The position numbers and the translations under genes are program-made. A DNA stretch of 64,000 nt from an uncultured Actinomycetota bacterium (GTDB lineage: Bacteria > Actinomycetota > Actinomycetes > Streptosporangiales > Streptosporangiaceae). How positions within the stretch are numbered: the first letter of the stretch is position 1; each line of letters starts with the position of its first letter. Shown in pieces: positions 1 through 64,000 of the stretch. Where the stretch lies: NCBI GenBank assembly GCA_963727015.1, contig CAVSEV010000012.1, positions 214,131-278,130 of the forward strand, in the 5' to 3' direction. The notes beneath the pieces are model-generated. The model was not told where the DNA came from, made no database searches, and saw only the letters and a program-made list of their open reading frames with translations.

Positions 1-349
1 GGCACAGGACCAGGTCGGCGCCCGCCTCGCCAGCGATCCCCGGCAGGTCGGCGACATCACCCTGGACCGCCATCAGCGGCACGCCCTGCTCCGCGGCGCG
101 GCGCTGCGCCGCGGCGAGTGAATCCGGGCTCGGGTCCACGACGGTCACCCGGTGGCCCAGGCAGGCGAGCGGCACGGCGAAGCCCCCCGTGCCCCCGCCC
201 GCGTCCAGGATGTCGAGATGCTCGCGCCCGGTCTGCTGCGCGCGCGCAGACGCGGCGCCGCGCAAGGCCGCCCATACCACCGCCGTGCGGGCCGCGTTGT
301 GCCTGCCCAGCTGGTCCTCGGCCACAGCCGTCCTCCTCGCCACGTCGCC
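1..349 (-). CDS. Class I SAM-dependent methyltransferase, 5' part only (gene continues off the left edge of the window)
   Basis: Reverse-complement of 1-349 (third minus frame, not the listed 57..1457 ORF) reads ...TAVVWAALRGAASARAQQTGREHLDILDAGGGTGGFAVPLACLGHRVTVVDPSPDSLAAAQRRAAEQGVPLMAVQGDVADLPGIAGEAGADLVLC. This has the LDxGxGxG motif I followed by the acidic motif II of Rossmann methyltransferases. The start is probably a GTG near 347. No in-frame stop before position 1. Confidence 0.45.
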
Positions 350-596
350 ACCCGCAGTCAAATGTAGTGGCGGGGCCGCTCAAGGCCGAATGATCTTGAT
401 GGTTGGAAGTTTGGGGGCGCGATAGCGCCCCCAAACTTCCAACCACGGCGACCGGCTCGGCATCGCTGGGCGGATCGATGCCCCTTATGACGCGAGCAGG
501 CCACCGGGTGAGACTGACGGTACGGGTTATGCCTGGCGGGTACGCTCGGGCCGGGCGCAGCACGGACACAACCAGCGCGGACGGGCGGGTGGGCGC

Positions 597-1166
597 ATGC
601 CAGCGGACGGAGACCGGCGTGGAGTGCTGTACGTGGTCGCCTGCGCCGCGCCGCCCGCGAGGGAGATCACCGAGCTTGTCACCAGGGCGCAGGACGCCGG
701 GTGGACGGTCTGCGTGGTCGTCACCCCGCAAGCGGTCAACTTCACCGACATTGCCGGTCTTGAGCTGCAGACGGGTTATCCCGTGCGGCACCAGTACAAG
801 CACCCGGACGAGCCGGACGTGCTGCCCGCGGCGGACGCCATGATCGTCTGTCCCGCCACCTTCAATACGATCAACAAGTGGGCGGCGGGGATCAGCGACA
901 CCCTGGCGGTCGGGCTCCTGACCGAGGCCATCGGCCTGCGACTGCCCCTGGTCGCGGTTCCGTCGGTGAACAGCGCGCAGGCGTTGCACCGCGCCTTCGC
1001 ACGTAGCCTGGCCGAGCTTCGGGCCATGGGTGTCACTGTCCTGTACGGGCCGGACCGCGAATCCGGCCCCGCCGGCGGCGGCAAGCCCGGTGTACCGGGC
1101 AGCGGCAAGGAGCCGTGGGACTGGGACATTCCGCTTACGGCCCTGCACGCCAGGCTGGCGCGGTAG
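597..1166 (+). CDS. Flavoprotein (HFCD / phosphopantothenoylcysteine-decarboxylase-like flavin-binding family)
   Basis: 189-aa ORF. VLYVVACAAPPA...VCVVVTPQA...MIVCPATFNTINKWAAGISDTL matches the FMN-binding fold of the flavoprotein/EpiD/Dfp family. Confidence 0.55.
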   Translation: MPADGDRRGVLYVVACAAPPAREITELVTRAQDAGWTVCVVVTPQAVNFTDIAGLELQTGYPVRHQYKHPDEPDVLPAADAMIVCPATFNTINKWAAGISDTLAVGLLTEAIGLRLPLVAVPSVNSAQALHRAFARSLAELRAMGVTVLYGPDRESGPAGGGKPGVPGSGKEPWDWDIPLTALHARLAR

Positions 1167-1232
1167 CCAGGCTCGCGGAATGATCAAGGAACAGCCCACC
1201 CGCGGCCGCCGGGCGCAGGGCAGGAGGAGGGC

Positions 1233-2819
1233 ATGCCCTTGCCGAAACTCGACCGCAAGCCTTTGTACGCGCCGCGCGGCGCCGTCGCGACCAGCCAGCC
1301 GCTCGCGGCCGCGGCCGGCCTGGGCGCGCTGCGCAGCGGCGGCAACGCCGTGGACGCCGCCATCGCCACCGCGATCACCCTGACCGTTGTGCAGCCTGCC
1401 TCCAACCACGTAGGCAGCGATCTGTTCGCCCTCGTCTGGGACGGCGAGCGGCTGCACGGGCTGAACGGGTCAGGGCGCGCCCCCGCCGCGCTCACTGCGG
1501 CCAAGGTCAGGAGTGGCGGGACGCAGGTCATGCCGCTGCGAGGCTGGTTGCCTGTGACCGTGCCCGGCGCACCAAGGGCCTGGCTGGATCTGCATGAACG
1601 GTTCGGCAGGCTGCCGTTCGAGGACCTTTTCACTGACGCGATCGAGTACGCCGAACGCGGTTACCCGGTGTCGCCGACCGCCGCGTACTACTGGCAGGAA
1701 GGGATCGCCGAGTCCGGGCGCCTGATCGGCCCCGAGTTCGAGGGTTTCCTGCCGATGTTCGCGCCCGGCGGGCGGGCGCCCGCCGCCGGGCAGCGCTGGC
1801 ACTGCGCAGATCTCGCGAGTGCGCTGCGCCGCATTGCCGCCACCGGCGCGGATGACATCTACACGGGCAAGACGGCAACCCAGATCGCCGCCTTCGCGCG
1901 GCGCACCGGCGGGTACCTGACCGAAGCCGACCTCGCCGGGCACACCAGCACGTGGGTGCAGCCCATCGCGGTGGCCTACCGCGGCTACGACGTGTGGGAA
2001 CTTCCGCCAAACGGCCAGGGCCTCGCCGCGCTGCTCGCGCTGAACATCCTCGGCGGGTTTGACGTGCCCTCCTACCAGTCGGGCGAGAGGTACCACCTGC
2101 AGATCGAGGCCGTCAAGCTCGCGCTTTGCGACGCGCACAGGTACATCGCCGACCCGGAGCACGCCGCGGTGCCTGTCGCGGGCTTGCTCTCCCCCGACTA
2201 CGCGCGGCAACGGCGCACGCTGATCGGTACCCGGGCGCTTGTGCCGCAACCAGGCGAGCCGGACCGCGGCGGTACTGTCTACCTGTGCGCCGCCGACGCT
2301 GATGGCGGCATGGTGAGCCTGATCCAGTCGAACTACCTGGGATTCGGCGCGCATATCGTCGCGCCGGGGACGGGCGTGTCGCTGCAATGCCGTGGCGCGG
2401 GCTTCTCGCTGGACGCAGATCATCCCAACTGCCTCGAGCCAGGCAAGCGCCCTTACCACACGATCATTCCCGGCTTCCTGACGCGCGACGGCCTGCCCGT
2501 AGGGCCGTTCGGGATCATGGGCGGGCACATGCAGCCGCAGGGACATCTGCAACTGATCAGCAATACGGTCGACTATGGCATGGATCCGCAGGCCGCGCTC
2601 GACGCGCCGCGCTGGTACTGGGCGCAGGATCGCCGCGTGCACGTCGAGCCGCAGGTGCCCGCGGCCATCCGCGCCGACCTCGCCGAGCGCGGCCACGAGA
2701 TAACGACGGACAACGCAGCCGATCTTGTCGGCTGCGGGCAGGTGATCTGGCGGCTGGCGGGCGGCGGCTACATCGCGGGTACCGAGCCCCGCGCCGACGG
2801 GTGCGCGCTCGGTTACTGA
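1233..2819 (+). CDS. ggt: Gamma-glutamyltranspeptidase
   Basis: 528 aa. N-terminal QPLAAAAGLGALRSGGNAVDAA and the autoproteolytic GGTVYLCAAD Thr nucleophile. Typical GGT length and C-terminal GGxxxG region. Confidence 0.85.
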   Translation: MPLPKLDRKPLYAPRGAVATSQPLAAAAGLGALRSGGNAVDAAIATAITLTVVQPASNHVGSDLFALVWDGERLHGLNGSGRAPAALTAAKVRSGGTQVMPLRGWLPVTVPGAPRAWLDLHERFGRLPFEDLFTDAIEYAERGYPVSPTAAYYWQEGIAESGRLIGPEFEGFLPMFAPGGRAPAAGQRWHCADLASALRRIAATGADDIYTGKTATQIAAFARRTGGYLTEADLAGHTSTWVQPIAVAYRGYDVWELPPNGQGLAALLALNILGGFDVPSYQSGERYHLQIEAVKLALCDAHRYIADPEHAAVPVAGLLSPDYARQRRTLIGTRALVPQPGEPDRGGTVYLCAADADGGMVSLIQSNYLGFGAHIVAPGTGVSLQCRGAGFSLDADHPNCLEPGKRPYHTIIPGFLTRDGLPVGPFGIMGGHMQPQGHLQLISNTVDYGMDPQAALDAPRWYWAQDRRVHVEPQVPAAIRADLAERGHEITTDNAADLVGCGQVIWRLAGGGYIAGTEPRADGCALGY

Positions 2820-3235
2820 GGCTGCTCGGTGGCCGGCTGCCGCTTCAGCTCGAGCACACGGGCGAGCAGGCCGTTGACGAAGGCGGACGACTCCTCGGTG
2901 GAAAGGTCTCCCGCGAGCAGCACGGCCTCGCTGATCGCGACGCCGTCGGGTACGGAGTCGGCATACAGCAGCTCGAACACGCCAATCCGCAGGATGTTCC
3001 TGTCGACCGCGGGCATCCGGTCGAGCGGCCAGCCCGCCGAATAGCCGGACAGCAGCGCGTCGATTCGGTCTCTATGCGCTTGCACTCCGCGTACCAGTTC
3101 CGCGGCGTATTCCGGAACTGGCGGGCTGGCCTGCGCCGTCCGCTCGGCGAGCACGTCGGTTACCGGCGCCCCACGCAGTTCCGCCTCGAACAGCACGTCA
3201 AGCGCGCGCTTACGGGCCTTGCTTCGCGCAGCCAC
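2813..3235 (-). CDS. nusB: Transcription antitermination factor NusB
   Basis: 140 aa, ARSKARKRALDVLFEAELRG...AVDRNILRIGVFELLY. Lies immediately downstream of efp, which is the conserved efp-nusB pair. Confidence 0.9.
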   Translation of the reverse strand: MAARSKARKRALDVLFEAELRGAPVTDVLAERTAQASPPVPEYAAELVRGVQAHRDRIDALLSGYSAGWPLDRMPAVDRNILRIGVFELLYADSVPDGVAISEAVLLAGDLSTEESSAFVNGLLARVLELKRQPATEQPQ

Positions 3236-3283
3236 CGCTGACCGCCACCTTTCAATGCCCGATTCTTAACGGCTGCGCGGGTG

Positions 3284-3841
3284 TCATGCGCGCCCGAGGT
3301 AGTCACCGCTGCGCGTGTCGACCTTGATCTTTTCGCCGGTCGTGATGAAAAGCGGCACCTGCACCTGCGCGCCGGTCTCCAGCGTTGCGGGCTTGGTGCC
3401 GCCGGTGGACCTGTCACCCTGAATGCCCGGATCAGTCTGGCTGACGGTCAGTTCGACCGCGGCGGGAAGCTCGACGTACAGCGGGTTACCCTCGTTAAAC
3501 GCGATCGTGGCCGTCTGTTCCTCGAGCAGGTAGTCGGCGGCGTTGCCGACGACGCCGGCCGGGATGTGCGGCTGGTCGTAGTCCTGGGTGTCCATGAAGA
3601 CGAAATCGCCGCCCTCACGGTAGAGGTATTGCATCTCGCGCTTGTCGACGTTGGCGACGTCGACCTTGACCCCTGCGTTGAACGTCCTGTCGACCACCTT
3701 GCCCGACAGTACGTTCTTCAGCCTCGTCCGCACGAAGGCGCCGCCCTTACCCGGCTTGACGTGCTGGAAGTCGACAATGTTCCAGAGCTGCCCGTCGAGA
3801 TTCAGGGTCATGCCGTTCTTCAGGTCGTTCGTGGTGGCCAC
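3284..3841 (-). CDS. efp: Elongation factor P
   Basis: Internal GTG start gives [51 protein letters not shown], 185 aa, including the KPGKGG loop. The listed ORF (to 4033) is an upstream extension. Confidence 0.9.
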
Positions 3842-3869
3842 GTCTGTCTCCCGCAAGCGGTGCCACCCG

Positions 3870-5030
3870 TCACAAAACGAGCAGCTCCTTGGTGGTTGTG
3901 GTGAGGAGTTCTCCAGGTCCCCGTGAGCGCACCACCAGGGTGTCCTCGATCCGGACACCGCCCTTGCCTGGCAGGTAGATTCCTGGCTCAACAGTGATGG
4001 GAACTCGGTCCCCGAGTGTACCGGTCCCTTCATGGTGCAGCAGCGGCGCCTCGTGGATCTCCAAGCCGATTCCGTGGCCGAGCCCGTGGCCGAAATGCTC
4101 GCCGTAACCTGCCGCCGCGATCAGATCGCGGGCTGCCGCGTCCACCTGCGCGACGGGTGCCCCTGGCCGCGCCGCGTCCACACCGGCCCGCTGCGCCGCC
4201 GCCACGACCCGGTAGACGTCCCGCTGCCAGCCCGCGGGCTCGCCGACCGCGACGGTCCTGGTCAGGTCCGCGTGGTAGCCGCGGTAGCAGGCACCGAGGT
4301 CCATCGTGACCAGGTCGCCGAGCTGCAGGGCCCGGCTGGTGGGCACGTGATGCGGGATGGCGCCGTTTGGCCCGCTGGCGACGATCGTGGCGAAGCCGGG
4401 CTTGTCGGCACCCAGCTCCACCATCCGCTGTTCGAGCGCGATCGCGAGCTGCTTTTCTGTGCGACCGGGACGGATTGACGGCAGCGTCTCGTCGAGCGCC
4501 TGGCAGGTGAGCCTGCAGGCGACAGCGATCACGGTGATTTCTTCCTCGTCTTTGACCACGCGCAGCTGTTCCACCGCCCTGCCGAGGGGTGCGAGCTCGA
4601 TCTCCGGTGTGCCCGCGGCCAGCGCCGCGTGCTGCTCCACCGTCATCGCGTGCGCCTCGAAGAGCACCCGGCGCAGTCCGCGGGAAGCCGCGCGTGCGGC
4701 CAAACCGGCGGCGACGTTCCTGGTGGTGAGGAGTTCCATGTCGGGGCAGTCACGCTCGGCCGCGAGGGCGTACCTGCTGTCGGTGGCGAGCACCGCGGCC
4801 GCTGCGGGCGGTCCTGCGTTTGCCGCGGTCACGAGCAGGGCCGCGTTGGAACTGGCGAGGCCCGTCAGGTAGCGGACATTGGCCAGGTGGGTGATGAGCG
4901 CGGCACCGGCGCCCGCTTTCGCGACCTTGGCGGCAAGGAGTCCCCTGCGTGCGGCATGAGCGTCCGGCATGCCCCGACTGTACGCACCCGGCGCCTCGGC
5001 CACATCAGTGCCGCGGATCGCACGTGCCAT
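3870..5030 (-). CDS. Xaa-Pro aminopeptidase (M24B family, PepP/PepQ-like)
   Basis: 386 aa. The metal-binding motifs of M24 peptidases are present ([36 protein letters not shown]...GVRIED). Position upstream of efp matches the conserved aroB-aroQ-pepQ-efp-nusB arrangement. True start may be the internal [10 protein letters not shown]. Confidence 0.8.
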
Positions 5031-5107
5031 AGCCCACCCGATCCGCGGCGCTGACAGCTCTCCACAGGTAGCTGCCAGTTTGCACGATAGCTGTCAGGCA
5101 GCAACTG

Positions 5108-6157
5108 TCAGGTAGCGAGGTCGCGGATCCGCTCGATCAGGCGCACCCGCTCGGCGTGGCTTGGCGCGACCGGGGTGACGTTGAGGGTGGTGACGCCGGC
5201 CTGTTTCAGCGCGGCGAGCCGCTCACGCAGGTAGGGCTCCGGCCCCACCAGCGAGGTACCCGCGAGCAGTTCACGCGGCACGGCAGCCGCAGCCTCGTCC
5301 TTCTTGCCGTCCAGGTAAAGGTCCTGAATATCCTTGGCCTGCGCCTCGAAGCCATACCTGCAGGCGAGGTCGTTGTAGAAGTTGCGGCCCCGCGCGCCCA
5401 TGCCGCCGATGTAGAGGGCAAGCACCGGGCGGAAGAAGTCCAGCACGCCCTCGGTGTCGTCGCCGATCGCCAGTGGCGCCTGGGCGATGACATCGAGCGG
5501 CCCCAGCCGGGCGTCACGCAAGGCCTGACCAGCCGCGAGCGCCTCTGCCCATACGGCGGATGCCTTCTCCGGCAGGAAAAAGATCGGTTCCCAGCCTTCC
5601 GCGAGTTCAGCGGTCATCGTCACGTTCTTGGGCCCGATCGCGGCCACGACGATCGGGATGCGCTCACGCACCGGATGGTTGATCAGCTTGAGCGGCTTGC
5701 CGAGCCCGGTTCCCGCGTCAGGCGGCAACGGGATCGTGTAGTAACGCCCCTCATGAGTGAGCCGCTCGCGGCGCCACACCTTGCGGCAGATCTCGATGAT
5801 CTCCCTGGTGCGCCCGAGCGGCGCGTCGTAACGGACACCGTGCCAGCCCTCGATCACTTGCGGTCCTGAAGCGCCGATACCGAGCACGAACCTGCCGCCC
5901 GAGACGTAGTCCAGGCCGGCCGCCGTCATCGCGGTCAGGGTCGGCGTCCTCGAATAAAGCTGCAGGATCCCCGACGCGAGCTGCAGGCGCTCGGTCTTCG
6001 CCGCGAGGTAGCCGAGCTGGCTCACCGCATCGAAGCTGTACGCCTCGGGCACGAACACGATCTCCAGGCCCGCCTTCTCGAAATCGGCAAGCTCGCCGGC
6101 GGTCTCGGCGAAACCACCCGCATAGCCCAGGGGCATCCCGATTCGCATGCGCCGCAC
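5108..6157 (-). CDS. LLM-class (luciferase-like) F420/flavin-dependent oxidoreductase
   Basis: 349 aa. MRIGMPLGY...LEIVFVPEAYSFDAVSQLGYLAAKTERLQLASGI...GGRFVLGIGASGPQVIEGWHG is the typical LLM TIM-barrel signature. Confidence 0.7.
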   Translation of the reverse strand: MRRMRIGMPLGYAGGFAETAGELADFEKAGLEIVFVPEAYSFDAVSQLGYLAAKTERLQLASGILQLYSRTPTLTAMTAAGLDYVSGGRFVLGIGASGPQVIEGWHGVRYDAPLGRTREIIEICRKVWRRERLTHEGRYYTIPLPPDAGTGLGKPLKLINHPVRERIPIVVAAIGPKNVTMTAELAEGWEPIFFLPEKASAVWAEALAAGQALRDARLGPLDVIAQAPLAIGDDTEGVLDFFRPVLALYIGGMGARGRNFYNDLACRYGFEAQAKDIQDLYLDGKKDEAAAAVPRELLAGTSLVGPEPYLRERLAALKQAGVTTLNVTPVAPSHAERVRLIERIRDLAT

Positions 6158-6232
6158 CTTTCACGTGCTCCGCAGGGCCGAATGTCGTTCGGCTTACTAC
6201 TGCAGAGTAGCGGCTAGCACCGTTGCCGCCCG

Positions 6233-6688
6233 CTAACGCGTGCTGTCTCCCCGGTCGGCGATCATGTCGGCGATCGCCTGCAGGGCAAGCTGATAGGACC
6301 TAAGCCCGAATCCGGCGATCGTGCCGTCCGCCACCCCGGCCACTACCGACTTCTGCCGGAACGCCGCACGGGCGGCGGGGTTGGAGATATGCACCTCGAT
6401 GAGCGGCGCGGTCCGCTGCGCAAGCGCGTCCCGCAGCGCATAGGAGTAGTGCGTGAACGCCGCGGCGTTGAGCACTACCGGCAGCCGTGCGTCGGCGGCC
6501 TCATGCACCCAGTGCACAAGCTCGGCCTCGTCGTCGGTCTGGCGCAGGTCGACGTCAAGGCCGAGTGCGCGGCCGTTAGCCCGGCACAGGTCGGTTAGCT
6601 CGCTCAGCGACGCCGTGCCGTACACCTCGGGCTCACGGGAACCGAGCCTGCCGAGATTAGGCCCATTCAGCACGAGTACCCGTCTCAT
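6233..6688 (-). CDS. aroQ: Type II 3-dehydroquinate dehydratase
   Basis: Internal start [24 protein letters not shown]...HISNPAARAAFR (151 aa). The ATG at 6688-6686 overlaps the aroB stop (ATGA), i.e. translational coupling. The listed ORF has a spurious N-terminal extension. Confidence 0.9.
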   Translation of the reverse strand: MRRVLVLNGPNLGRLGSREPEVYGTASLSELTDLCRANGRALGLDVDLRQTDDEAELVHWVHEAADARLPVVLNAAAFTHYSYALRDALAQRTAPLIEVHISNPAARAAFRQKSVVAGVADGTIAGFGLRSYQLALQAIADMIADRGDSTR

Positions 6689-7770
6689 GGCGCGCTCACC
6701 TCCGCGTAGGCGGCGGCGAGGAGTTCTTCTGGCGGGTCGTCGAATATCCCTGGCTTGGCGAGGCCGTCGAGCACCACTAGCCGGAGCCTTGCGCCGCGCA
6801 CCTTCTTGTCCACGGCCATGGCGGCGCGCAACTGCGGCCATGCCCCGCGGCGGTAGACCGTCGGCAGCCCGACGGCGGCGAGCAGGGAGGCGTGCCGTGC
6901 GGCGGTGCCGTTGTCGAGCCGGCCGGTCATCCGGGCGAGCGCGGCCGCGTAGACCATGCCGATGGCGACCGCGTCACCGTGCCTGAACCGGTACTCCTCG
7001 GCATGCTCGATCGCATGGCCGAGCGTGTGCCCGTAGTTGAGAATCTCGCGCAGGCCGGTCTCACGAAGATCGGCCGAGACTACCTGCGCCTTCATCCGCA
7101 CCGCCTTTTCCACAAGCTGCCGTGTGTGCGGCCCGTCGGGTGAACGGGCGCCCTGCGGGTCATCCTCGATCAGATCCAGGATGACCGGATCCGCGATGAA
7201 CCCCGCCTTGATGACCTCGGCGAGGCCGCTCACATACTCCGCGCGCGGCAGCGACACCAGCGTGGTCAGGTCGCAAAGGACGCCTGCGGGCGGATGGAAC
7301 GCGCCGACCAGGTTCTTGCCTGCCGCGATGTTCACCGCCGTTTTGCCGCCTATGGCGGCGTCAACCATCGCGAGCAGGGTGGTGGGGAGCAAGACGAGCC
7401 TGACGCCGCGCAGCCAGGTGGCTGCGACGAAACCCGCGAGGTCGGTGACCGCTCCCCCGCCGACCGCGACGACGGCGTCGGTGCGGCTGATGCCGCCGCG
7501 TGCCAGCCCTGACCACACCGCTGACGCCACACCGATCTCCTTCGCGGCCTCGCCGCCGGCCACCTGCAGCGCGCACACGCGAAAGCCGGCCGCTTCAAGG
7601 GCCACGTGCACGGGCCTCGCGACCTCACCGAGGCCTGCCGCGTGAATCAGCGCGACCGACCGGGCGCCTGGTCCCACCAGGCCGGGCAATTCGCTCAGCA
7701 CGCCAGCGCCGATGACGACCGGGTACGCCGCGCTGCCGCTTACTCCGCCGACGTCGATTCGCGTGGTCAC
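6685..7770 (-). CDS. aroB: 3-dehydroquinate synthase
   Basis: 361 aa. [47 protein letters not shown] and the HTLGHAIE metal-binding motif. Confidence 0.9.
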
Positions 7771-8417
7771 CCGCGCGGCCCATTCGATCTATCCCCCACG
7801 GACGCAGCGGCGATCTTCGCTGCGATCTCGTCCGCGACTTCCTCCGGCGCGTAGTCGTCCGTCTCCACGATCCAGGTGGCGAGGCTCTGGTAGACGGGCA
7901 GTCGCTCCGCGAGCAGTGCCTTGAGCTGCGCACGCGGGTTGCCGATCAGCAGCGGCCTCGGCCGGTCAAGCCCGTTGCGATGGGCCAGCGCGGGCAGGCC
8001 GGTCTCGAGGTAGGCGACGGTCCGGCCGCCGAGCAGGCGCTGGGCGCGCGGGTCAAGCACCGCGCCGCCGCCGAGTGCGAGCACGCCACGATGCTCCCGC
8101 AGCGCCGCAGCCACTGCCTGCCGCTCAAGATCGCGGAAAGCGGGCTCGCCGTCCTGCACGAATATGTCGGCAACGGGCTTGCCGGCGGCCGTTTCCACAT
8201 CGTCGTCCGTGTCGCGAAACGGCACGCCGAGCAGGCTGGCAAGCAGCGAGCCCACGGTGGACTTACCCGCACCTGGCGGGCCGATCAGCACCACCACCGG
8301 CCCGTCGCTGCTCGCCGCGTCGCTGCTGGCCGGGTCACTGCTGGCCGGCCCGCTCTCGGCTGGCCCGCTCTCGGCGCGCCCGCTCTCGGCTGGCCCGCTC
8401 TCGGCTGCCCCACTCAC
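7767..8417 (-). CDS. aroK: Shikimate kinase with a repetitive (AESGP)n/ASSD N-terminal extension
   Basis: [35 protein letters not shown] is the P-loop/shikimate-kinase core. The N-terminal 40 aa are encoded by 15-nt tandem repeats (8330-8420). The true start may lie after the repeats. Confidence 0.85.
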
Positions 8418-8497
8418 AACTGCTCCGTCCCGCGATCACGATTGGCTGCCTTCGCGCATCAGCTGCGCAAACCTTCATTTTGCCGTGATTGTTGCCG

Positions 8498-9712
8498 TCA
8501 TGTTGGCCACCCGGTTGACAGCTGAGACAGCGAGGTCAGGTACCCGCGAAGGTTGCGCGCGGACTCGTCGACCGAGTCACCGCCGAACTTCTCCACGGTG
8601 GCGTCGGCCAGCACCAGCGCAACCATCGACTCCGCGACCACCCCGGCGGCCGGCACCGCCGTGATGTCGCTGCGCTGGTTGATGGCCTTGGCTGGCGCGC
8701 CAGTACGCATGTCGACCGTGTCCAGAGCCCGCGGCACCGTCGAGATCGGCTTCATCGCGGCCCGCACCCTGAGCACCTCGCCAGTGCTGATGCCACCCTC
8801 GATGCCACCGGCCCGGTTGGTCCGCCGCCGGAGCCCGCCAGCTTGCGCGCTGCCGGTTCCGCTCAACTCAATCTCGTCGTGGGCCCGCGATCCACGGCGC
8901 CGCGCGGTCTCGAATCCGTCGCCTATCTCGACGCCCTTGATCGCCTGGATTCCCATCAGCGCCGCGGCCAGCCGCCCATCTAGCCGCCTGTCCCAATGCA
9001 CGTGGCTGCCAAGCCCGGCTGGCAGGCCGTAGCTTACGACCTCAACCACGCCGCCGAGCGTGTCGCCGTCGTTGCGGGCCGCGTCGATCTCGGCGACCAT
9101 CGCAGCGCTCGCCTGCGGATCGGCGCAGCGGACGGGGTCGGCGTCCACCCGCGCCAGGTCCGCAGGCTGCGGGACCAGGCCATCGGGCACCTGCACCGGG
9201 CCGAGCGCCACCACGTGGCTCAATATCTCTATTCCCGACACCTGGCGCAGAAATGCGCGTGCCACCTCGCCGAGCGCGACCCGCGCCGCGGTTTCCCTCG
9301 CGCTTGCCCGCTCCAGAATCGCGCGCGCGTCAGCCTCCCCGTACTTTTGCATGCCGGCCAGGTCGGCGTGGCCTGGCCGCGGCCGCGAGAGCGGCGCGTT
9401 CCTTGCCTGGTCGGCGAGAGCCTCTGGATCGACAGGATCGGCGGACATCACCACTTGCCATTTTGGCCATTCGGTGTTGGCGATCTTGATCGCGACCGGG
9501 CTGCCGAGGGTTCGGCCGTGCCGCACCCCACCGATGATCTCGACCTCGTCCTGCTCGAACTTCATCCGAGCGCCGCGTCCGTAACCGGCCCGCCGGCGCA
9601 TCAATGCAGCGGAGATGTCGCTTGTGCTGGTCAGCACGCCCGCGGGCAGGCCCTCCAGGATCGCAACAAGGGCAGGGCCATGTGACTCCCCCGCGGTCAG
9701 CCAGCGCAACAT
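8498..9712 (-). CDS. aroC: Chorismate synthase
   Basis: 404 aa. [26 protein letters not shown] is the canonical AroC N-terminus. Completes the aroC-aroK-aroB-aroQ order. Confidence 0.9.
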
Positions 9713-10002
9713 GGTGCCGATCCTGCCATGCGCGCGGGCAGAACCGCGTGCCAGGGGCGGCCGCCCAGATCGGTGAACCCGTGATGTGGTTGCCGAGCCG
9801 CGGGTGCCGGGCGGGAGACAAATGGCGGTTGGCGCCCTTCCGCCGCGAATAGAAGCGAAAAAAAAGAAACTTCTCGGGCGGCATTTGACTGTCGCTTTGC
9901 TCCGAGCAGGGTATCGCTAAGAAACGGGGGGCGAAGTGGATCTCCATATGCGGTTCGCCCGCTTTGCAATTACACAACGGCACATAAAGTGTCATCGGGG
10001 GA

Positions 10003-10626
10003 ATGTACATGAAGACCATTCGGCACGTTCTGCCGGGCGCCGCGCTCGGCGCGGCCCTGCTTGGCCTGAGCACACCCAGCATCGCGCTTGCCACGTCCGG
10101 CGGCGCCTATCCAGCGTCGGTCACCAGGGGCAGCGTGGTCCCTGTCAGCGGCTCGGCCCTTGGCTCGGCCAACGCGACAGGCGACGCCGCCCAGTCGCGG
10201 ACCATAACGCTCGGGAGAACTGACGGGCCGCCTCCCAAGCATCGCGGGCATGGCGGGCATCCGGGAGGGCCACCCAAGCCCAAGCCACCCAAGCCGCCCA
10301 AGCCACCGAAGCCGCCCAAGCCCAAGCCGCCCAAGCCACCCACGCCACCCAAGCCCAAGCCGCCCAAGCCACCCACACCACCGAAGCCGCCCACACCACC
10401 GAAGCCAACCCACACGCCTCCGCCACCTCCTCCGCCTCCGCCACCGGGCCCTAAGCCACCGGTGCCGCCCCCGCCGCACCACCTGCCACCTGGCGGGCCC
10501 GCGACGGGTGACGGCACGACCTCAAGCGGCTCGGACAGCCCGCTCGTCGCTGGCGGCATCGCGATCGCCGGTCTCGGCGGCCTGGCCGGGATCGTCGCGG
10601 CGCGACGTCGGCGCGCGGGAGCCTGA
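10003..10626 (+). CDS. Secreted proline-rich (PKPP-repeat) surface protein with a C-terminal sorting-signal-like anchor (copy 1)
   Basis: 207 aa. Signal peptide MYMKTIRHVLPGAALGAALLGLSTPSIALA, then (PKPPKPP)n and polyP, then HHLPPGGPATGDG..., a hydrophobic segment GGIAIAGLGGLAGIVAA and an RRRR tail. This is the architecture of a cell-wall sorting signal. RBS GGGGGAATGTAtATG. Confidence 0.6.
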   Translation: MYMKTIRHVLPGAALGAALLGLSTPSIALATSGGAYPASVTRGSVVPVSGSALGSANATGDAAQSRTITLGRTDGPPPKHRGHGGHPGGPPKPKPPKPPKPPKPPKPKPPKPPTPPKPKPPKPPTPPKPPTPPKPTHTPPPPPPPPPPGPKPPVPPPPHHLPPGGPATGDGTTSSGSDSPLVAGGIAIAGLGGLAGIVAARRRRAGA

Positions 10627-10631
10627 AGCTG

Positions 10632-10823
10632 ATGCAGCGCGGCCAGGGCGGCGGCTTCCTGCTGGAGGCCGCCGCCCTTGCCTTCTCGCGGCCGTGGTGG
10701 CGGTCGCCATCATCGGCTGGCAACCGCGCTGCGCACCGCCCCTTGCACCTGCGCAACGCGTTTGCCAATCCTGCCATGTGCGCGGGGACTACCTGCGCCA
10801 GGGCAGCGCGCGCGCCCAAATGA
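10632..10823 (+). pseudogene. Truncated/frameshifted remnant of a class F sortase (5' about 150 nt only)
   Basis: MQRGQGGGFLLEAAALA... is about 85% nt-identical to the 5' end of the intact sortase at 11696. A 1-nt indel shifts the frame (the alternative frame reads LLAAVVAVAIIGWQP). No catalytic region follows. Instead the upstream region of copy 2 begins at about 10843. Confidence 0.45.
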
Positions 10824-11000
10824 CGGGCGGCGCCCTTCCATAGCGAACAAAGAAGCGAAAAAGAAGAAATCTCGAATGGATTTTCACCGTGGCTTTGCTC
10901 TTGGCGGGGTATCGCTAACGACTGGGGCGCGAAGTGGATCGCCATTTGCGATTCGTCCGCTTTGCAATTAAACAACGGCACATAAAGTGTCATCGGGGGA

Positions 11001-11696
11001 ATGTATATGAAGACCATTCGATACGTCCTGCCGGGCGCCGCGCTAGGTGCGGTCCTGCTCGGCCTTAGCACACCCAGCGTCGCGCTTGCCATGTCCGCAG
11101 GCGCCCATCCAGCGTCGGCCAGCCAGGGCGACCCAGCCCCTAGCGCCAGCGCAACCCCTAGCGGAAGCGCAACCCCTAGCGGAAGCACAACCCCTAGCGG
11201 AAGCACAACCCCTGACGGCAGCGGCACGGTCCCCGGCGGCAGCGGCACGGTCCCCGGCGGCAGCGCCGCGGCACCCGCTGTGGCCAATGCGACAGGCAAC
11301 AACGCCCAGCCGCCGACAGCGCCTAACCCGAACGGCGTACAACCTAGTGGACAGGGTGGGCCTGGCGGAGGCGGGCCACCCCCACCGCCGCCTCCGCCAC
11401 CAGGCCCGAAGCCATCTCCGCCACCTCCAACATCCCCGCCGTCGCCATCTCCGCCACCTCCGCCGACACCACCGGCCCCGCCGACTCCGATGCCACCACC
11501 ACCACCACCTGGCCCGAAGCCGCCTCCGCCAGCTCCGCCGCACCACCTGCCACCGGGCGGACCCGCGACGGGTGACGGGACGACCTCGAGCGGCACGGAC
11601 AGCCCGCTCGTCGCTGGCGGCATCGCCATCGCCGGTCTCGGCGGCCTGGCCGGGATCGTCGCGGCGCGACGACGGCGCGCGGGAGCCCGACGCTGA
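11001..11696 (+). CDS. Secreted proline-rich surface protein with a C-terminal sorting-signal-like anchor (copy 2, paralog of 10003..10626)
   Basis: 231 aa. Same signal peptide and same C-terminal [51 protein letters not shown]. The middle is a different low-complexity block (TPSGS repeats, polyP). The stop overlaps the sortase start (TGATG). Confidence 0.6.
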   Translation: MYMKTIRYVLPGAALGAVLLGLSTPSVALAMSAGAHPASASQGDPAPSASATPSGSATPSGSTTPSGSTTPDGSGTVPGGSGTVPGGSAAAPAVANATGNNAQPPTAPNPNGVQPSGQGGPGGGGPPPPPPPPPGPKPSPPPPTSPPSPSPPPPPTPPAPPTPMPPPPPPGPKPPPPAPPHHLPPGGPATGDGTTSSGTDSPLVAGGIAIAGLGGLAGIVAARRRRAGARR

Positions 11697-12379
11697 TGCG
11701 GCGCGGCCAGGGCGGCGGCTTCCTGCTGGAGGCCGCCGCCCTTGCCCTCCTCGCGGCCGGTGTGGCGATCGCCATCACCGGCTGGCAACCGCGCTACGCA
11801 CCGCCCCCGGCACCTCCCACGTCCGCGGCACTCGCGGCGCCGGGCAGCCCCGTCGGCGCGCCTGCTGGATCGGGCCGGCGAGCGTTGCCGCCAGCGGTAC
11901 CTCGCCCGCTGCCCTATTCACGGCCTGTGCACGTGGACATCCCTGCGATCGGCGTGCATGCCAGGATCATCAGGCTTGGCCAGAACGCGGACGGGTCCTT
12001 GCAGGTGCCCGCGCTGTCCACGCCCTTCCTTGCCGGCTGGTTCGACCAGGGACCCGCGCCCGGGCAACGCGGCGCGGCGGTACTGCTCGGTCACGTGGAC
12101 TCCGCCTGGACCGGGCCGGCTGTCTTCTACCGGCTTGGCGACTTGCGGCCGGGTGAGTCCGTCAGCGTGACGCGGGCCGACCGCAGCGTGGCCGTGTTCC
12201 GCATCTACTCGGTGGCCCTGTATCCCAAGGACGCCTTCCCCTCGCGCCGCGTCTACGGGCACACCCACCATCCTGAGCTGCGGCTGATTACCTGCGGTGG
12301 CCCGTTCGACGAAAGCGCGGGCAGCTATCTGGACAACACCGTGGTGTTCGCCAGCCTGATCTCGGCGGCCCCGGCCTGA
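11696..12379 (+). CDS. Class F sortase (membrane-anchored transpeptidase)
   Basis: 227 aa. N-terminal TM LLEAAALALLAAGVAIAI, catalytic His in VLLGHVDS and Cys in the TLxTC-type motif LRLITCGGPF, as in SrtF. Translationally coupled to the upstream substrate gene. Confidence 0.75.
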   Translation: MRRGQGGGFLLEAAALALLAAGVAIAITGWQPRYAPPPAPPTSAALAAPGSPVGAPAGSGRRALPPAVPRPLPYSRPVHVDIPAIGVHARIIRLGQNADGSLQVPALSTPFLAGWFDQGPAPGQRGAAVLLGHVDSAWTGPAVFYRLGDLRPGESVSVTRADRSVAVFRIYSVALYPKDAFPSRRVYGHTHHPELRLITCGGPFDESAGSYLDNTVVFASLISAAPA

Positions 12380-12397
12380 CCACGCCCGCACGGGCCG

Positions 12398-13192
12398 TCA
12401 GCCCGGCGGCCCGGGCTCGACAGCGATCTCGATCCCGCGCCTGAACCTGCCTGCCAGGCTTACCATGATCGCTGTGGCCGCGCGGCGCGCCGCCACTTCG
12501 GCCTGCGACGACGACGCCAAGCCCGCAGCCGCTCCGCCCGGGTGGGCAGTAAGCACAAGCCGCACGGTCAGGTCGGTCCCGCAGCTCCCACCGGCCCCAG
12601 GGGTTTCGGTAGTTCCTGGGGTCCCCACGCTACCGTTCACCAGCACAGCCGCCGCGATGTCGGGATCTTCGGCGACAACGGCATCCACCGCGGCGCGAAC
12701 GTCCGGGTCATCCGCTGGCATCGGTGCGGGCCTGGCGCCGGCGAGCGCGGCAAGCCTGGCGCCCTCCACCACAAGTGGCACGGGTCCCGCTACATCGACG
12801 ACCACGGCGTGCGCGGCCTCGGCCGCCGCAGCCTGGCACACCTGCTCAGTTCCCGCGGGCAGTGGCCGAGCGTCAGGCCGCCACCTGCTCAGCGCATCCA
12901 GGCTGGTGAACGCGACGATCGCGCGGCGGCCATCGTGCCCGGTGAGCATTGGTACCGTCATGTCGCTTGTCTTCTCGCGGCGCAGCGCCCGGCCACCCGT
13001 GGCCGTCGCGTCCTCGGTCGCTGTGACGGCGGCGACCACAGGGACGAGAAGCCGGGCCCGTGTCAGCGCCGTCAGCACGGCGTACTCACTTTCCTGCCCG
13101 GCCGCATAGGCGGCGAGTGCGGCCGCGAGCCTCGGTTCCGCGGCGCCATTGTCGTCGCGGAACCGCTGATCCGGCGTGATCAGGCCTGGCAC
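12398..13192 (-). CDS. SseB-family-like protein (hypothetical)
   Basis: 264 aa, Ala-rich. Matching on SEYAVLTALTRARLLVPVV...MLTGHDGRRAIVAFTSLDAL...AVLVNG resembles actinobacterial SseB-family proteins. Assignment tentative. Confidence 0.45.
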   Translation of the reverse strand: MPGLITPDQRFRDDNGAAEPRLAAALAAYAAGQESEYAVLTALTRARLLVPVVAAVTATEDATATGGRALRREKTSDMTVPMLTGHDGRRAIVAFTSLDALSRWRPDARPLPAGTEQVCQAAAAEAAHAVVVDVAGPVPLVVEGARLAALAGARPAPMPADDPDVRAAVDAVVAEDPDIAAAVLVNGSVGTPGTTETPGAGGSCGTDLTVRLVLTAHPGGAAAGLASSSQAEVAARRAATAIMVSLAGRFRRGIEIAVEPGPPG

Positions 13193-13438
13193 GCCTTCGA
13201 GGCTACGTCAGCCGGCGGCCTTCCGCCCGGCCAGGCCCATCAATGCAGGGGCCAGGAACGGGATGCCTCGACGTCGGATTTCACGGCAAGTCCGCGGCCG
13301 GCCGGCCGGCCGAACTGCGATCACGCCCTTGATGGCCGCGGCGCGGCGGGCCGCCAGCACCTCGGAAGCGGTTGAAGACGTTATTTCGCATATGGGATCC
13401 TTCTTGACTGCACAGCAGTCCTGACTCCAGGGAGTGGC

Positions 13439-13924
13439 GTGTCCCAGGGCGCGGTTCCGGCCTGGCCGGTCGAACGTGGAACACCGATGCAGAAGGTGAT
13501 CCCGCCTCGGCTGGTAGAGCCGTATCTCAACGGGCAGCGTACGGTCGTCGCCGGTTTCGTCTACCGGGCGAAGGACAGCGCGCTGCAGGACCCTGCCGAA
13601 CTCTACGACGCGCTGGACCTCGGTTACGAGGGGTCGGAGTTCAGGAGGGACATGCCTGAGGTGTACGTGCTGCGATGGCTCGCGAGGGACATCGACACGT
13701 ATCTGGTTCCCTACTCCACCCAGATGGGTGGCGACTGGCAAGACAAACCACCATTCAGCGGGACTGGTTTCACGTCCTCCCGCCGCCACGTCGTCGCCGA
13801 GTTCTACACGGGACCGACGTGTGTACCTGTTGGCGCGGAGATGTACCGGATCACCCCCTCGGGGGAAGAGTTCATTGCCCAGTACGACGGACGGACCTGG
13901 TTGCGGCCGCCGAGGGAGGTTTGA
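13439..13924 (+). CDS. Hypothetical protein (partner of the downstream repeat protein, 3-nt spacer)
   Basis: 161 aa with a non-low-complexity composition (YVLRWLARDIDTYLVPYSTQMGGDWQDKPPFSGTGFTSSRRHVVAEFYTGPTCVPVGAEMYRITPSGEEF). Shadow ORFs on the minus strand are judged spurious. Confidence 0.45.
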   Translation: MSQGAVPAWPVERGTPMQKVIPPRLVEPYLNGQRTVVAGFVYRAKDSALQDPAELYDALDLGYEGSEFRRDMPEVYVLRWLARDIDTYLVPYSTQMGGDWQDKPPFSGTGFTSSRRHVVAEFYTGPTCVPVGAEMYRITPSGEEFIAQYDGRTWLRPPREV

Positions 13925-13927
13925 GTC

Positions 13928-16624
13928 TTGCGTTACCGGCTGATGGCGACCTACCGCGGAGTCTCCTATGAGGCTGCCATGGGTCCCACCGATGCCGACG
14001 TGGTCTTGTTCGCGTCGAGCCCGCCACACGCGGACTTCGGCTTCCAGGCCGCAGCCGGCTACTGGCGCAAGCGGATCAGCCGTGAGGCACTCGACGCGCT
14101 GTGGGAATCGCGGCCCGTCGGCCGGTACAGATCCGAACCATGTCTCGTGCTCGAGGAGATCGGGGACCGGCTGCACATCGCCCACCTCGGGCACGACGCC
14201 TACCGTGCGGAACGGCTCGGCTACTGGCAGGTCGACCGCGGTGCATACGAGGTGGTCGTGCCGCACGATGAAGTAACCGAACTCACGGATCAGCGGTTGG
14301 ACTATCCGGCGCGCAGGAACCTGGGTGAGGGGATACCCGATGCGTCGAAGTGCGATGAGCCGGCGGCCAGCCTTGAGGCCCCGCCCGCAGCCCAGGCGCC
14401 GTCCGCGGCAGCGCACGACCGGTCCTGGCGTGAGTTCGAGGCGCCGGGCCACGGCCCCGACCGCGGCAGCACGGAGCCGGGCCGCAACGACGGCTGGAAC
14501 GGATTCTCCGCACCGGGCGGCACGAGGGGCGTACAGGGCAGAGGGCGGCGCGGCGTCAGCGGCGCGCACGGCGGCGGCGGGCGCGGCGTCACCGCGCGCG
14601 ACTGGGACGATGCTGGGACGCTGAACGGAGCCGGTTACACGGGCCATCCGCCTTTCGCAAATGGTACCCATGCGCTGCCGCAACCCTCGCGGGGCGGCCA
14701 AGGGACACCGGCCGACGTGGATGGCACGGGGAATTCGAGCACGGGGAATTCGAGCACACTGAATTCGAGAACAGTGAATTCGAGCACAGTGAATTCGAGC
14801 ACGGGGGATTCACGCGCAGGGGATCCAAGGGCAGCGGATCCGACGGCAGCGGATCCGGCGGCAGGGGGCCCGAAGGCAGCGGATCCAAGAGCACGGCGCC
14901 GGAGAGCAGCGGGTCCGGCGGCTGGGGGACCGAAGGCAGGCGGACGAAGGGCAGGGGGACCGAGCGCAGGGGGACCGAGCGCAGGGGGACCGAGCGCAGG
15001 GGGACCGAGCGCAGGGAGACCGAGCCCAGCCGGTTCGAGCGCTGGGACACGCCAGCGCGGCACAGACCAGCCCGGCACAGACCAGCTCGGCACAGACCAG
15101 CCCGGCACAGACCAGCCCGGCACAGACCACAGCACAGACCAGCCCGGCACAGACCACGGCACAGACCAGCCCGGCACAGACCAGCCCGGCACAGACCAGC
15201 CCGGCACAGACCAGCCCGGCACAGACCAGCCCGGCACAGACCAGCCCGGCACAGACCAGCCCGGTCAGAGCCGTCGCAACGCGGACGCAGGCGATGGTGC
15301 TGGCCGCGCCGCAGGGGAGAGCGTCGGCCCGGGCGGGATCGGGGAAGGCAGCAGCGCGCGCGGCCGGAGGGTCGCCGCAGGCCATCGCGCGGCGTGGGAA
15401 AGCGCGGACGAGCGGGCACTGGATGGCGCGGGCGAGCCGGGATCGGGCGAAGGTGCCCGGCAGGCGATGCCTGCGCACAGCGAAGCGGGACCCGGCGCGG
15501 GCGCACGCAGGCCTGGCGGTGGCGCGCACAGGTCCGGTTCCCCGCGGCCCGATGCCCTGGCCGGTCCCACGTCCCAGGAGGAGTTGTCAGGGACCGGCTG
15601 GACGGACGCGCAGGAAACCCGCGCCCAACCACGGCTCCCGAAGCGGCGGCGGGCCGAATCCACGCCGCTGCAGCCGCGGGTCCCTGACTCGGCAGGTTCG
15701 CCGCACGAGCCCGTGACCTTGCCACTGTCGCAACCGCCCGCGGTGGCCGAGGCGGCGGCACCGCCCGCCGCACTCCCATCGGAAGCATCCCCGCAAGGCC
15801 CGCCGCTGTCTGCGCCGTGGGAAGCGCCGCAGTTGGGGCCTCGGGTGGCGGCATCGTCCGCCGACCAGCCCCCGCCGACCGCCGCAGAGCCCTCGGCGCC
15901 TGAGCGGCCATCCACCGCCCGGCCATCGCGCGCCGAGCTAGCCACGGCCCGGCCATCCACCGCCCGGCCATCGCCCGCCGAGCTAGCCACGGCTCGGCCA
16001 TCCCCCGCCGAGCTATCCGCGGCCCGGCCATCCGCGGCCGAGCCATCCGCCGGATCGCTGGCTCCCCCGACGCCGTTCGTGCCGCGGCGACCCGCACAGC
16101 GCGAAGCCGGGCTGCCCACGTCAGGGCAGATCTCCGTCGACCCCTCGTCTGGGCCTGCCTCGTCTGGGCCTGCCTCATCTGGGCCTGCCTCATCTGGGCC
16201 TGCCTCATCTGGGCCTGCCTCATCTGGGCCTGCCTCATCTGGGCCTGCCTCATCTGGGCCTGCCTCATCTGGGCCGCTGCCTCGATACTCGCCAGGGCGC
16301 GACCTCGCCGGACCCACTGGCACGGACGTACCTGGCGCGCCTGGTGGCCGGCGCAGGCGGACCCGGGTGGAGACTCGCTGGGTCTTCAAGGACCTCATTG
16401 ACATGGCCGCGATACCGCACGGCTCCTACGCCGTGGACGAGGAGATAGACGGTGCGCTGTGCCTGATCAAGACCGACGACGGATACGAGGTGTTCATCGC
16501 GACTGATGGCGCCAAACACGAGGTTCGGTTCTTCGACGACGAGGAAGCCGCGTATTTCTATCTGTTCGGCGTGCTTGCCGCGGAGGCGATCCGCGGCGGC
16601 CGGCTGGTGCCGCAGACACAATAA
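13928..16624 (+). CDS. Large hypothetical protein: two globular terminal domains flanking about 600 aa of multiple distinct pentapeptide tandem-repeat arrays
   Basis: 898 aa. N-terminal domain [20 protein letters not shown]...[16 protein letters not shown] and C-terminal domain [75 protein letters not shown] look folded. The middle is arrays of (STGNS/TVNSS), (SAGGP), (GTDQP)x about 14, (ARPS-AEL), (SGPAS)x9, encoded by 15-nt DNA repeats. Confidence 0.5.
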
Positions 16625-16669
16625 TCGTCATCCGCCGGGCCGTGTGCGGTCCCGTGCGGGCAATCATCA

Positions 16670-17965
16670 TCAAGTGGCGCGGCCGCCTGCGGCGTCCATC
16701 TCATCGAGCCACGCCCGCACGGCCGCGTCATGCTGGCCGAGCAGTGGCGGCGGCGCGTGCCCAGGGTAGCCATCCCCCGCGTCCGCAGCGGCTCGCAGGC
16801 CCCCGTTACCCGCCACATCGTCCTCGAACCTGAGCGCCGGGCCTGGCAGCTCGATGCTGCCGAGCACCGGATGCCGCACCGTGATCACCAAGCCCTGGGA
16901 ACGCGTCTGCTCCCACTGATAGACCTCGTCGATGGTTCGTATTGAGCCCGCGGGCACGCCTGCCTCGCTGAGCAGCCCAAGCCAGTGCGCGCAGGCCGCG
17001 ACGACGAGCCGCTCCTCGATCTCCGCGGTCAGTTCGTCCCTGTTTGTGACCCGCAGGTGGTTCACCTGGAACCGCTCGTCATCGGGATCGAGCCCGCCGA
17101 TCGCCGCGAAGCGCCGCCACTGCTGGTCGTTGGCCACCGCGATCTGAATCAGACCGTCAGCGCATCTGAACGCGCCGTAAGGCGCGATCGACGGGTGATG
17201 GTTACCCGTCATGTGCGGCACCTCGCCGGCCACCGTCCAGCGCGTGCCCTGGAACGCGTGCGCGCCGACGATGGAAGCGAGCAGTGATGTACGGACCACC
17301 CTGCCGCGACCCGTCAGCTGCCGCTCAAGCAGCGCGGCAAGCACACCGACCGCGGCGTTCACACCGGCAAGCACGTCCGCGACGGAAAGGCCCGACTTGA
17401 CCGGGTGATCTCGGTCCGGCCCAGTCACGCTCATCAGGCCCGCCTCACCCTGGACGATCTGGTCGTAGCCCGGCCGCTCGCGCTCGGGACCGTCGTGCCC
17501 GAAGCCGCTGATCGAGCAGATCACCAGCCGGGGATTGAGCTCGTGCAGCCGGTCGGGACCGAACCCGATCCGATCGAGCACCCCGGGCCTGAAGTTCTCG
17601 ACGAGGACGTCGCAGTGCCGGGCCAGGCGGGCAAGCAGTTCCCTGCCATCGGCCGACTTCAGGTCGCAGGTGACCGACTCCTTGTTCCTGTTGCAGGACA
17701 GAAAATAGGTACTCACTTGATGGTCAGGAGGCCCGGCGAACGGCGGTCCCCAATGCCTGCATTCGTCACCCGTACCTGGCTGCTCGACCTTGATCACCCG
17801 GGCGCCTAGATCACCCAGCAGCATCGTCGCGTGCGGCCCGGCGAGCGCGCGCGTGAGATCGGCGACAACAATGCCTGTCAGCGGTCCTGTCACGAGAATT
17901 CTCCCTGATGAATGGTTCCGGAACCATACTGCCCCCCGGTTATCGCACGGTACTTGCCGCGGCAT
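16670..17965 (-). CDS. CoA-transferase family III protein (CaiB/BaiF / formyl-CoA transferase-like)
   Basis: 431 aa. GPLTGIVVADLTRALAGPHATMLLGDLGARVIKVEQPGTGD...RNKESVTCDLKSADGRELLARLARHCDVLVENFRPG is the family III CoA-transferase N-terminal signature. True start probably near VTGPLTG. Confidence 0.8.
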   Translation of the reverse strand: MPRQVPCDNRGAVWFRNHSSGRILVTGPLTGIVVADLTRALAGPHATMLLGDLGARVIKVEQPGTGDECRHWGPPFAGPPDHQVSTYFLSCNRNKESVTCDLKSADGRELLARLARHCDVLVENFRPGVLDRIGFGPDRLHELNPRLVICSISGFGHDGPERERPGYDQIVQGEAGLMSVTGPDRDHPVKSGLSVADVLAGVNAAVGVLAALLERQLTGRGRVVRTSLLASIVGAHAFQGTRWTVAGEVPHMTGNHHPSIAPYGAFRCADGLIQIAVANDQQWRRFAAIGGLDPDDERFQVNHLRVTNRDELTAEIEERLVVAACAHWLGLLSEAGVPAGSIRTIDEVYQWEQTRSQGLVITVRHPVLGSIELPGPALRFEDDVAGNGGLRAAADAGDGYPGHAPPPLLGQHDAAVRAWLDEMDAAGGRAT

Positions 17966-18517
17966 CGACGTGCGGCATCACTTGCCGGGGCATCGACGTG
18001 CGGCATCGCCTGCCAGGGGCTTCGCCACAGTGGCCGGACCTTACGGACCAGTAGTTCCTGAGTTGGCGCCGTTCGCGCACATGCGTTGCCCGCAAAGCGT
18101 TAAGGTGCAAAAGCCGACGGGGTTGACGGTCCCCCGCTCCCCAAGCAGCCCCGTCGGCATCTCGACGATGTCCACCGCAATGTCCGCCACCGGCTCGCCC
18201 AGGCAGGTCTCGATGTCCTCGTGGAAGAGGGCGCCGGAGACGCGTCCACCGCGGCCAAGACACGGTGCCCGCCCCTGCCGAGCACCGCACGCACCGTCCA
18301 GCGCCGCCCCGTCAACGTGATCGGCCGGCTCACCCGGCGCATGATCCCCGCCAGGACATGATGTATGAATGAGGACGGCGGGCAGGGCGGACGTCACGAG
18401 CGGGCCAGGCGGGCCCGAGACGGGCGGCGAGCGGTCGGCCGAGCCGGATCGAGCCAACGGCGAAGGGCCGCCGGCCATCACCATGCAGGCCATCACCGTG
18501 GGGGAAACGCCAAACTG

Positions 18518-19430
18518 ATGACGGGCGCAGCGAGCCTCGGGGTGCGGAGCCTGATCGACGGCCCGCGCCGCCCGGCCAGGGTAATCGCTGCTTTCCCGGT
18601 CGCCGTCTACCTGGAACTGAGCATTCCGGGCCCAGAGCCACGGGTGCTCGCGCTCGTCACGCCCGGCGCGGTCCGGTTGCCTAACGCCGTCATCGTGAGG
18701 CGGACGGCCCGCCGAACCAGGCCCGGCTGGAGTTGTGAGCCGCGCCGCAGCCGCGGAGCAAGGTTCGCTGGCCGTGGCCGCGGCGGATGGAGGCGCCTCG
18801 GTGGGTGAGGGAACTGTTCAAGCCGGCCGCATCCGGGTACCGGTCCGGCGCTGGTGGGACCCGTCCCCAGTGCTTGGCCCCCTTTCCCGTGGCCGGCTCG
18901 AGCAGGGCTGCGTTCGGCTCGAGGAGGCGTGCGCCGCCTCCGCTCGGCGACCGGGCCTGGACGGCCACCCAGCGCCAGCGGCCCTGGCCGCCCGCTGCGC
19001 CGCAGGGGACCTTGCGGGTGCGGTCGAAGCGGCAGAAGACCTGGTCGGCCTCGGGCCCGGCCTCACCCCGAGCGGCGACGACGTGCTCGCAGGCATGCTG
19101 CTCGCGTTGCGCCTGCTCGGCGGCGCGCTCCGGGGCGGCACGCGGGCGGTCTGGCTCGCTGACTGGCTCGGTGCCGCGGTCACCAGTGACGCGAGTGACC
19201 GGACGACCTCGGTGTCAGCCACCCTGCTGCATTGCGCCGCCAGGGGGCAGGCGGCCGCCGAGGTCGCGGCCGTGCTCCGCGCGTTCGCCGGCCAGGAGCC
19301 GGCCGCGCGTGCCGCTACCCGGCTGCTCGCCGCTGGCCATACCTCGGGCGCGGACCTGGCCTGGGGACTGGCCGCTGGATGCCGCGCCGCGCTGGCGCTT
19401 TCCGCGAACTTTCGCGGACCCGGGCATTAA
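18518..19430 (+). pseudogene. DUF2877-like protein, apparently interrupted by a frameshift near 18695-18700
   Basis: N-terminal part in frame 2 (MTGAASLGVRSLIDGPRRPARVIAAFPVAVYLELSIPGPEPRVLALVTPGAVRLPNAVIV, ending in junk and a stop at 18808). C-terminal part in frame 0 (18699 onward: ...LTPSGDDVLAGMLLAL...AAGHTSGADLAWGLAAG to 19430). A single-nt indel would join them. Could be a sequencing error instead of a true pseudogene. Confidence 0.4.
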
Positions 19431-19526
19431 GAAGTCCTCCCCGGAGCCGGGGGCGGGCGGCTCATCACGCTCGCCAACGGCGCCCGCGCGTGGTAGCGCA
19501 GCTGCGGCTGTCAGGTCACCGCTTAC

Positions 19527-21368
19527 GTGGCGGCGGTGAGGCGGTGCTCCAGGCGGCGATCCCCCTCCCCAACACGTGCACATCAAGGGCCTGAACGTTG
19601 CATGGACGGAATGCACTACTGGGTTCGCCGTGCAGTGGCCGAGCAGAATGTCCGGACTAGTCCGGACATTCTGCTCGGCGTGGGGACTGGCGCAGCCCTG
19701 GCACGCGCGGCACGCTGCCACTGCCGGGGCCTGGGCTATTGGCGAGTACTGGGGCGGGGTAATGGGAACACCGTGACCCTGGCGGAAAGCGAGCCGCAGC
19801 GGCCGATCTGGTCCAGGCTGGCGTCGTCGCGCGCAGCGCGGGTGGCTGGCCGCGTCGTGGCACTGACGATGGTGGCACTGCTCGGCTCCTGGCTTGGCCT
19901 GGTCCTCGGCGGGCACAGCAACGCCGGCATCGGCCCGGTCGAGACGCGGATGGCGCTCCAGCCGTCGCTTACCGGGCAGACCGTGGTCGAGATACCTCCG
20001 CTCGGCACGCTGCAAATCGACAGCGATCGCGGCTTGCTGCGGCTTGACGTGACGGTTCAGCGGATCAAGGAGACCGACGTCCGGGCGATCTCGCGTGATC
20101 CCGGCCAGCTCCGTGACATGCCTAACCAGGTCAGCCGCGATCTCAGGCACGCCGTGACCGTGGTCGCGGTGCGCGGTCTGCTCGCCGCGGTCGCGGGGAG
20201 CCTGCTGCTTGGCCTGCTGGTGTTCCGCCGTCTGGGCCGGGCCATCCTGGCCGGCGCCATATCGCTCGTGGTCCTGGCGGCAAGCGGCCTGTTCGCCGCG
20301 GCGACCTGGAATCCCGACGCGATCCTGGAGCCCCGCTACACCGGCCTGCTGGCGAGCGCCCCGTCGCTGATCGGCACGACGCAGGACATCGTGACAAGCT
20401 TCCAGGCCTACCGCAAGGAACTCGCGCGGCTGGTCGCGAATGTCTCGCAGCTCTACCAGGCAACCTCGCACCTGCCCACATACCAGCCAAGTCCGGAGAC
20501 CGTACGAGTCCTCGACGTCTCCGACATCCATGACAATCCCGCCGCGTGGAACGTCATGCACTCGGTCACGGACGAGTTCCACGTCAACTTCATCATCGAC
20601 TCCGGCGACCTCACCGACCACGGCAGCGGCCCGGAGAATGCGTTCGCCAAAGAGATACCGGCGTTCCGGATGCCTTACGTCTTCGTGAAGGGCAACCACG
20701 ACTCGGACGCCACCCAGGAGGCGGTTGCCAGGCAAAAGAACGCGGTCGTGCTGACCGGCAAGGTGGTCACCATCGACGGCCTGCGGCTCATCGGCGCCGG
20801 TGACCCCAGGTTCACGCCCAACCTCGCCGTCGAGGTGCCAGGCGAGCGGGACGTGGTCGCCATGGGACGCCGGCTTGCCGCCACGGCAGCCCAGGCGAAC
20901 CCGCCACCTGACATCGCCGTCGTGCACGACCCCGCCGCGGCCGTGCCCCTCGCCGGGGCCGTCAAGCTCGTGCTTGCCGGGCATCTCCACCGCCGGCTCA
21001 CCCAGATGCTGCCTGGCGGCACGTTCCTGTTCGTGCAGGGCTCGACCGGCGGCGCGGGGCTGCGCGCGCTGCAGTCAACGCCGCCGACCCCGCTCGAATT
21101 CGCGGTACTTTACTTCGATCGTGCCACGCATCGCCTGCAGGCGTGGGACGACATCACGCTTGCGGGCCTGGGCGGTGCGGATGTGCAGATCCAGCGTCAC
21201 CTGGTCAACATCCCCGGGCCTGGGCCCGGCCAGAGTCCCAGCCCCAGCCAGAATGCGAGTCCCGGCCAGGCCACTGGGCAGGTAAGCCGCCCGTCCGCGG
21301 AATCCGCGGCTACGGTCAAGGGCCTGCTCGCGCGCCTGCGCGTCAGGTCCGGAGCGTGCGGCGGTTAG
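19527..21368 (+). CDS. Membrane-anchored metallophosphoesterase (calcineurin-like phosphoesterase)
   Basis: TM segments (VVALTMVALLGSWLGLVLGG; LLAAVAGSLLLGLLVF; ILAGAISLVVLAASGLF) followed by VLDVSDIHDN...IIDSGDLTDHG...FVKGNHD...LAGHLHRR, the MPE motifs. The start is probably internal (around 19830-19900), because the 5' part of the ORF covers a 40-bp palindrome. Confidence 0.65.
   Translation: MAAVRRCSRRRSPSPTRAHQGPERCMDGMHYWVRRAVAEQNVRTSPDILLGVGTGAALARAARCHCRGLGYWRVLGRGNGNTVTLAESEPQRPIWSRLASSRAARVAGRVVALTMVALLGSWLGLVLGGHSNAGIGPVETRMALQPSLTGQTVVEIPPLGTLQIDSDRGLLRLDVTVQRIKETDVRAISRDPGQLRDMPNQVSRDLRHAVTVVAVRGLLAAVAGSLLLGLLVFRRLGRAILAGAISLVVLAASGLFAAATWNPDAILEPRYTGLLASAPSLIGTTQDIVTSFQAYRKELARLVANVSQLYQATSHLPTYQPSPETVRVLDVSDIHDNPAAWNVMHSVTDEFHVNFIIDSGDLTDHGSGPENAFAKEIPAFRMPYVFVKGNHDSDATQEAVARQKNAVVLTGKVVTIDGLRLIGAGDPRFTPNLAVEVPGERDVVAMGRRLAATAAQANPPPDIAVVHDPAAAVPLAGAVKLVLAGHLHRRLTQMLPGGTFLFVQGSTGGAGLRALQSTPPTPLEFAVLYFDRATHRLQAWDDITLAGLGGADVQIQRHLVNIPGPGPGQSPSPSQNASPGQATGQVSRPSAESAATVKGLLARLRVRSGACGG
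19639..19678. promoter_or_regulatory. 40-bp perfect palindrome (CCGAGCAGAATGTCCGGACTAGTCCGGACATTCTGCTCGG)
   Basis: Perfect dyad with 17-nt arms and a TAGT spacer, lying between the DUF2877 gene and the phosphoesterase gene. Locally AT-richer. Candidate operator or RNA hairpin. Confidence 0.45.
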
Positions 21369-21534
21369 GGCGTAGTGATAGTACGAAGCGCAGGAGGCGT
21401 GGGTTCCGCGGGACGTAGTCGTGTTCTGCGGGACGTAGTTGAGACGGGGACGTGCTCCTGGTGCGATTGTGCGGACTTGATGTCCCAGGCGCAACACAGG
21501 AGGACGTCCTATGGGCAAGGGTCGTGGCGCCTTG

Positions 21535-21590
21535 CCGGATCGGCGCCTGGAGCACCGCCCGCATCCACCAAGATCGACGGGACACATCCT
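21535..21590. repeat. Partial copy (one arm, about 55 bp) of the dispersed MITE-like element
   Basis: CTTGCCGGATCGGCGCCTGGAGCACCGCCCGCATCCACCAAGATCGA matches the right arm of the copies at 41.9, 53.7, 61.3 and 62.9 kb. Confidence 0.5.
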
Positions 21591-22157
21591 AGAGCGCCAG
21601 GTGGCTCCCGGTCCTTGGGCCCCGGTGGGCGTGTCAGCGTGGCTGAACCAGGGCCGCCCGCGCAGCCGTTTGGGAGCATGCACGGCCAAGCCGACCGCAG
21701 CCTGGGTGTCTTCTGCGGCAGTTCTTCGGCAGCTGCGTCCCCGCTGCTACCTTCCGGCCGCCGCACAACGTCAACAACGACGAGAACGGGGTCACGATCT
21801 CTACGTGCACAGGTCCGGACGCGCCGTGGGCGGGGTTCTGGACCCGCCTGCGCCATTACGGTTAGCAATGTATGTCCAGTTGCCCGGTTTTCATGATTCC
21901 GGAGCGTTTTAGTGAATATCCCTGAAAACGTGTAAGGATCATGGTCGTCGGGCGGCGCCTCATCGGGGGAAGTTCTTGAGTCCCCGTCAATTATGACGCG
22001 AGATTGACAGCGGGAACCGCCCTTAGCCAATACGCGCGCTCCGCGCGCTACGCGCGCCCCCTATAGGCAACTCGTATTTGATCGGATACTGTGCGCACGT
22101 GGTCATCAGCCGGTAGATCAATCGGCCTGCCGGCAGACCGGAGAACGGGGGGATTAA

Positions 22158-22811
22158 ATGATGATGGCACGCACACGACTGACCGCGGTTTCGGCTCTGG
22201 CGATCGCAGTGTCGAGCGGAGTCGCAGCCGCCGCAACGGCCGCGGCGGCACCGATGACGGCGTCGGCGAGGCCGGCCGTGCACGTGGCGCAACGCGCCAG
22301 CTTCGCACAGCGCCCGCATGCCGGGCTCGCCGGACCGGCCGGGACGGCGGGTCCGGCAACCCACGCGCGACCCGCGGGGCCTGCGCGACCGGCGGGGCAC
22401 GCGCGACCGGCGGGGCACGCAGGACAGGCGCGGCGCGCGAGGGCGCGAGTCGTGGTCCTCAACTGCCGCAACCGCGCCGAGGTCCGCCCGCGCAAGTTCA
22501 TCATCACCTGCGCGGACGCAAACGACTACCTGGCCGGGCTGAGGTGGTCAAGCTGGGGACCGACCGAGGCCTTCGGCCGCGGGGTGGAATGGGTGAACGC
22601 CTGCACCCCCGACTGTGCCCACGGGAAGTTCTCCCACAACCACGTAAGCGTTGTGTTCTGGCGGGTCCGGCGGCTGCACGGCCGTCATCACCTGCTGCAC
22701 TTCACCAGGCTCACCGTTGGGCACGTGACCCACATTCTGTCAGCCGGCATATCCCGCCGCGGGCGGCGGGAAGCCGTGGTGGCCCGGCGCACAGCGCCGG
22801 GCCACCACTAG
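22158..22811 (+). CDS. Hypothetical secreted protein (signal peptide; Cys-containing C-terminal domain)
   Basis: 217 aa. MMMARTRLTAVSALAIAVSSGVAAAATAAAAP looks like a Sec signal. FIITCADANDYLAGLRWSSWGPTEAFGRGVEWVNACTPDCAHGKF looks globular. RBS GGGGGATTAAATG. Confidence 0.45.
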   Translation: MMMARTRLTAVSALAIAVSSGVAAAATAAAAPMTASARPAVHVAQRASFAQRPHAGLAGPAGTAGPATHARPAGPARPAGHARPAGHAGQARRARARVVVLNCRNRAEVRPRKFIITCADANDYLAGLRWSSWGPTEAFGRGVEWVNACTPDCAHGKFSHNHVSVVFWRVRRLHGRHHLLHFTRLTVGHVTHILSAGISRRGRREAVVARRTAPGHH

Positions 22812-23107
22812 ATCGGGCAGTCCGCGCCGGTCGCCGGGCGAAAGATTGCGGCATCAAGGCCCGCGGCCTTCCCCGGTCTCGCGATCGAGAACGGAGTACC
22901 AGATGGCACACGCTAAGTAGCACGATTGGCCTATATGCCGTCGGCTGCGCTCATGATCCGTTCTCGTGTTAACTAGCCCGCGCTATTCGCCGGAAACCTA
23001 ACACGGAAACGGATCATGAATAGGCCGGGAGCGCCGGCAGCGCGCCGCAAGCCGCTTGACCCGGGTTGCCCGGGGCAGGACAGCCAGAACGGCTGCGCGA
23101 ACGGTTT

Positions 23108-23480
23108 CCAAACCTGATGTGCGCGGGCAAGTGCGAGCGCCCGGGCAAGTGCGAGCGCCCCGGCAAGTGCGAGCGCCCCGGCAAGTGCGAGCGCCCCGGC
23201 AAGTGCGAGCGCCCCGGCAAGTGCGAGCGCCCCGGCAAGTGCGAGCGCCCGGCAAGTGCGAGCGCCCCGGCAAGTGCGAGCGCCCCGGCAAGTGCGAGCG
23301 CCCCGGCAAGTGCGAGCGCCCCGGCAAGTGCGAGCGCCCCGGCAAGTGCGAGCGCCCCGGCAAGTGCGAGCGCCCCGGCAAGTGCGAGCGCCCCGGCAAG
23401 TGCGAGCGCCCCGGCAGGCGCGAGCGCCCCGGCAGGCGTGAGCGCCCCGGCAGGCGTGAGCGCGCGGGCAGGCGCCCGGC
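23108..23480. repeat. Tandem array of about 20 copies of an 18-bp unit (GGCAAGTGCGAGCGCCCC), minisatellite
   Basis: Units abut directly with no spacers. One unit is 17 nt (shifting GKCERP to ASASAP in the overlapping ORF). Decays into GGCAGGCG(C/T)GAGCGCCCC variants at the 3' end. Confidence 0.85.
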
Positions 23481-23817
23481 CCGTCCGCTCGGCGGTTGCG
23501 GGCACCTGGCCCCTGACCGTTCCGGGTCAGGGCCAGGTGCGGGGGTCTCGCGCGGTCAGATGCGCTTGGCGGAGCGCACGCAGCGCGGGTCAGACGCGCA
23601 TGGCTCGCGCACTTGCAGGTCGCGGAAGGAGGACGATCTCGGCCGTCGTGGTGGAGGGCCTCGCGGTTGACGTTCAGGACGAGCGCCGCGATCGGGTGAT
23701 CGCGGAACGGTCCCTCCACCGCGTCGCATGGCCGGGCGAGACCCTCCCGCAGAATGGCGTCATCGAGTGCCGGGATCGGGGGCAGGATAGGCGTGTCAGA
23801 TCAGGCTCAGCCGCAAT

Positions 23818-24514
23818 GAACGGAGCGGAAATGACCGCCCAGCCGTCCATCTCCGTACGCGGTGAGGCGACGCTCGAGGTCGACCCCGAGATCGCCGTCA
23901 TCTCGGTCACCATCATGGCCCGCGACGCCGAAAGGCGGCGGGTCATCGACTTGTTTGCCAAACGGAACGCCCAGGTGATGGCTCTGGTCCGGGCGCAGGG
24001 CGACGCGGTGGAGAAGATCGAAAGCGCCTCCGTCAGCGTCCATCCCGAACTCAGGCCCGACAAGGGCAAAGAGCGCAAGGCCAAGGAGCGCATCTTCAGT
24101 TACCTGGCCCGCGGCAGCGTCAGCGTCACAGTGGGGGACTTCACCGTCCTCGGCGATCTGGTCGCGGGACTGGCGAGCGAGGAAATGGTCGCCGTGACGG
24201 GACCCTGGTGGGGCCTGCGCCCGGGCAGCCCGGTGCACCGGCAGGCACGCCAGAACGCGGCGCGAGATGCCGTCGCGCGTGCACGCGAGTACGCGGAAGC
24301 CTTCGGCGGCCAGGTGAACGGCCTGACGGAGGTAGCCGACGCGGGCTTGCTCACCGAGGGGGAACGACCGGCCCGGATGCGGTCCATGGCGGCCAGCCGC
24401 GCGGCAGCGTTCGAGGAAGAGACCGAGGATCTCGAGTTTGAACCTGCGAAGCAGACCGTCACCGCCCAGGTCGAGGCCCGGTTCACGATGACCGCGCCCG
24501 AATTGGGGACCTGA
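23818..24514 (+). CDS. SIMPL-domain (DUF541) protein
   Basis: MNGAEMTAQPSISVRGEATLEVDPEIAVISVTIMARDAERRRVIDLFAK...ISVTVGDFTVLGDLVAGLASEEMVAVTGPWWGLRPG. The listed ORF extends 5' through the 18-bp repeat array and is trimmed here. Confidence 0.65.
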
Positions 24515-24694
24515 CAGGCCGGCGAGACCGGTCGCTGACTCGCCGGTCAGCCGCGAAGGGCGTAGCTCGACGAGCGGCCACCCTGGCCGTCCGACGGCTG
24601 CCTTCACGGACGCCGTGGCGCACCCTGCACGGACGTGGTGGCGCACCGCGGGCCGGCAGGTGCTCGCCCGCCGGCCCGCAGCAGCCATTGTCAC

Positions 24695-25060
24695 TCAGCG
24701 GTGGTGATGATCGTGATCGCCGAAGTCACCGCGGTCACCGTGGTCGTGATCGCCGAAGCCACCGTGGTGATGATCGAAATCACCGAAGCCACCGTGGTGA
24801 TGATCGAAATCACCGAAGTCACCGTGGTGATGATCGAAATCACCGAAGTCACCGTGGTGGTCACACCAGTACACGTACGGCCAGTGGCCACACCAGTCGC
24901 GCCAGTGCTCGTGTACCTGAGCCGCATGGACGCTCTGCACAGCGGCGGGCTGGGTCGTTGCCGCACTTGCCATGGTGGACACGCTCATCGCGCCACCGAA
25001 GCCGAGCGCGACAATCGCGGCACTGGTGGCCGCGGCCCGCTTGAACAGCATTCTGGACAT
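24695..25060 (-). CDS. Small secreted histidine/aspartate-rich repeat protein (putative metal-binding)
   Basis: 121 aa. Signal peptide MSRMLFKRAAATSAAIVALGFGGAMSVSTMASA, then HEHWRDWCGHWPYVYWCDHHGDFGDFDHHHGDFGDFDHHHGGFGDFDHHHGGFGDHDHGDRGDFGDHDHHHR. Confidence 0.55.
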   Translation of the reverse strand: MSRMLFKRAAATSAAIVALGFGGAMSVSTMASAATTQPAAVQSVHAAQVHEHWRDWCGHWPYVYWCDHHGDFGDFDHHHGDFGDFDHHHGGFGDFDHHHGGFGDHDHGDRGDFGDHDHHHR

Positions 25061-25069
25061 AGGGTTCCG

Positions 25070-25215
25070 TCCCTTCTGTTATTGGCTGGGGATCCTCTAT
25101 TGGCTGGGGGATCCTCTATTGGCTGGGGACCCTCTATTGGCTGGGGACCCTCTATTGGCTGGGGATCCTCTATTGGCTGGGGATCCTCTATTGGCTGGAG
25201 ATCCTCGGGGTCATG
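25070..25215. repeat. 7 tandem copies of a 21-bp unit (CTATTGGCTGGGGATCCTCT) just upstream of the His-rich protein gene
   Basis: Near-perfect units differing only by G/A, T/C. Located in the promoter region of the minus-strand gene starting at 25060. Confidence 0.85.
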
Positions 25216-25632
25216 CGGCCAGGCCAGCGGAGCGCCATGTCCCTGGTGACCATTGCCCGTGCCCATATCGTCCGTCCCTGACCGGCGATACCACGGCCGG
25301 TCACACTGTGGTGGCGGTGCGGTGGCGCATAAGCAACCACCGCGGCGCGGGCGGCGCCGATGGCAACTCGGGTTGATCGGATCACTGTCGAGTCGTCCCC
25401 CTGTCGGCCGCGAAGGGCTGCCTTGGATCTCAACCGTGGAAGCGCCGTGCGGCGCGTACACGAGACTTCCCGATGGCACTTCAATTCATGCGGTGCGACA
25501 CGCAAAATGTTTACGATTCGTAATCGAAAGAATACGCTTTGCGCTCAATGTCCACCATTTTTTGGGCTGACTTCACCTTGCCCTGACGGCTTTTGAACTT
25601 AGCGCACGACCTATAGAAGTGGCGCCACCACC

Positions 25633-25725
25633 AGGGAAAACGTTGTCGCGGGAGGAAAACGTTGTCAAGAAAAAGGCTGCCCGGAAAACGTTGTCGGGAA
25701 ACGTTGTCGGAAATCGTTATCGAGG
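25633..25725. promoter_or_regulatory. AT-rich island with 5 direct repeats of GGAAAACGTTGTC (iteron-like)
   Basis: GGGAAAACGTTGTCgcgggaGGAAAACGTTGTCaagaaaaaggctgcccGGAAAACGTTGTCGGGAAACGTTGTCGGAAATCGTTATC. Local GC is far below the window average. Confidence 0.5.
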
Positions 25726-26066
25726 GATTTCCAAGACCACCTTGCGCGGGGGCATTACCGGGCGGGAGCGCAAAATGCCGCCCCCGGCCCTGGCATATGC
25801 TGGCCACAGCGGCCCGGCTGGCCTGGCCAGCGTGGCCAGCGTGGCCCCCGATCATCACATGCCAGGAACCGTCCCGGCCGACGAGGTTCAGCCGAGCTGG
25901 CTTGATCCCTCAACGGCGCCAGGATCACTGCGGCCGGTGGCACACAATGGCCCATCGTGTGCCAGATTTGACGCCCAATGGGCCATCGTGTGCCACCCGT
26001 GCCTCACCCGAGCGGCACACAGGGGCCGTCGCGTGCCAGATTCGGCAGATGATGGGGCCATGGGCG

Positions 26067-26100
26067 TGGCGCTGACAGCCCGCTAGCTAGCTAGCGGGCT
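26067..26100. terminator. 34-bp perfect palindrome (CTGACAGCCCGCTAGCTAGCTAGCGGGCTGTCAG) at the 3' end of the minus-strand operon
   Basis: Perfect dyad immediately downstream (on the minus strand) of the last operon ORF. No U-tract, so hairpin or I-shaped terminator or protein site. Confidence 0.4.
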
Positions 26101-26250
26101 GTCAGGCGAACAGCAGGAATCGCAAGAGTGCGACCAGAGCCACAAGGGCCAGCGCGAGCATTGCCTTGACGAACAAGCCCTGCTCGTACCTCACCGCTTC
26201 GCGGATCTCCTCAGCAAAGGACCGCGGCGGCCCATTGCAGGAAGCGCCGC

Positions 26251-27750
26251 TCACACCGGCGTCGCCGCCTTGCCAGTCTTCTCCGTCTTGTCCCATTTCA
26301 TCTCCGCCTTCCGCAACTCCTTCACATACGCGCTGCACGCGCAGGCGCAAAGCAACGGCCCATATCCGGCGACGTAGACAAGGGCGGGACTGATCATCTT
26401 GCCGAACCTGTGTGGCTCGGCCATCTTGGCGAGGTAGGCCGCGACCATGGATGCCGCGAGCCACACGTACACCAGCAGCATCACGGAGTGCACGTAGAGG
26501 GGCGTGGGGACGACGTGCAGCAGCCTGAACAGCTCACGCGTGGCCCACCGGCACAGGAGCGGAAAGCACGTGTAGACGATGACAGCGAGGTTCACGAGGC
26601 CAGGGAACAAGACCGCCTCCCGCCAGACCCGCCGTCCGGTCACGGGGTCGATGAGCAGCGAGAATGCCGTGATGAAGATGTAGGTGGCCGCATTCGTGAT
26701 CCACAGCACGTGGAACGTCCGCCATGCCAGCGGGAAGTTGCTGAAATACAGCGCGACCAGCGAGGCCGATGCCGTGATCATGAAAAAAGGGAGCAGGAAG
26801 ATGCAGAACCAGAACACGCCGAAGTTGATGCCGCCGAGATGGTGGCCGTTGCTGCGCCGGAACCACAGCCGCCGGAACCGCAGGGTGACCTGAAAGTTGC
26901 CACGGGCCCAGCGCAGCCGCTGCTTCCACAGGCCACCGATGGTGGACGGCTCCTCCGCCCATACCGTCGCGTGCGGCTCGAACACCACCCGCTGCCCCGC
27001 GATCTGGGTGTTGAACGTCGTGAAGGTGTCCTCGGCGAGTGAGGAGGTATCGATCCGGCCACCTAGCAGCACGAGGTTGGCCCGCGAGTGGAGCTGGGCA
27101 CCTCCGGCCAGGCAGGCGATGGCGCCGATGACGTTCTGGCTGCGCCGGGCTGCCGCCTGGGCGGTGATGTACTCGTAGCCGATGAAGCGGGTCAGGTAGT
27201 TGCCCGGCCGGCTGCCTTCCCTGATGTACGCGGTGACCGCGCCGACATTGCGGTCGGCGAGATGGCGGGTCATCTTCCGCAGCGTGTCGCGCTCGTAGAC
27301 GACGTCGGCGTCCATTATAAGCAGCGCCTGCATCCAGTTGTCGCCGAGGATGACAGACAGGCCATGGTTCAGGGTGTGGGCCTTGCCTTCGCCGCCATGC
27401 TCGCGGCGCAGGTGGACCACACGGCCCGGGTACCTGGCGGCCTTGGCGGCGACCACGTCGGGGGTGGCGTCCGTGCTCGCGTCGTCGACGACGAAGATCC
27501 GCAGGGCTTCCTCGGGATAGTCGAGCGACATCAGGTGATCGATCGAGTTGCCGACGACGGCGGCCTCGTTCCACGCCGGGATCAAGATGGCGGTCCGCGG
27601 GAAATAGGGCTCGCACTCGGCATAGTGGTTCCGCCTGAAATGGATCGCGACGAGCAGGAACTGCCAGCTCCCCGCGAGCTGCGGCCCGGCGGCGAGGATG
27701 ACGAAGGCGACGAGTACCCATTCGCCGCCTGTGCTGGCATCGTGACCCAC
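26251..27750 (-). CDS. Processive family-2 glycosyltransferase (PgaC/IcaA/NodC/cellulose-synthase-like beta-glycan synthase)
   Basis: N-terminal TM, then D,D,D,QxxRW motifs: ILIPAWNEAAVV...FVVDDASTD...LIMDADVV...QRLRWARG, then 4-5 C-terminal TM helices. Start taken at the GTG at 27750 (VGHDASTGGEWVLVAFVILAAG), 5 nt after the PHP gene stop. The listed ORF extends to 27963. Confidence 0.75.
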   Translation of the reverse strand: MGHDASTGGEWVLVAFVILAAGPQLAGSWQFLLVAIHFRRNHYAECEPYFPRTAILIPAWNEAAVVGNSIDHLMSLDYPEEALRIFVVDDASTDATPDVVAAKAARYPGRVVHLRREHGGEGKAHTLNHGLSVILGDNWMQALLIMDADVVYERDTLRKMTRHLADRNVGAVTAYIREGSRPGNYLTRFIGYEYITAQAAARRSQNVIGAIACLAGGAQLHSRANLVLLGGRIDTSSLAEDTFTTFNTQIAGQRVVFEPHATVWAEEPSTIGGLWKQRLRWARGNFQVTLRFRRLWFRRSNGHHLGGINFGVFWFCIFLLPFFMITASASLVALYFSNFPLAWRTFHVLWITNAATYIFITAFSLLIDPVTGRRVWREAVLFPGLVNLAVIVYTCFPLLCRWATRELFRLLHVVPTPLYVHSVMLLVYVWLAASMVAAYLAKMAEPHRFGKMISPALVYVAGYGPLLCACACSAYVKELRKAEMKWDKTEKTGKAATPV

Positions 27751-27755
27751 TCCGG

Positions 27756-28553
27756 TCAGGCTCCCTGCGGCGTGCCCGCGCTTCGCGGCGCGGCTTGGGC
27801 CGTGGATGGCGCGGCGCACAAGGTACCCGACGCGGCGCGCACCGTCTGGATGACCGAGTCGTACCCGGCGATGTCTGCGCAGTGGTGGCTGTCGCTGCCA
27901 GCAACCAGGCGCACGTCGGCCCGGGCGAGAGCGTCGACCGTGCGAGCCGATGGACATCTCCACTTCTCGTTTACCTCGACGAGCGCGCCCGCGCGTGCCG
28001 TCCGCTTAGCCAGGTGGCTGAGCAGCAACGGCGGAACCTGATCTTCGTTTAGGCCGATCTTGGGAAGCAGGCTGAACAGGTGCGCGACGAGGGCATGCTG
28101 CGCCGACGCGAGGGCATGCACGGTTGCCTCGACGAGGCATTCGATCGCCTCTTGCGCCGTCACGTCGCCGCTGCCGATCGCCGCGCGCATTTCGGCCGGG
28201 TGAACGGGGCCGCGGTCGGCGGGGAACCTGTGATCAGCGATCAGGAGAAGGTCGATACCGTCGGCAGCATCGAGGCAGCCGACGCCGGGGGGGACATCGA
28301 GCCGGCCTGAGGAGTCCAGAATCTTGGCCTCGAGGCCAGCCAGGACCCGGGGCAGGGAAAGGGACCGGTACACGGACACGGCCGCGACGAAATCGGGAAC
28401 CCACGCCGTGTCGCTGCGTACGTGGTCGGCCAGGCAGAGGGTGCGCAGCTGACGGTCGCGCGCGACCCGCACGTTCTGCGCCAGGGTGCTCGCACCGTCC
28501 GAGAACGTCGAATGGACGTGGTAATCCTCGTCGAGCTCGACACGGATAGTCAT
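27756..28553 (-). CDS. PHP-domain metal-dependent phosphoesterase (CpsB/histidinol-phosphatase-like)
   Basis: 265 aa. DYHVHSTFSDGAST, CLADHV, LLIADHRFP, LVAGSDSHH are PHP His/Asp metal ligands. Confidence 0.6.
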   Translation of the reverse strand: MTIRVELDEDYHVHSTFSDGASTLAQNVRVARDRQLRTLCLADHVRSDTAWVPDFVAAVSVYRSLSLPRVLAGLEAKILDSSGRLDVPPGVGCLDAADGIDLLLIADHRFPADRGPVHPAEMRAAIGSGDVTAQEAIECLVEATVHALASAQHALVAHLFSLLPKIGLNEDQVPPLLLSHLAKRTARAGALVEVNEKWRCPSARTVDALARADVRLVAGSDSHHCADIAGYDSVIQTVRAASGTLCAAPSTAQAAPRSAGTPQGA

Positions 28554-29560
28554 GTCGGCACCGGCTCGGCGGATTCGAGGACGTCGGCGAGCTCGACGAA
28601 GCGCTCATCGAGGAAGCGCACCACGGCAACTTCGCGGAAGCCGACGTGCGCGGGTACCGGCCTGCCGAGCAGCGCATCGAGGGCGAGCCTCGGCATGTCG
28701 ACCCCGCTCGCAATGGTCAGCGGAAGCGTCCCCGGCATCCGAGGGTTCACCTCGAGCAGCGCCGGGCAGCCCGCGCGGTCGCGCCTGCACTGGACGTTGG
28801 CGACATAGGTCAGGCCAGTGGCGCGGGCGACGTCGTGGCCGAACTTTTCGAGTTCGGCGTCGTGGACCGTCCGGCCGGCGATCGAGACACCGGAGTCGAC
28901 GCGCACCCTGATGCGCGGCACGGCCGCGATCACATGCCCGCGGCAGTCGGCGAGCACGTCGATGGAGTACTCCGCGCCAGGAAGGAATTCCTGAACGATC
29001 AGGTCCGCCGATCGTTCAATCGCGGCGAGCGCCGACGCGGACTCGACCGTCACGATGCCGCGAGATCCGCTGCCCGTGCGGGGCTTGACCACTACCGGAT
29101 AGGTCCAGGTGGCTGGTTCGACGGCGGAGCCGAACGGTTCGGTGCGCGGTACGTGGACGACGCCCGCGAGGTGCCTGGCGAGCGACAGCTTGTCGAGAGT
29201 GATGTCAAGCGCGCCAGCGGGTGCGAGCAGTAGCCCAATGCCTGCCGCCGCGAACGCCGCGCGGGCGGCGGCCAGCGGCCGCAGCTCAGCGTCGACGGTC
29301 GGCAGCACTATGCCCACTCCGAGTGCAACGCACCTAGCCAGCAGCGATTCGGCGAAATCCGGCGCGCAGCCCGCCGGGATCAGCGTCCGGGCGCCCTGCG
29401 GGACGAGGTAGAGGCCGGCGGCCCACCGATCCATGTCGGCCGCGACCAGCTCGATCGTTTCGTCGGCGCGCAGCGACTTCATGGCGCTGATCGCTGCGGG
29501 GCCGCCGGCGCCTGTGACCAGGACGCGCAGCCTGCGGCGACCACCGTAAGGCCTGCTCAC
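28550..29560 (-). CDS. ATP-grasp domain ligase
   Basis: 336 aa. PVVVKPRTGSGSRGI (P-loop-like Lys), LIVQEFLPGAEYSIDVL, LEVNPRMPGT (the E-x-N catalytic pair). Confidence 0.7.
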   Translation of the reverse strand: MSRPYGGRRRLRVLVTGAGGPAAISAMKSLRADETIELVAADMDRWAAGLYLVPQGARTLIPAGCAPDFAESLLARCVALGVGIVLPTVDAELRPLAAARAAFAAAGIGLLLAPAGALDITLDKLSLARHLAGVVHVPRTEPFGSAVEPATWTYPVVVKPRTGSGSRGIVTVESASALAAIERSADLIVQEFLPGAEYSIDVLADCRGHVIAAVPRIRVRVDSGVSIAGRTVHDAELEKFGHDVARATGLTYVANVQCRRDRAGCPALLEVNPRMPGTLPLTIASGVDMPRLALDALLGRPVPAHVGFREVAVVRFLDERFVELADVLESAEPVPT

Positions 29561-30705
29561 GTCCGGCCCGCCGCCTCCGGACCGGTGCGGGCCCGGCGCC
29601 CGGCTTGCGACCGGGCGCGCCTGGGCGAGCCAGGGTGATCGTCATTCGCTGGCCGGATGGCCGCGCGATCACGGATGGCCTCGAACGCCTCTGCGTGGTT
29701 TCCTTCGCAGAACCGTGACCAGTAGCGGGCAGTCGAGGCGATGAGGTCGGGTTCCAGGTAGTCGCGCACGGCGAACTGGGAGGCGAACATTTCGATGGCC
29801 TCGAGCTTGCGGCCAACGTGATTATCGATGGTCACGAAGTGCGTCGGGCGGAAGTCGACCGTGGCAGAAGGGGACTGGAAGCAGTAGACCCGCCCGATCC
29901 GCCGCGTCGCCACCATCGCCGCGCGGTGAGTGTTCCTGTGGTCCTGATGGACATCATGGATGGAATGGGTGTAGACGGTGGTCGGCTGAACCGCCGCGAT
30001 CACGTCATCGATCACCGCTATGGTGGGATTCCCCTCCCGGATGTGGGTGTCTTCGAGGTTCTCGAGAAAAAGGCGCGCGCCGATGAGGCCGGCCGCTTTC
30101 TCCGACTCGCCAGCGCGCTGCGCCTCTATGCCTCCGCCCGCGCCGTGGGACAGCGTCAAGATCGACACCGAGTCGCCCGCGGCCTGGTGAGCAAGCAGCG
30201 CGCCTGCCGCGCCGATCTCCACGTCGTCGGGGTGCGCGCCGATCGCAAGGACACTCTCGCTGCCGGTGGATCCCGCTATCCTGCCTCGCTCGACCAGCGT
30301 GGCCGCCGTGGCGATGAGATCGTCCGGACGGATGGGTTTCTGCAGGAACTCCGTGACGGGCATCCGCAGGGCCGTGACGGCTCGATCCACGGTCGCGTGG
30401 GCGGTGACCACGGCCACCGGCAAGGTGGGCCGGAGGCGGCGCACGCGCTCGACGAGCTCAAGCCCGGACAGGCCCGGCAGCTCGATGTCGGCGACCACCA
30501 GGTCCCACGGCTCGGTTTCGATGTACCGCAGCCCGGCAACCGGATCCAGCACGTGCCTGACCTCGAAACCACCCCGCACCCGCAGGACGAACGTGGCAAA
30601 CCGGCCGAACGCGGGATCGTCGTCGATCAGCAGAACCCGCGCACGAGCCGACATCCGCTCACTGGCTTGCATGTGCCCCCGCATCACCCGTTGCACACCA
30701 TGCAC
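29557..30705 (-). CDS. Response-regulator receiver (REC) domain fused to a PIG-L/LmbE-family N-deacetylase
   Basis: REC: VLLIDDDPAF...DLVVADIELPGLSGLEL...VAVVTAHA...FLQKP, with the phospho-acceptor Asp, Thr and Lys present. PIG-L: VLAIGAHPDDVEIGAAGALL...HSIHDVHQDH, Zn ligands. Confidence 0.75.
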   Translation of the reverse strand: MHGVQRVMRGHMQASERMSARARVLLIDDDPAFGRFATFVLRVRGGFEVRHVLDPVAGLRYIETEPWDLVVADIELPGLSGLELVERVRRLRPTLPVAVVTAHATVDRAVTALRMPVTEFLQKPIRPDDLIATAATLVERGRIAGSTGSESVLAIGAHPDDVEIGAAGALLAHQAAGDSVSILTLSHGAGGGIEAQRAGESEKAAGLIGARLFLENLEDTHIREGNPTIAVIDDVIAAVQPTTVYTHSIHDVHQDHRNTHRAAMVATRRIGRVYCFQSPSATVDFRPTHFVTIDNHVGRKLEAIEMFASQFAVRDYLEPDLIASTARYWSRFCEGNHAEAFEAIRDRAAIRPANDDHPGSPRRARSQAGRRARTGPEAAGRT

Positions 30706-30742
30706 AAAGATACCAGTCAGCCATCACAGAGTGTCTGATCGA

Positions 30743-33259
30743 TTACTTTAAGTGTGATTCAGTCTGCCCGGCGGCACTTTCGGCCGTGCCCGCCGAGTCG
30801 CCGGCCGAGTCGTCCGCCGGGCCGGCTGGCGGGCCGCCCGCTGGGGCGCCAGCGGTCCTGCCCTTCCATACGCCGCCGCGCCCGGCCCGGTACTGGCGGG
30901 CTGAGTCGAGGGTCATCGCGGCGTACATGAGCGCGACAACCGGCAGCGCCGCCGCACGCAGCGGCGAGAGCCGGTAAAGCCGCAGCACGGGCAGGTAGGT
31001 GACCGCCATGATCAACCAGCCCGCTAGGCCGGAGACGGCGCACCACAACGCGGGCGGGCCACCACCCGCCGCCACGCCGGTCAAGCCAGCGAGCGCCGCG
31101 ACCGGTGGGATCAGGTAGAACCACAGCAGGCCCACGATCGTGCAGCCGAGCAGGGCCGGCGAGTAGCGCAGCTGGTAGTAGGCACTGCGGGTGACCATTT
31201 GCCACAGTTCTGCGAGCCGGGGGTAGGGGCGACGGCTGACGACGGCCGTGCTGAATCCCAGCCAGCACCTGCCGCGCCCGGGCGAACGCTTGATCAGGTG
31301 CCCGAGCGCGACGTCGTCGATCAACGCGCCGCTGATCTGCCGCATCCCGCCCGCGGCCGCGAGCGCCTGACGGCGCACCAGCATGCAGCCCCCGGCCGCC
31401 GCGGCGGTCCGCCCGCCCGGCCGGTTCACCCGCCTGAACGGGTAAAGCTGAGCGAAGAAGTAGACGAACGCGGGCACCAGGGCACGCTCCCAGGCGGTCT
31501 CGGCGCGTAGCAGCGCCATTTGCGAGACCAGGTCGCGCTCATCGCCCACCGCGGCGGTCATCAATGCCGTGAGCGTCCCCTGCCTGTAGGCGATGTCGGC
31601 GTCGGTGAACAGCACGTACTCACTGTCGGGCGCCGCACGGATACCTTGCTCCATGGCCCACACCTTGCCTGCCCAGCCGGCTGGGCGGCGCTCTCCAGCT
31701 ACCACGCGCAGCGGCCGCCGGTGCGGGCCGGCGAGCGCGGCTGCCACCCGGGCCGTGCCGTCAGTGCTGCGATCATCCACCACCAGTACCTCGAGCTTGC
31801 CCGGATAGTCCTGTGCGAGCAGGGTCGGCAGGGTGGCAGGCAGGATCTCGGCCTCGTCGCGCGCGGGGACGACCGCGACGACCGCGGGCCAGCGCGCCGC
31901 GTCCTCGCCGTGCGCGCGCGCCACGTCCACGCCGTCGCGCCCGCCGCGGCGGCGGGGCAGGCGCTGGCCGGTCCGCCAGTAGCCGCCGTGCGCCACCAGC
32001 AGGTATATCCAGGCGACGGCCGCGACGACAGCGGCAGCGGCGAGAACGGGCACCACGCTGCTAGTTAGCGCCTGTCCCGCCGGTCGGGGGGCGCGGCCGG
32101 CCGGTCCCGCAGGTGCGGCCGGCCGGTCGGGGGGCGCGGCCGGCAGGCGGCCGGGGCCCGGGGCGGCTGGCCGCTCGGGTGAGGCGGCGAGGTTCTTCTT
32201 GACCAGATCGAGAATGGTCACGCCCTGGGCGACAAGACCGGCGGCTATCTCACCGAGGCCATCGGAGCCGTTCAGCACGCTCAGGTTGGCGCCGGCCAGA
32301 CCGCCCGCAGCCTCCTTGACGATCTGCGGCAACTGGTCGATGAGCATCCGGTCGAGCGCGACGCGATCGTAGGACGCTGCCGCCTCGGCCTGAACCTTCA
32401 TCCGCTCCGCCTCGGCCTGAGCGAGGATGCGCACCCGCTCAGCGTCCGCTTGCGCGGGCTTCACGACCTCAGCGACCAGTTGCTGCTGGCGCAACTCGGC
32501 CTGACGCTGCGCAAGTTCGGTCTGCGCCGCGATGACCGCGCGCTGGGTGTCCGCCTGGGCGAGCGGACCGGCCTGCGCCGCCTCGGCCTGCGCCTTGTCC
32601 ACCTCCGCCTTGTACTGGGCCTGCACGACAGCCGTCTGGCGCGCATACTCCGCCTGCTTGCGCTGTGACTCCTGCTCGGCCTCGGCCGCCGCCTGGTTGG
32701 CCTGGGCCTGCGCGATCTTCGCCTGCCGCTGGATGGCCGAGACATGCGGGGCGGCCATCGCATCGATGTAGCCGGTCCCCATGTCGTCGATGGACTGGAT
32801 CTGCAGCGAGTCGACGATCAGGCCGATCTTGGCCATCTCGGCCTTCGAGCCATCCAGCACCTCGGTCGCGAGCTTCTGCCGCTCGGTGACGATCTCCTCG
32901 ACGGTCATCGAGCCGATGATCGAGCGCAGGTGCCCGGCGAAGATCCGCCCGGTCAGCACCGACATCTGATCCTGATCGGACAGGAACCGTTGTCCCGCGT
33001 TGACGATGCTCTCCTCGTCGTTGCCGACCTTGAAGGCGATAACAGAACGGACATTCACCGAAATGCCCTGGCCGGTGACGCAGGTTTCCGCGACCTCGGC
33101 CTCACACATGGCCAGGGTCAGGAAGCTTGCCTTGCGGAAGCCGGGGACAACGAAGGCACCATGGCCGGTGACGACCCGGAATGGTGTGCCGTCGCGGCCA
33201 CGCCTGCCGCCGGCGATCAGCATGGCTTCGTCGGGTGCGGGCACGCGGTAACCAAACAT
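30743..33259 (-). CDS. SPFH/band-7 (flotillin-like) domain fused through a Pro/Ala linker and TM helix to a GT2 glycosyltransferase domain
   Basis: 838-aa single ORF. Residues about 1-380 are SPFH plus a flotillin-type coiled coil (KIAQAQANQAAAEAEQESQRKQAEYARQTAVVQAQYKAEVDKAQAEAAQ). Then PERPAAPGPGRLPAAPPDRPAAPAGPAGRAPRPAG, a TM, then GT2 (VVAVVPARDE...VLVVDDRSTDGT...GWAGKVWA...FTDADIAY) and C-terminal TMs. Confidence 0.65.
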   Translation of the reverse strand: MFGYRVPAPDEAMLIAGGRRGRDGTPFRVVTGHGAFVVPGFRKASFLTLAMCEAEVAETCVTGQGISVNVRSVIAFKVGNDEESIVNAGQRFLSDQDQMSVLTGRIFAGHLRSIIGSMTVEEIVTERQKLATEVLDGSKAEMAKIGLIVDSLQIQSIDDMGTGYIDAMAAPHVSAIQRQAKIAQAQANQAAAEAEQESQRKQAEYARQTAVVQAQYKAEVDKAQAEAAQAGPLAQADTQRAVIAAQTELAQRQAELRQQQLVAEVVKPAQADAERVRILAQAEAERMKVQAEAAASYDRVALDRMLIDQLPQIVKEAAGGLAGANLSVLNGSDGLGEIAAGLVAQGVTILDLVKKNLAASPERPAAPGPGRLPAAPPDRPAAPAGPAGRAPRPAGQALTSSVVPVLAAAAVVAAVAWIYLLVAHGGYWRTGQRLPRRRGGRDGVDVARAHGEDAARWPAVVAVVPARDEAEILPATLPTLLAQDYPGKLEVLVVDDRSTDGTARVAAALAGPHRRPLRVVAGERRPAGWAGKVWAMEQGIRAAPDSEYVLFTDADIAYRQGTLTALMTAAVGDERDLVSQMALLRAETAWERALVPAFVYFFAQLYPFRRVNRPGGRTAAAAGGCMLVRRQALAAAGGMRQISGALIDDVALGHLIKRSPGRGRCWLGFSTAVVSRRPYPRLAELWQMVTRSAYYQLRYSPALLGCTIVGLLWFYLIPPVAALAGLTGVAAGGGPPALWCAVSGLAGWLIMAVTYLPVLRLYRLSPLRAAALPVVALMYAAMTLDSARQYRAGRGGVWKGRTAGAPAGGPPAGPADDSAGDSAGTAESAAGQTESHLK

Positions 33260-33269
33260 CTCTCATCTC

Positions 33270-33563
33270 CTAGGTAGCGGCATCGGGGGTAGCATCCATA
33301 GGGCCTGCCCACTCGATCACGTCGACGGTCCGCGCGCCACGGGAGTCGATGACCAGCACGGTCGCGCCCTTCTGGAGCGGTTTGTCCGACCACGCCAGGA
33401 ACGCCTCCGAGCCGCCGCGAATCTTGATGAGTACTTCCCCCGGGCCTGCGGAGCCGCGGGTACCGATGATGAGAACGCCCACGGCGCCTATTGCCGCCTC
33501 ATCCCGAGCCACCGGCCGTCTACCCCTTCGCGCGTCGCGGATCTGGGGCCCAAGACTATCCAC
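33270..33563 (-). CDS. NfeD-like OB-fold protein (partner of SPFH/flotillin proteins)
   Basis: 97 aa. IGAVGVLIIGTRGSAGPGEVLIKIRGGSEAFLAWSDKPLQKGATVLVIDSRGARTVDV matches the NfeD C-terminal beta-barrel. Sits directly upstream of the SPFH gene (10-nt gap), as in the yuaF-floT / nfeD-floA operons. Confidence 0.55.
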   Translation of the reverse strand: MDSLGPQIRDARRGRRPVARDEAAIGAVGVLIIGTRGSAGPGEVLIKIRGGSEAFLAWSDKPLQKGATVLVIDSRGARTVDVIEWAGPMDATPDAAT

Positions 33564-33723
33564 GCGCCGGGACCGGCTGGTGTTTGTCAGGGCTCCTGCC
33601 CCTTTGCGTCTATCCCTTTGCGCCGGAACGCAGGGTGACTCCCGCCGCAGGCTGTCGGGGCCCGCTCACTGCTGGGGAAAATCCGCCGATTCACGTATCA
33701 GGACGTTTATGGCTCGCAGCTAG

Positions 33724-34515
33724 CTAGCCGTCCGCCTGCCCGTCGATGCGGGCTATCTCATCGGCGTCGAGACAAAAGCCGAACAGGTCAAAGTTCGACG
33801 CGATACGCGCCGGTTCCGCCGACTTCGGGATGACCGCTATCCCGTGCTCGATGTGCCAGCGCAGCACGACCTGAGCGGGCGTCACCCCGTGCTTGGACGC
33901 GATCTCGACGAGGACAGGGGCGCTCAGATCGGTGGCCTTGAGCGGGCTGTACCCCTCGACCGCCACGCCGCGCTCGCGGTGCTCGGCCAGCAGGCCGGGG
34001 TTATGCCTGCGCGGACTCCACGGGATCTGATTGACCGCGGGCGCCTGCCCTGTCGCGGCGGCAAGCTCGTCGATATGGGCGATGCTGTAATTGCTGACTC
34101 CCACGGCGCGGGCGAGCCCCTGCTCCCGCGCCGCCAGGAATTCGCGCCAGGTCTGCGGGCGGGGCCTGCCTCTCGGCGGCCAGTGCACCAGCCACAGGTC
34201 AACGTAATCGGTGCCGAGCGCGCGAAGGCTAGCGGCGAGTGTTTCGCGTTCGCTGCCAACATTTGCCGCCGGCAGCTTCGTAGTCAGGAACACTTCGCGC
34301 CGGTCCACGCCGCTTTCATGCAGCGCTCGCCCGATCTCCGCCTCGTTGCCGTACATCGTGGCCGTGTCGATGTGCCGGTACCCGGTATCAAGCGCGAACC
34401 TGACCGCCTCGCAGGCCTGGCGGACGCGCAGCCGCCAGGTGCCCAAGCCCACAATGGGCATGGCCACGTCGCCGGTAAGCGGCACAGTTGGTACAGCGTT
34501 GGCATCATTCACCAT
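33724..34515 (-). CDS. Aldo/keto reductase (2,5-diketo-D-gluconate reductase-like)
   Basis: Start at MVNDANAVPTVPLTGDVAMPIVGLGTW. AKR catalytic tetrad region: DTATMYGNE...LWLVHWP...IPKS. The listed ORF has an upstream extension through a tandem repeat. Confidence 0.8.
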   Translation of the reverse strand: MVNDANAVPTVPLTGDVAMPIVGLGTWRLRVRQACEAVRFALDTGYRHIDTATMYGNEAEIGRALHESGVDRREVFLTTKLPAANVGSERETLAASLRALGTDYVDLWLVHWPPRGRPRPQTWREFLAAREQGLARAVGVSNYSIAHIDELAAATGQAPAVNQIPWSPRRHNPGLLAEHRERGVAVEGYSPLKATDLSAPVLVEIASKHGVTPAQVVLRWHIEHGIAVIPKSAEPARIASNFDLFGFCLDADEIARIDGQADG

Positions 34516-34519
34516 CCGG

Positions 34520-34630
34520 CCATTCTTACCCAATCCCTCCTGTGTTACCCAATCCCTCCTGCCCCGGCCCAATCCCTCCTGCCCCGGCCCAATACCCTCC
34601 TGCCCCAGCCCAATCCCTCCTGCCCCGGCT
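34520..34630. repeat. About 5 tandem copies of a 21-bp unit (CCCAATCCCTCCTGCCCCGGC) in the AKR promoter region
   Basis: Four near-perfect units plus one degenerate unit immediately upstream of the AKR start. Confidence 0.8.
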
Positions 34631-34703
34631 GGCCGACGGTGTTCTCTGACCCTGGCTGGCACCGCTGCGGGCTGGCAGAATGATGACTTGAAAGCGGTTC
34701 ACG

Positions 34704-35039
34704 GTGGAGGTCGACTTGCTGTTCGCGGCGGTTGGTGGCGCGCTCGGGCAGATGACCGGCTACGGCCATCTCGCCGGGCACCTCATCGCGGCGCCGTCTG
34801 TGCTGCTTTCGCCCGCCGCGTTGATCATGCTGGCCGCGGCCGCGCTGACATGCGTGCTCGCCGGGTTCCTGGCCCGCGGCGCGCGGACTGGCCGTACCTT
34901 GACGACAGTCCCGCTGCGCAGCCGCGCTGCGGCTTTGCGGGCACAGTCCCGCCGGACCGCATTCCTGCGGCAGCGAGATCCCGGCGCGGCCGGCCGCAGC
35001 CGGCCGAGAGCACCTGACGCGAGCCCGGCGGTCGTCTGA
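34704..35039 (+). CDS. Small hypothetical membrane protein upstream of the YidC-like gene
   Basis: 111 aa with two hydrophobic segments (LLFAAVGGALGQ; LLSPAALIMLAAAALTCVLAGFLA). Weak call. Confidence 0.3.
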   Translation: MEVDLLFAAVGGALGQMTGYGHLAGHLIAAPSVLLSPAALIMLAAAALTCVLAGFLARGARTGRTLTTVPLRSRAAALRAQSRRTAFLRQRDPGAAGRSRPRAPDASPAVV

Positions 35040-35177
35040 ACCTGGGTGCGCCGCGCGGGCCGACCGCAGCCTTCGGCCTGCCGCCTTTCGGCTACCCGGG
35101 ATGGCACGCGGCCGCCTCCAGCTGTCATGCCGTTTATATCCGGCCCGCTGGAGGGTCCCGCTGGAGGGTTTCGCACC

Positions 35178-36002
35178 ATGTCCCGTCTGCTCGATATTTC
35201 CCGTCTGCTCGATGCCCCTGTCGGCGTCGCCTACCACGTCGTATCCACGCTCGCCACGTGGCTCGCCCCGGTGCCCGGCGGCCTCGCCACAGCGGCGGCG
35301 ATCGTCGCATTCACCGCAGCCGTACGGCTCCTGCTGCTGCCGCTGAGCTACTACGCGATGCGCGGTGAACGCTCACGCGCACGGCTGGCGCCCCAGTTTC
35401 AGGAGCTGCAGCGGCGCTATGCCCGCCAACCGGACAAGCTGCGGCGCGAGCTGAGCGCATTGCAGCAAGCCGAGGGCGCCGGCATCTTCGCCGGCTGCCT
35501 GCCGCTGCTCGCGCAACTGCCATTCTTCAGCATCATGTACCGGCTGTTCCTCTCCGGCGAGGTGTCCGGCAAACCCAACACGCTGCTCACCCACCACCTG
35601 CTCAGCGCCCCGCTGTCGAGTCACTGGCTGACCGGCGCCGGGCCGTTCAGCCTTCAGGGCGCAGTCTTCGCCGGTGTGCTTGCGCTGCTCGGTGTCGCGG
35701 CCTGGTTCTCCGTCAGGCTGGCGCGCCAGCCGGCGCCCGGCCAGGCCGGCTCCAATCGGGAGGTTGACGGGAGGGGGGCTCGACTGGCCACGGCCCGGGC
35801 GGGCGCGAGACGCGGCGGCAAGCCTGCCGACCAGCCTGCCGGGGTGCCCGGCGCGCTGCCGAGGCTGCTGCCGTACAGCACCCTGATCGTGGCTGCCGTC
35901 GTGCCGCTGGCCGCGGGACTCTACCTGCTGACCACCACGACGTGGACCGTGCTCGAACGTACGGCGCTGCGCCGCAGGCTGATCGCGGGCGCCCCCGGGT
36001 GA
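35178..36002 (+). CDS. YidC/Oxa1-family membrane insertase (short form)
   Basis: From MSRLLDISRLLDAPVGVAYHVV. LLLPLSYYAMRGERSRARLAPQFQELQRRYARQPDKLRRELSALQQAEGAGIFAGCLPLLAQLPFFSIMYRLF matches the conserved YidC core (GCLP...Q.P). Confidence 0.65.
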   Translation: MSRLLDISRLLDAPVGVAYHVVSTLATWLAPVPGGLATAAAIVAFTAAVRLLLLPLSYYAMRGERSRARLAPQFQELQRRYARQPDKLRRELSALQQAEGAGIFAGCLPLLAQLPFFSIMYRLFLSGEVSGKPNTLLTHHLLSAPLSSHWLTGAGPFSLQGAVFAGVLALLGVAAWFSVRLARQPAPGQAGSNREVDGRGARLATARAGARRGGKPADQPAGVPGALPRLLPYSTLIVAAVVPLAAGLYLLTTTTWTVLERTALRRRLIAGAPG

Positions 36003-36155
36003 CAGGGCCCGGGCTCGCACGGCAGGGGCCGAGCGGCGCCCGGTCAAAGCCTGTCCCGGCACCGTCCCGTTGGACCCAGGCCAGCCGAGCCGGCCTGGTC
36101 CCTTCGGGGCTTCCAGATCACCTACGGCCGGTGCCACCTCAGGCCCATGCGGCTG

Positions 36156-37009
36156 TCAGCCGCGGCGGGCGCTTGGGTCGCGGCGCCCAAGCGGCCCGTG
36201 CGCGGGGCCGGACCGGGCGCGTGAAAGGGCCAGTATCCGCGCCGCGGCAATTGCCTCGGCCGCGAGCGGGAGCGTGACGGCGACCCGCTGCACGGTCCCG
36301 TTCCACGGCTCAAGCACCCCCGACGCGAACAGCACCAGTGCCGCACCGCTGACCAGAGCGAGCCCGAGGAGGATCGGACACACGGCCGCCCAGCCGGGTT
36401 CGGTGCGCAAGCGCCGCGACAGCGCGATCGGCGCCGCGATCATCGCGGTGTAGGCGACACCGCTGACCAGGTCATGCCCCTGGTTGTGCCACGACTCACC
36501 CGCGAAGCCCGGGCCGGCGAGCAGCATGTGGTCGCGGCGCAGCAGGCCAGCGGCGACGGCCGCCGCGCCCGCGGCCATGACGAGCCATGGCCCCGCGGCC
36601 GCGGCCAGCAGGCCGCCGACGGCGCGCCGCCTGCCGCCAGCCCTGGGCTGCCGGCAGGCGGCACCGGCCAGCCACTGGCCCAGGGCGCCGCCGAACACTA
36701 TTCGCCGGCCCCGAGCGCCACGAATCCGGCAATCATGATCTGCGGATCACGCGCGTCGATCGCTGCGAGCCCGCTGAGCTGCACCTCCGCCGCGGGATGG
36801 CCGCTCTGCCGCAGGGAACTAACCACCCATGCCGCGGTGAACAAGGCGGGGCCTGCCAGCCCGCACAAGGCGCAGAACCGCACGCCGCGCGGCGACGCGA
36901 TAAGCACCGCGACGTCACGCAGCGGCGCCAAATGCAGCGACGCCCAACGCCTTCTGGTGAGATGGGACCCGGTCATGATCGCGGATGCGCACCTTCCGCC
37001 GGCGGGCAC
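36156..37009 (-). pseudogene. Hypothetical membrane protein split into two adjacent frames (36698..37009 and 36156..36698, shared CACTA junction); possible frameshift
   Basis: Both parts are hydrophobic (AVLIASPRGVRFCALCGLAGPALFTAAWVV; LVMAAGAAAVAAGLL; AVCPILLGLALVSGAALVLFASGVL). A stop and a GTG start overlap by 1 nt. Confidence 0.3.
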
Positions 37010-37337
37010 GGTTCCGGCTTGGTGGCCGGTTCCTGCTGTGATGGCCGGTTCCTGCTGTGGTGGATTGCCATCACGTTATCCAGCCTCGGCGATGGGACTC
37101 ATTTTGCCGCCCTTCCGCTGTGCGGCGCGGGCGCCAGACGACCACGGCGCCCGCCGCGGTGATCACCTGTACGCGAGAATCGTCCGCGAACAAACTCAGC
37201 GGGTCGGGCGAACCCCGTGCGGCGCGTGACGCCGCGGGCTTGTGAGCACGGCGCTGGACGCCCACGGCCTACACTGAAAGCTGGCGCGCCGGAAGTCTGG
37301 TCGGCAGTCACGACATCGATTTGGCGAGGTCAGCGGC

Positions 37338-38924
37338 GTGCGGAGTGTCGAAACCGTCCTTGCGCTCGTGGTTCTCGCCACGGTGGTCGCGGCTTTTGCC
37401 AAACGGCTGCGCATCCCGGCTCCTGCCTTGCTTGTCGTCGCCGGCCTCGTCGTCGGCCTGCTGCCGGGTGTTCCCCCCGTCCGCGTCACCCCGGATTTGG
37501 TCAGCCTGGTGGTGCTGCCGCCGCTGCTTTACGCGGCGAGCGAGGATCTGCCCTGGCGGGATCTGCGCGCGGTGTGGCGGCCTGTCACGATTCTCGCGGT
37601 GGGTCTGGTACTCGCATCCGCCGGAGCTGTCGCGCTCGTCGGAGCGGCGGTCGCGGGGCTGCCGGTGATCACCGCATTCGTTCTCGGCGCGGTCCTCGCA
37701 AGCACGGACCCTGTCGCGGTGACCGCGCTGGGGCGGCGGCTTTCGCTGCCAGTCAGGGTGCAGACGCTCGTGCAGGCGGAGAGCCTGTTCAACGATGCGA
37801 CCAGCCTGGTGCTCTTCAGGATCGCGGTCTCGATCGCGGTAGCCGGGACCGCAGCGGGAGCGTCGGCCGGGCTTCAATTGCTGCATGCCATCGGCGAGTT
37901 CGCCGTCCTAGCGGGTGGCGGGGCGCTCGCGGGCGGCGCGATCGCGGCCGGTGCCGTCCTCGTCCGTGCGCGGACGACCGACCCAGTGCTTGAAACCGTC
38001 ATCGCGCTCGTCACCCCGTACGCCGCGTATGTGCTGGCGGAGACGCTCAGAGTCGCCGGGGTGACCGCGGTCATAGTGGCGGGCCTGATCCTCGGCACGC
38101 AGCTTCAACGGGTGACGAATGCGCAGACGAGACTGCAGCTTCACTCGGTCTACCAGACGGTCATCTTCCTGCTGGAGAGCGTGGTATTCAGTCTCATCGG
38201 CCTCGAGCTGCCCACGCTCATCCGTGCCCTGGCGCATACCGGGCAGCAATGGCCGCTCGAGGCGCTCGCCATCACGGCGACGCTGATCGCGACCAGGGTC
38301 CTGTGGGTGTTCCCGCTGTCCGCGCTCGCACAGTGGCGGCGCGGTACGCGCCGCCCGTCGTGGCAGGTCCCCGCGGTCATGTCGTGGGCGGGCACGCGCG
38401 GTGTGGTGCCGCTGGCCGCGGCCCTGTCCATCCCGCTGACCACGGACACGGGCGCCCCGCTGCCAGAGCGTGATCTAGTCCTTGTGCTCGCGGCCGCGGT
38501 GATCGCGATCTCGCTCATCGTGCAAGGGCTCACGCTGGAACCGCTGGTGCGCTTCGCAGGGATCAGCCGGCCTGCGGCCGACACCCGGCACGAGGAGACC
38601 ATCGCCAGGCTCCGCCTGGCCGAAGCAGGGCTCGCCCGGCTCGACGAGATCGCCGACGTGGAGGCCGCGCCCGATGTGGTGATCGATAGGCTCCGCCGCG
38701 GCCTGCAGACCCATATCGGCCGTACCCGCGCGCGCATGAAGGAAAGCGCGGATCCCGCGTCGACGGGCGCCGCCGAGCGAGACATCCGCCGCGACCTGAT
38801 CGCGGTGGAGAACGCGGAGCTGAACCGGCTCTACGAGAACGGCACCATCAGTGAACCGACCCGGCGGCGGCTGCAGCGTTCCCTCGACCTGGAGGCCGCT
38901 GGGCTCGGCGACGACCAGGACTGA
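37338..38924 (+). CDS. Na+/H+ antiporter (CPA1 / NhaP-type)
   Basis: 528 aa, about 12 TM. AESLFNDATSLVLFRIA is the CPA1 signature. C-terminal cytoplasmic regulatory domain. Confidence 0.85.
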   Translation: MRSVETVLALVVLATVVAAFAKRLRIPAPALLVVAGLVVGLLPGVPPVRVTPDLVSLVVLPPLLYAASEDLPWRDLRAVWRPVTILAVGLVLASAGAVALVGAAVAGLPVITAFVLGAVLASTDPVAVTALGRRLSLPVRVQTLVQAESLFNDATSLVLFRIAVSIAVAGTAAGASAGLQLLHAIGEFAVLAGGGALAGGAIAAGAVLVRARTTDPVLETVIALVTPYAAYVLAETLRVAGVTAVIVAGLILGTQLQRVTNAQTRLQLHSVYQTVIFLLESVVFSLIGLELPTLIRALAHTGQQWPLEALAITATLIATRVLWVFPLSALAQWRRGTRRPSWQVPAVMSWAGTRGVVPLAAALSIPLTTDTGAPLPERDLVLVLAAAVIAISLIVQGLTLEPLVRFAGISRPAADTRHEETIARLRLAEAGLARLDEIADVEAAPDVVIDRLRRGLQTHIGRTRARMKESADPASTGAAERDIRRDLIAVENAELNRLYENGTISEPTRRRLQRSLDLEAAGLGDDQD

Positions 38925-38954
38925 GCGACCCGCATAGTCTCGCCACCCGACGAT

Positions 38955-39035
38955 TCTCTTGCGCCGCGGACAGCGAATCTCTTACGCGCCGCGGACAGCG
39001 AATCTCTAGCGCGCTGCGGACAGCGAAGGGCAGGC
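38955..39035. repeat. 3 tandem copies of a 22-bp unit (GCGCCGCGGACAGCGAATCTCT) upstream of the aldose epimerase gene
   Basis: ttGCGCCGCGGACAGCGAATCTCTtaCGCGCCGCGGACAGCGAATCTCTaGCGCGCTGCGGACAGCGAAggg. Confidence 0.75.
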
Positions 39036-39052
39036 ACTGATATATCGGAGGG

Positions 39053-39961
39053 ATGATCCCGATCACTGGAGCCCAGTACGAGATCTCCGCGGGCGACTAC
39101 CGTGCGACGGTCACCGAAGTCGGCGCAGGCCTGCGAGAGTTCACTCATGCGGGCCGCCCGCTCATCGCCTCGTACCAGCAGGACGAGCTTCCACCTGACG
39201 CCGCGGGCCAGCTACTCGCCCCCTGGCCGAACCGTATCGACCATGGCCGGTACGCCTTCGCCGGCTCCACTTACCAGCTCGACCTGTCCGAGCCCGGGCT
39301 CGGCAACGCTATCCACGGGCTGACCCGCTGGGCGAGCTGGGCTCCGGTGCAGCACGAGCCGGACCGGGTGCTGCTGACTCACCTGTTGCATGGACGGCCC
39401 GGCTACCCGTTCTGCCTCGAGCTCGACGCGCAGTACCAGGTCGGCACGGACGGCCTGCGGGTAACTATCACGGTCCGTAACGTCGGGAGCCCGGCGCCCT
39501 ACGGCACGGGATCGCACCCGTATCTGACCGGCGGGACCCCAATCGCCGAGTACCTGCTTGAGATCCCCGCGGCGCAGTGGCTGCAAGCCGGCGAACGCGG
39601 TATCCCGGCCGGGCCGGCAACCGACGTCGCCGGCACGCCGCTCGATTTCCGTCAGGCCAGGCCGCTGGGCGGCACGCAAATCGATCATGCCTTCACCGGC
39701 CTCGAACGCGACGCGGAAGGCAAGGCGTGGACGCGCGTCGGCACGGCCGATGGCGAGCTCGCGCTCTGGGTGGGCGAGGGCTACGGTTGGCTGCAGCTCT
39801 TTACGGGCGACACGCTCGCCGAGCCGCGGCGGCGCCAGGCGATCGCGGTCGAGCCCATGACCTGCCCGCCGAACAGCTTCGTCACCGGGCAGGACCTGAT
39901 CATCCTGGATCCTGGTCAGAGCCTGGCCCATTCCTGGGGGCTTGACTTCCTGCGGCGCTGA
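39053..39961 (+). CDS. Aldose 1-epimerase family protein (galactose mutarotase-like)
   Basis: 302 aa. APWPNRIDHGRYAF...GSHPYL...GTQIDHAF is the mutarotase fold with its conserved His/Asp. Confidence 0.75.
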   Translation: MIPITGAQYEISAGDYRATVTEVGAGLREFTHAGRPLIASYQQDELPPDAAGQLLAPWPNRIDHGRYAFAGSTYQLDLSEPGLGNAIHGLTRWASWAPVQHEPDRVLLTHLLHGRPGYPFCLELDAQYQVGTDGLRVTITVRNVGSPAPYGTGSHPYLTGGTPIAEYLLEIPAAQWLQAGERGIPAGPATDVAGTPLDFRQARPLGGTQIDHAFTGLERDAEGKAWTRVGTADGELALWVGEGYGWLQLFTGDTLAEPRRRQAIAVEPMTCPPNSFVTGQDLIILDPGQSLAHSWGLDFLRR

Positions 39962-40790
39962 CGCGCCGGCTGGGCAGAGCGAGCGCGGCCAGGTCCGCCG
40001 GGGTGTCCGCATCCGCGGGGTCGCCGATGTCACCGCACTCCACCAGGGTGACAAGCTCGGGGTGAGCGCGCAGGAACGGGCGCGCACCGACATCGCCGAC
40101 CGCACGCTCGATGACCTCGGCCCAGTGCTCGCGGGCGAGTAGCACGGGGTTGCGCGGCACGCCGCGGTACGCGGCGACGACCACGCCCGCGCCGTCCCGG
40201 TGCGCGGCGATCAGCCGCCGCACGGCCTGCGGCCCAACCAGCGGCTGGTCCACGAGGGCGACCACCGCGGCACCTGCCTCGGGTCCTGCGGCGGGTCCTC
40301 GCCGCAGGTCCTGGCGCCGCACCTGCCGCGGGTCCTGGCCCGCCGCACCTGCCGCGGGTCCTGCTGCCGTACCTGCGGCCGCGGGTCCTGCCAAAGGTCC
40401 TGGCGCCGCACCTGCCGCGGCACCTGCCGCAGCGGGAATGGCGCGAAGCCCGGCGGCCAGCGACGAGCCCATGCCGCTGCGCCAGCGGGGATTGTGCGCG
40501 AGGATCACGCCGGCCAGATCCGGTGCCAGACTCACCGCGACGGCGCCGGTCACGACGACCACCGGCGCGGCGCCCCCGTCGCGCAGCATCCGCGCACCAC
40601 GGTCGGCAAGGGGTGCGCCACGGAATTCAGCGAGCGCCTTGGGTTTGCCGAACCTGGCGCCCTGCCCCGCGGCGAGCAGCACCCCGGCAACCGGGGCGGG
40701 CGCGCTCACGGAACCGGCTGCCGATCCCCCGCCTGCTCGTGGTGAATGCGGCCTTCGGTCGACGTCAGCGCCCGGCCAGATCCTCCCCAC
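39900..40790 (-). CDS. MobA-like NTP-transferase (molybdenum cofactor cytidylyltransferase MocA-like) with an internal Ala/Gly/Pro low-complexity insertion
   Basis: VAGVLLAAGQGARFGKPKAL (the LAAGxSxRxG motif) ... VDQPLV. The start is likely near 40690. Residues about 115-160 are (AAGAAPGP)-like repeats encoded by about 20-nt tandem repeats at 40255-40440. Confidence 0.6.
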   Translation of the reverse strand: MGRIWPGADVDRRPHSPRAGGGSAAGSVSAPAPVAGVLLAAGQGARFGKPKALAEFRGAPLADRGARMLRDGGAAPVVVVTGAVAVSLAPDLAGVILAHNPRWRSGMGSSLAAGLRAIPAAAGAAAGAAPGPLAGPAAAGTAAGPAAGAAGQDPRQVRRQDLRRGPAAGPEAGAAVVALVDQPLVGPQAVRRLIAAHRDGAGVVVAAYRGVPRNPVLLAREHWAEVIERAVGDVGARPFLRAHPELVTLVECGDIGDPADADTPADLAALALPSRRVSAAGSQAPRNGPGSDQDPG

Positions 40791-41830
40791 CGCAGCTGGA
40801 TGAGTTCGGCAGCCACGGAGACGGCGGTTTCCTCCGGCGTTCGCGCACCGAGATCGAGCCCGATCGGCGATCGCAGCCTCGCGAGTTCAGCATCGGTCAG
40901 CCCCACTGCACGCAGCCGCTCGAGCCGCTCCGCGTGGGTGCGGCGGCTGCCCATCGCGCCGATGTAGGCGGCGGGTGTCCGCAGCGCCACTTCGAGGACC
41001 GGCACGTCGAACTTGGGGTCGTGGGTGAGCACGCAAATCACCGTGCGCTCGTCCACGGCCGCCCGCTGCAAGAAGCGGTGCGGCCAGTCCACGACGACCT
41101 TGTCGGCGTCTGGGAATCTGGCAGGCGTGGCGAAAACGGGGCGGGCGTCACATACCGTCACGTGGTAGCCGAGGTATTTGCCGATGCTGGCGACCGCGGC
41201 CGCGAAGTCGATCGCCCCGAAAACCACCATCCGCGGCGGCGGAGCGAACGAGTGCACGAAGACGCTCAGCTCATCGGCCCTTCGCTCCCCCTGCGCGCCA
41301 TAATGCCGGATGCCGGTGCGGCCCTGGGCGAGCATGCCACGGGTGTCGTCGTCCACGGCGTCGTCAAGCCGGGCGGGGCCGAGACTGCCGGACGCGCCGT
41401 CCGGCCAAATCACTCTGCGGGCGCCGAGGCTGCCAGGGCCCGCCACGACGGTCGCGACGGCGATGGGCTCGCCCCGCTCCACCGTGGCGGCGATGTCGCC
41501 ATACTCAGGGAAGCGGGACCTGCTCACCGCTTCGACGAAGATCTCCATTATGCCGCCGCAGGTGAGCCCGACGGCGAACGCGTCGTCATCGCTCACGCCA
41601 TAGGTCTGCAGCACGGGTTTGCCACTCGCGCGGACCTCACCGGCCAGTTCGTACACGGCGCCCTCGACGCAGCCGCCCGATACGCTCCCCACCACCTCGC
41701 CCGCCGCCGACACGGCGAGGGCGGCGCCTGGCTCGCGCGGTGCACTACGGAAGGTCCGCACCACGGTGGCGAGGGCAAACGTCTCCCCGGCCTGCCACCA
41801 GTGACCGATTTCGGACATGATGTCGCGCAC
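40706..41830 (-). CDS. XdhC/CoxI-family molybdoenzyme maturation factor
   Basis: 374 aa. FALATVVRTFRSAPREPGAALAV...VVGSVSGGCVE; MVVFGAIDFAAAVASIGKYLGYHVTVCDAR is the Rossmann-like half. Confidence 0.8.
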   Translation of the reverse strand: MRDIMSEIGHWWQAGETFALATVVRTFRSAPREPGAALAVSAAGEVVGSVSGGCVEGAVYELAGEVRASGKPVLQTYGVSDDDAFAVGLTCGGIMEIFVEAVSRSRFPEYGDIAATVERGEPIAVATVVAGPGSLGARRVIWPDGASGSLGPARLDDAVDDDTRGMLAQGRTGIRHYGAQGERRADELSVFVHSFAPPPRMVVFGAIDFAAAVASIGKYLGYHVTVCDARPVFATPARFPDADKVVVDWPHRFLQRAAVDERTVICVLTHDPKFDVPVLEVALRTPAAYIGAMGSRRTHAERLERLRAVGLTDAELARLRSPIGLDLGARTPEETAVSVAAELIQLRWGGSGRALTSTEGRIHHEQAGDRQPVP

Positions 41831-41934
41831 AAACTCAGGTTACGTCCACCGGCACGTCGTTACGATCCCGTTTCGTTGACCGAGCAACTGGCTGGGCGCC
41901 GGTCCGCGCCGCCGAAGATCCACGAACACAAGCC

Positions 41935-42100
41935 TAGAGGGCGTGTCCCGTAGATCTTTGGCGGCGCAGATCGGCGCCAGACGCCGACCGGCGGCGTTGT
42001 CGTCGTCGCCGATAGGTCCAGTATCGGCTCCTCCTCCGCCTTGCCGGATCGCCGCCTGGCTCACCGCCCGCATCCACCAAGATCTACGGGACACGCCCTA
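41935..42100. mobile_element. MITE/REP-like dispersed element, full-length copy B (about 165 bp) with about 24-bp terminal inverted repeats
   Basis: AGGGCGTGTCCCGTAGATCTTTGGCGGCGC...conserved core...GCCCGCATCCACCAAGATCTACGGGACACGCCCT. Intergenic. Confidence 0.6.
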
Positions 42101-42550
42101 ACGGCCAACCTTGGGTTCGCGCGCCTCGCCCCGCTGAGCGATCAGGGCCCGCAACTCCGTCACCGCCTGCCGTGCGTGTTTCCCGTCAGTGGACTGGATG
42201 CCCATCGCGGCCATCGTGGTCCCGTCGGCCAGATCAAGGGTCGGCCACGGCTCGCCAGGTTCCATCCGCGCATCGAGCACCTCCGCCCAGTCAAGCTCGG
42301 TCGTGCGGAGGATATTGACGACGGTGAGCCCGCTGGCCGCGGCGCGAAGCTCGCACCGGCCGAAGAAGTGCAGGGCTACCGCGACGGCGCCGCCGAGGAT
42401 GATCAGCGCCACCCGGTCGGCGACCTGGAAGGTGGGCACGACCAGCGCGACCACCACAATGGCGCCGAGGCTGAGCGCCGCTAGGGCGTGTGGCACCACC
42501 CTCCCCCGCCGGGGCCGCCAGCGCACCGGCAGCCGCTGCGATCCGCTCAT
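42098..42550 (-). CDS. PH-domain-containing membrane-associated protein
   Basis: Start MSGSQRLPVRWRPRRG, then one TM, then a bPH-like region. The listed ORF (to 42829) runs into MITE copy C and is trimmed. Confidence 0.5.
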   Translation of the reverse strand: MSGSQRLPVRWRPRRGRVVPHALAALSLGAIVVVALVVPTFQVADRVALIILGGAVAVALHFFGRCELRAAASGLTVVNILRTTELDWAEVLDARMEPGEPWPTLDLADGTTMAAMGIQSTDGKHARQAVTELRALIAQRGEAREPKVGR

Positions 42551-42771
42551 GAGAGCATCTTCCACCAGGCGCACGCATGGGACGGCACGGCGCCCGGCCA
42601 TGTCGAGGGCGGCGGCTTCCCCGGCCCGCCATCCGGCCCGATCTGGTCCTGCTGGGCCACGAGCTGGCACCTGACACGCCGGCCACCGTCGCGAGCCGTG
42701 GCGCCGTGACCGCCTACCCGCTGCGCCCGCTCCTTGACGAGGCCCTGACCGGTTGAGCGGCAGGGGCGTAG

Positions 42772-42845
42772 TCCCGTAGATCTTTGGCGGCGCGGCAGTG
42801 CTGCCCACGACCCCGCCCGCGTCCACCAAGACGCCCTAGCCCTAC
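42772..42845. mobile_element. MITE/REP-like element, short internally deleted copy C (about 74 bp)
   Basis: GGGCGTAGTCCCGTAGATCTTTGGCGGCGCGG...CGCCCGCGTCCACCAAGACGCCCTAG: both TIRs retained, core missing. Confidence 0.5.
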
Positions 42846-43717
42846 TCGACGATCTTGGAGATCGGGATCTCGAGGATGTCCCGCGCGCCTGCCGCCTTCA
42901 GCGCGGGGATCAGCGTGTTCACCCCGCGCTTGGGCACCACCGTCTCCACCGCGTTCATGTCGCCGCTGGCAAGCGCGGTAATCGTGGGCGAGGACATGGC
43001 GGGGAGCATTTCTGTCACCGCGGCCAGCCTGGAACCAGGCACGTTGAGCTTGAGCAGAACGTTGCCACGGGCCCTGATAGCGCCAGAGAGCAGCAGCGAG
43101 ATGTCCTCCATCGCGGCGCGCTTGCCCGGATCCTCGTACGCGGCAAGGTTGGCGACAAGTTCGGTGTAGCTGGTGAGCAGGATCTCCAGGATGCGCAGGC
43201 CGCTGGCGCGCAGCGAAGATCCGGTCTCGGTCACGTCCACGATCGCGTCCACAATGTCGGGCACCTTGGCCTCAGTTGCACCGTAGGAGGGCACGACCTT
43301 GGCCTTCACCCCGCGCGAGTCAAGGAATCGCCTGGTCAGCGACGGATACTCGGTAGAGATCCGGATTCCCTCTGGCATGTCGGCCGCGGCGTCCCATGAC
43401 GCGTCCTTCTGTACCGCGAGCACGACCCGCACGGGATTGGCGGTGTTCTTGCTATACCGGAGCTCACCCAGGCTGACGACATCGGCGTTGGTCTCAGCGA
43501 TCCAGTCACGGCCGGTGATGCCGAGGTCGAACAGGCCCTGCTCCAGGTAGGAAGGGATCTCTTGCGGGCGCAGGAACCGGACACGATCGATGCGCGGGTC
43601 ATCGATCGACGCGTGGTAGTCACGGTCGGAGCCGCGACGCACCGTGAGATCGGCGGCGTCGAACAGATCGAGTGTCGCTCGCTCGAGCGAGCCCTTGGGG
43701 AGGACGAGGGACAACAT
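42842..43717 (-). CDS. hisG: ATP phosphoribosyltransferase (long form)
   Basis: 291 aa. MLSLVLPKGSLERATLDLF...RFLRPQEIPSYLEQGLFDLGITGRDW. Confidence 0.9.
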   Translation of the reverse strand: MLSLVLPKGSLERATLDLFDAADLTVRRGSDRDYHASIDDPRIDRVRFLRPQEIPSYLEQGLFDLGITGRDWIAETNADVVSLGELRYSKNTANPVRVVLAVQKDASWDAAADMPEGIRISTEYPSLTRRFLDSRGVKAKVVPSYGATEAKVPDIVDAIVDVTETGSSLRASGLRILEILLTSYTELVANLAAYEDPGKRAAMEDISLLLSGAIRARGNVLLKLNVPGSRLAAVTEMLPAMSSPTITALASGDMNAVETVVPKRGVNTLIPALKAAGARDILEIPISKIVE

Positions 43718-43784
43718 GCGAGCAGCCTTTCAGCCAGGGACCGACGGGACAGCAGACCTTACAGAACACCACTAGCGCGTGCCG

Positions 43785-45903
<2,119 letters not shown>

Positions 45904-45907
<4 letters not shown>

Positions 45908-46560
45908 CGCTGGCTCCCGTCGAGCAGCTTCTCCACGTACTTGGCGACGATGTCGGCCTCCAGGTTGACCGTGTCGCCTGGCTGTTTACGGCCGAGAGTG
46001 GTCTGCTCGAGGGTGACAGGGATCAAGCTGACCTCGAACCACGGATCGCCGCGCTCATGTTCCGCTGAGTGCTGGCCTGCCAGCTCGCCGACGCCGGATA
46101 CGGTGAGGCTCACCCCGTCGACCGCGACGGATCCCTTCTCCGCGACGTAACGCGCCAAGCCGTAAGGGAGCATGATCCGTACCACCTCCCAGTGCCGCGC
46201 CGGGGTCCTGGCGGCGATGCGGCCGATCCCGTCCACGTGGCCCTGCACGAGATGGCCGCCGAAGCGGTCGGCAGCGCGGAGGGGGCGCTCGAGATTGACG
46301 CGCGCACCAGCAGTGAGGGCCCCGATACCCGAGCGCAGGAGCGTCTCGCCCATCACATCCGCGGTGAACGCGCCATCGCCGCTGGCGGTCACGGTGAGGC
46401 ATACGCCGTTTACGGCGATCGAGTCGCCGCGGGTGGCACCCGCCACCACCTTCGGGCCCTTCACGGTGAGCCGCGCGGCGCCCTCACGTCGCTCGAGGGC
46501 GACGACCTCGCCAAGCTCTTCCACGATTCCGGTGAACATCTGCGGCACCCTCCGGAGCAT
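45904..46560 (-). CDS. ribE: Riboflavin synthase alpha subunit
   Basis: [12 protein letters not shown]...[13 protein letters not shown] repeated twice (lumazine-binding repeats). Confidence 0.9.
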
Positions 46561-46619
46561 TCCGATCAGTCCGGGCTCCGGGGAATGTACGCATGAACAC
46601 GGCGCCGGCCTTCACGGGC

Positions 46620-46765
46620 CACGCCCGCGTGCTGCCTCCCATCCGGACTTTCACCGTCGGTACCGGAATTTCGCCGGTTCAGCCGGCCGATGGCATCGGC
46701 CGGGTCGCGGACTGTAACCGCCGGTTCGGAGTTACACCGACCCCGGAGCACGCTTCTGCTTTAAC
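46620..46765 (-). ncRNA. FMN riboswitch (RFN element) upstream of ribE-ribBA-ribH
   Basis: Minus-strand sequence ...CCGGGGTCGGTGTAACTCCGAACCGGCGGTTACAGTCCGCGACCCGGCCGATGCCATCGGCCGGCTGAACCGGCGAAATTCCGGTACCGACGGTGAAAGTCCGGATGGGAGGCAGC. This matches the conserved RFN core blocks (GGTGnAAnTCC...CCGGCGGT...AGTCCGCGAC...CCGACnGTGAAAGTCnGGATGGGAG). Confidence 0.75.
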
Positions 46766-47098
46766 CAGTGTAGCCATATGAGCTATTCCGGCCGGAGCGC
46801 CCGGTCCTGGTGAAACTCCTGGCTAACCAGGCGCTTGCTACGGTGAATCCAGGTATCGCCGGCTGGCGATTTCTCGCCGCCAGGGCCGCTCTCAGCGGCG
46901 CTGCCACCGCCGGGCCACACCGATCTCCACACCCCGGAGTTTGCGCACCACCGTGGAGATCACCGTGGAACGGACGCGCAGCAAACTGCCAAAGCCGGGC
47001 CGCAACCGATCCCCACACCCCAAGTCGCGCACCTCGGCCGGGTGGGGCGGGCACGGGACGGGCCCGCGCCGGTGTCGCCCGCTGGTTCGGGCGCCGCG

Positions 47099-47797
47099 TC
47101 AGGTGGCGCTGCGACCGGCCGCCCAGGCGGCGTGCGCGGTGGCTTGTTCGGCCTGGGCGCGGAGTGCCTGGACCGCGCTCGCCGGGTCGTCCGCCGAATA
47201 CACCGCGTTGCCCGCTACGAACACGTCCGCTCCGGCCTCGGCGCAGCGCTCGATCGTCTCCCCGCTAACGCCGCCGTCGACTTGTAGCCAGACCGATGCC
47301 TCGCGGCCCGCCATGAGCTCACGGGCACGGCGCAGCTTGGGCAGCACGATGTCAAGGAACGGCTGGCCGCCAAAACCAGGCTCGACCGTCATCACGAGCA
47401 GCATGTCCATCACCGGCAGCAGATCCGCGTACGGCTCCACCGGGGTCGAGGGGTTGATGGCGAGCCCGGCGCGCGCGCCGGCGGCGCGGATCATCCGCAG
47501 CGTTCTGATCGGCGACTGTGATGCTTCCGCGTGAACTGTCACGTTGCGGGCCCCGGCCTCTGCGTAGGCGGGCGCCCACCGATCCGGGTCCTCGATCATG
47601 AGGTGGCAGTCCATGGGCAGGCTCGTGTGCTTGAGCAGCGACTCCACCACCGGCAGCCCGAGGGTCAGATTGGGCACGAAGTGGTTGTCCATGACGTCGA
47701 CATGCAGCCAGTCCGCAACGCCGGCCACGGCCTGCGCTTCCTCGGCGAGCCTGGCGAAGTCAGCGGCCAGGATGCTCGGTGACATTTGAACGCCCAT
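47099..47797 (-). CDS. rpe: Ribulose-phosphate 3-epimerase
   Basis: Start [17 protein letters not shown]...[16 protein letters not shown]...[10 protein letters not shown]. The listed ORF (to 48037) is an N-terminal over-extension. Confidence 0.9.
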
Positions 47798-48021
47798 CGT
47801 GGCCAGTCTAAAGGCGATCGGCGGGCCGTGTCCCTCGCCCGCCCGGGTGAGTTTCGCCCGGGCGGCCCCGCCCCTGGCCGGCCAGACGCGAGCCCAGGCC
47901 CGCCCCTGGCCGGCCAGACGCGAGCCTGGGCGTCCGGCTGCCGCCAGGCTGAGCCGCGTCTCACCGCAGCGGGCAACCGGCCTGAAGCCCCGGCCGGCGG
48001 CTCTGAGAGGATCTCTGGACG

Positions 48022-48714
48022 ATGACCACGACCGCACCTGACAAGGGCTTCTCCCGCGAACGCGCTGCGCTGGCCGTGGTGCTCACGGCGGTCGCGGGTG
48101 CGGTCGACGCCCTGAGCTTCACCTCGCTCGGGCGCGTGTTCACCGCGAACATGACCGGCAACATTATCCTGCTCGGCATCGCCGCCGGGCAGGGACTGGG
48201 CGCGGAGACCTGGCGTTCTGGAATCGCGTTCACCAGCTTCGCGGCCGGGCTGCTGGCCGGCTACCAGCTAGGCCACCCGGCAGCGCCTATCGCACGATGG
48301 ATTCGGATCAGCGTCCGCGTGGCGTTCGCGCTCGAACTCCTGCTCGTAACGGCCTTCGTCGCGGTATGGGTCGCCGCCGCCGGGCACCCGGCAGGCAGCA
48401 CCCTGCTTGTCCTCATCTGCTTGTCGGCTGTCGCGATGGGCATCCAGAGCGCCACCGCGACCCGGCTCTCCGTAACCGGGGTGTCGACCACCTACGTCAC
48501 TGGCACGCTTACCTCGCTGATGGGCAGCCTCGCGGCGGCAGGCCGGCCGCCGAGGCACGCCATCTCGCAGGCCGCTGCCCTGGTGGCACTGGGCACCGGC
48601 GCGGTGCTTGCCATCCTCGTGCGCCAGCTCAACCCTGCTATTGCCGCGCTGGTCCCGCTGGCGATCTTGACCACGGCGGTGGTCATGGCGGCTGTTTCGA
48701 AGGATGTGCCCTGA
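48022..48714 (+). CDS. YoaK/DUF1275-family membrane protein
   Basis: 230 aa. [30 protein letters not shown] is the family hallmark. 6 TM. Confidence 0.65.
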
Positions 48715-48868
48715 CCCGGACGGGCACCGTTGAGCAAGCTGCCATTTTCATGATCGTGGTACCTTACCCGCGCATACAGCGGGCCAGGTACCACGATCAT
48801 GGGCGCCAGGGTAACCGCGGGCGGCAATCGTGACGAACTGGTACACGGTGCCGCGGAATATGCGGCGC

Positions 48869-50521
48869 TCACGTGTCACGGCGTAGCAGGGCGAGGAAGA
48901 TCGCGTCGGTTCCGTGCCTGTGCGGCCAGAACTGCGCGTAGCCACCAGGACCGGCAGGTCGAGGACCGGCAGGTCCAGGACCGGCAGGTCCAGGACCGGC
49001 AGGTCGAGGACCGGCAGGCCGAGAACCGGCAGGCCGAGAACCGGCGGGTCCAGGACCGGCAGGTCGAAGAGCGCCAGGACCAAGATCGGTGCCACCTGTC
49101 AGGGCAGCATGGCCGGGGGGGCAGCGCAGGCCCTCGGCGGCCAGCCCCGCCGCACCCGCGGCAGGCACCCCGGCCAGAACCGCGGGCGCGTCAAGCACGC
49201 TGACGCCTGCCGTGGCGGCCATATCGCTGATGACATCCTCGACCACGCGGCGGGTCTCGTCGAGATGGGGCGAGCAGGTGACGTAGGCGACCACCCCGCC
49301 CGGCCGCACCGAGGCGAGCGCGGTCGCGAGCAGCCGGCGCTGCAGCGGGCCGAACCCCGCGACGTCCCGTGGCCTGCGCCGCCAGCGCGCCTCGGGGCGG
49401 CGGCGCAGCGCACCAAGCCCCGAGCAGGGAACGTCGGCGAGCACCCGGTCGAACCTGCCATCCCGCCACGGCGGCGAAGTTCCGTCGGCCACCACGATCC
49501 GCCCCGCGCCGCCAGCACTCGCGACCGCACGCGCGGGCCCGCCCGCGGCCGCGCCCCCCATCGCGGCCCTGGCCAGTGCCGCGCGGTGTGGCTGCAGGTC
49601 GGCCGCGATAAGGCGGGCGTTCCGCCCCGCTGCGAGCCCGGCGAGCAGGCTGGCCTTGCCGCCCGGCCCCGAGCACATGTCTAGCCAGAGCCGGTCCGGG
49701 CCGGTGACAGGGACACCCGCGAGCGCGGCCGCCGCCAGTTGGCTGGCCTCGTCCTGAACTGCCGCCCTGCCGTCGGCCACGGCCGGAACGTCCGCCGGGT
49801 TTCCTTCCCTCAGGTAAGCGCCGTATGGTGACCACCGCGCCGGTGTCGCGCCCGCCGCGAGGAGTTCGCCAGGCACGACCCGGCCTGGCTTGGCGAGCAG
49901 GGTGACCCCCGGGCGGCTGTTGTCGGCCGCGAGCAGCGCCGCCGTTTCTGTGAGCGGACCATCCCGCTGCTCGCCGAGCGCGTCGGACAGCGCCGCCACA
50001 ACCCAGCGCGGGTGGCTGTGCATGACGGCAAGATGACCGACAGGGTCGTCGGCGGGCTCGGGCGCCACGATCGCGAGCCAGCCAGCAAGGTCACGCGTCG
50101 CGACCCGGCGCAAGACCGCGTTCACGAAACCGGCTGGCCGCACACCTGCCACATCCTTGGCCAGGTCAACGCTGGCCGCGACGGCGGCGTGCGGCGGGAT
50201 CCTGGTGGCGAGCAACTGGTGCGCGCCGAGGCGCAGTACGTCGCGCACGCCCGGGTCGATTCTGCCGACCGGCCGGTCCGAGCAGACATCGATCACCGCG
50301 TCATAGCTTCCCTGGCCGCGCAGCGTCCCGTAGGTCAGTTCGGTGGCGAGCGCGGCGTCCCGGCCAGCCAGGCCGCGCTCGGCAATCAGGGCAGGAAGCA
50401 GCAGGTTGGCGTAGGCATCTCGCTGCGCCACCGCACGCAGCACGTCGTACGCTGTACGCCGCGCCGGGTCGGCCCGCCGCCTCGTCCCAGGTCCGGCCAC
50501 GTCAGCCCAGCCGCTCGGCAC
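48869..50521 (-). CDS. rsmB: 16S rRNA m5C967 methyltransferase RsmB/Sun with an in-frame ([10 protein letters not shown])-type pentapeptide repeat insertion near the C-terminus
   Basis: NusB-like N-domain, then [15 protein letters not shown] (SAM motif), [13 protein letters not shown] (catalytic Cys). About 55-aa PAGPG repeat block encoded by 15-nt tandem repeats at 48935-49075, just before the conserved tail [21 protein letters not shown]. Confidence 0.85.
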
Positions 50522-51446
50522 CGGAAAGCCGCAGCCCGCGCACCCATTCGATGGCGGGCATAGCCCGCTTCCCCTCCGGCCGTACCTCGCCGAGCGTGAC
50601 GGGCCCGGTGCCGGTACCCGCGAGCACGTCGTCGCGTCCGACGCTCAGCTCGCCGGGCGCCAGCGCGGTGAGCTGAGCGGACGCGAGGCTGACCGGGCCG
50701 ATCTTGACGCGCGTGCCGCCAAATATGGTCCACGCGCCCGGATTCGGGGTAGCCGCCCGGATGAGCCTGTCCACCGCCAGTGCGCTGCGGGCCCAGTCCA
50801 CCTGGGCATCCGCTGGTGTGATCTTGGGCGCGTGGCTGACCCCATCCGCCGGCTGCGGGCGGGCCACCACCTCACCGGACTCGATCCCGTCCAGCGTGGC
50901 CACGAGCAGATCCGCGCCTGCCACGGCGAGCCGGGCCAGCAGATCGCCCGCTGTATCCGCCGGCTGGACCTGCTCAGTCACCACCCCGAACACCGGGCCG
51001 GCGTCGAGTTCCTCGACGAGCAAGAACGTGGTCGCACCTGTGATGTCGTCCCCGTGCAGGATCGCGTGCTGCACCGGCGCCGCACCACGCCAGGCGGGCA
51101 GCAGGGAGAAGTGCAGATTCACCCAGCCGCGGGCCGGAATGTCGAGCGCCGCCCTGGGCAGCAGCGCTCCGTATGCGACGACGGGACAGCAGTCGGGGCC
51201 GATCTGCCTGAGCCTGTCGAGGAACGGCGGGTCACGCGGCTTCACCGGGGTGAGCACCTCAAGACCGGCCGCCCGCGCCCGGGCGGCAACAGGGCTGGGC
51301 GTGACCCGCCTGCCGCCGGCGGAGCGGCCGCGCCCGGCAGGGGCGTCGGGCCTGGTGACCACCGCGGCCACCTCGTGCCGCGAGCCGAGCAGCGCGTCCA
51401 GCGCCGGCACCGCCGCCGGTGGGGTGCCCGCGAACACCAGCCGCAT
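50502..51446 (-). CDS. fmt: Methionyl-tRNA formyltransferase
   Basis: [20 protein letters not shown]...[22 protein letters not shown]. Confidence 0.9.
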
Positions 51447-51450
51447 CGCG

Positions 51451-51996
51451 CTACAGCGCCTTACCCAAAGTCGGGTGCGGTGACGCCTTGACCGCGGGCA
51501 CCGATTCGCCGAACCATTCGGCCTCCCTGATCGCCTTCATCGCGAGCTTGCGCTGCTCCGGGTCGAGCTTGTCGATGAACAGCACGCCGTCAAGGTGGTC
51601 GGTCTCGTGCTGTGCGCAGCGGGCGAGCAGCGCCGTACCCTCCAGGGTGATCGGCTCACCGTGCATGTTGAAGCCCTTGGCCACGGCGCGCAGCGCCCTT
51701 GTCGTCGGGAAGGCGAGGCCGGGGATGGATAGGCAGCCCTCATCCCCGGTTTCCTGCTCGTCGGACAGGTCGAGGGAGGGGTTGATCAGATGGCCGAGAT
51801 CATCCTCGACGTGGTAGGTGAAGACCCGCAGGCCGACGCCGATCTGTGGTGCTGCTAGCCCGGTACCGGGCGCGTCAAGCATCGTCTCGGTGAGATCTTT
51901 GACCAGCCTGCGGAGCTCGGCGTCGAAATCACGGACCGGCTCGGCTGGGGTGCGCAGCACCGGGTCGCCAAAAAGTCGGATCGGCTTGACGGCCAC
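51451..51996 (-). CDS. def: Peptide deformylase
   Basis: [24 protein letters not shown]: the three PDF motifs. Confidence 0.9.
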
Positions 51997-52141
51997 TATT
52001 TTCCTCCAGAACGGCTCGCGCGGTGCGCCGCGTCAAGTTTACGGGCACCCGGACATGGCGGCGGCCAGGATCGACGGTGCTGCCTGCTTGCCGCCTCTAG
52101 CCACCTTTTTGCCACCTGTTTGGCACCCGCGTGCGGCGGGC

Positions 52142-53497
52142 TCAGCGGACGCGGCCGGCGCCGAGATACCGTGATCGCGCCTTGAACGCGGCCTTCCGCG
52201 CTGCCTTGGCGACACCCGGATCGGGGTGGTGCTCCGTCAGCGTGCTGAGCAGAGTGATCAGATCGGGGTGGCAGACCTGCCAAAGGCCACCGACCAGTTC
52301 GGCCTGCTCGGCAGCGGGCAGATCTGGCAGCAGTTCAGGCGCGACGGCGCTGGGATCGGCCTCCTCAAGCAGCCCGGCTCCGAGGTCGACAAGCAGCCAG
52401 GCCTTCTCCGCCGGTGTCAGGTCGGCGTGCACGCCTAGCTCGCGCAGCCAGATGGCGGCGTGCGGGCGAAGCACCGGGTCGGCGAGTGCCGACCGCACGA
52501 ACGGGATCACTTGCTCACCGAGGCGATCGATGATGGCGAACGCGGCGCCGCGCGCGCCAGGCGAGGACGTGCTCGCCGCATCGAGAAGCTCGGCCGCGGC
52601 CCGCTGCGGCGTGCGCCCGGCAAGCCAAGCGGCGATCTCAAGTTCACCATCCTCGGCGTCGTAGCCTGCCAGGCCCTCGAGCAGGCCGGCCGCACCCGCG
52701 GCCGCGGCGCAGCCCAGGATCGGCGCGGAGAATCCTACCGCGATCAGCCGGTCGCGCATCCCTGCCACGCCGAGCGCGGTCAGGGCCACGGTGAGCTGAT
52801 CGTCCTGCTCGTCAACGCCGAGTTCGGCCACGCCAAGATCGGCCAGCACCTCGAGTGCCTGTGACATCCGCGCACCCGGATCGGCTTCAGCACCGCGCGG
52901 CCGGGCTGTGCGGCCGGGCGCCGTGGCGGTCGCGGCGGTCGCGGCGGTGAACGCCTCCGCGAGCGCATCCATCCGTACCGGCGAGCCGGCCGCGTACAGC
53001 ACGGTCGCCAGGCCCTCGAGTTCCTCCCGCACATCAATGGGGCCACAGCAAAGCACCGCGTCAAGCGCGCCGCGCCAACCAGCGAGCAGCCCGGCGGGGT
53101 CGCCGTTGCGCAGCGCGTCCGTACGCGCCGATGCCCGGTTGCCGGTGATCGTGACGAGCCCGGCGCCGACCGCCGCGTGCCAGAGCAGATCGAGTTCCCG
53201 CACATCGCTGGCGCTGCGCAGGCCGCCGCGGGCGGCGGGCGCCTCGCCGCCGCCGGTTATCTCAAGATCAGCGATGACGGCGGCCGCGTCGGCAAGCCGG
53301 AGCAGCCCGCGCGCGGTCAGCCGCCTGCTGGCACCCACCCAGCGGGCAAGCTGCCAGGCCTCGCGCAGCAGCGGCGCCGCGAGCACGGCGGCGGCGAGCT
53401 CGTGCGCCGGCGCCATCCGTACCGCGGGCAGCACCAGACCAGCGCCGCCCGCCGCCTGTGCGCGTGGCGGGCGGGTGAGTGACGCCCTTCGGCCCAC
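52142..53497 (-). CDS. Hypothetical protein (Ala/Leu-rich, 451 aa)
   Basis: Single long minus-strand ORF between def and priA. No recognisable motifs. Confidence 0.45.
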   Translation of the reverse strand: MGRRASLTRPPRAQAAGGAGLVLPAVRMAPAHELAAAVLAAPLLREAWQLARWVGASRRLTARGLLRLADAAAVIADLEITGGGEAPAARGGLRSASDVRELDLLWHAAVGAGLVTITGNRASARTDALRNGDPAGLLAGWRGALDAVLCCGPIDVREELEGLATVLYAAGSPVRMDALAEAFTAATAATATAPGRTARPRGAEADPGARMSQALEVLADLGVAELGVDEQDDQLTVALTALGVAGMRDRLIAVGFSAPILGCAAAAGAAGLLEGLAGYDAEDGELEIAAWLAGRTPQRAAAELLDAASTSSPGARGAAFAIIDRLGEQVIPFVRSALADPVLRPHAAIWLRELGVHADLTPAEKAWLLVDLGAGLLEEADPSAVAPELLPDLPAAEQAELVGGLWQVCHPDLITLLSTLTEHHPDPGVAKAARKAAFKARSRYLGAGRVR

Positions 53498-53680
53498 GCA
53501 AGAACCCTACGGCCTCAGCGCGCTATGCGTATCGCGCCGCGCGAGGGCCGTTGCGGGCGAAATGCCTTATTCAATGCTAAACGGTGGGCCAGAACCGATA
53601 ACCCGGCAGGTACTGGGTACCGGAGGGACCGGCCGGCCGCGTTACCGTCACGAGTCCAGGCCGGGCCGCCATCAGCGACA

Positions 53681-54100
53681 GGTGGCCTTAGAGGGCATCT
53701 GATCTAGTGGATCAGATGCCCTCTTTGGGCGTAGTAGATCGATCTTGGTGGATGCGGGCGGTGCTCCAGGCGGCGATCCGGCAAGGCCCTGCTTGTTCTC
53801 GAGGAGCCGATAGTGGAACCATCGGCGACGACGACAGTGCCGCCGGTGACCCCGGTCGTCGTCTGGGATCGTGGGCGGCATTGCCGCGCGGCCAAAGATC
53901 CACGGGACATGCCCTCTAGTGGTCTGTCAGAGTGGTCTTCTTTGGCTCTGTGGCCCACGACAACGCCCATTGCGGGCACCTCGCGGCGTTGTCGTCGTTG
54001 CGCGTAGCACCAGCTACGCGCTCCTCCTCCGCCTTGCGATGCACCCACTTGGACGCCGTTCGCTCAAAGGACCCCTCTGACAGACCACTAGACCGCCCTG
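53681..54100. mobile_element. Cluster of three MITE/REP-like elements: a 35-bp solo-hairpin copy, full copy D (reverse orientation) and a diverged third copy flanked by a 17-bp perfect inverted repeat
   Basis: 53683-53717 AGAGGGCATCTGATCtagtgGATCAGATGCCCTCT (TIR-TIR only). 53725-53912 GGGCGTAGTAGATCGATCTTGGTGGATGCGGG...core...CCGCGCGGCCAAAGATCCACGGGACATGCCC. 53915-54098 CTAGTGGTCTGTCAGAG...diverged core...CTCTGACAGACCACTAG. Confidence 0.55.
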
Positions 54101-54103
54101 GCG

Positions 54104-56164
54104 TCAAATCAGCTCGAGCGGATCGATCTGCACGCGCAGCCGTTCGGGATCCCTGCGGGCGCACCGTGCGGCCTGCGCCTCGGCAAGGGCGCGAGCGAGC
54201 TGCGTGCCCGCCGGCCGCGGCACCCGCACGAGCAGACGGTTCTGCTCGCCTTCCACCGGCCGGTCATGGCTGACAGGAACGGGGACGGGCCCGAGAACCT
54301 CCGCGCCACCCGGCAGCCTGACGTCGGCAAGCAGCTTGCGCAGGGCCTCGGCGCTACCAGTGACGGACGCCATCCGGACAGCGGGCGGGAAACCCAGCTC
54401 CGCCCGGTCGGCAAGCTCGCGCTGCGCGTGGGTGACTGGATCCCAGCGGATGAGCGCCTGGACCTGGCGCAGCCCCGCGTCTGCGAGCACCACCACGATG
54501 CCACCGCCGGTGCGCGGCCGGACAAGGGCGGTGGCGTTCATCCACCTGCGCAGCGCCTCCTCTCCCGCCCGCAGGTCGGCGCGGCCGGCCAAGGCATGCG
54601 CGTCAAGCAGGAGCGCCGCGGCGTAACCGGCCTCCGCGGCCGGTTCTGCGCCCGGGGTCGCGACCACGAGCGCCGGCGTCGCAGGCACGCTGACCAGCCG
54701 TGCGTCGCCGCCCGACAGCCGGACGGCCGCGCCAGGGAACGCGCGACCGAGTTCCTCCGCGGTCCGCCTGGCACCGGTGACGAGGGCACGGATTTCGGTG
54801 GCCTCGCACCGCGGGCAGCGCCAGCCTGCCGCCACGCGGCCGCACCACCTGCAATGCGCGGCAGCGCCGGAGGATTCGAGCGCAAGCGGGCCGCCGCAGC
54901 CCGCGCAGCGGGCCTGCTCGCGGCACCGTGCGCAGCCGATCGCCGCCAGGTACCCGCGCCTTGGCACCTGGACGAGCACCGGGCCACGTGCCAGCGCGTC
55001 TCTGGCCACCCGCAGGGCCACGCTCGGCAGCCTGGCCGCCCTGGCTGCCTCGTCCCTGGCAAGCTCGCTGTCGTCACCTGCCGCGCGGATCGCGGGCAGC
55101 AGCCGGCGCACCTCCACCCGGTCGGCGCGGAGTGTGCGGGCCCAACCGGCCTCAACGAGTTGCGTCATCTCCGCCGTGCGGGAAAAGCCGCCGATCAAAG
55201 CGGCAGCGCCGCAGCGATGCGCGCGCAGCGCGAGCACCTCGCGCGCGTGCGGGTAGGGTGCGCGCCGTTCTGCGTGCAGATCGTCGCCGTCGTCCCAGAG
55301 GACGACCAGGCCGAGGTCACGCACAGGGGCGAACATCGCGGCCCGGGTGCCAGCGACGACACGCACGTCGCCGCGAGCCGCCGCGAGCCAGCGCTTGTAC
55401 CGCTGCGCCGGGCCCAGGTCGGCGCTCAGGGCGACGTGCCGGCCGGATCCGAGCTCCGAGGTGAGCGCGGCGTCGACGCGCGCCAGGTCCGCGGCCGCTG
55501 GCACCACCACAACGGCGCCGCGGCCGGCGCCCGCCGCGGCTGCGGCCGCGACCGCGATGGCCCGCGGCCAGCCCTGACCTGGCAGCGCCGACCACGCGGC
55601 GCGGGGACCGTGGCCGGCCGCGACTGCCGCGAGGAACGCGGCACCGGTGGGATAGCGCGCCCATGGGCCAGGGTGAGGGACCGCGCGCGCTCCGTATCCG
55701 CCGTTGGCTCCGTGCCCCGCGCTCGGCGGCGCCAGCTCATGGGAGACGGAGGATGGCCGCGCCTCCGCTGCCGCGTGCCGCGGCGGGATCGCGAGCCTCA
55801 GGACGTCGGCAAGGGTACCCGCGTAGTGATCGGCGACCGCCCGGGCGAGCCCGGCGACCTCGGCTGTGAGCACCGGCTCGGGGGACACGACCCGCTCGAG
55901 GAAGGCGAGCCTGCCGGAGTGGGTGCTGCTTGCCGCGCGCTCGAGCAGGTAGCCGTCGGTGAGCTTGCCCGCGAATCTGACCCGGACCCGGGATCCGGGC
56001 ACGGCCGCGCCCGCGAACCGCTCGGGCACCAGATAGTCGAACGGGCGGTCGAGGTGGGTGAGCGGCACGTCAACGGCTACCCGTGCGACCGGCAACTCCG
56101 CGGCCTGTGTGCGCGCGGCCGGCTTGCGCGGCTGACGTCGCCTGGCTGGCATTACCTGAGGCAC
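54104..56164 (-). CDS. priA: Primosomal protein N' (replication-restart helicase PriA)
   Basis: 686 aa. N-terminal 3'-DNA-binding domain, helicase core, Cys4 zinc-binding insert (CARCREQARCAGCGGPL...CRWCGRV...CPRC), C-terminal domain. Confidence 0.85.
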   Translation of the reverse strand: MPQVMPARRRQPRKPAARTQAAELPVARVAVDVPLTHLDRPFDYLVPERFAGAAVPGSRVRVRFAGKLTDGYLLERAASSTHSGRLAFLERVVSPEPVLTAEVAGLARAVADHYAGTLADVLRLAIPPRHAAAEARPSSVSHELAPPSAGHGANGGYGARAVPHPGPWARYPTGAAFLAAVAAGHGPRAAWSALPGQGWPRAIAVAAAAAAGAGRGAVVVVPAAADLARVDAALTSELGSGRHVALSADLGPAQRYKRWLAAARGDVRVVAGTRAAMFAPVRDLGLVVLWDDGDDLHAERRAPYPHAREVLALRAHRCGAAALIGGFSRTAEMTQLVEAGWARTLRADRVEVRRLLPAIRAAGDDSELARDEAARAARLPSVALRVARDALARGPVLVQVPRRGYLAAIGCARCREQARCAGCGGPLALESSGAAAHCRWCGRVAAGWRCPRCEATEIRALVTGARRTAEELGRAFPGAAVRLSGGDARLVSVPATPALVVATPGAEPAAEAGYAAALLLDAHALAGRADLRAGEEALRRWMNATALVRPRTGGGIVVVLADAGLRQVQALIRWDPVTHAQRELADRAELGFPPAVRMASVTGSAEALRKLLADVRLPGGAEVLGPVPVPVSHDRPVEGEQNRLLVRVPRPAGTQLARALAEAQAARCARRDPERLRVQIDPLELI

Positions 56165-56289
56165 GGTCCCGTCCTACCAGACGCCGGCGACGATCCTTGC
56201 CCCGTCGGCTGCCATCGAGACCGCGGCGTCGGCTGCCGTCGAAACGGCGGCACCGGCCCCAATTTCGAGCCGGGGCATTGGCAGCCGCT

Positions 56290-56470
56290 GAATGCGCGGC
56301 ATCTGTGCAATCGAAACTTCGGGCACTCGAAACCTCGGGCACTCGAAACTTCGGGCACTCGGAAACTTCGGGCACTGGAAAACTTCGGGCAATCGAAACT
56401 GCGGGCAATCGAAACTGCGGGCAATCGAAACTCGGGCAATCGAAACTCGGGCAATCGAAACTGCGGCGGC
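56290..56470. repeat. About 10 tandem copies of a 17-18-bp unit (ACTCGAAACTTCGGGC, then AATCGAAACTGCGGGC variants) between priA and the PAS gene
   Basis: Two sub-families of units in tandem. AT-richer than surroundings. Confidence 0.8.
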
Positions 56471-56523
56471 TGTCCGCCCTGACGGTCAGCGACGGCTGCG
56501 GGGGTTTCCTTGCCGCCGTGGCG

Positions 56524-57714
56524 TCAGTCTTGCTTCGCCGACGCGGCCTTCTGCAGCTGATCTTGGTTCTCATCAACAGGGTCAGCAGTGCCCTCGCTGC
56601 CAGGAGTGTCAATGCGGTCCATGATCAGGATCACCCCGTGGATCATCCCGTCCTCGCCGCGGAGCAGGCTGCACGCCACCCGCAGCTGCACAGGCCGGCC
56701 CCGCCGGTTGACGGCGTCGACTGTCGCATCACTGCCCTCTGCCCGCTCGGTAAGCATCCGCTGTAGCAGCGGCACGATCTGCTGCACAGGCAGGCCGATA
56801 TCGAGCGTGAGCAGGTGCCTGCCGTCCGCCTCGTCCGCGCGAAGCCCCCACAGCTCCTCGGCGCCTGGGCTCCACACCCGCACCCGCAGATCCTCATTCA
56901 CCACGATGACCGCGCTGCCAAGGCTGCGAAGCACGGAGCCGAGAAATCCGTTCGCCGCGTCGAGCTGCTCGGTCCGCACGCGCAACACGTCGTTGATCGC
57001 CTGCAGCTCGTCGTTAGTCGACTGCAGTTCCTCGTTCATCGTCTCGAGTTCCTCGTTAGTGGACTGCAGTTCCTCGTTTGTGGTCTCGAGTTCCTCGTTA
57101 GTGGACTGCAGTTCCTCGTTGGTCGTCTCCAGCTCCTCGTTCAGCGACTGCAGCTCTTCGTAGGCCCGCTCGAGATCCTGGTTGGAGCGCTCAAGTTCGT
57201 CCCGCAGCCTGCGGTTACGTGTCACGTCGACGAAGCTGATCCCGACGCCGACCAGTTCGTCCGCGTCGCTCACGAGCGGGACGACCGCGACGTCGAGCAC
57301 CGCGGGCTCTGCGCCCAGGCCTCGGTGCCAGGTCACGTCGGTCAGCTCGACGGCGCGCTTGTCCTTCTTCACCTGTTCGATCACCGACCGGAGCTCTATC
57401 GGGCGGTACGAGACCTCGAGATCTTGAAACAGCCTGCCCACATCGCGCGCGTGCAGGTTAAACAGGTTCCCGGCGCGAACGTTGACCACCGCGAGCTTGC
57501 CCGCCTGGTCTATTGCGAACTGCGCGACGGGCCCGGCGGCAAGCGCCGCGGCCTCGAGCCCGGCTGGGGCCGAACTGCTCGTCGGTGCCGTACTGCGCCG
57601 CTGCCCGCGGGACGTCGCCCGGGCCCACGCCCGGAATCTTACGGAACAGGCGCTTGCGCAGGTCGACCGGTTCGAACCGGTCGCCGTGATTGAGCAGCAT
57701 CTCGGCCTTGCCAA
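56524..57714 (-). CDS. PAS, coiled-coil (EELQSTNEELETTNEEL heptads), PAS protein; 5' end overlaps the CheR gene by about 250 nt (possible frameshifted CheR-PAS fusion)
   Basis: PAS1 from about 57570 (LAAGPVAQFAIDQAGKLAVVNVRAGNLFNLHARDVGRLFQDL). Then NEELQS/NEELET repeats, then PAS2 (LRSLGSAVIVVNEDLRVRVWSPGAEELWGL). No start codon between the CheR stop (57458) and PAS1 except the ORF start at 57714. Confidence 0.6.
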   Translation of the reverse strand: MARPRCCSITATGSNRSTCASACSVRFRAWARATSRGQRRSTAPTSSSAPAGLEAAALAAGPVAQFAIDQAGKLAVVNVRAGNLFNLHARDVGRLFQDLEVSYRPIELRSVIEQVKKDKRAVELTDVTWHRGLGAEPAVLDVAVVPLVSDADELVGVGISFVDVTRNRRLRDELERSNQDLERAYEELQSLNEELETTNEELQSTNEELETTNEELQSTNEELETMNEELQSTNDELQAINDVLRVRTEQLDAANGFLGSVLRSLGSAVIVVNEDLRVRVWSPGAEELWGLRADEADGRHLLTLDIGLPVQQIVPLLQRMLTERAEGSDATVDAVNRRGRPVQLRVACSLLRGEDGMIHGVILIMDRIDTPGSEGTADPVDENQDQLQKAASAKQD

Positions 57715-58474
57715 GGAAGAGGTAACCCTGGCTGGTCAGCGCGAAGTGGAACTTGCGGATGACGTTCGCCTGCGCTTCTGCGGTGAAATACATAAGCGTG
57801 TTGCGCGCGACAAGCAGGTCGACGCGCGAGATCGGGGCATCCCTGGTCAGGTCGTTGCGGCCGAATATTACCTGCCTACGCAGGTCGCGGCGGAATGAGT
57901 ACCGCGTCCCCGCGGGTTCGAAGTACTTTTCCCTAAGCTCGTCAGGAACCTCGGCGACCTGCCGCTCCGTATACGTTCCCGCGCGTGCCTGCTGAAGGGC
58001 ATCCTCGTCGAGATCAGTGGCGTAGATTTTCGCTCGGTGGCTGAAACCCTCGGGTCCAAGCGCCTCGGCGAACAGGATCGCCAGCGTGTATGCCTCCTCA
58101 CCAGTGGCGCAGCCCGCGCTCCAGATCCGGATGGGCCTTGCGGTTCCTTTCGTGGCCAGCAACTGGGGCAGTATCTCGTCGCGCAGCGCTTCCCAAGCGG
58201 GCGGGTCGCGGAAAAAGCCGGTCACATTGATGAGGACGCTGTCGAAGAGTCTCCCGAACTCATCCGGTTCCAATTCGAGGTAATCGCGGTACTCGCCGAC
58301 CGACTGCAGTCCGCGCGCGTCCATCCGGCGGCTGATCCGCCGCTGCAGCGTTGATCTCTTGTAACCGGTGAAGTCGAATCCGCGGGTCTCCTTGAGCATC
58401 AAAAGGAGTTCGTCGAAATCGTGGTCCACGTCGCCCGGCACGTCGGTAAGCGTACGCCGGCCAGTTCGCGTCAC
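57458..58474 (-). CDS. CheR-type protein-glutamate O-methyltransferase
   Basis: ELLLMLKETRGFDFTGYKRSTLQRRISRRM (CheR N-domain), IRIWSAGCATGEEAYTLAILF (SAM-binding). The last about 45 aa (GVGPGDVPRAAAQ...) look out of frame or non-native. Confidence 0.8.
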   Translation of the reverse strand: MTRTGRRTLTDVPGDVDHDFDELLLMLKETRGFDFTGYKRSTLQRRISRRMDARGLQSVGEYRDYLELEPDEFGRLFDSVLINVTGFFRDPPAWEALRDEILPQLLATKGTARPIRIWSAGCATGEEAYTLAILFAEALGPEGFSHRAKIYATDLDEDALQQARAGTYTERQVAEVPDELREKYFEPAGTRYSFRRDLRRQVIFGRNDLTRDAPISRVDLLVARNTLMYFTAEAQANVIRKFHFALTSQGYLFLGKAEMLLNHGDRFEPVDLRKRLFRKIPGVGPGDVPRAAAQYGTDEQFGPSRARGRGACRRARRAVRNRPGGQARGGQRSRREPV

Positions 58475-58542
58475 ACACCCCGGACCTACGCACCGGCGCT
58501 ACCACCCGCTTGGGTCCTGCGAAGACCTGCCGTTTGCCGTTG

Positions 58543-59688
58543 TCAAGCGTTCTCTGCGTCGTCTGTGTGCTCAGCGTTACCTGTCGCGCCTTTGGCAGCT
58601 ACGTTATCTGTGTTATCTGTGTTATTGGTGCTTCTCGCGTTATCTGCGTTCTTCGCGTTATCTGTGTTCTTCGCGTTGTCCGTGTTTTTCGCGTTGTCTG
58701 CGCTTTCCGTGCTTGGCGGCGGGGCTTGCGACGCTCGGCTGGCCTGCGCCGCGTCCCGAGCCTGGTCGGCAGCCTTCCTGAAGGTCGCCGCGGAGACCCA
58801 GTACCCTCTGCGCTCGGCCGATTCTGCCAGTTCCCTAGTGAGCCGCGAGCGTTCTTCCAGGCGCAATGTGGCCGACGACCTGGCGCGCTCGACCGCGGCC
58901 GAGCGCTCGCCGGAAAGGCGCGCGGGCGACCACGAATGGCCGGACCCGCACTCGTAACTCAGCGGTGCGGCGCCGTGCTTGTCGCTGCGTAACGGCCCAC
59001 CGCAGTCGGGACAAGTGAGGCCGGTCGCCGCACCGGCGGCAGGCGGCGGATTGAGGAGTACGGCGACGTAGCGCTCGAGCTCAGGGTCTGCCGGCTGCGT
59101 GACAGGCTCAACCGGGATGCGGCATTGCTCGTCGAGGAATTGGGCGATCTGGCGGATCTTGAGGACAGCCGCCCGCGTGGTCACGGCGAGCGCGGCCCGT
59201 GGCATTCCGGTGTACGGGCTCTCCGCTGGGTCTTGGATGGCGACCATCCCGTCGTGCCGCTCAATAGCGGCACAGCCCACGGCGCCGTCGTCAAGCGTGC
59301 CGCTCAGCACCACACCAATGACGCGCGGCCCCTGTGCGAGCGCGGAGCTGCGGAACAGCGGATCAGCCGCGGGACGGTGCCCGTGCTGCGGCGGGCCAGC
59401 GGACAACCGGACCTGGTCGCCGACCACAAGCATGTGCCTGTCCGGCGGGGCAATGTAAAGCCGGCCCGGGCGCAGTTCCTCGCCATCGACCGCCGCGCCG
59501 GCCCGCAGACGACCGGCCCTGTTCATGATCCTTGGCAGCGCACGGCCGCCTGTTGCCGGGACGTGCAAGATGATGAGGATGGGCGAGGGAAAGTCGGCGG
59601 GAAGGCGGGAAAGCAGCGCCTGCAACGCCTCTATGCCACCTGCTGACGCGGCGACCACCACGGTCCTGCGTCCGAGGTTCGATCCCAT
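58543..59688 (-). CDS. CheB-type methylesterase domain protein (no receiver domain) with a C-terminal Cys/His zinc-ribbon-like region and an (ADNAKNTDN)n tail
   Basis: From MGSNLGRRTVVVAASAGGIEALQ...ILIILHVPA...DGMVAIQD (the CheB Ser-His-Asp catalytic region), then CPDCGGPL...YECGSGHSWS. Tail encoded by 18-nt repeats (58590-58700). Confidence 0.75.
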   Translation of the reverse strand: MGSNLGRRTVVVAASAGGIEALQALLSRLPADFPSPILIILHVPATGGRALPRIMNRAGRLRAGAAVDGEELRPGRLYIAPPDRHMLVVGDQVRLSAGPPQHGHRPAADPLFRSSALAQGPRVIGVVLSGTLDDGAVGCAAIERHDGMVAIQDPAESPYTGMPRAALAVTTRAAVLKIRQIAQFLDEQCRIPVEPVTQPADPELERYVAVLLNPPPAAGAATGLTCPDCGGPLRSDKHGAAPLSYECGSGHSWSPARLSGERSAAVERARSSATLRLEERSRLTRELAESAERRGYWVSAATFRKAADQARDAAQASRASQAPPPSTESADNAKNTDNAKNTDNAKNADNARSTNNTDNTDNVAAKGATGNAEHTDDAENA

Positions 59689-59762
59689 CTTCGGCTCACA
59701 CTCTCTATGGCCATCCTTCAGCTGGGGCCATGCACGCCCGACGGCGCTGTCGGGCGCACATC

Positions 59763-60299
59763 TCAATCATCGCCGATCGGCGGAATGCCTGGCGCGGGGT
59801 CCTGCTCACCAAGCGCACCCGCGGCTTCGCGCTCCGCCACAGCCCAGCCGCGATGCATGCGGGCCCTTTCGCCGTATACGGCGCTTCCGCTGACGCCGCT
59901 GATCGCAAGTTCCTCGAGCTTGGCGGCGGTGCGATCGTGGGCAACCGCGGCGCGAAGGTGTGCGGACGCACTTCGGTCAGCCGCCTCGCTCGCGCGCTCC
60001 TGCGCGAGGCGCACGTAGTGCGCCGCACGGCCAACCTGCTCGGGCGTCGAACCCTTGCCCATCCGGGCGTCTTCCATCCGCTGGTTACGCTCATGCAGAT
60101 CACGAATGCGGTCGTCAATCTGCAGCGCCCGCAACCGGACGTGCTTGGCGGCATCAACCGCGCGGCCCGCGCCGTCGCCTCGTTCAGCGCCGTCGCGTTC
60201 TTGAGCGCAGCCGCGTTTTTGAGCGCCGCCGCGTTTCTGTGCGCGGTCGCCTCGTTCAGCGCCGTCGCCTGGTTCAGCGCGCTCGGCACCATGCATTAG
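59763..60299 (-). CDS. Hypothetical coiled-coil protein with an N-terminal repeat region
   Basis: ...RAVDAAKHVRLRALQIDDRIRDLHERNQRMEDARMGKGSTPEQVGRAAHYVRLAQERASEAADRSASAHLRAAV. Plus-strand alternative (59730..60299) judged less protein-like. Weak call. Confidence 0.3.
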   Translation of the reverse strand, partial: LMHGAERAEPGDGAERGDRAQKRGGAQKRGCAQERDGAERGDGAGRAVDAAKHVRLRALQIDDRIRDLHERNQRMEDARMGKGSTPEQVGRAAHYVRLAQERASEAADRSASAHLRAAVAHDRTAAKLEELAISGVSGSAVYGERARMHRGWAVAEREAAGALGEQDPAPGIPPIGDD

Positions 60300-60529
60300 T
60301 CTGTTACCTCTGTTATCGCTGCTATCTCTGTTATCGCTGCTATCTCTGCGACCGCAATCCCTGGCGGCCCCTGGCCTCCAAGCTAGACCACTCATCACGG
60401 TCACAAGTGATACCGGCGCGGATCTGCGCGGCTAGTGCCATGGGACCCATACCTGGTCACACGCACGCCGAGCCGTGTGACAGGCGGATCACCTCCACCC
60501 GGGTCACGCGGTGAGGCCCGCTTCCTGGA

Positions 60530-60691
60530 TCAATGCGGCAATGCGATCACGAATAACCATGGTTTGCGTCGGGCCGGATCATGGGTGGTGAGGGTTAATC
60601 CGCGGTCTACGGATCCCTGAAGCAGTTGGCCGGCCGCGAGCGTCACCCCCGCGGCGCACTCATCCGGGACCTTGATCTCGATCACCATCAT
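60530..60691 (-). CDS. Small hypothetical protein (53 aa) with a good RBS
   Basis: cAGGAGAgtggcccgATGATGGTGATCGAGATCAAGGTCCCGGATGAGTGC... (MMVIEIKVPDECAAGVTLAAGQLLQGSVDRGL...). Weak. Confidence 0.25.
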   Translation of the reverse strand: MMVIEIKVPDECAAGVTLAAGQLLQGSVDRGLTLTTHDPARRKPWLFVIALPH

Positions 60692-61280
60692 CGGGCCACT
60701 CTCCTGAGTGCTACCCGGATCGACCACGCCCACATCACGGCAACGGGGCGGGGCCAAACCCTTCGTGCATAGTACGTCAGGGAAGGCCGCGGCCAAAGGA
60801 ATGCGCGCGGGCAGCCCCGGCCGCACGGGCAGCCCGGCCACGCGGGCAGCCCCGGCCACGCGGACAGCCCCGGCAAGGCGGCGGGCGGCCCTGCCAGGTG
60901 ACTCGACGGCGCTGGCTGCCGTCGTCTACCCTGCCGTACCTGCGCAAGCCCCCGGTCCGGCTTGATCCCTCAGCGGCATCAAGATCACCAGCGGCAGATC
61001 GGGCGAGATGAGCCGCATGGGGTCATGATCGCCGACGGAACCGGCGGGACATGATGTCTACCCAAAGAGATCATCCGCCGCCTCAGAGCGGTACGCGGCC
61101 CGTCAGGGAATCGAGCCTTACAGTCCGCTGGATGCGGGCTGTCACCGGGATCCGTGCTGTCACCGGGATCCGTGCTGTCACCGGGATCCGCGCTGCCACC
61201 GGGCACGCGCTGCCACCGCGCACGCTGCCACCGGGCACGCGCTGCCACCGGATGCCGACTGCTGGCGGGGCTGCTGCTAC

Positions 61281-61466
61281 GGCGTAGCAGATCTCGGTGG
61301 ATGCGGGCCGTGCTCCAGGCAGCCATCCGGCAAGGCCCTGCTTGTTCTCGAGGAGTCGACAGTGGAACTATCGACGACGACAGTGCCATCCACAACCCCG
61401 GTCGTCCGGCTGGGGTCGTGGGCGGCACCTTCGCGCCGCCAAAGATCTGCCGGGATGCGCCCTAGA
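61281..61466. mobile_element. MITE/REP-like element, full copy E
   Basis: GGCGTAGCAGATCTCGGTGGATGCGGGCCGTGCTCCAGGCAGCCATCCGGCAAGGCCCTGCTTGTTCTCGAGGAGTCGACAGTGGAAC...GCGCCGCCAAAGATCTGCCGGGATGCGCCCTAG. Sits between the small ORF and the metK 3' end. Confidence 0.6.
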
Positions 61467-62655
61467 TGTGGGCTGCTGCGCGAAGTGCCTCGACCCGGTC
61501 GGTGCGCTCCCAGGAGAAGTCGGGCTCCTCGCGGCCGAAATGACCGTAGGCGGCGGTCTGGGAGTATATCGGCCGCAGGAGATCAAGATCACGGATGATG
61601 GCCGCGGGGCGAAGATCGAAGACCTCGAGCACGGCACGCTGGATCACGTCCACCGCGACGTGTTCTGTGCCAAAGCACTCGACGAACAGCCCCACCGGCT
61701 TGGCCTTGCCGATGGCGTATGCGACCTGCGTCTCGCACCGATCGGCCAAACCTGCGCCAACGACGTTCTTGGCCACCCAGCGCATCGCGTACGCGGCGCT
61801 GCGGTCCACCTTGGACGGGTCCTTGCCGGAGAAGGCTCCTCCCCCGTGCCTGGCCATGCCGCCATAGGTATCGATGATGATCTTCCGGCCTGTCAGGCCC
61901 GCGTCACCCATCGGCCCACCGATCTCGAATCGCCCGGTGGGATTGACGAGCAGCCGGTAGTTGTCCGTGTCAAGCTCGATTCCGTCGAGTATGGGGGTGA
62001 CCACAAGCTCGCGGACGTCGGGCGCGAGCAGCTCGCGCAGGTCAATATCGGGCGCATGCTGGGAGGAAACCACCACGGTGTCAAGCCGGATCGGTTGCGC
62101 ACCGTCATATTCGATGGTGACCTGGGTCTTGCCGTCCGGGCGCAGGTAGGGGACGACCCCGTTGCGCCGCACCTCGGTGAGCTGCTTCGCGAGCCGGTGC
62201 GCGAGCATGATCGGCAGGGGCATCAGTTCCGGCGTCTCACGGGAGGCATAGCCGAACATCAGGCCCTGGTCACCAGCGCCTTGCTGGTCGAACTCGTCGG
62301 TGCCCTCGCCCTCTCGCCGTTCGTAGGCGTCGTCTACCCCCTGGGCGATGTCCGGTGACTGTGCCCCGATCGAGACCGAGACACCGCAAGAGGCCCCGTC
62401 ATAGCCCTTGGCGGAGGAGTCATAGCCGATCTCCAGGATCTTGTCCCTGATGATCCCTGGAATGTCGACGTAGGTCTTGGTGGTGACCTCGCCCGCGACG
62501 TGTACCTGGCCAGTTGTGATCAAGGTCTCAACGGCAACCCGGCTCCGCTGGTCATCCTTGATCATCGCATCGAGAATGGCGTCACTGATCTGGTCAGCCA
62601 TCTTGTCCGGGTGGCCTTCCGTGACCGACTCGGAAGTAAAAAGGCGACGTGACAC
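61462..62655 (-). CDS. metK: S-adenosylmethionine synthetase
   Basis: 397 aa. [30 protein letters not shown]...[12 protein letters not shown]...[19 protein letters not shown]. Confidence 0.95.
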
Positions 62656-62844
62656 TTGATTCCCTCTTCTGCGACGGCCGCACCGTGCACACGGTCAGGT
62701 TCTATGTGCGCGGACGCGGAATCCAGCCCGGCATATGGCGATTTGCCGAAGTTTAGCCGAGGAGCCAGCCTGCGGGTCCAGCCGGAAGCATACCGGGCGC
62801 CGGGTGCCAGGTGGCACAGGCAGGGCTGATGTGCGCGCCGCGGC

Positions 62845-63028
62845 GAGGGCATGTCTCGCAGATCTTTGGCGGCGCGGCAGCGCCGTCCACGGTGACCCCA
62901 GACGGGCGGCCGGGGTCACCGACGGCACTGTCGTCGTCGCCGGTAGCTCCACTATCGGCTCCTCGAGAACAAGCAGGGCCTTGCCGGTCGCCGCCGCATC
63001 CACCGAGATCTGCGAGACATGCCCTAGC
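62845..63028. mobile_element. MITE/REP-like element, full copy F, between metK and coaBC
   Basis: GAGGGCATGTCTCGCAGATCTTTGGCGGCGCGG...core...CCGCCGCATCCACCGAGATCTGCGAGACATGCCCTAG. The TIRs pair perfectly with each other but differ from those of copies B and E. Confidence 0.6.
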
Positions 63029-64000
63029 TAGGAACCACCCGGTTGCAGCCGTTGCGTGACCAGATCCCACACCTGGTCGGCAAGAATCTCCTTGGGCACA
63101 CGCGGGATCTCGGTGACCGTGCCGTCTGCGCCGAGTACGAGCGCGGCGTTGTCGCCGGTCCCGAAGGCCAGCCCCTTGCCCACCTGGTTGACGACAAGCA
63201 GGTCGCAGCCCTTCCTGGCAAGTTTCTCGCGCCCGGCGGCGAGCACATCGTCGGTCTCGGCGCCGAAGCCGACTATCACCTGTCCCGGCCGCCGCCCCTG
63301 CGTCCTATGGTCCCGATTGTTCCTATGGTCTCCGCTGTCCCCATGGTCTCTAGTGTCTCTATGGTCTCCGCTTTCCCCTTGGTCCCAGATGCCCCTGTGG
63401 TCCCTGTTGTTGACGAGCTCCTTCAGGACATCGGGATTCTCGGTCAGGGTGATCGGATCTGCGACGTGGCCGCTCTTCTTGATCTTTGTTTCGCTGCGCG
63501 CGGCAGGGCGGAAATCCGCTACCGCGGCGGCCATCACCACGGCATCGGCGGTATCCGCCGCTGCCAGCATGGCCGCACGCAACTGACGGGCGGACGTTAC
63601 GCGGACGACGGTGGCGCCGGCCGGATCAGGCAGTGCCACGTTCGCGGCTACCAGGGTTACCTCGGCGCCGCGGGCTACCGCCGTGCGGGCAAGGGCGTAG
63701 CCCTGCCGGCCCGAGGACCAGTTGCCGAGGAAGCGCACCGGGTCGAGCTCCTCGCGCGTCCCTCCGGCAGAGACAAGCACGCGTCGCCCGGCCAGATCCG
63801 GGTTCAGGCCTGCCGCGCCGCGGGCGAGCAGCCGGATGGCCGTGTCGAAAAGCTCGGCCGCCTCGGGGAGCCGGCCGGGCCCGCTGTCGGCACCGGTGAG
63901 GCGTCCGGCGGCGGGCTCGATCACGATCGCACCGCGCTCGCGAAGCAGCGTCACGTTGGCACGGGTGGCGGCATGCTCCCACATCTCGGTGTGCATCGCG
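63028..64000 (-). CDS. coaBC: Bifunctional phosphopantothenoylcysteine decarboxylase / phosphopantothenate-cysteine ligase, 3' part (N-terminus beyond window), with an in-frame (DHRxxGDSG)-type repeat insertion
   Basis: CoaB ligase half: VLVSAGGTREELDPVRFLGNWSSGRQGYALA...KIKKS...GFGAETDD. Inserted block NNRDHRGIWDQGESGDHRDTRDHGDSGDHRNNRDHR encoded by 21-nt tandem repeats at 63295-63420. Confidence 0.85.
   Translation of the reverse strand, partial: AMHTEMWEHAATRANVTLLRERGAIVIEPAAGRLTGADSGPGRLPEAAELFDTAIRLLARGAAGLNPDLAGRRVLVSAGGTREELDPVRFLGNWSSGRQGYALARTAVARGAEVTLVAANVALPDPAGATVVRVTSARQLRAAMLAAADTADAVVMAAAVADFRPAARSETKIKKSGHVADPITLTENPDVLKELVNNRDHRGIWDQGESGDHRDTRDHGDSGDHRNNRDHRTQGRRPGQVIVGFGAETDDVLAAGREKLARKGCDLLVVNQVGKGLAFGTGDNAALVLGADGTVTEIPRVPKEILADQVWDLVTQRLQPGGS

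Follow-up and report, generated by a model that had tools for sequence, protein, structure and literature searches.

Tandem duplication of a putative surface protein and class F sortase gene pair in a soil actinobacterium, with sortase decay and repeat turnover

How does a genome come to hold two putative surface protein genes with similar ends and wholly different middles, next to a single intact sortase gene? The question is raised by a locus of a soil actinobacterium in which a gene pair, “surface protein plus class F sortase”, has been duplicated in tandem within the 64-kb stretch of DNA that we analyzed (hereafter, the window). Class F sortases occur widely among actinobacteria, Streptomyces coelicolor having five of them, but no substrate or function has been assigned to these enzymes. 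A quadruple class F sortase knock-out of Actinoplanes missouriensis showed no visible phenotype (PMC13251363), so that their biological role may be subtle. An earlier note on this DNA had proposed a duplication of the gene pair, the loss of one sortase, and a turnover of the repeats in the surface proteins; this interpretation is supported by our analysis, with refinements, and we give the whole history proposed below, together with the wall-anchoring explanation of the locus, a probability of about 85%.

Two collinear units side by side

The locus is flanked on the left by aroC (chorismate synthase; 8498–9712, − strand; Pfam PF01264, E 4e-116; NCBIfam aroC) and on the right by an SseB-like gene that lies outside the duplication (12398–13192, − strand; Pfam PF07179, E 2e-27). 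The region 9500–12600 was compared with itself, as the earlier note had proposed, using BLAST and a repeat finder; this yielded three direct-repeat blocks, namely 9715–9767 with 10763–10818 (79%), 9819–10129 with 10817–11128 (84%, E 1e-83), and 10429–10750 with 11493–11815 (90%, E 1e-119). The blocks are collinear and take in the upstream region, the segments coding for the putative signal peptide and for the C-terminal anchor, as well as nucleotides 1 to 119–120 of the sortase gene, rather than its first 150 or so; outside them, the intervening parts of the two substrate genes gave no alignment, in agreement with the claim that the middles are completely different. Each unit comprises a conserved AT-rich leader, a gene whose low-complexity product is predicted to be secreted, and, behind it, the beginning of a class F sortase gene.

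The two units are adjacent, and the end of one is joined to the start of the other, as expected of a tandem segmental duplication. In its present-day extent, deduced from the repeat alignments, unit 1 covers 9704–10750 (+ strand; leader, substrate gene 1, and sortase stub), and the boundary between the units is at 10750/10751; the boundary first placed at 10842/10843 and the start first placed at 9840 both had to be moved, as the left end of unit 1 lies at 9704 or further left, within the start region of aroC, the first codons of which are inside the duplicated unit. The first nucleotides of unit 2 (10751–10759, − strand) are left over from the aroC 5′ end; they align with 9704–9712, and CGC has replaced CAT where the aroC start codon once stood. 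Such a remnant at the head of unit 2 is the mark of a local tandem duplication.

Comparative genomics, also called for by the earlier note, involved L001, a metagenome-assembled genome roughly 97% identical to that of the window, and the more distant relatives L003 and L024. Synteny extends to aroC in these three genomes and to the SseB-like gene in the same three and L002. L001 carries both units, with copy-specific indels matching those of the window and flanking genes 95–98% identical in DNA; it retains about 20 nt of the aroC remnant at the same place, and, judging from its junction, the left edge of unit 1 at first lay some 20 nt into aroC. The upstream region and leader of substrate 2 (10763–11006, + strand) show deletions relative to copy 1 that are common to L001 copy 2, and these common gaps of 75–115 nt indicate that the two copies 2 are orthologous. 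L003 and L024, for their part, have a single unit at the same site, between aroC and the SseB-like gene, the starts of aroC and of the sortase gene being 1120 and 919 nt apart, respectively.

The duplication can also be dated relative to these genomes: the paralogous ends differ by a dS of 0.19–0.39, approximately equal to that between the window and L024 (0.23–0.34) and higher than that between the window and L001 (0.04–0.12), keeping in mind that all our dS and dN/dS estimates come from 27–71 codons only. The ancestral order would have been aroC (−), one substrate gene, a class F sortase gene, and the SseB-like gene (−); a segment of about 1.6–1.7 kb, with one edge some 20 nt into the aroC start and the other some 20 nt short of the sortase stop, would then have been duplicated in tandem in the common ancestor of the window genome and L001.

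One intact sortase and one decayed copy

The sortase of unit 2 (11696–12379, + strand; 227 aa) is intact and belongs to class F, with 203 bits for NCBIfam NF033748 (cut-off 166) and an E value of 1e-22 for Pfam Sortase, against only 17–22 bits for classes D and GN. It displays an N-terminal membrane anchor, a His motif LGHVD, a Cys motif LITCGG, and an Asn where an Arg is usual; the segments LGHVD, LITCGG, and DNTVVFA could be aligned with those of 12 further enzymes of this class. The replacement of this Arg by Asn has been described for actinobacterial class F sortases (PMC6998099). The HMM score, the membrane anchor, the His/Cys motifs, and the Asn are features in common with known class F sortases (NF033748; SrtF1-4 of Actinoplanes missouriensis); what differs here is that the enzyme gene overlaps a dedicated GPATG substrate gene and that a decayed second copy adjoins. 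The overlap is indeed the TGATG reported previously, the substrate 2 stop TGA (11694–11696) sharing its last nucleotide with the sortase ATG (11696–11698). A PDB sequence search with this sortase returned no match at E ≤ 0.01, and an exact-sequence look-up returned no record.

Copy 1 ends in a class F sortase pseudogene, a stub of 119 nt covering codons 1 to about 40 (10632–10750, + strand) and 90% identical to 11696–11815. Sortase residues 1–18 match in one frame and residues 17–40 in another, which places a −1 frameshift near 10680–10685 and agrees with the frameshifted stub described at first. In the orthologous stub of L001, the start codon has mutated (ATG to CTG), a stop has arisen (CAG to TAG), and the sortase 3′ end is kept: sortase nucleotides 1 to about 140 are directly followed by 44 nt of the 3′ end (L001 positions 3925–3968, aligned with 5620–5662; 86%, E 6e-8), itself joined to the aroC 5′ fragment. 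With both sortase ends present in L001, the whole sortase gene must have been duplicated and its interior deleted afterwards, and the earlier claim that the sortase was deleted from copy 1 stands. The redundant upstream sortase copy would have undergone an internal deletion of about 475 nt, which may have occurred between two short direct repeats, GCGC(C)GGGCAGC; the remnant would then have decayed separately in the two lineages, through the frameshift and a further loss of about 72 nt in the window, and through the loss of the start codon and the new stop in L001. The internal deletion may have preceded the split between the window genome and L001; in the window, a larger deletion spans the region that would record it.

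We had initially favored a duplicated unit ending inside the sortase gene, about 120 nt from its start, so that copy 1 would never have lost a sortase. The window on its own gives precisely this impression, with the match to the sortase stopping at 10750 and that to the start of aroC taking over at 10751, like a clean one-step junction; however, the 44 nt of sortase 3′ end found in L001 between the stub and the aroC fragment show that the original unit reached almost to the sortase stop, which ruled out this boundary and makes a copy 1 that never lost its sortase very improbable. It could also be argued that there was no duplication at all and that the assembler expanded or mis-joined a repeat, as the region is repetitive and GC-rich. 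We find this hardly credible: the units differ at 10–21% of positions and their middles are wholly different, which is unlike an assembler error, and the independently assembled L001 presents the same architecture with orthologous copy-specific features. Duplication of the complete gene pair followed by decay of the upstream sortase is, thus, the reading that we retain.

Conserved ends and a putative sorting signal

Substrate 1 (10009–10626, + strand; 205 aa, alternative ATG at 10003), identified as an ORF and by a sorting-signal scan, runs from a putative signal peptide through a short N-terminal region and a middle of PKPP and polyproline sequence to the GPATG motif, a hydrophobic segment, and an RRRR tail. 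Substrate 2 (11007–11696, + strand; 229 aa, alternative ATG at 11001), identified as an ORF, has the same ends around a middle made of TPSGS[AT] and GSGTVPG repeats and a proline-rich tract. These ends, said to be identical in the earlier note, are actually about 85–95% identical, and they are under constraint in both genes (dN/dS 0.15–0.24). In the putative Sec signal peptide MKTIRHVLPGAALGAALLGLSTPSIALA, a basic N-region, a hydrophobic core, and an A-x-A site can be made out by eye; at the other extremity, both proteins end in ...GGPATGDGTTSSG(S/T) plus 30 further residues, with a pentapeptide motif, a hydrophobic segment, and a positively charged tail before the stop. The sorting-signal scan found such tails in just these two proteins of the 64-kb window.

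The pentapeptide is not the canonical LPXTG/LAXTG; it is GPATG in both substrates and GAATG in L003. To our knowledge, GPATG is not a characterized sortase motif. The closest description is the GVDTG sorting domain (NCBIfam GVDTG_CTERM, NF058571; cut-off 29), of which the C-terminal 42 residues of both substrates cover nearly the whole 44-position model; however, the motif differs and the scores straddle the cut-off, with 29.2 bits for copy 1, 26.7 for copy 2, and 20.2–28.7 for the relatives. A literature search combining “sortase” and “GVDTG” retrieved no papers. When an artificial sequence combining the conserved N- and C-terminal ends was used to search a protein database, no match at E ≤ 0.001 came out among 432 candidates, the query being perhaps too short or biased, or the family missing from that database. 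A GPATG protein is encoded directly upstream of a class F sortase in 11 other Micromonosporaceae-type loci; together with the present locus, they provide a concrete, testable enzyme-substrate pairing with a non-LPXTG motif.

Upstream of substrate 1, a conserved AT-rich leader (9885–10008, + strand) is near-invariant in seven sequences, outgroups included; it contains TTGACT and a ribosome-binding GGGGGA, with a GC content of about 50% against 70% for the window, and we regard it as a putative promoter region. A scan for sigma-70 promoters and intrinsic terminators reported no sites, and an Rfam scan of 9600–12500 gave no match at E ≤ 1. The consensus fold of the leader, with 29 predicted pairs, showed one compensatory change and a covariation term of +0.27, so that an RNA structure is unsupported.

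From these sequence features, both substrates would most likely be exported by the Sec pathway, and the single remaining sortase would cleave both of them at GPATG and then attach them to the cell wall, their Pro/Gly-rich chains presumably being extended and disordered on the surface.

Turnover of the repetitive middles

The middles contain in-frame arrays, detected with Tandem Repeats Finder. The PKPP array of substrate 1 (10279–10412, + strand) is built from a 9-nt unit in 15.4 copies, within a 33-nt higher-order unit in 3.1 copies (92% match), and not from heptads as previously described. Substrate 2 contains two young arrays (11137–11265, + strand), one of 18 nt in 4.3 copies (94% match) and one of 21 nt in 2.4 copies (100% match). 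All array periods are divisible by 3, and the arrays differ between alleles: L001 copy 1 has a collagen-like G-X-Y array in place of the PKPP array, L001 copy 2 a different 36-nt array at the site of the young arrays of the window, and the outgroups GNGWH or GKPGHGGNWN arrays. Repeat turnover, proposed from the window, is seen with TPSGSA, present once in the single-copy relative L024 and amplified to 4.3 tandem 18-nt copies in window copy 2. Codon inspection revealed no frame-shift or reverse-strand kinship among the PKPP, collagen-like, and GNGWH arrays. The middles change very quickly; nearly unconstrained in sequence, they are remodeled by in-frame slippage of units of 9–36 nt, with the copy 1 middle probably also remodeled by recombination with a divergent allele.

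Could slippage in place account for all of this, without any foreign allele? This is a real possibility, although we consider it rather unlikely: each allele has young, high-identity arrays of its own, TPSGSA has visibly been amplified, and a GHGG landmark is common to window copy 1, L001 copy 1, and L024, but the non-repetitive N-terminal part of mature copy 1 is only 73% identical between the window and L001, whereas the flanks are 95–98% identical, and the dS of this mature part is 0.37 against 0.04–0.12 (small numbers, with 7 synonymous differences). This low identity and raised dS fit an older allele brought in by recombination, and some of the divergence of copy 1 would stem from allele replacement, on top of slippage. 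The mature region of copy 1 has a dN/dS of about 0.9, which, with the lack of a sortase of its own, might suggest that copy 1 is a pseudogene decaying like its sortase and that copy 2 is the only working substrate; one has to keep in mind that long open frames are easily kept at 70% GC, so that an intact ORF alone is weak evidence of function. We nevertheless deem this improbable, as the copy 1 frame is intact from signal peptide to anchor in both genomes despite different arrays, every array period is a multiple of 3, the ends of copy 1 have a dN/dS of 0.15–0.24, and the leader is conserved; the adjoining stub, by contrast, bears inactivating lesions in both lineages.

Copy 1 of the window may, in addition, have undergone gene conversion by copy 2. 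Short copy-2-like blocks in copy 1 speak for it (10420–10458 with 11376–11414, polyP-GPKPP, 85%; 10167–10202 with 11282–11317, ANATG, 83%) and the copy-1-specific sites kept in its C-terminal anchor speak against it.

Duplication, pseudogene decay, and repeat slippage are textbook processes, and we see this locus as a clear but ordinary case of surface-protein evolution. Its value lies in being a well-dated natural case in which a redundant enzyme gene decays after duplication and both substrate copies are retained, and in showing a disordered, putatively wall-anchored protein that changes its whole middle between genomes with 95–98% identical flanking genes. The middle is of the PKPP, collagen-like, GNGWH, or TPSGS type depending on the genome. 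One may speculate, with more doubt than confidence, that this is a dedicated class F sortase system whose GPATG-type substrates form a hypervariable surface layer within the species, with leader, signal peptide, and anchor as fixed ends and an exposed disordered middle that would be exchanged or built anew in response to diversifying selection (by phages or predators, for instance). If true, this would provide the first concrete substrates and a testable function for class F sortases.

Known surface proteins offer partial parallels. Scl1/Scl2 of Streptococcus pyogenes, and also BclA of Bacillus anthracis, are wall-anchored collagen-like proteins whose repeat number varies between strains. Neither window protein has a Pfam match or a G-X-Y array; the L001 copy 1 orthologue, a G-X-Y protein, reaches 42.6 bits for Pfam Collagen PF01391 (cut-off 27.2), and L024 has a shorter G-X-Y tract. 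The window proteins further differ from Scl1/Scl2 and BclA by GPATG instead of LPXTG and by having no globular head domain. SspA of Actinoplanes missouriensis is sortase-anchored and predicted to be intrinsically disordered (PMC13293333), but it is anchored by a class E sortase rather than class F.

Two units between aroC and an SseB-like gene

Four plus-strand features sit between aroC (8498-9712, minus strand; Pfam E 4e-116) on the left and an SseB-like gene (12398-13192, minus strand) on the right: the ORF of substrate 1 (10009-10626, 205 aa), a short ORF with a sortase-like beginning (10632-10823), the ORF of substrate 2 (11007-11696, 229 aa), and a sortase (11696-12379, 227 aa). At 11694-11698 (TGATG) the substrate 2 stop codon overlaps the start codon of the sortase, the coupling that the earlier note had read there. 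Comparing the region with itself gave three collinear direct-repeat blocks, 9715-9767 with 10763-10818 (79% identity), 9819-10129 with 10817-11128 (84%), and 10429-10750 with 11493-11815 (90%), in agreement with that note's claim of a module present as two units. The upstream region, the putative signal peptide, the C-terminal anchor, and the beginning of the sortase gene are all present twice, the last over 119-120 nt rather than the about 150 nt initially proposed; the ends of the two substrates align and their middles do not, as had been noticed.

Both substrates begin with MKTIR(H/Y)VLPGAALGA(A/V)LLGLSTPS(I/V)ALA, which by eye looks like a signal peptide, and end in ...HHLPPGGPATGDGTTSSG(S/T) followed by 30 further residues. 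These tails are built like a sortase sorting signal in which GPATG takes the place of LPXTG, and a tail scan of the 64-kb window found these two only; the NCBIfam GVDTG sorting-domain model gives nearly full-length matches, at 29.2 bits for substrate 1 and 26.7 bits for substrate 2 (cut-off 29). We infer that the substrates are exported, cleaved by the sortase, and linked to the wall. Between the ends, the low-complexity tracts are in-frame tandem arrays: 15.4 copies of a 9-nt PKP unit, with a 33-nt higher-order repeat, then polyproline in substrate 1; 4.3 copies of an 18-nt TPSGS[AT] unit and 2.4 copies of a 21-nt GSGTVPG unit, then a proline-rich tract in substrate 2. Across the four copies of the window and of L001, a locus from a metagenome-assembled genome annotated as uncultured Actinomycetota bacterium, dN/dS of the conserved ends is 0.15-0.24 in most comparisons; set against the inactivating lesions in the adjoining sortase stub, this argues that both substrate genes are probably functional, with the one surviving sortase common to both.

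The class F sortase and its GPATG partners

The 227-aa protein (11696-12379) contains a Pfam Sortase domain and scores 203 bits on the NCBIfam class F sortase model (cut-off 166). It carries an Asn at the position of the catalytic Arg of other classes (...SYLDNTVVFA, 12320-12350), a known trait of class F in Actinobacteria (PMC6998099); each of the other 11 intact class F sortases aligned has Asn there too, a twelfth, that of L022, being misaligned at this position. In 11 Micromonosporaceae-type loci (L008-L011, L013-L018, and L022, from Actinoplanes and related Micromonosporaceae), the protein encoded just 5' of the class F sortase, by a gene about 300-1000 nt before the sortase match, ends with GPATGGGG, a hydrophobic segment, and RRRR; a Nocardioides locus has a GNPDTG motif. 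The pairing of the class F enzyme with GPATG is thus supported by gene context. The passenger of the Micromonosporaceae proteins is an ordinary, non-repetitive stretch of about 100 residues with no Pfam match. Since GPATG and the same gene order occur there with non-repetitive passengers, both are, on this sequence comparison, older than the low-complexity passengers of the window's clade.

The role of class F sortases is not known according to the literature, a quadruple mutant in Actinoplanes missouriensis being without phenotype (PMC13251363). SspA of the same species, a sortase-anchored protein predicted to be disordered, matters for sporangium strength but depends on the class E enzyme (PMC13293333). 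The components and processes at this locus are all of known kinds; what makes it useful is that its history is well resolved and that it offers an uncharacterised sortase class a substrate assignment open to testing.

Age of the duplication and loss of the upstream sortase

A scan of a genome collection with the sortase as query returned 22 loci, and a scan of metagenomes with the motif of the leader preceding the substrate genes returned two more. The sortases of L001 and the window share 97% protein identity, and their DNA is 96.5% identical over aroC, 98.2% over the sortase, and 95.1% over the SseB-like gene. Both units are also found in L001; in the two genomes, the copy-2 upstream regions have common 75-115-nt gaps relative to copy 1, and each opens with a stretch of aroC 5'-end sequence. 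These shared features indicate that the duplication is real, local, tandem, and older than the split between the window and L001, so that the tandem duplication claimed earlier is genuine. L003 and L024, whose sortases are 85% identical to that of the window, have one substrate gene and one sortase gene at the same site; the partial locus L002, annotated Streptosporangiaceae, is like L024. Synonymous divergence between the paralogous ends (0.19-0.39) is close to that between the window and L024 (0.23-0.34) and higher than that between the window and L001 (0.04-0.12).

The copy-1 stub is indeed frameshifted: one frame matches sortase residues 1-18 and another residues 17-40. The window alone seemed to favour, as simpler, a one-step model in which the duplicated unit ended inside the sortase gene, the homology of the stub ending at 10750 and that of the aroC start opening at 10751. 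This model is ruled out by the copy-1 remnant of L001, which runs from sortase nt 1 to about 140 and then directly into 44 nt of the sortase 3' end (L001 3925-3968 against 5620-5662, 86%, E 6e-8), with the aroC fragment standing after it. The presence of both sortase ends argues that the duplicated unit reached nearly to the sortase stop and that the interior was lost later, a true deletion from copy 1, as the earlier note had it. The unit would have started about 20 nt within aroC and finished about 20 nt short of the sortase stop; about 475 nt would later have gone from the interior of the upstream sortase copy, and the remnants would have decayed separately in the two lineages. Two GCGC(C)GGGCAGC motifs stand close to the deletion end-points, which suggests slipped mispairing as its cause. 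In L001, the start codon of the stub is changed from ATG to CTG and a TAG stop is gained; in the window, the stub is disrupted by a -1 frameshift, and about 72 further nt, 3' remnant included, are missing.

Every substrate gene is preceded by a leader of about 125 nt with about 50% GC, against 70% in the window (window 9885-10008 and 10882-11006; L001 3000-3125 and 4115-4242; L003 4085-4206; L024 10830-10957). It matches no Rfam family and no sigma-70 consensus, and a fold finds no covariation support; it is nearly unchanged over seven sequences, outgroups among them, and more conserved than the mature parts of the substrate proteins.

The L003 sortase (5001-5769) is broken into two frames near 5190, with residues 1-65 in one and 72-221 in the other; the cause is a sequencing error in the assembly, or else the gene has become a pseudogene. 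Upstream of copy 1, on the side nearer aroC, L001 carries a 12-nt tandem array (GGTCGGGCGCGG, 3.2 copies) at 2836-2890; its absence from the window explains a 26-nt gap near window 9771.

Turnover of the substrate middles

In a global alignment, the window and L001 are 92-100% identical per 50-nt bin everywhere outside 10064-10462, where identity falls to about 50%; this interval is the mature part of substrate 1. The L001 copy-1 protein is collagen-like, (GKPGxP)n, with 10.6 copies of an 18-nt unit and a Pfam Collagen score of 42.6 bits, above the cut-off. The L003 allele is (GNGWH)n and that of L023, a further relative's locus, (GKPGHGGNWN)n; in the single gene of L024, an N-terminal part that resembles copy 2 and holds one TPSGSA motif is combined with a short G-X-Y tract, an arrangement that seems nearest to the ancestral one. 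The window and L001 also differ in the arrays of their copy-2 orthologues, and the period is a multiple of 3 in every array.

The amplification of TPSGSA, from one motif in L024 to the 4.3 copies of window copy 2, shows in-place slippage directly and bears out the repeat turnover proposed earlier. Slippage alone does not explain all of the divergence: in the N-terminal, non-repetitive portion of mature copy 1, the window and L001 are only 73% identical, with dS 0.37 and dN 0.32, values that are, over 27 codons, suggestive of an older allele brought in by recombination via the conserved ends. The observation and interpretation of the earlier note stand, with boundaries, motif, and order of events refined and allele replacement added as a likely contributor.

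In-frame 15-nt arrays are common nearby, and this genome seems generally prone to expanding repeats within coding sequence. An 898-aa ORF (13928-16624, plus strand) contains at least six arrays, at 14724-15264, 15905-16052, and 16143-16275, including 14.6 copies at 15052-15264 and 8.9 copies at 16143-16275 (99% match); the N-terminus of a shikimate-kinase-like gene carries another, of 4.9 copies, at 8343-8415.

Follow-up and report, generated by a model that had tools for sequence, protein, structure and literature searches.

The region between positions 26067 and 33563 of the DNA analysed here (a stretch of 64,000 nucleotides, hereafter the window) consists of two separate modules, A and B, which are probably neighbours by chance in one narrow actinobacterial lineage (Table 1). 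Module A, which pairs a flotillin with a probable lipid glycosyltransferase, was found in this lineage alone. Module B is an uncharacterised, probable glycan cassette that is spread over the Actinomycetota and occurs in rearranged form in other phyla. A preliminary description had read the whole region as one operon whose product, a modified glycan, was confined to flotillin microdomains. Much of that description stands: the genes are real, and the SPFH, GT2, REC plus PIG-L, ATP-grasp and PHP domain calls all correspond to Pfam matches above the curated cut-offs. Its account of the gene spacing, the NfeD gene, the CpsB-type enzyme and the fusion is corrected below, and we retain its interpretation for the domains, the GT2 motif and the receiver acceptor site but not for a single flotillin-confined system. 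Taken as a whole, the region is, we think with fair probability, best explained as two independent modules, of which B would be a synthase-dependent glycan system under two-component control, its tailoring enzymes acting in the cytoplasm.

Table 1. Positions of the two modules, their genes and associated elements in the window
Feature	Positions	Strand	Remarks
Module A	33512-30743	-	TM-less NfeD-like OB-fold protein, flotillin, HpnB-family GT2
NfeD-like OB-fold protein, 80 aa (Module A)	33270-33512	-	10 nt upstream of flotillin
Flotillin (SPFH/Band_7) part of 838-aa ORF	32111-33259	-	Residues 1-383
Fusion junction, Pro/Ala-rich flotillin tail of variable 21-nt repeat	32054-32110	-	Alignment with L009 and L097
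HpnB-family GT2 part of 838-aa ORF	30743-32053	-	Own N-terminal TM helix, residues 405-423
Inter-module spacer, 70 nt, relatively AT-rich	30673-30742	-	Sequence read directly
Module B	30672-26102	-	REC::PIG-L, ATP-grasp, PHP, cellulose-synthase-like GT2, small tail-anchored membrane protein
REC::PIG-L/LmbE deacetylase, 371 aa (Module B gene 1)	29557-30672	-	Longest ORF 29557-30705
ATP-grasp ligase, 336 aa (Module B gene 2)	28550-29560	-	4-nt overlap with gene 1
PHP-family metal phosphoesterase, 265 aa (Module B gene 3)	27756-28553	-	4-nt overlap with gene 2
Cellulose-synthase-like integral-membrane GT2, 499 aa (Module B gene 4)	26251-27750	-	ORF of the Pfam match 26251-27759
Tail-anchored membrane protein, 50 aa (Module B gene 5)	26102-26254	-	GTGA, 4-nt overlap with GT2 stop
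34-bp perfect palindrome	26072-26105	.	17+17 nt, 100% complementary; overlaps gene 5 stop codon

The separation of the modules is evident from their distribution. A survey with a REC::PIG-L profile yielded 80 genome loci, whose neighbours were checked within 10 kb. The PIG-L, ATP-grasp, PHP and GT2 genes were complete and collinear in 35 of these loci, from many actinobacterial orders, and were rearranged in seven others; rearranged versions occur in Legionella, Acidobacteriota, Myxococcota and Alphaproteobacteria. Culturable carriers of the cassette include Leifsonia sp. Root227, Microbacterium, Blastococcus goldschmidtiae, Conexibacter stalactiti and Legionella drozanskii. No flotillin, NfeD-like gene or true HpnB was present within 10 kb in any of the 80 loci, and clustering of the ORFs revealed no other family conserved in more than nine of them. 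The cassette is conserved as a unit, independently of flotillin. Since it is flotillin-free in these loci and two contigs (L001 and L003) have flotillin and HpnB without the cassette, we divide the region into two modules. The order of all six genes was found only in seven related contigs (L005, L009-L013 and L097), while Module B alone is conserved far more widely.

It is very improbable that the region as a whole is a single system, with a de-N-acetylated, aminoacylated glycan made inside flotillin microdomains and an SPFH::GT2 fusion tethering its synthesis to a raft scaffold. Every gene of the region is on the minus strand, the fused ORF is continuous in the window, the gene order is retained in the seven related contigs and no terminator was found in the gap between the modules, all of which would be expected of a single system. 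However, the cassette occurs in at least 35 genome loci without flotillin within 10 kb, L001 and L003 show the reverse combination, and the fusion, which is private to the window, joins flotillin to a GT2 of the HpnB family and not to a polymer synthase.

The genes had been described as separated by gaps of -4 to +10 nt throughout. This is accurate for the junctions of +10 (NfeD-like protein and flotillin), -4, -4 and +5 nt (the last with the GT2 start GTG at 27750), but the spacer between HpnB and REC::PIG-L measures 37 nt from the HpnB stop (30743) to the longest ORF or 70 nt to the start of the 371-aa protein, which is the one used by homologues (30672). In relatives this spacer is 70 nt (L005 and L097) or 75 nt long (L010-L013). 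A consensus promoter scan of the spacer found nothing; a putative internal promoter within these 70 nt is possible. With a 70-nt gap, a common strand and no terminator detected, Modules A and B may be co-transcribed in the source organism, and because their adjacency is kept in all seven contigs of the lineage, a lineage-specific functional link is possible. The palindrome and the AT-richer, repeat-bearing flank said to bound the region are both present. The RNA of the palindrome folds into a 15-bp stem (MFE -38.8 kcal/mol, z -5.5; 0 of 200 shuffles fold as well) and is likely to be a factor-independent terminator hairpin without a U-tract. Downstream of the cassette the GC fraction falls to ~0.62, and positions 25635-25727 carry 5-6 copies of a GGAAAACGTTGTC unit.

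The first protein of Module A, previously called a cognate NfeD, appears to be weakly NfeD-like. No Pfam or NCBIfam match was obtained even at E<=10, and hydropathy indicated no TM segment. A profile search of the PDB returned YuaF (2k14, E 0.046) and NfeD (2exd, E 0.66). The AF2 model predicts a five-strand barrel (pLDDT 73), with the C-domain of the P. horikoshii stomatin-operon partner as the top Foldseek match (3wwv, TM 0.58/0.70) and QmcA-YbbJ (8z5g) and 2exd also among the matches. The family comprises 1691 homologues of ~80 aa each, a few of which bear the JGI name 'membrane protein implicated in regulation of membrane protease activity'.

The 838-aa ORF (30743-33259) contains a Band_7 domain at residues 22-188 and a Glycos_transf_2 domain at 463-633, both above the curated Pfam cut-offs. 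Its flotillin part scores 74 bits with Band_7, 23.3 bits with Flot (below the cut-off) and 142-146 bits with the FloT model NF058507, far below the 700-bit equivalog cut-off; no N-terminal TM segment is predicted for this part, which is 95-99% identical to stand-alone flotillins of 382-383 aa in L005 and L010. The GT2 part exceeds the cut-off of the HpnB model (TIGR03469, 456 bits versus 379), scores 96 bits with CruG, and is 48% identical to P0090, an HpnB::squalene-synthase fusion located within an hpnA-(B::C)-D-E-shc-hpnG cluster. The HpnB family is associated with hopanoid lipids, not with polymer synthesis, and is elsewhere found inside hopanoid gene clusters. This GT2 lacks a QxxRW motif and is not the putative polymer synthase, which is the GT2 of Module B.

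The SPFH::GT2 fusion is a continuous ORF in the window but is unique to it. Flotillin and HpnB are separate genes wherever the junction could be read in relatives (L005, L009, L010-L013 and L097), two of these contigs having 96-97% nucleotide identity to the window, and no other fusion spans both halves among the best 150 matches from an exhaustive search of 1.84 billion representative proteins. Compared with L009 (97% nucleotide identity), the window has gained a 22-nt insertion at ~32093-32114, reads TAA where L009 has TAG, and has lost 1 nt of the 12-nt spacer. With this net gain of 21 nt the stop is bypassed, the ancestral stop position (TAA, 32065-32067) lying out of frame. The joining is due to a +1 change in the 21-nt tail repeat together with a -1 change in the 12-nt intergenic spacer. 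In L097, four copies of the 21-nt unit (DRPAAPP) are followed by a stop, 12 nt and a GTG, and the GTG that is the start codon of HpnB in relatives is kept in frame inside the 838-aa ORF. Fusion would also set a 400-aa cytoplasmic domain before the N-terminal TM helix of HpnB, for which an N-out orientation is predicted because an Arg-rich loop follows the helix (positive-inside rule); the resulting topological conflict, if this prediction holds, would count against a tethered synthase.

This conflict would also be explained if the fusion were an error of sequencing or assembly, or a very recent change in this strain that may not be functional, with flotillin and HpnB really expressed as separate proteins. 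The uniqueness of the fusion and the retained GTG start are consistent with such an origin, as is the position of the junction in a GC-rich, variable 21-nt repeat prone to slippage and mis-assembly; many frameshifts are found in sibling long-read metagenome contigs (L001, L003, L006 and L008). However, the frame is restored only by two compensating changes, which is unlikely for random error, and the other window genes that were compared with L005 and L010 are intact. The clear frameshift seen nearby, in a DUF998 gene, also occurs in L097, an independent contig, and is therefore real rather than assembly noise. We regard an artefact or non-functional variant as somewhat unlikely.

It is also conceivable, although we would not call it probable, that Module A is functional by itself, with the HpnB-like GT2 glycosylating a polyisoprenoid lipid of the hopanoid or carotenoid type and building microdomains with flotillin and the NfeD-like protein, and that Module B is unrelated. 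The HpnB and CruG scores and the 48% identity to a bona fide HpnB inside an shc cluster agree with this suggestion. Adjacency of flotillin and HpnB (gap ~12-200 nt) is kept in L003, L005, L009-L013 and L097, and the two coding regions have the same order in the frameshift-ridden L001. One report describes bacterial flotillin microdomains as enriched in polyisoprenoid lipids (PMC10434171), which agrees with such a role. However, no hopanoid or squalene genes (shc, hpn) are present in the 64-kb window. In L004 and L096, whose HpnB orthologues are closer (61-65% identity), the neighbouring genes are uvrC, gcvP and cupin genes, and neither flotillin nor hpn genes are among them. The flotillin of L002 has no HpnB neighbour, and HpnB itself has no established function (PMC12583986).

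Module B begins with the REC::PIG-L gene (Response_reg 80.8 bits, PIG-L 80.2 bits; Pfam, above curated cut-offs), which has 2334 homologues, mostly 65-75% identical and of the same architecture. The public names of this family are generic, for example 'response regulator HydG' or 'LmbE family deacetylase'. The receiver had been proposed to be a phospho-acceptor domain, and all of the residues concerned (D28/D29/D30, D73, T101 and K123-P124) are kept and are invariant in 20 homologues, as are AHPDD 157-161 and H253-x-D255-H256 of the PIG-L domain. Taken alone, the PIG-L domain is nearest to BshB1 (76.5 bits versus a cut-off of 182.5); both BshB1 and BshB2 scores are below the cut-offs, and neither MshB nor Mca was matched. 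The ATP-grasp ligase (ATPgrasp_Ter 111 bits, ATP-grasp_3 54 bits, both above curated Pfam cut-offs) matches PRK12767 'carbamoyl phosphate synthase-like' models below their cut-offs. In a profile search, its nearest solved structure is 2pn1 (E 3e-44), a protein of unknown function, followed by CPS, VanA/Ddl and L-amino-acid ligase. Among 19 orthologues its invariant residues include K159, E197, E270, N272 and R274. The third protein (PHP 30.1 bits versus a cut-off of 26.4) had been called CpsB-type, but a PDB profile search gave YcdX (1m65, 2e-9), PolX PHP domains and histidinol phosphatases as its solved relatives and no match to CpsB. The metal ligands H12, H14, D19, H44, E75, H108, H158, D221 and H223 are invariant or nearly so in 17 orthologues. 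In L064 and L068 a His_Phos_1 histidine-type phosphatase occupies the place of PHP, which argues that a phosphatase step is intrinsic to the cassette. With these invariant catalytic sets, the PIG-L, ATP-grasp and PHP enzymes look active.

The cassette GT2 (Glyco_tranf_2_3 109 bits, above the curated Pfam cut-off) has the processive-type D,D,D,QxxRW signature proposed for it (DD92, DAD150, ED243 and QRLRW280) and about five C-terminal TM segments. At the family level it is most similar to PgaC_IcaA (136 bits, cut-off 422), then NodC (80 bits), and among solved structures it lies closest to 6yv7 (an archaeal, minimal cellulose-synthase-like GT2), BcsA and hyaluronan synthase (HAS). The 50-aa gene 5 had been overlooked. 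An ORF of this type, encoding a charged helix with an invariant Glu and a C-terminal TM segment, overlaps or abuts the GT2 stop in ~35 cassette loci, appears among the gene calls of L005, L010 and L097 at a length of 64-67 aa, and in the Legionella loci L055 and L064 has its motif fused to the GT2 C-terminus. In four rearranged diderm loci (L055, L064, L047 and L068) the GT2 is followed by a TPR protein with a signal peptide and an aromatic, porin-like C-terminus resembling outer membrane proteins. There are exceptions to the full set: no REC domain is recognisable in L067, L069, L064 and L068, and no GT2 was detectable within 10 kb in L028 and L029.

Histidine kinase (HisKA/HATPase) genes lie within ~6 kb of ~36 of ~50 cassette loci, as found by tblastn with three kinase queries and no formal background model, and the cassette of L047 is itself interrupted by the gene of a CHASE3 hybrid kinase that has an Hpt domain. 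A histidine kinase gene is found near most cassette loci but not in the window. A literature search found no paper on PIG-L/LmbE as the output domain of a response regulator, and a cassette-directed full-text search turned up no literature on Module B and no described pathway of the same composition, in agreement with the preliminary description; the cassette is widespread and apparently unstudied.

The product of Module B is most likely a sugar polymer that is secreted, chemically modified and under the control of a signal. Together with the small membrane protein, the GT2 would most likely act as synthase/translocon of a beta-linked glycan. This glycan is probably HexNAc-based, a sugar identity suggested by the sub-threshold PgaC similarity, and in diderm homologues an outer-membrane TPR protein with a porin-like C-terminus would work with the synthase. 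On the cytoplasmic side, the three soluble enzymes may act on a GlcNAc-type donor, a primer, or a lipid- or small-molecule-linked intermediate, by de-N-acetylation, ATP-dependent amide ligation and phosphate removal. A histidine kinase, encoded beside the cassette in most other genomes and presumably elsewhere in the source genome, would phosphorylate the receiver and so gate the deacetylase. In this scheme we infer which sugar is used, what each soluble enzyme acts on and in which order, and the direction of regulation. Synthase-dependent polymers are normally modified outside the cytoplasm; the three soluble cytoplasmic tailoring enzymes do not fit this classical model well, and would fit small-molecule or lipid-linked chemistry of the mycothiol, bacillithiol, GPI or Nod-factor pattern equally well.

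Module B might accordingly make a low-molecular-weight or lipid-anchored GlcN conjugate instead of a polymer, through glycosyl transfer, dephosphorylation, de-N-acetylation and ATP-dependent ligation as in mycothiol (MshA, MshA2, MshB and MshC), bacillithiol or GlcN-PI/Nod-factor-type synthesis. The four enzyme classes match the established step logic of the Msh and Bsh pathways one for one, BshB1 is the closest family to the PIG-L domain, the tailoring enzymes are without exception soluble and cytoplasmic, and the phosphatase step is kept via non-orthologous displacement. However, the transferase is a multi-TM GT2 with QxxRW and a dedicated small membrane subunit, not a soluble GT4, and no Cys-ligase homologue was found among the Pfam and NCBIfam matches. 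A secreted TPR protein with a porin-like tail, as follows the GT2 in diderm loci, is a hallmark of polymer export. We therefore consider a GlcN conjugate unlikely, and a secreted polymer remains our preferred product.

Comparison with known systems shows partial resemblances to several. Module A resembles the flotillin-NfeD operons (FloT/YuaG-YuaF, QmcA-YbbJ and PH1511-PH1510) in having an SPFH/Band_7 protein with a flotillin-like coiled-coil region and, 10 nt upstream, a small gene whose product is modelled like the C-terminal OB domains of NfeD. It differs in that neither protein has a predicted TM anchor, the small protein has no NfeD Pfam match, the FloT equivalog score is ~142 bits versus 700, and an HpnB-type GT2 lies downstream, an arrangement of which no description was found in a literature search. 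The GT2 half of the 838-aa ORF links Module A to hopanoid genes through its HpnB family membership and its 48% identity to an HpnB of an hpn/shc cluster. HpnK is of the YdjC family and is not known to belong to PIG-L, and any resemblance of the region to HpnI and HpnK is therefore one of logic, not of homology. In the region a GT2 is followed by a GlcNAc deacetylase, an order similar to the HpnI-to-HpnK logic of PMC12583986; however, no shc or hpn genes are present in the window, the HpnI model scores 48.6 bits versus a cut-off of 310, and the deacetylase is part of a separately inherited cassette.

Module B shares with mycothiol (MshA-A2-B-C) and bacillithiol (BshA-B-C) synthesis a glycosyltransferase, a phosphatase, a PIG-L-family GlcNAc deacetylase nearest to BshB1 and an ATP-dependent ligase. 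Unlike these pathways, it has a membrane GT2 synthase in place of a soluble GT4, an ATP-grasp ligase in place of the Cys-tRNA-synthetase-like MshC or of BshC, and export parts (the small TM partner and TPR proteins) that point to a secreted product. The PNAG systems PgaABCD and IcaADBC are matched by the D,D,D,QxxRW GT2, most similar to PgaC/IcaA, by a small membrane partner beside the synthase (comparable to PgaD/IcaD in role), by a de-N-acetylase within the locus and, in four rearranged diderm loci, by a PgaA-like TPR protein with a porin-like C-terminus. However, the GT2 stays below the equivalog cut-off (136 bits against 422), the place of the secreted CE4 enzymes PgaB/IcaB is taken by a cytoplasmic PIG-L/LmbE deacetylase fused to a receiver, and the ATP-grasp and phosphatase genes are without Pga/Ica counterparts. 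Control of the cassette would be by two-component phosphorylation and not by c-di-GMP, and no PilZ, GGDEF or MshEN domain was seen for it. Finally, the REC::PIG-L protein resembles the enzymatic response regulators (CheB, PleD, RpfG and RssB-type) in having a canonical receiver with all acceptor residues N-terminal to an enzyme domain, and histidine kinases are genomically linked in most loci; it differs from them in its output, which is a PIG-L/LmbE zinc deacetylase.

Judged by gene content and order across related genomes, the interval is two modules. Module A consists of an NfeD-like gene, a flotillin gene and an HpnB-family GT2 gene, and Module B is a cassette encoding a receiver-deacetylase protein (REC::PIG-L), an ATP-grasp ligase, a PHP protein, a membrane GT2 and a 50-aa tail-anchored protein. 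Eighty loci from species-representative genomes were collected with a REC::PIG-L profile and then searched by tblastn with all proteins of the window. The PIG-L, ATP-grasp, PHP and GT2 genes were collinear in 35 of the 80 loci, from Streptosporangiales, Trebonia, Blastococcus, Microbacteriaceae (Microbacterium, Leucobacter and Rhodoglobus), Cellulomonas, Conexibacter/Solirubrobacterales, Acidimicrobiia, Miltoncostaea and Frankiaceae among others, and were rearranged in seven further loci (Legionella, Marinicella, Vicinamibacteria, Polyangiaceae and Rhodospirillales). A flotillin or NfeD-like gene was present within 10 kb of none of the 80 loci, the apparent HpnB matches were weak cross-matches on the cassette GT2 only, and all-against-all clustering of the flanking ORFs found no further family in more than nine loci. 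Two related contigs (L001 and L003) have the NfeD-like, flotillin and HpnB genes but lack the cassette, three others (L006-L008) carry the cassette alone, and only the lineage of the window itself has the two modules side by side. The gene order in the preliminary description is thus conserved for Module B but, beyond this lineage, not for the two modules jointly. Its proposal of a single glycopolymer system confined to flotillin microdomains, with an SPFH::GT2 fusion, is not supported, as none of the 80 loci has a flotillin within 10 kb and the fusion is a singleton.

Features of the window and of other contigs
Feature	Contig	Position	Strand	Description
His-rich ORF	window	24695-25060	-	121 aa; signal-peptide-like N-terminus; C-terminal His/Asp-rich repeat HHGDFGDFDH, ~5 copies
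Array coding HHGDFGDFDH	window	24701-24859		30-nt tandem array
18-nt repeats	window	25080-25206		seven tandem units (TATTGGCTGGGGATCCTC, 95% matches), directly upstream of the His-rich ORF start
GGAAAACGTTGTC repeats	window	25635-25727		5-6 copies, 13-19 nt apart
GGCCCATCGTGTGCCA-type motifs	window	25936-26042		three, ~20 nt each, including an imperfect 29-nt inverted repeat
Palindrome	window	26072-26105		34 bp, perfect
Small ORF	window	26102-26254	-	50 aa
Module B cassette	window	26102-30672	-	REC::PIG-L, ATP-grasp, PHP, membrane GT2, small protein
Fused ORF	window	30743-33259	-	838 aa; flotillin and HpnB-family GT2
Flotillin tail repeat	window	32054-32140		21-nt repeat coding DRPAAPP
Flotillin tail repeat	L097	4560-4650		21-nt repeat coding DRPAAPP
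Ancestral flotillin stop	window	32065-32067		now TAA
NfeD-like ORF	window	33270-33512	-	80 aa
CCCAATCCCTCCTGCCCCGG repeats	window	34548-34629		20-nt unit, four in tandem, between the aldo/keto reductase gene and the divergent DUF6412/YidC genes
DUF998 gene	window	~36141-37003	-	1-nt deletion and in-frame TAG near 36700
PAS and CheB-methylesterase-domain proteins	window	56524-59766	-	~26 kb from the cassette; no kinase domain detected
Kinase insertion	L047	2217-6147		CHASE3 kinase and hybrid kinase-REC-Hpt protein (three REC, GAF, Hpt) inside the cassette
CHASE3-HAMP-PAS hybrid kinases	L006-L008, L014-L017	about 14.4-17.5 kb		beside the cassette
HpnB::HpnC fusion	L094	10001-12040		GT2 and squalene/phytoene synthase
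HpnB::HpnC fusion	L095	1365-3404		GT2 and squalene/phytoene synthase

The ORFs form a row on the minus strand between 33563 and 26102, in a window of ~70% GC. REC::PIG-L homologues are 371 aa long, and the start of this gene was therefore set at 30672, leaving a relatively AT-rich spacer of 70 nt after the HpnB stop; the remaining junctions are +10, -4, -4 and +5 nt. The perfect palindrome noted previously was confirmed and folds as a strong hairpin, and the repeat-bearing, lower-GC stretch is also present, at a position downstream of the 3' end of the operon. Because they lie downstream of the cassette, the GGAAAACGTTGTC repeats (the "iterons" of the preliminary description) and the GGCCCATCGTGTGCCA repeats more likely serve a neighboring gene; neither region matched Rfam, and nor did 22-38 kb of the window. 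A consensus scan of 25.4-34 kb found no promoters, and terminator-like sites occurred at chance level. The His-rich ORF probably encodes a secreted metal-binding protein, and the 18-nt repeat region next to it is 94% identical to that of the related contig L097. On the other side of the operon, the CCCAATCCCTCCTGCCCCGG copies inflate the apparent N-terminus of the aldo/keto reductase ORF.

Band_7 and Glycos_transf_2 domains were both found by Pfam in the single frame of the fused ORF. When the whole product was searched against 5.8 billion proteins, only separate flotillins (~460 aa) and separate HpnB proteins (~465 aa) were recovered, and in a phmmer scan of 1.84 billion representatives none of the best 150 matches spanned both halves, the longer matches being HpnB::squalene-synthase fusions. 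An exact look-up of the product returned no record; in the source annotation the gene was probably called from a different start. One protein considered as a second fusion (P0114, 856 aa) matches through a flotillin fragment only. In L009, a contig 97% identical to the window in nucleotides, the flotillin is incomplete on the contig and its TAG stop is followed by 12 nt and the GTG of a 438-aa HpnB, while in L097 (96%) a 411-aa flotillin and a 422-aa HpnB are separated by a 12-nt gap. In two other cases, the separation is a 32-nt gap between products of 382 and 404 aa (L005, with a REC::PIG-L 84% identical in amino acids) or a 57-aa ORF between products of 383 and 428 aa (L010-L013, 87%).

The C-terminal tail of the flotillin is encoded by a variable number of 21-nt repeats, with four copies in L097, about two in L009 and one aberrant 22-nt copy in the window; the rest of the flotillin is 95-99% conserved, against this hypervariable, slippage-prone tail. 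Alignment to the relatives identifies two changes at the junction in the window, the 22-nt repeat unit (+1) and the loss of one spacer base (-1), which together place the ancestral stop out of frame and rejoin the HpnB frame. As two compensating changes are required, the fusion event may be real. Its product would be topologically awkward, with ~400 cytoplasmic residues ahead of the first transmembrane (TM) helix of HpnB, for which an N-out orientation is predicted because an Arg-rich loop follows this helix. We also considered whether the window is error-ridden like sibling long-read contigs, but this is unsupported in general. Because L097, an independent contig, carries the clear nearby frameshift too, in the DUF998 gene (lesions defined relative to L010), the assembly of the window is not generally noisy; DUF998 is a true pseudogene of this species rather than a product of misassembly. 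Real or not, the SPFH::GT2 fusion is a singleton, represents no conserved architecture and is unfit as evidence for one.

Most of the domains assigned previously were recovered by Pfam above curated cut-offs; the NfeD assignment found no family-model match. The NfeD-like ORF matched nothing in Pfam or NCBIfam even at E<=10, and no hydrophobic segment that could form a TM region was found in its product. An AF2 model of this protein is a five-strand barrel that classifies as an OB-fold with weak scores; its best Foldseek match is 3wwv (PH1510-C), with 8z5g (YbbJ) and 2exd also listed, all weak, and a profile search gave a weak match to YuaF (2k14; E of 0.046). The gene lies 10 nt from the SPFH gene, an arrangement kept in L005, L010-L013 and L097. 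The small upstream protein may therefore be called NfeD-like only weakly, by its modeled fold and profile similarity. The flotillin passed the Band_7 model (PF01145; 74 bits versus 23.6, residues 22-188) and scored 23.3 bits (cut-off 27) for the flotillin-specific C-terminal region (PF15975, Flot) and 142-146 bits (cut-off 700) for the FloT model (NF058507). A Kyte-Doolittle scan of residues 1-400 found no hydrophobic segment that could act as an N-terminal membrane anchor of the kind present in bacterial FloA/FloT; the N-terminus resembles those eukaryotic flotillins that lack TM segments.

The GT2 half of the fused ORF is an HpnB-family protein (TIGR03469; 456.4 bits versus 379.25, spanning positions 2-383 of the 386 in the profile). 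No function has been established for HpnB (PMC12583986). The half shares 48% identity with an HpnB::HpnC fusion located inside an hpnA-(B::C)-D-E-shc-hpnG cluster, and closer orthologues sit in unrelated gene contexts. Natural HpnB::HpnC fusions were seen in two contigs (L094 and L095; see the table), in a complete cluster of this order, and many of the HpnB matches are HpnB::HpnC-like proteins of ~680 aa; such fusions connect HpnB with an early squalene-linked step. No SQHop_cyclase, SQS_PSY or HpnH-type gene occurs among the scanned ORFs of the window, and the search for a hopanoid cluster or a kinase turned up housekeeping genes only (aroC, aroB, hisG, ribBA, rpe, rsmB, fmt, priA and metK). 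A reading of HpnB and PIG-L as a known hopanoid pair was dropped as homology and kept as analogy: no HpnK model matched the PIG-L domain. HpnK is a YdjC-family protein. A full-text literature search for links between flotillins, hopanoids and glycosyltransferases returned no relevant description. One lineage-restricted hypothesis, to which we give somewhat less than even credence, is that Module A would be a partnership of a flotillin with a polyisoprenoid-lipid glycosyltransferase. The adjacency of flotillin and HpnB offers a modest genetic handle on the role of HpnB and on the lipids that accompany bacterial flotillins.

The four enzymatic and receiver domains at the start of Module B retain their catalytic or phospho-acceptor residues. 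The REC::PIG-L family has 2334 matches, most of them 65-75% identical, which carry generic names only in public sources. Its receiver (Response_reg, 80.8 bits) has invariant D28, D29, D30, D73, T101 and K123-P124, and its PIG-L domain (PF02585; 80.2 bits versus 28.2) has AHPDD (A157-H158-P159-D160-D161) and HxDH (H253-Q254-D255-H256) motifs that are invariant in 20 sequences. No equivalog of known substrate was matched by the PIG-L domain (BshB1, 76.5 versus 182.5; BshB2, 23 versus 195; MshB and Mca, no match). The ligase (ATPgrasp_Ter, 111 bits; ATP-grasp_3, 54 bits) has invariant K159, E270, N272 and R274, among them the conserved Lys and the E-x-N Mg ligands. The PHP protein (PF02811; 30.1 bits versus 26.4) has the nine-ligand metal set, with H14, D19, H44, E75, H108, H158, D221 and H223 invariant and H12 nearly so. 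Its description as CpsB-type has to be withdrawn, as no CpsB model or structure matched and the nearest relatives are YcdX, the PHP domains of PolX and HisJ-type histidinol phosphatases. In two cassette loci (L064 and L068), a gene of the histidine phosphatase superfamily replaces PHP at the same position, indicating that a phosphatase step belongs to the pathway. Full-text searches for the cassette and for REC::PIG-L returned no relevant account of the combination; the possibly relevant amidoligase survey of Iyer et al. (2009) lay outside the coverage of these searches.

Three kinase queries found no histidine kinase across the 64 kb of the window, and the receiver is therefore an orphan here. 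Apart from the genes for the PAS- and CheB-domain proteins, no signaling gene was seen in the window. Of about 50 cassette loci, roughly 36 have a HisKA/HATPase gene no farther than ~6 kb away, often one encoding a CHASE3-type hybrid kinase; in one locus (L047), two kinase genes are inserted inside the cassette. CHASE3-HAMP-PAS hybrid kinases repeatedly stand beside or within the cassette in distant lineages. Such kinases are candidate phosphodonors for REC::PIG-L.

The 499-aa GT2 passed the curated cut-off for Glyco_tranf_2_3 in Pfam, and the processive-type signature ascribed to it is present (DD92, DAD150, ED243 and QRLRW280). It has about five C-terminal hydrophobic segments and an N-terminal stretch that is visible by eye and lies below the scan threshold; its similarity to BcsA and HAS reaches into the first TM region. 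No equivalog for a synthase of known product was matched (NodC, 80 versus 550; CelA, 56.5 versus 699), the closest NCBIfam family being PgaC/IcaA at 135.9 bits, well under the cut-off of 422.3. The 50-aa ORF, a gene missed by the preliminary description, overlaps the GT2 stop by GTGA, and its product has a charged helix and then a TM helix at the C-terminus. A small ORF of the same design occupies this place in ~35 cassette loci from many families (it is called as 64-67 aa in L005, L010 and L097), and in Legionella the motif is part of the GT2 protein, fused at its C-terminus. We take the 50-aa protein to be a putative subunit of the synthase. In rearranged diderm loci (L055, L064, L047 and L068), the GT2 gene is directly followed by a gene for a TPR protein (445-1034 aa) with a signal peptide and an aromatic, OMP-like C-terminus, a predicted porin partner. 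A GT2 followed by a TPR/porin-like protein is the typical layout of synthase-dependent exopolysaccharide export, as in PgaA and BcsC.

What is shown for Module B is chemistry at the level of protein families, together with associations in the genomes; its substrates, step order and regulatory sign are inferred, and we propose the following mechanism. The GT2 and its small subunit would form a synthase and translocon for a beta-linked glycan, with a HexNAc backbone as the best guess from the similarity to PgaC and NodC. The three soluble enzymes would act at the cytoplasmic face, where PIG-L may strip the N-acetyl group from a GlcNAc-type donor, a primer, or a lipid- or small-molecule-linked intermediate, ATP-grasp may make an amide bond and the phosphatase may take off a phosphate borne by one of the partners; the deacetylase would be switched when D73 is phosphorylated. 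Alternatively, these four chemistries could build a small conjugate resembling mycothiol, bacillithiol or Nod factor, but a membrane GT2 with a subunit dedicated to it, and also the TPR proteins, count against this, and we consider it unlikely. A broader reading would join the modules: Module B would represent a new type of exopolysaccharide system, synthase-dependent and two-component-gated, in which a cytoplasmic PIG-L, ATP-grasp and phosphatase exchange the N-acetyl of a hexosamine for a different acyl or an aminoacyl group, either ahead of polymerization or in its course, and its fixed place by Module A in this lineage would reflect a real coupling of that synthesis to glycosylated polyisoprenoid microdomains, with the fused ORF as a Rosetta-stone snapshot. 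We regard this full combination as highly improbable.

Module B is conserved as a unit across several phyla and is directly testable in existing strains, its culturable carriers including Microbacterium, Leifsonia, Blastococcus, Conexibacter and Legionella. If the model of a phosphorylation-gated glycan synthase is true, regulation by direct phosphorylation of a tailoring enzyme, and not by c-di-GMP, would be new, as would the chemistry of cytoplasmic de-N-acetylation followed by ATP-dependent re-acylation, with relevance to the biofilm matrix, the actinobacterial envelope and the diversity of response-regulator outputs. Among known systems, Module B would work most like the synthase-dependent Pga/Ica systems. 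However, its GT2 fails the PgaC equivalog test, and the cassette is without a CE4 deacetylase or c-di-GMP parts and adds the REC::PIG-L, ATP-grasp and phosphatase enzymes. With mycothiol and bacillithiol synthesis, Module B has the logic of the steps in common, whereas the enzyme families differ, a GT4 (MshA/BshA) and a Cys ligase (MshC/BshC) in those pathways corresponding to a GT2 and an ATP-grasp ligase in Module B.

Follow-up and report, generated by a model that had tools for sequence, protein, structure and literature searches.

Gene content of the locus

In the window, by which we mean the whole 64-kb stretch of DNA that was analysed, a gene encoding a response-regulator receiver (REC) domain fused to a PIG-L/LmbE zinc de-N-acetylase domain is the first of a four-gene cassette, with genes for an ATP-grasp ligase, a PHP-family phosphoesterase and a GT2 glycosyltransferase in that order behind it (Table 1). 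The longest open reading frame at the locus begins with a GTG at 30705, runs to 29557 and encodes 382 aa. The initial annotation had given exactly this span, which we amend in two respects: the gene lies on the minus strand, and translation probably starts at the ATG at 30672, giving a protein of 371 aa. We prefer this ATG because the four closest homologues start there and a GGGGG Shine-Dalgarno-like run precedes it; the 371-aa homologues open with MQASE or MQATE. Neither a transmembrane segment nor a signal peptide was predicted for the fusion protein, which is therefore expected to be cytoplasmic.

Table 1. Positions of the fusion gene, its domains and the neighbouring genes in the window
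Feature	Position	Strand	Description	Evidence
REC-PIG-L fusion gene	29557..30672	-	371 aa from the probable ATG start at 30672	ORF, Pfam, homologue starts
Receiver (REC) domain	30307..30636	-		PF00072 (E 1e-22), invariant residues, fold (TM ~0.9)
PIG-L/LmbE zinc de-N-acetylase domain	29668..30255	-		PF02585 (E 2.4e-22), PDB 2ixd/6p2t by sequence, Foldseek
C-terminal tail, residues 336-371	29557..29667	-	Disordered, unconstrained	
ATP-grasp ligase	28550..29560	-		PF15632 (E 3.7e-32), PF02655, PylC-like_N
PHP-family metal-dependent phosphoesterase	27756..28553	-		PF02811
Processive-type membrane GT2	26251..27750	-	~499 aa, last cassette gene	Glyco_tranf_2_3 (E 4.6e-31)
Flotillin (Band_7) fused in frame to HpnB-type GT2	30743..33259	-	Upstream neighbour	Pfam, NCBIfam

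The ATP-grasp gene, which starts with GTG, shares 4 nt with the end of REC-PIG-L, and the PHP gene, which starts with ATG, shares 4 nt with the end of the ATP-grasp gene; all four cassette genes are, as read from the sequence, translationally coupled. The same four-gene cassette was found in ~40 loci from Streptosporangiaceae, Blastococcus, Leifsonia, Microbacterium, Cellulomonas, Solirubrobacterales and Acidimicrobiia, and in rearranged form, frequently lacking the PHP gene, in Legionella, Polyangiaceae and Rhodospirillales; the ATP-grasp gene adjoins the fusion gene in most loci. The upstream flotillin-HpnB gene was rejected as a cassette member, given that its synteny is confined to the closest relatives: it is absent from this position in loci L001-L080, and in the closest relatives L081 and L082 flotillin and HpnB are two separate genes.

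Profile matches of the ATP-grasp protein included 2pn1, CPSase, VanA/Ddl and an L-amino-acid ligase. The metal ligands of the PHP protein (HxH, D, H, E, H, H, DxH) are invariant and form the full set, and E. coli YcdX is the closest protein of solved structure. Solved structures searched for clues to the substrates of these two enzymes yielded uncharacterised or generic relatives only (2pn1, CPSase, VanA/Ddl, YcdX and PolX-PHP). The GT2 carries the generic processive motifs D, DxD, ED and QxxRW, as DDAS89, DAD147, ED240 and QRLRW277, together with 4-6 C-terminal transmembrane segments; against the PgaC/IcaA profile (TIGR03937) it scored 135.3 bits, below the cut-off of 422.3. A sister cassette in Catenulispora that lacks the receiver carries an additional UDP-GlcNAc 2-epimerase, a hint that the sugar may be a HexNAc.

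The fusion protein and its family

The Response_reg profile (PF00072) matched aa 24-133 of the 382-aa ORF over profile positions 1-109 of 111, scoring 80.8 bits (cut-off 30.2). Across an alignment of 22 sequences, the residues D17/D18/D19, D62, T90, F109 and K112-P113 (371-aa numbering, used from here on) are invariant; D18/D19 make up the acid pocket, and D62, encoded by the codon at 30487-30489, is the predicted phospho-acceptor. The switch residues T90, F109 and K112-P113 are spaced by 19 positions from the threonine to the aromatic residue and by 3 from there to the lysine, the same spacings as those of T87, Y106 and K109 in CheY. An AlphaFold2 model of the fusion protein (mean pLDDT 90.7, pTM 0.75) shows the (beta-alpha)5 order of a receiver, with strands at 12-16, 37-41, 58-62, 86-90 and 108-111 and helices at 20-33, 44-53, 70-80, 95-103 and 116-137. 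In Foldseek this half matched solved receivers (TM ~0.9); it matches the receivers of DctD, NtrC1 and FixJ-type proteins and also resembles those of FleR and LuxO. The complete receiver domain claimed in the initial annotation is thus borne out by Pfam, the invariant residues and the predicted fold, including the conserved aspartate on which that claim had been made to hang.

The PIG-L profile (PF02585) matched aa 153-266 of the 382-aa ORF over profile positions 1-128 of 129 (80.2 bits; cut-off 28.2). The zinc/catalytic motifs AHPDD (146-150) and HQDH (242-245, corresponding to HxDH) are intact and align with H12/D14/D15 and H110/H113 of BC1534, and H147, D149, D150, H242, D244 and H245 are invariant in the 22-sequence alignment; essentially all of loci L001-L080 retain the motifs, five with single substitutions. 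The Rossmann-like alpha/beta fold of this half superposes on BC1534, TT1542 and BshB (TM 0.76-0.81 per target), with Foldseek matches to 2ixd (E 3e-14, TMt 0.77), 1uan (TMt 0.81) and 6ull (TMt 0.76). Diacetylchitobiose deacetylases were matched as well, as was GalB (5cgz), one of the PIG-L folds that act as hydratases. With its deacetylase motif intact, the fusion protein is more likely to have amidase chemistry, and both halves look catalytically competent.

The two domains are joined by a single continuous helix, alpha5 (116-137), which leads straight to PIG-L beta1 (140-145) and is modelled with high confidence. The C-terminal tail has a pLDDT below 50-55 and a dN/dS of 1.2-2.2, and does not align among homologues. 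The N-terminal attachment of the receiver to a PIG-L/LmbE domain, as originally proposed, is upheld by the domain HMM search, the predicted fold and the homologues. These number 2,334 at E <= 1e-5, and PF00072 and PF02585 occur together in every one of the best 120. Clustering at 50% identity left 256 representatives at E <= 1e-30; in the best 150 of these, no fewer than 64 cover both domains. Carriers comprise hundreds of species, including cultured Leifsonia, Microbacterium, Cellulomonas, Blastococcus and Legionella. PIG-L-only homologues, which the initial annotation had considered potentially fatal to the fusion, do exist (21 relatives scored); they mark the receiver as an add-on module and leave the fusion standing.

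Databases label the REC-PIG-L homologues automatically only, and sometimes wrongly as NtrC/HydG, many bearing the JGI name "two-component system, NtrC family, response regulator HydG". This name, together with the similarity of the receiver to those of FleR, DctD, NtrC1 and LuxO, could suggest an ordinary NtrC/HydG-type transcriptional regulator, and a fusion seen in one assembly might stem from a frameshift or a misjoin. Both explanations are almost certainly wrong. Pfam and NCBIfam detected no AAA+ sigma-54 or HTH domain in the protein, and models of NtrC, GlrR, AtoC and LuxO matched over the receiver part alone (~115-125 residues). An artefact is contradicted by the more than 2,300 homologues, the best of which share the two-domain ORF, and by the confidently modelled inter-domain helix. 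Domain content, homologues and helix model together refute the NtrC/HydG identity and the artefactual join alike.

The REC-PIG-L family is large and uncharacterised, and its architecture, being widespread and automatically annotated, is less singular than the initial annotation implied. In a full-text search of the literature the fusion and the cassette were undescribed, with a passing mention of REC-LmbE in reviews of response-regulator outputs being possible, and no characterised PIG-L/LmbE zinc de-N-acetylase was found as a response-regulator output. LmbE, PIG-L and deacetylase go unmentioned in a 2018 archaeal census (PMC5847659).

Kinase linkage and the putative orphan receiver

Forty-nine family copies were scored as having a canonical receiver, retention of D18, D19 and D62 being part of the criterion. 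In 33 of them the cassette has a PAS-HisKA-HATPase_c kinase no more than 3 kb away, on the cassette strand in all but three; in Blastococcus (L006/L010) a kinase and a REC-Hpt relay protein are encoded farther upstream. The same kinase type was found near none of the 11 copies with an altered or degenerate receiver and near none of the 21 PIG-L-only relatives. An adjacent kinase is typical of the family, not obligatory. The linkage (33/49 versus 0/32), together with purifying selection on the receiver, supports the earlier view of the domain as a genuine phospho-acceptor.

The window has no such kinase. Neither tblastn with seven cassette kinases nor an HMM of the HisKA-HATPase core (--max) detected HisKA/HATPase_c anywhere in the 64 kb, extending to the entire window the initial remark that the operon encodes no kinase; the CheB/CheR/PAS genes at 56.5-59.8 kb lack a kinase domain, and the three closest relatives (L081-L083) have no histidine kinase within 10 kb. 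Phosphorylation of the window protein is for this reason putative, and the regulator would be an orphan in this clade, phosphorylated by a more distant kinase or by acetyl phosphate. Response regulators whose kinase is encoded far away are common.

The missing kinase would also fit a pseudo-receiver, that is, a constitutive structural or dimerisation module attached to a deacetylase that is regulated by transcription only. Other branches of the family clearly went that way: in Occultella, Streptomyces sp. cg35 and Serinicoccus, and likewise in two MAG-derived loci (Nocardioidaceae bacterium and Jatrophihabitans sp.), the N-terminal domain is kept but D62, T90 or K112 is lost and there is no kinase, and the Legionella copies miss the DD acid pocket. 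However, these lineages that truly lost signalling lost residues of the phospho-chemistry too, whereas D18, D19, D62, T90, F109 and K112-P113 are all intact in the window protein and its relatives. The ratio of REC to PIG-L dN/dS is somewhat raised in the window clade (~2-4x versus ~1-2x in most kinase-linked clades), which is compatible with mild relaxation and counts against the reading that we prefer. The receiver dN/dS itself, at 0.21-0.48 in the kinase-less clade formed by the window and its relatives, lies inside the range of kinase-linked clades (0.10-0.49) and indicates that this receiver is under purifying selection. We therefore judge a pseudo-receiver unlikely, all the more as a distant kinase would be nothing unusual, and rather favour a response regulator that is orphaned yet still works, and whose phosphorylation would govern a cytoplasmic de-N-acetylation step in the synthesis of a modified HexNAc glycan.

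A proposed route to modified glycans

In the route that we propose, the GT2 would make a beta-linked oligo- or polysaccharide that contains HexNAc, the PIG-L domain would strip off an N-acetyl group to expose an amine, and the ATP-grasp enzyme would join a carboxylate to this amine as an amide. The carboxylate may be phosphorylated, in which case the PHP enzyme would then remove the phosphate. Phosphorylation of D62, relayed via the T90/F109 switch and the continuous alpha5 or via receiver dimerisation, would switch the deacetylase on or off, and modification of the glycan would hinge on an environmental signal. That signal would come, in most lineages, from the PAS-containing histidine kinase encoded in the cassette, and in the window clade from a kinase elsewhere in the genome or from acetyl phosphate. 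We infer that the deacetylase is gated, whether by activation or by inhibition, and likewise infer the substrate and product, which are guesses because no component reaches the curated cut-off of a characterised enzyme. For a deacetylase in the cytoplasm to work on what a translocating synthase makes would be mechanistically awkward unless the oligomer is retained, as for NodC, or the intermediate is lipid-linked. For the family as a whole we tentatively suggest that REC-PIG-L and the PAS kinase may be an unstudied, widespread two-component system whose output would be a glycan-editing step switched directly at the protein level, and in which phospho-dependent N-deacetylation of a GT2-made HexNAc oligo- or polymer would precede its N-aminoacylation by the ATP-grasp enzyme.

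The PIG-L domain might instead act, like MshB or BshB, on a soluble small molecule (a GlcNAc-glycoside, a UDP-sugar or a thiol-cofactor intermediate), with the ATP-grasp protein as a mycothiol- or bacillithiol-like ligase and the PHP protein as a sugar-phosphate phosphatase. BshB1 (TIGR04001) is indeed the best NCBIfam match of the PIG-L half, but its score of 73.8 bits is well under the equivalog cut-off of 182.5; the nearest structures are BC1534 and BshB, but MshB is a distant structural match only (TM 0.51). A glycosyltransferase, a phosphatase, a deacetylase and an ATP-dependent ligase mirror MshA/MshA2/MshB/MshC, and the cytoplasmic location of the fusion protein agrees with such a pathway, as do three Leifsonia loci (L011, L012 and L017) in which REC-PIG-L, ATP-grasp, PHP and kinase are kept and no GT2 was seen. 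The transferase of the cassette is, however, a membrane-embedded GT2 with a QxxRW processivity motif, not a soluble GT4, and the family occurs in Legionella, Polyangiaceae and Rhodospirillales, which are not known to make mycothiol or bacillithiol. On balance a small-molecule substrate appears improbable. BshB1, BC1534 and TT1542, and also MshB, share with the fusion's PIG-L domain the fold (at the TM values given above for the first three), the AHPDD and H-x-D-H motifs and a size of ~200 aa; identity is just 22-24%, the fusion protein has the receiver in addition, and its genomic partners (GT2, ATP-grasp and PHP) are not the ones found in the thiol pathways.

The modified-glycan route has parallels in logic. 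A "deacetylate, re-acylate" scheme is common to NodC/NodB/NodA, LpxC/LpxD, MshB/MshC, TunE/TunC and teicoplanin Orf2*/acyltransferase, a likeness of logic only, and the cassette, whose GT2 motifs are NodC/PgaC-like, combines a HexNAc transferase, a de-N-acetylase and an amide former. Compared with the Nod, Lpx, Tun and teicoplanin modules, its deacetylase belongs to the PIG-L type and not to CE4 or LpxC; its amide former is an ATP-grasp enzyme, with a free carboxylate as donor, not an acyl-carrier- or CoA-dependent transferase; and a PHP phosphoesterase and putative two-component control are added. PgaABCD/IcaADBC have a processive membrane GT2 in common with the cassette, with partial de-N-acetylation as a key modification. 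The PNAG deacetylase PgaB/IcaB is CE4 and extracytoplasmic, whereas that of the cassette is cytoplasmic, of another fold and fused to a receiver; PNAG is regulated by c-di-GMP or transcription.

As a regulator, the fusion protein resembles CheB (REC and methylesterase), PleD/WspR (REC-GGDEF), RpfG (REC-HD-GYP) and PorX (REC-PglZ/alkaline-phosphatase-like), which likewise carry an N-terminal receiver on a catalytic domain and no DNA-binding domain. Like these enzyme-output regulators, most REC-PIG-L relatives are paired with a dedicated histidine kinase, and, as for CheB-type regulators, control is expected to be post-translational, through relief of inhibition or dimerisation. Unlike them, the output is a zinc de-N-acetylase and the target would be a step of a carbohydrate pathway, not a chemoreceptor or second messenger.

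Nearly all studied two-component systems work via transcription or second messengers, and the few regulators with an enzymatic output studied so far (CheB, PleD, RpfG and PorX) have each opened a field. Recognition of the family corrects the recurrent mis-annotation as an NtrC-family response regulator HydG. In most carriers a single operon holds the kinase, the regulator and the pathway enzymes, so that the gating hypothesis is directly testable. If the receiver gates the deacetylase, a signal would change the chemistry of a surface or secreted glycan in seconds, with no need for new gene expression. Should the reading of phospho-dependent deacetylation and aminoacylation be true, the family would add a new class of output to those of response regulators, as well as a new family of modified bacterial glycans that might resemble Nod factors or a zwitterionic PNAG.

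A receiver-deacetylase fusion protein and its relatives

Window G+C is ~70%, and the best matches to the window in a collection of species-representative genomes were uncultured Actinomycetes and Streptosporangiaceae genomes. The ORF for REC-PIG-L, a receiver (REC) joined to a PIG-L/LmbE deacetylase, was found exactly where the initial annotation had placed it, on the minus strand, which that annotation left out (see table). Its description of a complete REC fused to PIG-L was borne out, with Pfam matches for Response_reg at residues 24-133 (E = 1e-22, 80.8 bits) and PIG-L at residues 153-266 (E = 2.4e-22, 80.2 bits) of the called ORF. Neither AAA+ nor HTH domains were found in the protein with Pfam and NCBIfam, and no NCBIfam model exceeded its cut-off, the top one being BshB1 (73.8 vs 182.5 bits). 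The true start most likely is the ATG at 30672, since each of the four closest homologues has 371 aa and begins with MQASE or MQATE; a GGGGG lies just 5´ of this ATG. In the 371-aa frame, receiver residues D17-D18-D19, D62 (the conserved Asp of the N-terminal domain), T90, F109 and K112-P113 are invariant in a 22-sequence alignment, as are the PIG-L zinc/catalytic residues H147, D149, D150, H242, D244 and H245, which align with AHxDD and HPDH in B. cereus BC1534 and in BshB. The protein is without transmembrane segments and cytoplasmic.

In an AlphaFold2 model (mean pLDDT 90.7, pTM 0.75) the receiver has a (beta-alpha)5 fold, and its final helix, alpha5 (116-137), continues unbroken into a Rossmann-like domain at that domain's first strand. 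Receiver and deacetylase site are both intact, and the two halves are predicted to be rigidly joined through alpha5. The C-terminal 36 residues are disordered in the model and evolve neutrally by dN/dS. In Foldseek searches, solved receivers matched the N-terminal half at TM about 0.9, while at per-target TM values of 0.65-0.81 the C-terminal half resembled BC1534, TT1542, BshB and diacetylchitobiose deacetylases of archaea; no solved chain among the matches joins a receiver to PIG-L. By sequence and structure together, the receiver is nearest to those of DctD, NtrC1, FleR and FixJ.

The fusion is very common. A search of 5.8 billion proteins returned 2,334 homologues at E <= 1e-5, and both Response_reg and PIG-L were present in all of the best 120. 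A 50%-identity library held 256 representatives at E <= 1e-30; among the best 150, at least 64 aligned across both domains. At least 544 relatives came from a scan in which each species was represented by a single genome. Actinomycetota carriers include Streptosporangiaceae, Blastococcus, Leifsonia, Microbacterium, Cellulomonas, Leucobacter, Solirubrobacterales, Acidimicrobiia and Thermoleophilia; carriers beyond the phylum include Legionella, Lysobacterales, Marinicella, Rhodospirillales, Polyangiaceae and Longimicrobiales. Homologues are named by automatic annotation only ([quoted passage not shown], "response regulator"), through which the architecture itself is already visible; "NtrC family response regulator HydG" is a frequent wrong name. 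The Pfam domains, homologue search and structure model refute both an artefactual fusion and an NtrC-type regulator, and we are very confident that the protein is a genuine response regulator with an enzymatic output. Response regulators with enzymatic outputs are already known, but a PIG-L de-N-acetylase output and its cassette appear uncharacterised: a full-text literature search, with two classic reviews of response-regulator outputs outside its reach, returned no paper on either.

The cassette and its surroundings

REC-PIG-L is followed by genes for an ATP-grasp ligase, a PHP phosphoesterase and a membrane GT2. Start and stop codons overlap by 4 nt at the first two junctions, and only a few bases separate the PHP gene from the GT2; the four genes form a translationally coupled operon.

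Features of the window
Feature	Position	Strand	Remark
REC-PIG-L	29557-30705	-	382 aa from GTG (ORF call)
ATP-grasp ligase	28550-29560	-	3´ of fusion gene
PHP phosphoesterase	27756-28553	-	3´ of ATP-grasp gene
Membrane GT2	26251 to about 27750	-	3´ of PHP gene
Flotillin fused to HpnB-type GT2	30743-33259	-	upstream neighbour of fusion gene; 838 aa
HHHGDFGDFD-repeat ORF	24695-25060	-	121 aa; 30-nt tandem array at 24701-24859
CheB, CheR and PAS ORFs	56524-59766	-	three consecutive ORFs
Repeat-containing ORF	13925-16624	+	899 aa
Paralogous ORFs	9988-10626; 10986-11696	+	adjacent
Tandem arrays	23126-23463; 15052-15264; 16143-16275; 25080-25206; 45744-45882; 56307-56466

Using tblastn with the window proteins, we found the gene order kept in about 40 of 80 related loci, and rearranged cassettes, mostly without the PHP gene, in Legionella, Polyangiaceae and Rhodospirillales. 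Distant PIG-L-only relatives in Modestobacter, Catenulispora and an Acidimicrobiia MAG adjoin a GT2 and an ATP-grasp gene, the Catenulispora locus additionally having a UDP-GlcNAc 2-epimerase. Because these relatives still sit with both genes, the deacetylase-GT2-ligase triad predates the receiver, which joined in one branch.

The GT2 is a processive synthase of the cellulose/chitin/hyaluronan/NodC/PgaC kind, with the motifs DDAS, DAD, ED and QRLRW and, towards its C-terminus, 4-6 transmembrane segments; its top curated match, PgaC/IcaA, is far under cut-off. The PHP protein has a complete metal-ligand set, with E. coli YcdX as its nearest solved relative, and the ATP-grasp protein is closest to 2pn1 (an uncharacterised structural-genomics protein), carbamoyl-phosphate synthetase, VanA/Ddl and an L-amino-acid ligase. 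The deacetylase is unlikely to belong to a thiol-cofactor-like pathway with a soluble glycoside as its substrate: the likeness to BshB and the glycosyltransferase/phosphatase/deacetylase/ligase parallel with thiol-cofactor pathways speak for it, but the GT2 is membrane-bound and processive, and the family also occurs in Legionella, Polyangiaceae and Rhodospirillales, none of which is known to produce mycothiol or bacillithiol. That the deacetylase acts on the GT2 product we give an even chance.

The flotillin-HpnB gene, beside the cassette in the closest relatives only, was rejected as a cassette member. It encodes flotillin (Band_7) and a hopene-associated GT2 (TIGR03469, 456 bits vs cut-off 379) in a single ORF with a Pro/Ala-rich linker. 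L081 and L082, the two nearest relatives, have them as separate genes, divided by a stop codon and a spacer of 33-200 bp. Either raft scaffold and glycosyltransferase are truly fused in this lineage alone, or the single ORF results from a sequencing error. The 121-aa ORF has a signal-peptide-like N-terminus followed by His/Asp-rich repeats and may be a secreted metal-binding peptide; a small ORF without a Pfam match occupies the same post-GT2 position in L081. Near-perfect tandem arrays with units of 15-30 nt are unusually frequent in the window, and most of them appear to be intergenic. The largest (18-nt unit, 18.8 copies, 98% identity) precedes a SIMPL-domain gene and gives rise to a spurious "PGKCER" repeat ORF. 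The 899-aa ORF has no Pfam match and many short tandem repeats and lies in a stretch of anomalous AT skew (0.33), and the two paralogous ORFs both start MYMKTIR(H/Y)VLPGAALGA (signal-peptide-like), followed by Pro/Ser/Ala-rich repeats.

Histidine kinases and receiver integrity

The initial annotation had noted the lack of a kinase in the operon, and this holds for the whole 64-kb window: no histidine kinase was detected by tblastn with seven kinases or by a HisKA-HATPase core HMM with filters off, and Pfam found no kinase domain among the major ORFs. The CheB (without a receiver domain), CheR and PAS_10/coiled-coil/PAS ORFs, the last two overlapping by ~280 bp, look like the remains of one multidomain gene, broken up by frameshifts or divided into separate genes, and have no kinase domain. 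The three closest relatives, 84-87% identical and syntenic, have no kinase within 10 kb. The window copy is thus a kinase-less orphan, a less convenient member of the family.

Elsewhere, a PAS-HisKA-HATPase_c kinase lies immediately upstream of the fusion gene on the same strand (Streptosporangiaceae-like loci L002-L004; L013, L039, L047) or divergently upstream (L016, L024, L033). Kinases directly follow the GT2, or the PHP gene if there is no GT2, in Microbacteriaceae, Cellulomonas and Leifsonia, and L001, the closest species-representative genome, has a hybrid CHASE3-HAMP-PAS kinase directly 3´ of the GT2. In Blastococcus (L006 4429-8905) a kinase and a REC-Hpt protein are encoded upstream, implying a phosphorelay that would end on the fusion protein. 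We also noted two REC-PIG-L genes in tandem in a Rhodoglobus MAG (L020 4713-6822), a single REC-PIG-L gene followed by four paralogous histidine kinases, the biosynthetic genes being absent, in a Microbacteriaceae MAG (L043 7920-17392), an extra stand-alone receiver gene upstream in L005, and a second N-terminal receiver domain in L013 and L047.

For every family copy we recorded whether the receiver was intact and whether a strong kinase match lay within 3 kb of the cassette. Kinases accompanied 33 of the 49 scored copies with a canonical receiver, none of 11 with a degenerate or altered receiver (including Occultella, Streptomyces sp. cg35, Serinicoccus, Nocardioidaceae and Jatrophihabitans MAGs, and Legionella copies without the DD pocket) and none of 21 with PIG-L only. 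No stronger evidence is available for a working phospho-acceptor function of the receiver in this family than that kinase and canonical receiver occur, and are lost, together. In Legionella loci L040, L042 and L048, which retain D62, T90 and K112, the DD acid pocket is P-N or P-D, no kinase is nearby, and an 864-aa TPR protein replaces the PHP gene; this receiver probably is not phosphorylatable in the ordinary way.

The missing kinase, and such degenerate branches as a precedent, speak for a purely structural, phosphorylation-independent receiver in the window's clade, but we consider this improbable, as its phospho-acceptor site is fully intact, with all key residues retained, and the receiver is still under purifying selection (dN/dS 0.21-0.48 for REC, 0.11-0.13 for PIG-L). 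The kinase-linked clades gave 0.10-0.49 for REC, a range that takes in the kinase-less values, and 0.09-0.37 for PIG-L; the REC/PIG-L ratio is somewhat higher in the kinase-less clade. Regulation of the fusion protein by phosphorylation is likely.

Proposed switch and chemistry

Phosphorylation of D62 would switch the T90/F109 pair and the alpha4-beta5-alpha5 face, and the signal would pass through the continuous alpha5 helix or receiver dimerisation to alter deacetylase activity or oligomeric state. The receivers most like this one signal via such helices, and short PIG-L enzymes such as BC1534 and TT1542 form oligomers in crystals. For the cassette we regard a "deacetylate, then re-acylate" scheme as the most likely chemistry: a HexNAc-containing chain would be made by the GT2, PIG-L would expose an amine on it, the ATP-grasp enzyme would couple a carboxylate to that amine as an amide, and PHP would strip phosphate from a donor or intermediate. 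NodC/NodB/NodA, LpxC/LpxD, TunE/TunC and MshB/MshC are precedents by likeness only. On balance we favor, somewhat, the overall picture of a receiver-controlled deacetylase inside a glycan-making cassette, a system that is attractive and directly testable for specialists in two-component signaling or glycobiology, rather than a shock.

Follow-up and report, generated by a model that had tools for sequence, protein, structure and literature searches.

A TA-duplicating MITE family with covarying hairpin arms, and a sister family, in uncultured soil Actinomycetota

The 166-nt unit at positions 41935-42100 belongs to a new MITE family of uncultured soil Actinomycetota, which is accompanied by a sister family. 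The element has the classical features of a bacterial MITE: it is small, dispersed, and non-coding, it has terminal inverted repeats, and its insertion duplicates a TA. Its two arms covary across the family with firm statistical support, though not in every copy. Taken as a whole, we consider it probable that this is a MITE that is mobilized in trans by an IS5-type transposase and that is nearly neutral after insertion. Its target is a TA, most often within YTAR, and the TA is duplicated on insertion. A DDE transposase of the IS5 family (OrfA with DUF4096 plus OrfB with DDE_Tnp_1) would move the copies in trans; the arms would stay complementary if amplification were limited to copies whose ends match and whose hairpin is intact, or alternatively if templated repair corrected quasi-palindromes; and an inserted copy would be close to neutral and would then decay.

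The window (the whole 64-kb stretch of DNA that we analyzed, with a G+C content of 69.7%) contains four full copies of a 160-195-bp element (A to D), four fragments or miniatures of it, and one copy of the sister family (G) (Table 1). We define the strand of a copy as the strand that bears the core GGTGGATGCGGGCGG, which is common to the window copies. An initial annotation had proposed a family of copies of about 165-190 bp. The family is real, and blastn, nhmmer, and alignment confirmed related sequence at every place where a copy had been put, but several of the proposed copies are fragments or belong to another family. In particular, what had been taken for a copy at 21535 is a fragment of 63 nt with a single arm (E), the one at 42772 is internally deleted (F), and of the three that were placed at 53681-54100, B is a copy of the element, but the others are a mini-palindrome (H) and the copy of the sister family (G).

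Table 1. Copies, fragments, an empty site, and neighboring genes in the window, with predicted folding energies of the core strand
Feature	Positions	Strand	Description or support	MFE of core strand (kcal/mol)	z
Copy A	41937-42098	minus	intact; short (160-nt) class; TA at 41935-41936 and 42099-42100	-118.9	-10.9
Copy B	53726-53916	plus	older, eroded; long class; left end degenerate	-88.4	-1.07 (no better than shuffled)
Copy C	61280-61462	plus	older, eroded; long class; left end eroded; TA at 61463-61464	-94.2	-3.7 (moderately better than shuffled)
Copy D	62845-63024	minus	intact; long class; perfect 19-nt terminal repeat GGGCATGTCTCGCAGATCT	-124.4	-8.6
Copy G	53919-54088	minus	intact; sister MITE family; TA at 53917-53918 and 54089-54090	-103.1	-10.1
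Fragment E	21527-21589	minus	63 nt; left arm only (core plus one terminal repeat); TA follows at 21590-21591
Copy F	42763-42836	minus	internally deleted: center gone, both ends present
Element H	53691-53723	no strand	33-nt mini-palindrome, two ends only (GAGGGCATCTGATC ... GATCAGATGCCCTC); TA at 53689-53690
Fragment I	41893-41934	plus	right-arm end of another copy (GCGCCGCCGAAGATCCACGAACAC...); adjoins A at a common TA
Empty site	32058-32119	no strand	contains TAGTTAG; filled in L195 (copy at L195:2514-2702)
XdhC-like gene	40706-41830	minus	Pfam
bPH-domain gene	42098-42829	minus	Pfam
hisG	42842-43717	minus	Pfam
fmt	50502-51446	minus	Pfam
def	51451-51996	minus	Pfam
Unnamed 451-aa ORF	52142-53497	minus
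priA	54104-56164	minus	Pfam
metK	61462-62655	minus	Pfam
coaBC	63028-63996	minus	Pfam

The terminal inverted repeats of the copies are 19-27 nt long. They are perfect in A and D (19-21 nt) and degenerate in B and C; the repeats of A and D differ from each other at three positions, at both ends. The ends of the 166-nt unit that contains copy A, GGGCGTGTCCCGTAGATCTT and AAGATCTACGGGACACGCCC, are perfectly complementary. Fragment I, which abuts this unit, was found both by blastn (a match at 41924-41895 with 87% identity) and by nhmmer (41893-41925). Copy F lies 5 nt from the stop codon of hisG (42842-42844), with the string TAGGGCTA in between, and copy D lies 4 nt past the stop codon of coaBC (63028-63030). 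As the initial annotation had stated, every copy in the window is intergenic, judging by Pfam hits to the flanking ORFs. The spacer that it had described as def-priA lies between priA and the unnamed 451-aa ORF; def is one gene further on. The window contains no tRNA or tmRNA, and when we scanned all of it against Rfam, an FMN riboswitch was the only hit above the gathering threshold.

Comparisons with related loci show how the element inserts. Across 64 distinct copies, the consensus ends are TA-GGGCGTGTCCCGYRGATCT ... AGATCYRCGGGACACGCCC-TA; the TA is present at the left end of 42 of these copies and at the right end of 39, and outside the TA, a Y precedes it on the left and an R follows it on the right (YTA...TAR). 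Locus L198 reads CGGGCC-TA-(element)-TA-AGAGTCC where L185 reads CGGGCC-TG-AGAGCC. Similarly, at copy G, the window reads GGTC-TA-(G)-TA-GAGGGCATG, and the orthologous site in L227 reads GGTC-TA-GGGCATG. From these filled and empty orthologous sites, we conclude that TA is duplicated upon insertion. We also considered a 4-bp duplication of CTAG, and rejected it: the outer flanking bases often differ (TTAG...CTAG or CTAG...CTAA), and the L198/L185 pair is compatible only with a TA duplication. The element had been labeled as MITE-like or REP-like. The first label is apt, given the small size, the terminal inverted repeats, the lack of coding potential, the TA duplication, and insertions that are polymorphic between close relatives. 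The second is not, because a target duplication is made.

We used homologs of MetK to obtain three syntenic loci of 21 kb each: L227, L228, and L229, whose MetK proteins are 98%, 95%, and 94% identical to the window's. The site of copy D, in the spacer between coaBC and metK, is empty in L227; no copy was found there in L228, and L229 has a copy elsewhere in the spacer. The site of copy C, at the stop codon of metK, is filled in L227 by a copy that is half deleted; it is empty in L228 (where the stop codon is TGA) and in L229 (which reads ATC TAG GCC). Copy B has an intact ortholog in L227 (20264-20457), and so B is an older, shared insertion. Copy G, which is inserted in a TA beside B, is missing from L227. 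Conversely, positions 32058-32119 of the window are unoccupied where L195, a metagenome contig that is 87-92% identical, carries a copy. Genomes that share 94-98% identity in MetK thus differ by gains and losses of copies, and the element has been mobile in the time since they diverged. Short strings that resemble excision scars occur near copies and at a vacant site: TAGCTA flanks D on its left, TAGGGCTA separates F from hisG, and the unoccupied site has TAGTTAG at 32062.

Beyond the window, a profile search of loci that were fetched from species-representative genomes and from metagenome contigs found at least 89 near-full copies in other genomes and metagenomes. The copies fall into two length classes: 160-168 nt, which is the mode and includes A, and 176-197 nt, which includes B, C, and D. 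Among the matches listed, true copies were only in uncultured Actinomycetota; these hosts include several metagenome-assembled genomes (MAGs) labeled as Streptosporangiaceae or Mycobacteriales and several MAGs of the Microflora Danica type (with MFD isolate names), and the lineage is without a cultured representative among these matches. Large MAG contigs encode proteins that match the window's MetK at 100%, 98%, and 93-95% identity, and the 100% match (P0001) lies on a contig of 587 kb. By MetK, the named near relatives are "Streptosporangiaceae bacterium." A collection of plasmids gave a single match, of 64 nt and 82% identity, in a Streptomyces plasmid. Copy G has a different terminal repeat (TA followed by GTGGTCTGTCAGAG), and its central part is homologous to that of the main family; a second copy of the G type was found in L012. 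Literature searches turned up no specific description of such a MITE in actinobacteria. We have documented an abundant and undescribed MITE family, along with a sister family, in uncultured soil actinobacteria whose only known genomes were assembled from metagenomes.

Many copies contain a predicted protein. In particular, gene callers report a micro-ORF of 45 amino acids (MRAVIQAA...) within many of the copies, and the databases contain about 100 clusters of 45-aa "hypothetical proteins" with no domains, which are ORFs that were called within copies. We rejected the micro-ORF as protein-coding. There were 40 synonymous and 107 non-synonymous variants, substitutions were spread evenly over the codon positions, and single-base insertions or deletions shift the frame between copies. 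The MITE family therefore accounts for about 100 clusters of spurious proteins.

The copies are often found at the ends of genes. For 46 of 63 copies, a terminus is no more than 40 nt from the end of a GC3-rich ORF, and in about half of the copies, the flanking TA and the element's first G form the stop codon of that ORF. For example, at copy A, the TA and the first G of the element are the TAG stop codon of the bPH-domain gene, and at copy C, the TA at 61463-61464 and C61462 (which is a G on the metK strand) are the TAG stop codon of metK. The element starts with G at either end, so a TAA or TAG stop codon that receives an insertion ends up as TAG whichever way the element faces; this is precisely what is seen in the L198/L185 pair. 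The orientation of the element relative to the gene that was hit is random (29 co-directional and 25 antisense). Copies abut the 3' ends of housekeeping genes because insertion there leaves the host protein unchanged. At 70% G+C, stop codons provide much of a genome's supply of YTAR sites, and this, together with the purging of harmful insertions, is enough to explain the observed distribution. By landing on stop codons and rebuilding TAG with its terminal G, an element that targets TA can colonize a genome with 70% G+C harmlessly.

Which transposase moves the element? We provisionally assign the MITE to the IS5 family, and the transposase is probably of the two-ORF type that is described for the IS427 group. 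Mobilization by an IS5-family transposase seems likely because autonomous elements of this family in the relatives also duplicate TA and share the terminal tip GGSCSTGT(C/T)T. A first clue came from L229, where a 231-bp internally deleted IS (L229:9399-9629) lies beside a MITE copy, with one TA common to both. The remnant encodes a DUF4096 peptide (E = 4e-17) and has TA-flanked repeats (GGTCGTGTCTCAAAGT and GGGCCTGTCTCAAAGT); its full relatives encode OrfA (DUF4096) and OrfB (DDE_Tnp_1) and score as NCBIfam transpos_IS5_3. The ends of these full elements are TA-GGGCCTGTTTTAAAAG...CAGGCCC-TA in L232 (which is from the same sample as L227), TA-GGCCGTGCTT in L230, and TA-GGGCGTGTTTCAAAAG in L237. 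The first 8-11 nt of the MITE match the tips of the elements in L237 (GGGCGTGT), L232 (GGGCCTGT), L230 (GGCCGTG), and L229 (GGKCSTGTCTC), and the IS tips equal both the MITE's tip and its subfamily variants (GGGCG, GGGCC, and GGCCG). Past nucleotide 11, the inner part of the MITE's repeat (CCCGYRGATCT) is unlike every autonomous IS copy that we examined. The family assignment rests on the likeness of the tips to a handful of local IS copies.

An autonomous parent with the full terminal repeat of the MITE was not found in 1.5 Mb of related loci, in viral contigs (the scan of which was empty), or in protein clusters, and there was no recurring family of ORFs among the related loci. Several candidates for the parent were considered and rejected. 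Pairs of ends that are 0.3-4 kb apart are two separate copies around ordinary genes, such as a penicillin-binding protein in L137; ends that lack a partner belong to truncated copies; and the DDE_5 IS that adjoins metK in L227 has unrelated ends (ATTACAGTCA).

The same MITE could instead be derived from, and mobilized by, a transposase of the IS630/Tc1-mariner family. A TA duplication with a CTAG-like target is the classical signature of that family, and both the TA duplication and a YTAR or CTAG-like target are seen here. The footprint-like strings beside the copies (TAGCTA and TAGGGCTA) resemble excision scars from cut-and-paste transposition. There is also a precedent in RUP, which was tied to IS630-Spn1 by the similarity of the terminal repeats and by TA targets (PMC2229807). 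However, no IS630-type element (DDE_3) is present in any of the related loci that we examined, and the terminal 8-11 nt match four IS5-family elements of the relatives, which also duplicate TA. We consider an IS630-type source to be unlikely, though still a live alternative, and we continue with IS5 as the provisional assignment.

Elements of the IS427 group are reported to be about 830-865 bp long, to have two ORFs that are frameshifted, and to duplicate 2 bp of the target (PMC3281130). The MITE resembles elements of this group such as IS1248 and ISPpa2 in having a 2-bp duplication, which here is TA. Similarly, the IS5-family copies in L229, L230, L232, and L237 share the GGSCSTGT tip with the MITE and have two frameshifted ORFs, as in the IS427 group (PMC3281130). 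Unlike the members of this group, the MITE lacks a transposase, and its interior is a long hairpin instead of the two ends of a known IS. As to eukaryotes, the relatives of IS5 are the PIF/Harbinger transposases, which are associated with the Tourist MITEs of plants. The ends of Tourist elements (GGCCTTGTT... and GGGCCTGTTT...) resemble the GGGCCTGT tip, and their targets contain TA (TWA), but they are eukaryotic and make a 3-bp duplication. To our knowledge, covariation across a whole-element hairpin has not been reported for Tourist.

Bacterial genomes are well known to contain MITEs in the 100-200 bp range that end in TA and give rise to transcripts with a long stem-loop fold (PMC2229807). 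Our family is similar to the Correia (NEMIS) elements of Neisseria and the ERIC (IRU) elements of enterobacteria, which are intergenic, 100-200 bp long, and have terminal inverted repeats, TA termini, and one long stem-loop (PMC2229807). Unlike those elements, it is found in another phylum, has no sequence similarity to them, has no evident IHF site, targets stop codons and restores TAG, and has a parent that looks IS5-like. RUP, from Streptococcus pneumoniae, is similar in that its family was assigned from the terminal repeats and the TA target (PMC2229807), but RUP is 107 bp long and its partner is an IS630 element, whereas the tip of our MITE matches the IS5 family.

The initial annotation described a conserved core that is flanked by inverted repeats of 22-30 bp. 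We found instead that the whole element is one long imperfect palindrome, or hairpin. The intact copies A, D, and G are far more stable than shuffled sequences, and the older, eroded copies are less so (Table 1). The statement that the ends always pair perfectly within a copy is incorrect: the left ends of B and C are degenerate (and their folds have z = -1.07 and -3.7), and many copies in the family have mismatches in the inverted repeat, of the G.U type.

As a statistic of the family, however, the ends are compensatory, and complementarity exceeds chance, as had been proposed. We aligned 42 copies of the short class (alignment A2) and used RNAalifold to obtain a consensus structure with 62 pairs. 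Across these pairs, 97.6% of cells are paired, as compared to 94.2 ± 0.2% in shuffles, and none of 500 shuffles reached the observed value. Changes on both sides occur in 20 of the 62 pairs (6.4 expected) and in 76 cells (10.1 expected). If the partners are slid by 1-3 columns, pairing drops to just 35-45%. The double changes are concentrated at positions 3-5 and 10 of the tip (alignment columns 5-7 and 12), where the variants include GGGCG/CGCCC, GGCCG/CGGCC, GGGTG/CACCC, GGGCC/GGCCC, GGGGG/CCCCC, and GGCAG/CTGCC. They also occur in the central stem-loop, with CCGATA/TATCGG, CCAATA/TATTGG, CCCATA/TATGGG, and CGAATA/TATTCG. Between variable positions on either side, GATCT is invariant in all 42 aligned copies, and its partner AGATC has one or two substitutions.

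Part of this pattern may not require selection on a stem. The same tip positions vary among the autonomous IS5-family copies, whose ends are matched in L230 and L232 and unmatched in the L229 remnant. Because the tips of IS5-family elements vary with the ends matched too, matched ends are partly a property of the transposon family. Also, templated correction of quasi-palindromes would yield complementary double changes without selection. However, recognition of the ends by a transposase cannot account for the covariation in the central stem-loop or for the bias towards G.U pairs.

This bias is a striking asymmetry between the two strands. Cells of the core strand that are not Watson-Crick pairs are G.U in 294 cases, from 37 pairs, versus A.C in 14 cases, from 13 pairs. 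If we consider only singletons, then 18 pairs have G.U and 12 have A.C, but among the mismatches that are seen in two or more copies, the numbers are 19 and 1. Six G.U pairs are fixed. Overall, 97.6% of cells are paired on the core strand versus 86.8% on the opposite strand. When folded as RNA, the core strand is the more stable one in 61 of 61 copies, by a mean of 27.5 kcal/mol. For copy A, the predicted energies are -118.9 kcal/mol for the minus (core) strand versus -93.9 kcal/mol for the plus strand; with DNA parameters, they are -61.8 kcal/mol for the core strand versus -56.4 kcal/mol for the opposite strand. These counts, which are of non-independent events, suggest that only variants that kept the core-strand hairpin were amplified or retained.

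One explanation for these patterns is that the element is a functional structured RNA, such as a 3'-UTR hairpin that acts as a terminator, an mRNA stabilizer, a target of RNase III, or the precursor of a small RNA, that selection on the RNA maintains the hairpin, and that mobility is only the means of delivery. This would fit with the strong covariation of the arms, including the central stem-loop; with lasting mismatches that are G.U on one strand (19 pairs versus 1 with A.C at a frequency of two or more); with the greater stability of the core strand in every copy; and with the location of copies directly past stop codons. An internal loop, GGCGGAGGAGGAG / CGACGACGACAACGCC, is also conserved, including in the G-type family with its differing arms, and RNA-level effects have been documented for the Correia and ERIC elements (PMC2229807). 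But the orientation of the copies is random (29 versus 25), so in half of them the transcript would be that of the weaker strand. Orthologous copies that are older show decay: B is no more stable than shuffled sequence, and C is missing its left end and, in L227, half of its length. Close relatives manage without the copies. No Rfam family matches the copies, which gave only hits to generic microRNA-precursor hairpins, far below threshold. And the G.U pairs that are common to many copies are inherited and reflect few events. We also rejected an intrinsic (Rho-independent) terminator, because reading the sequence directly, no copy in the window is followed by a run of T. Together, these observations speak against the idea that the arms stay paired because each locus makes an RNA of use to the host, and we doubt that the element is a functional RNA. 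We found no evidence for a function beyond selfish spread. In practice, copies mark sites where intergenic hairpins will confuse the prediction of terminators and small RNAs.

The initial annotation had inferred selection on a long stem. In its favor are the covariation of the central stem-loop and the lasting mismatches, which are almost all G.U on one strand, but the presence of copies in both orientations, their decay, and the variation of IS5 tips count against an RNA role at the level of the host. The classical double-strand DDE mechanism does not predict the G.U/A.C asymmetry or the covariation of the central stem-loop. It is conceivable, if rather unlikely, that the family depends on a hairpin in one strand, as RNA or single-stranded DNA, either because there is a strand-specific single-stranded intermediate during amplification or because the hairpin is a portable functional module. 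We know of no strand-specific single-stranded intermediate for IS5-type elements.

A related idea is that the element is REPIN-like and moves as a single-stranded DNA hairpin by means of a tyrosine (HUH/RAYT-type) transposase. Like our MITE, REPINs are abundant extragenic hairpins in which compensatory changes on both sides are common (PMC3116915). The strand-specific pairing would fit with this, and each arm contains a GTAG or GTGG motif. However, REPINs rely on a single-copy tyrosine transposase (RAYT), and neither they nor IS200/IS605-type elements make a target duplication, while filled and empty sites show that our MITE duplicates TA. Also, its ends are of the DDE type and resemble those of IS5-family elements, it is longer than typical REP doublets, and the sequences that we examined showed no RAYT gene. 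A REPIN-like mechanism is thus highly improbable, and mobilization in trans by an IS5-type transposase remains our preferred explanation.

If there is a portable module, then the candidate is the internal loop GGCGGAGGAGGAG / CGACGACGACAACGCC, whose sequence is conserved around the covarying central stem and which the G-type family has as well, despite its different ends and outer arms. The loop could act in a transcript or as a protein-binding site. If they are real, the strand-biased pairing and the common central module would bear on whether the hairpins of bacterial MITEs are selected or are merely tolerated. In two loci (L005 and L111), the loop motif has grown into microsatellites of the (GGA)n type.

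A second MITE family, related to the main one, is represented by one copy in the window and by another at L012, a related locus outside it (see the table). Its terminal repeat differs from that of the main family (TA|GTGGTCTGTCAGAG), but the two families have the central loop and the stem-loop module in common. Both of the second-family copies that we saw adjoin a main-family copy. The copy in the window (53919-54088) is missing from L227, the syntenic metK locus of a relative whose MetK is 98% identical.

Three short motifs in the window (TAGCTA, TAGGGCTA, and TAGTTAG) resemble a TA, a few terminal bases of the element, and another TA. Judging from their sequences, they look like the scars expected of cut-and-paste excision. 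The first lies beside main-family copy D, a site with four extra bases in comparison with L227.

The relatives also carry insertion sequences. Downstream of metK, L227 contains a DDE_5-type element that is missing from the window, and an 18-nt tandem array (GGCGATAACAGAGATAGC) adjoins this element. In L229, the metK locus of a more distant relative (MetK 94% identical), an IS5-family remnant sits in the stop codon of coaBC, and its other TA is common to the adjoining MITE copy.

Features of the window and of related loci, with coordinates
Feature	Location	Strand	Details
Second-family MITE copies	window 53919-54088; L012:4034-4205
Putative scar TAGCTA	window 63025-63030		beside copy D
Putative scar TAGGGCTA	window 42837-42844		beside main-family copy F
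Putative scar TAGTTAG	window 32062-32068		at empty site
DDE_5-type insertion sequence	L227:12100-13910		497-aa transposase; ends ATTACAGTCA
IS5-family element, internally deleted	L229:9399-9629		only DUF4096 N-terminal ORF left
133-aa ORF	window 21511-21912	plus	AGGAGG-like ribosome-binding site; runs straight through fragment E
FMN riboswitch	window 46625-46755	minus	Rfam, 93 bits (gathering score, 66)
Short tandem repeats	window 10269-10490, 14709-15303, 15892-16292, 23049-23519, 24708-24889, 25070-25224, 45723-45911, 48917-49119, 56948-57199, 58593-58709, 60169-60298
Tandem array, period 16 nt, AAACTTCGGGCACTCG	window 56298-56446		shortly upstream of priA start codon
Direct repeat pair, ~300 nt	window 9819-10118 / 10817-11116		proline-rich repeat region
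Direct repeat pair, ~300 nt	window 10387-10685 / 11451-11749		proline-rich repeat region

One ORF, of 133 amino acids, overlaps a fragment of the main family (E); a Pfam search with this ORF gave no match. This ORF could be an artefact; alternatively, a gene start could have been built on the MITE fragment.

Within MITE copies at two related loci (L005:850-920 and L111:880-960), the loop motif GGAGGAGGAG has grown into long microsatellites of the (GGA)n or (GGAGAA)n type. Short tandem repeats are also unusually dense in the window itself, with periods of 9, 15, 18, and 21 nt, each a multiple of three. They seem to fall within ORFs and to encode low-complexity repeat proteins; for example, the array at 23049-23519 has about 26 copies of an 18-nt unit. 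The 16-nt array is probably non-coding because its period is not divisible by three. The two pairs of longer direct repeats (82-86% identity, spaced about 1 kb apart) look like a gene segment that was duplicated in tandem. Across the whole window, the FMN riboswitch was the sole Rfam family to score above its threshold.
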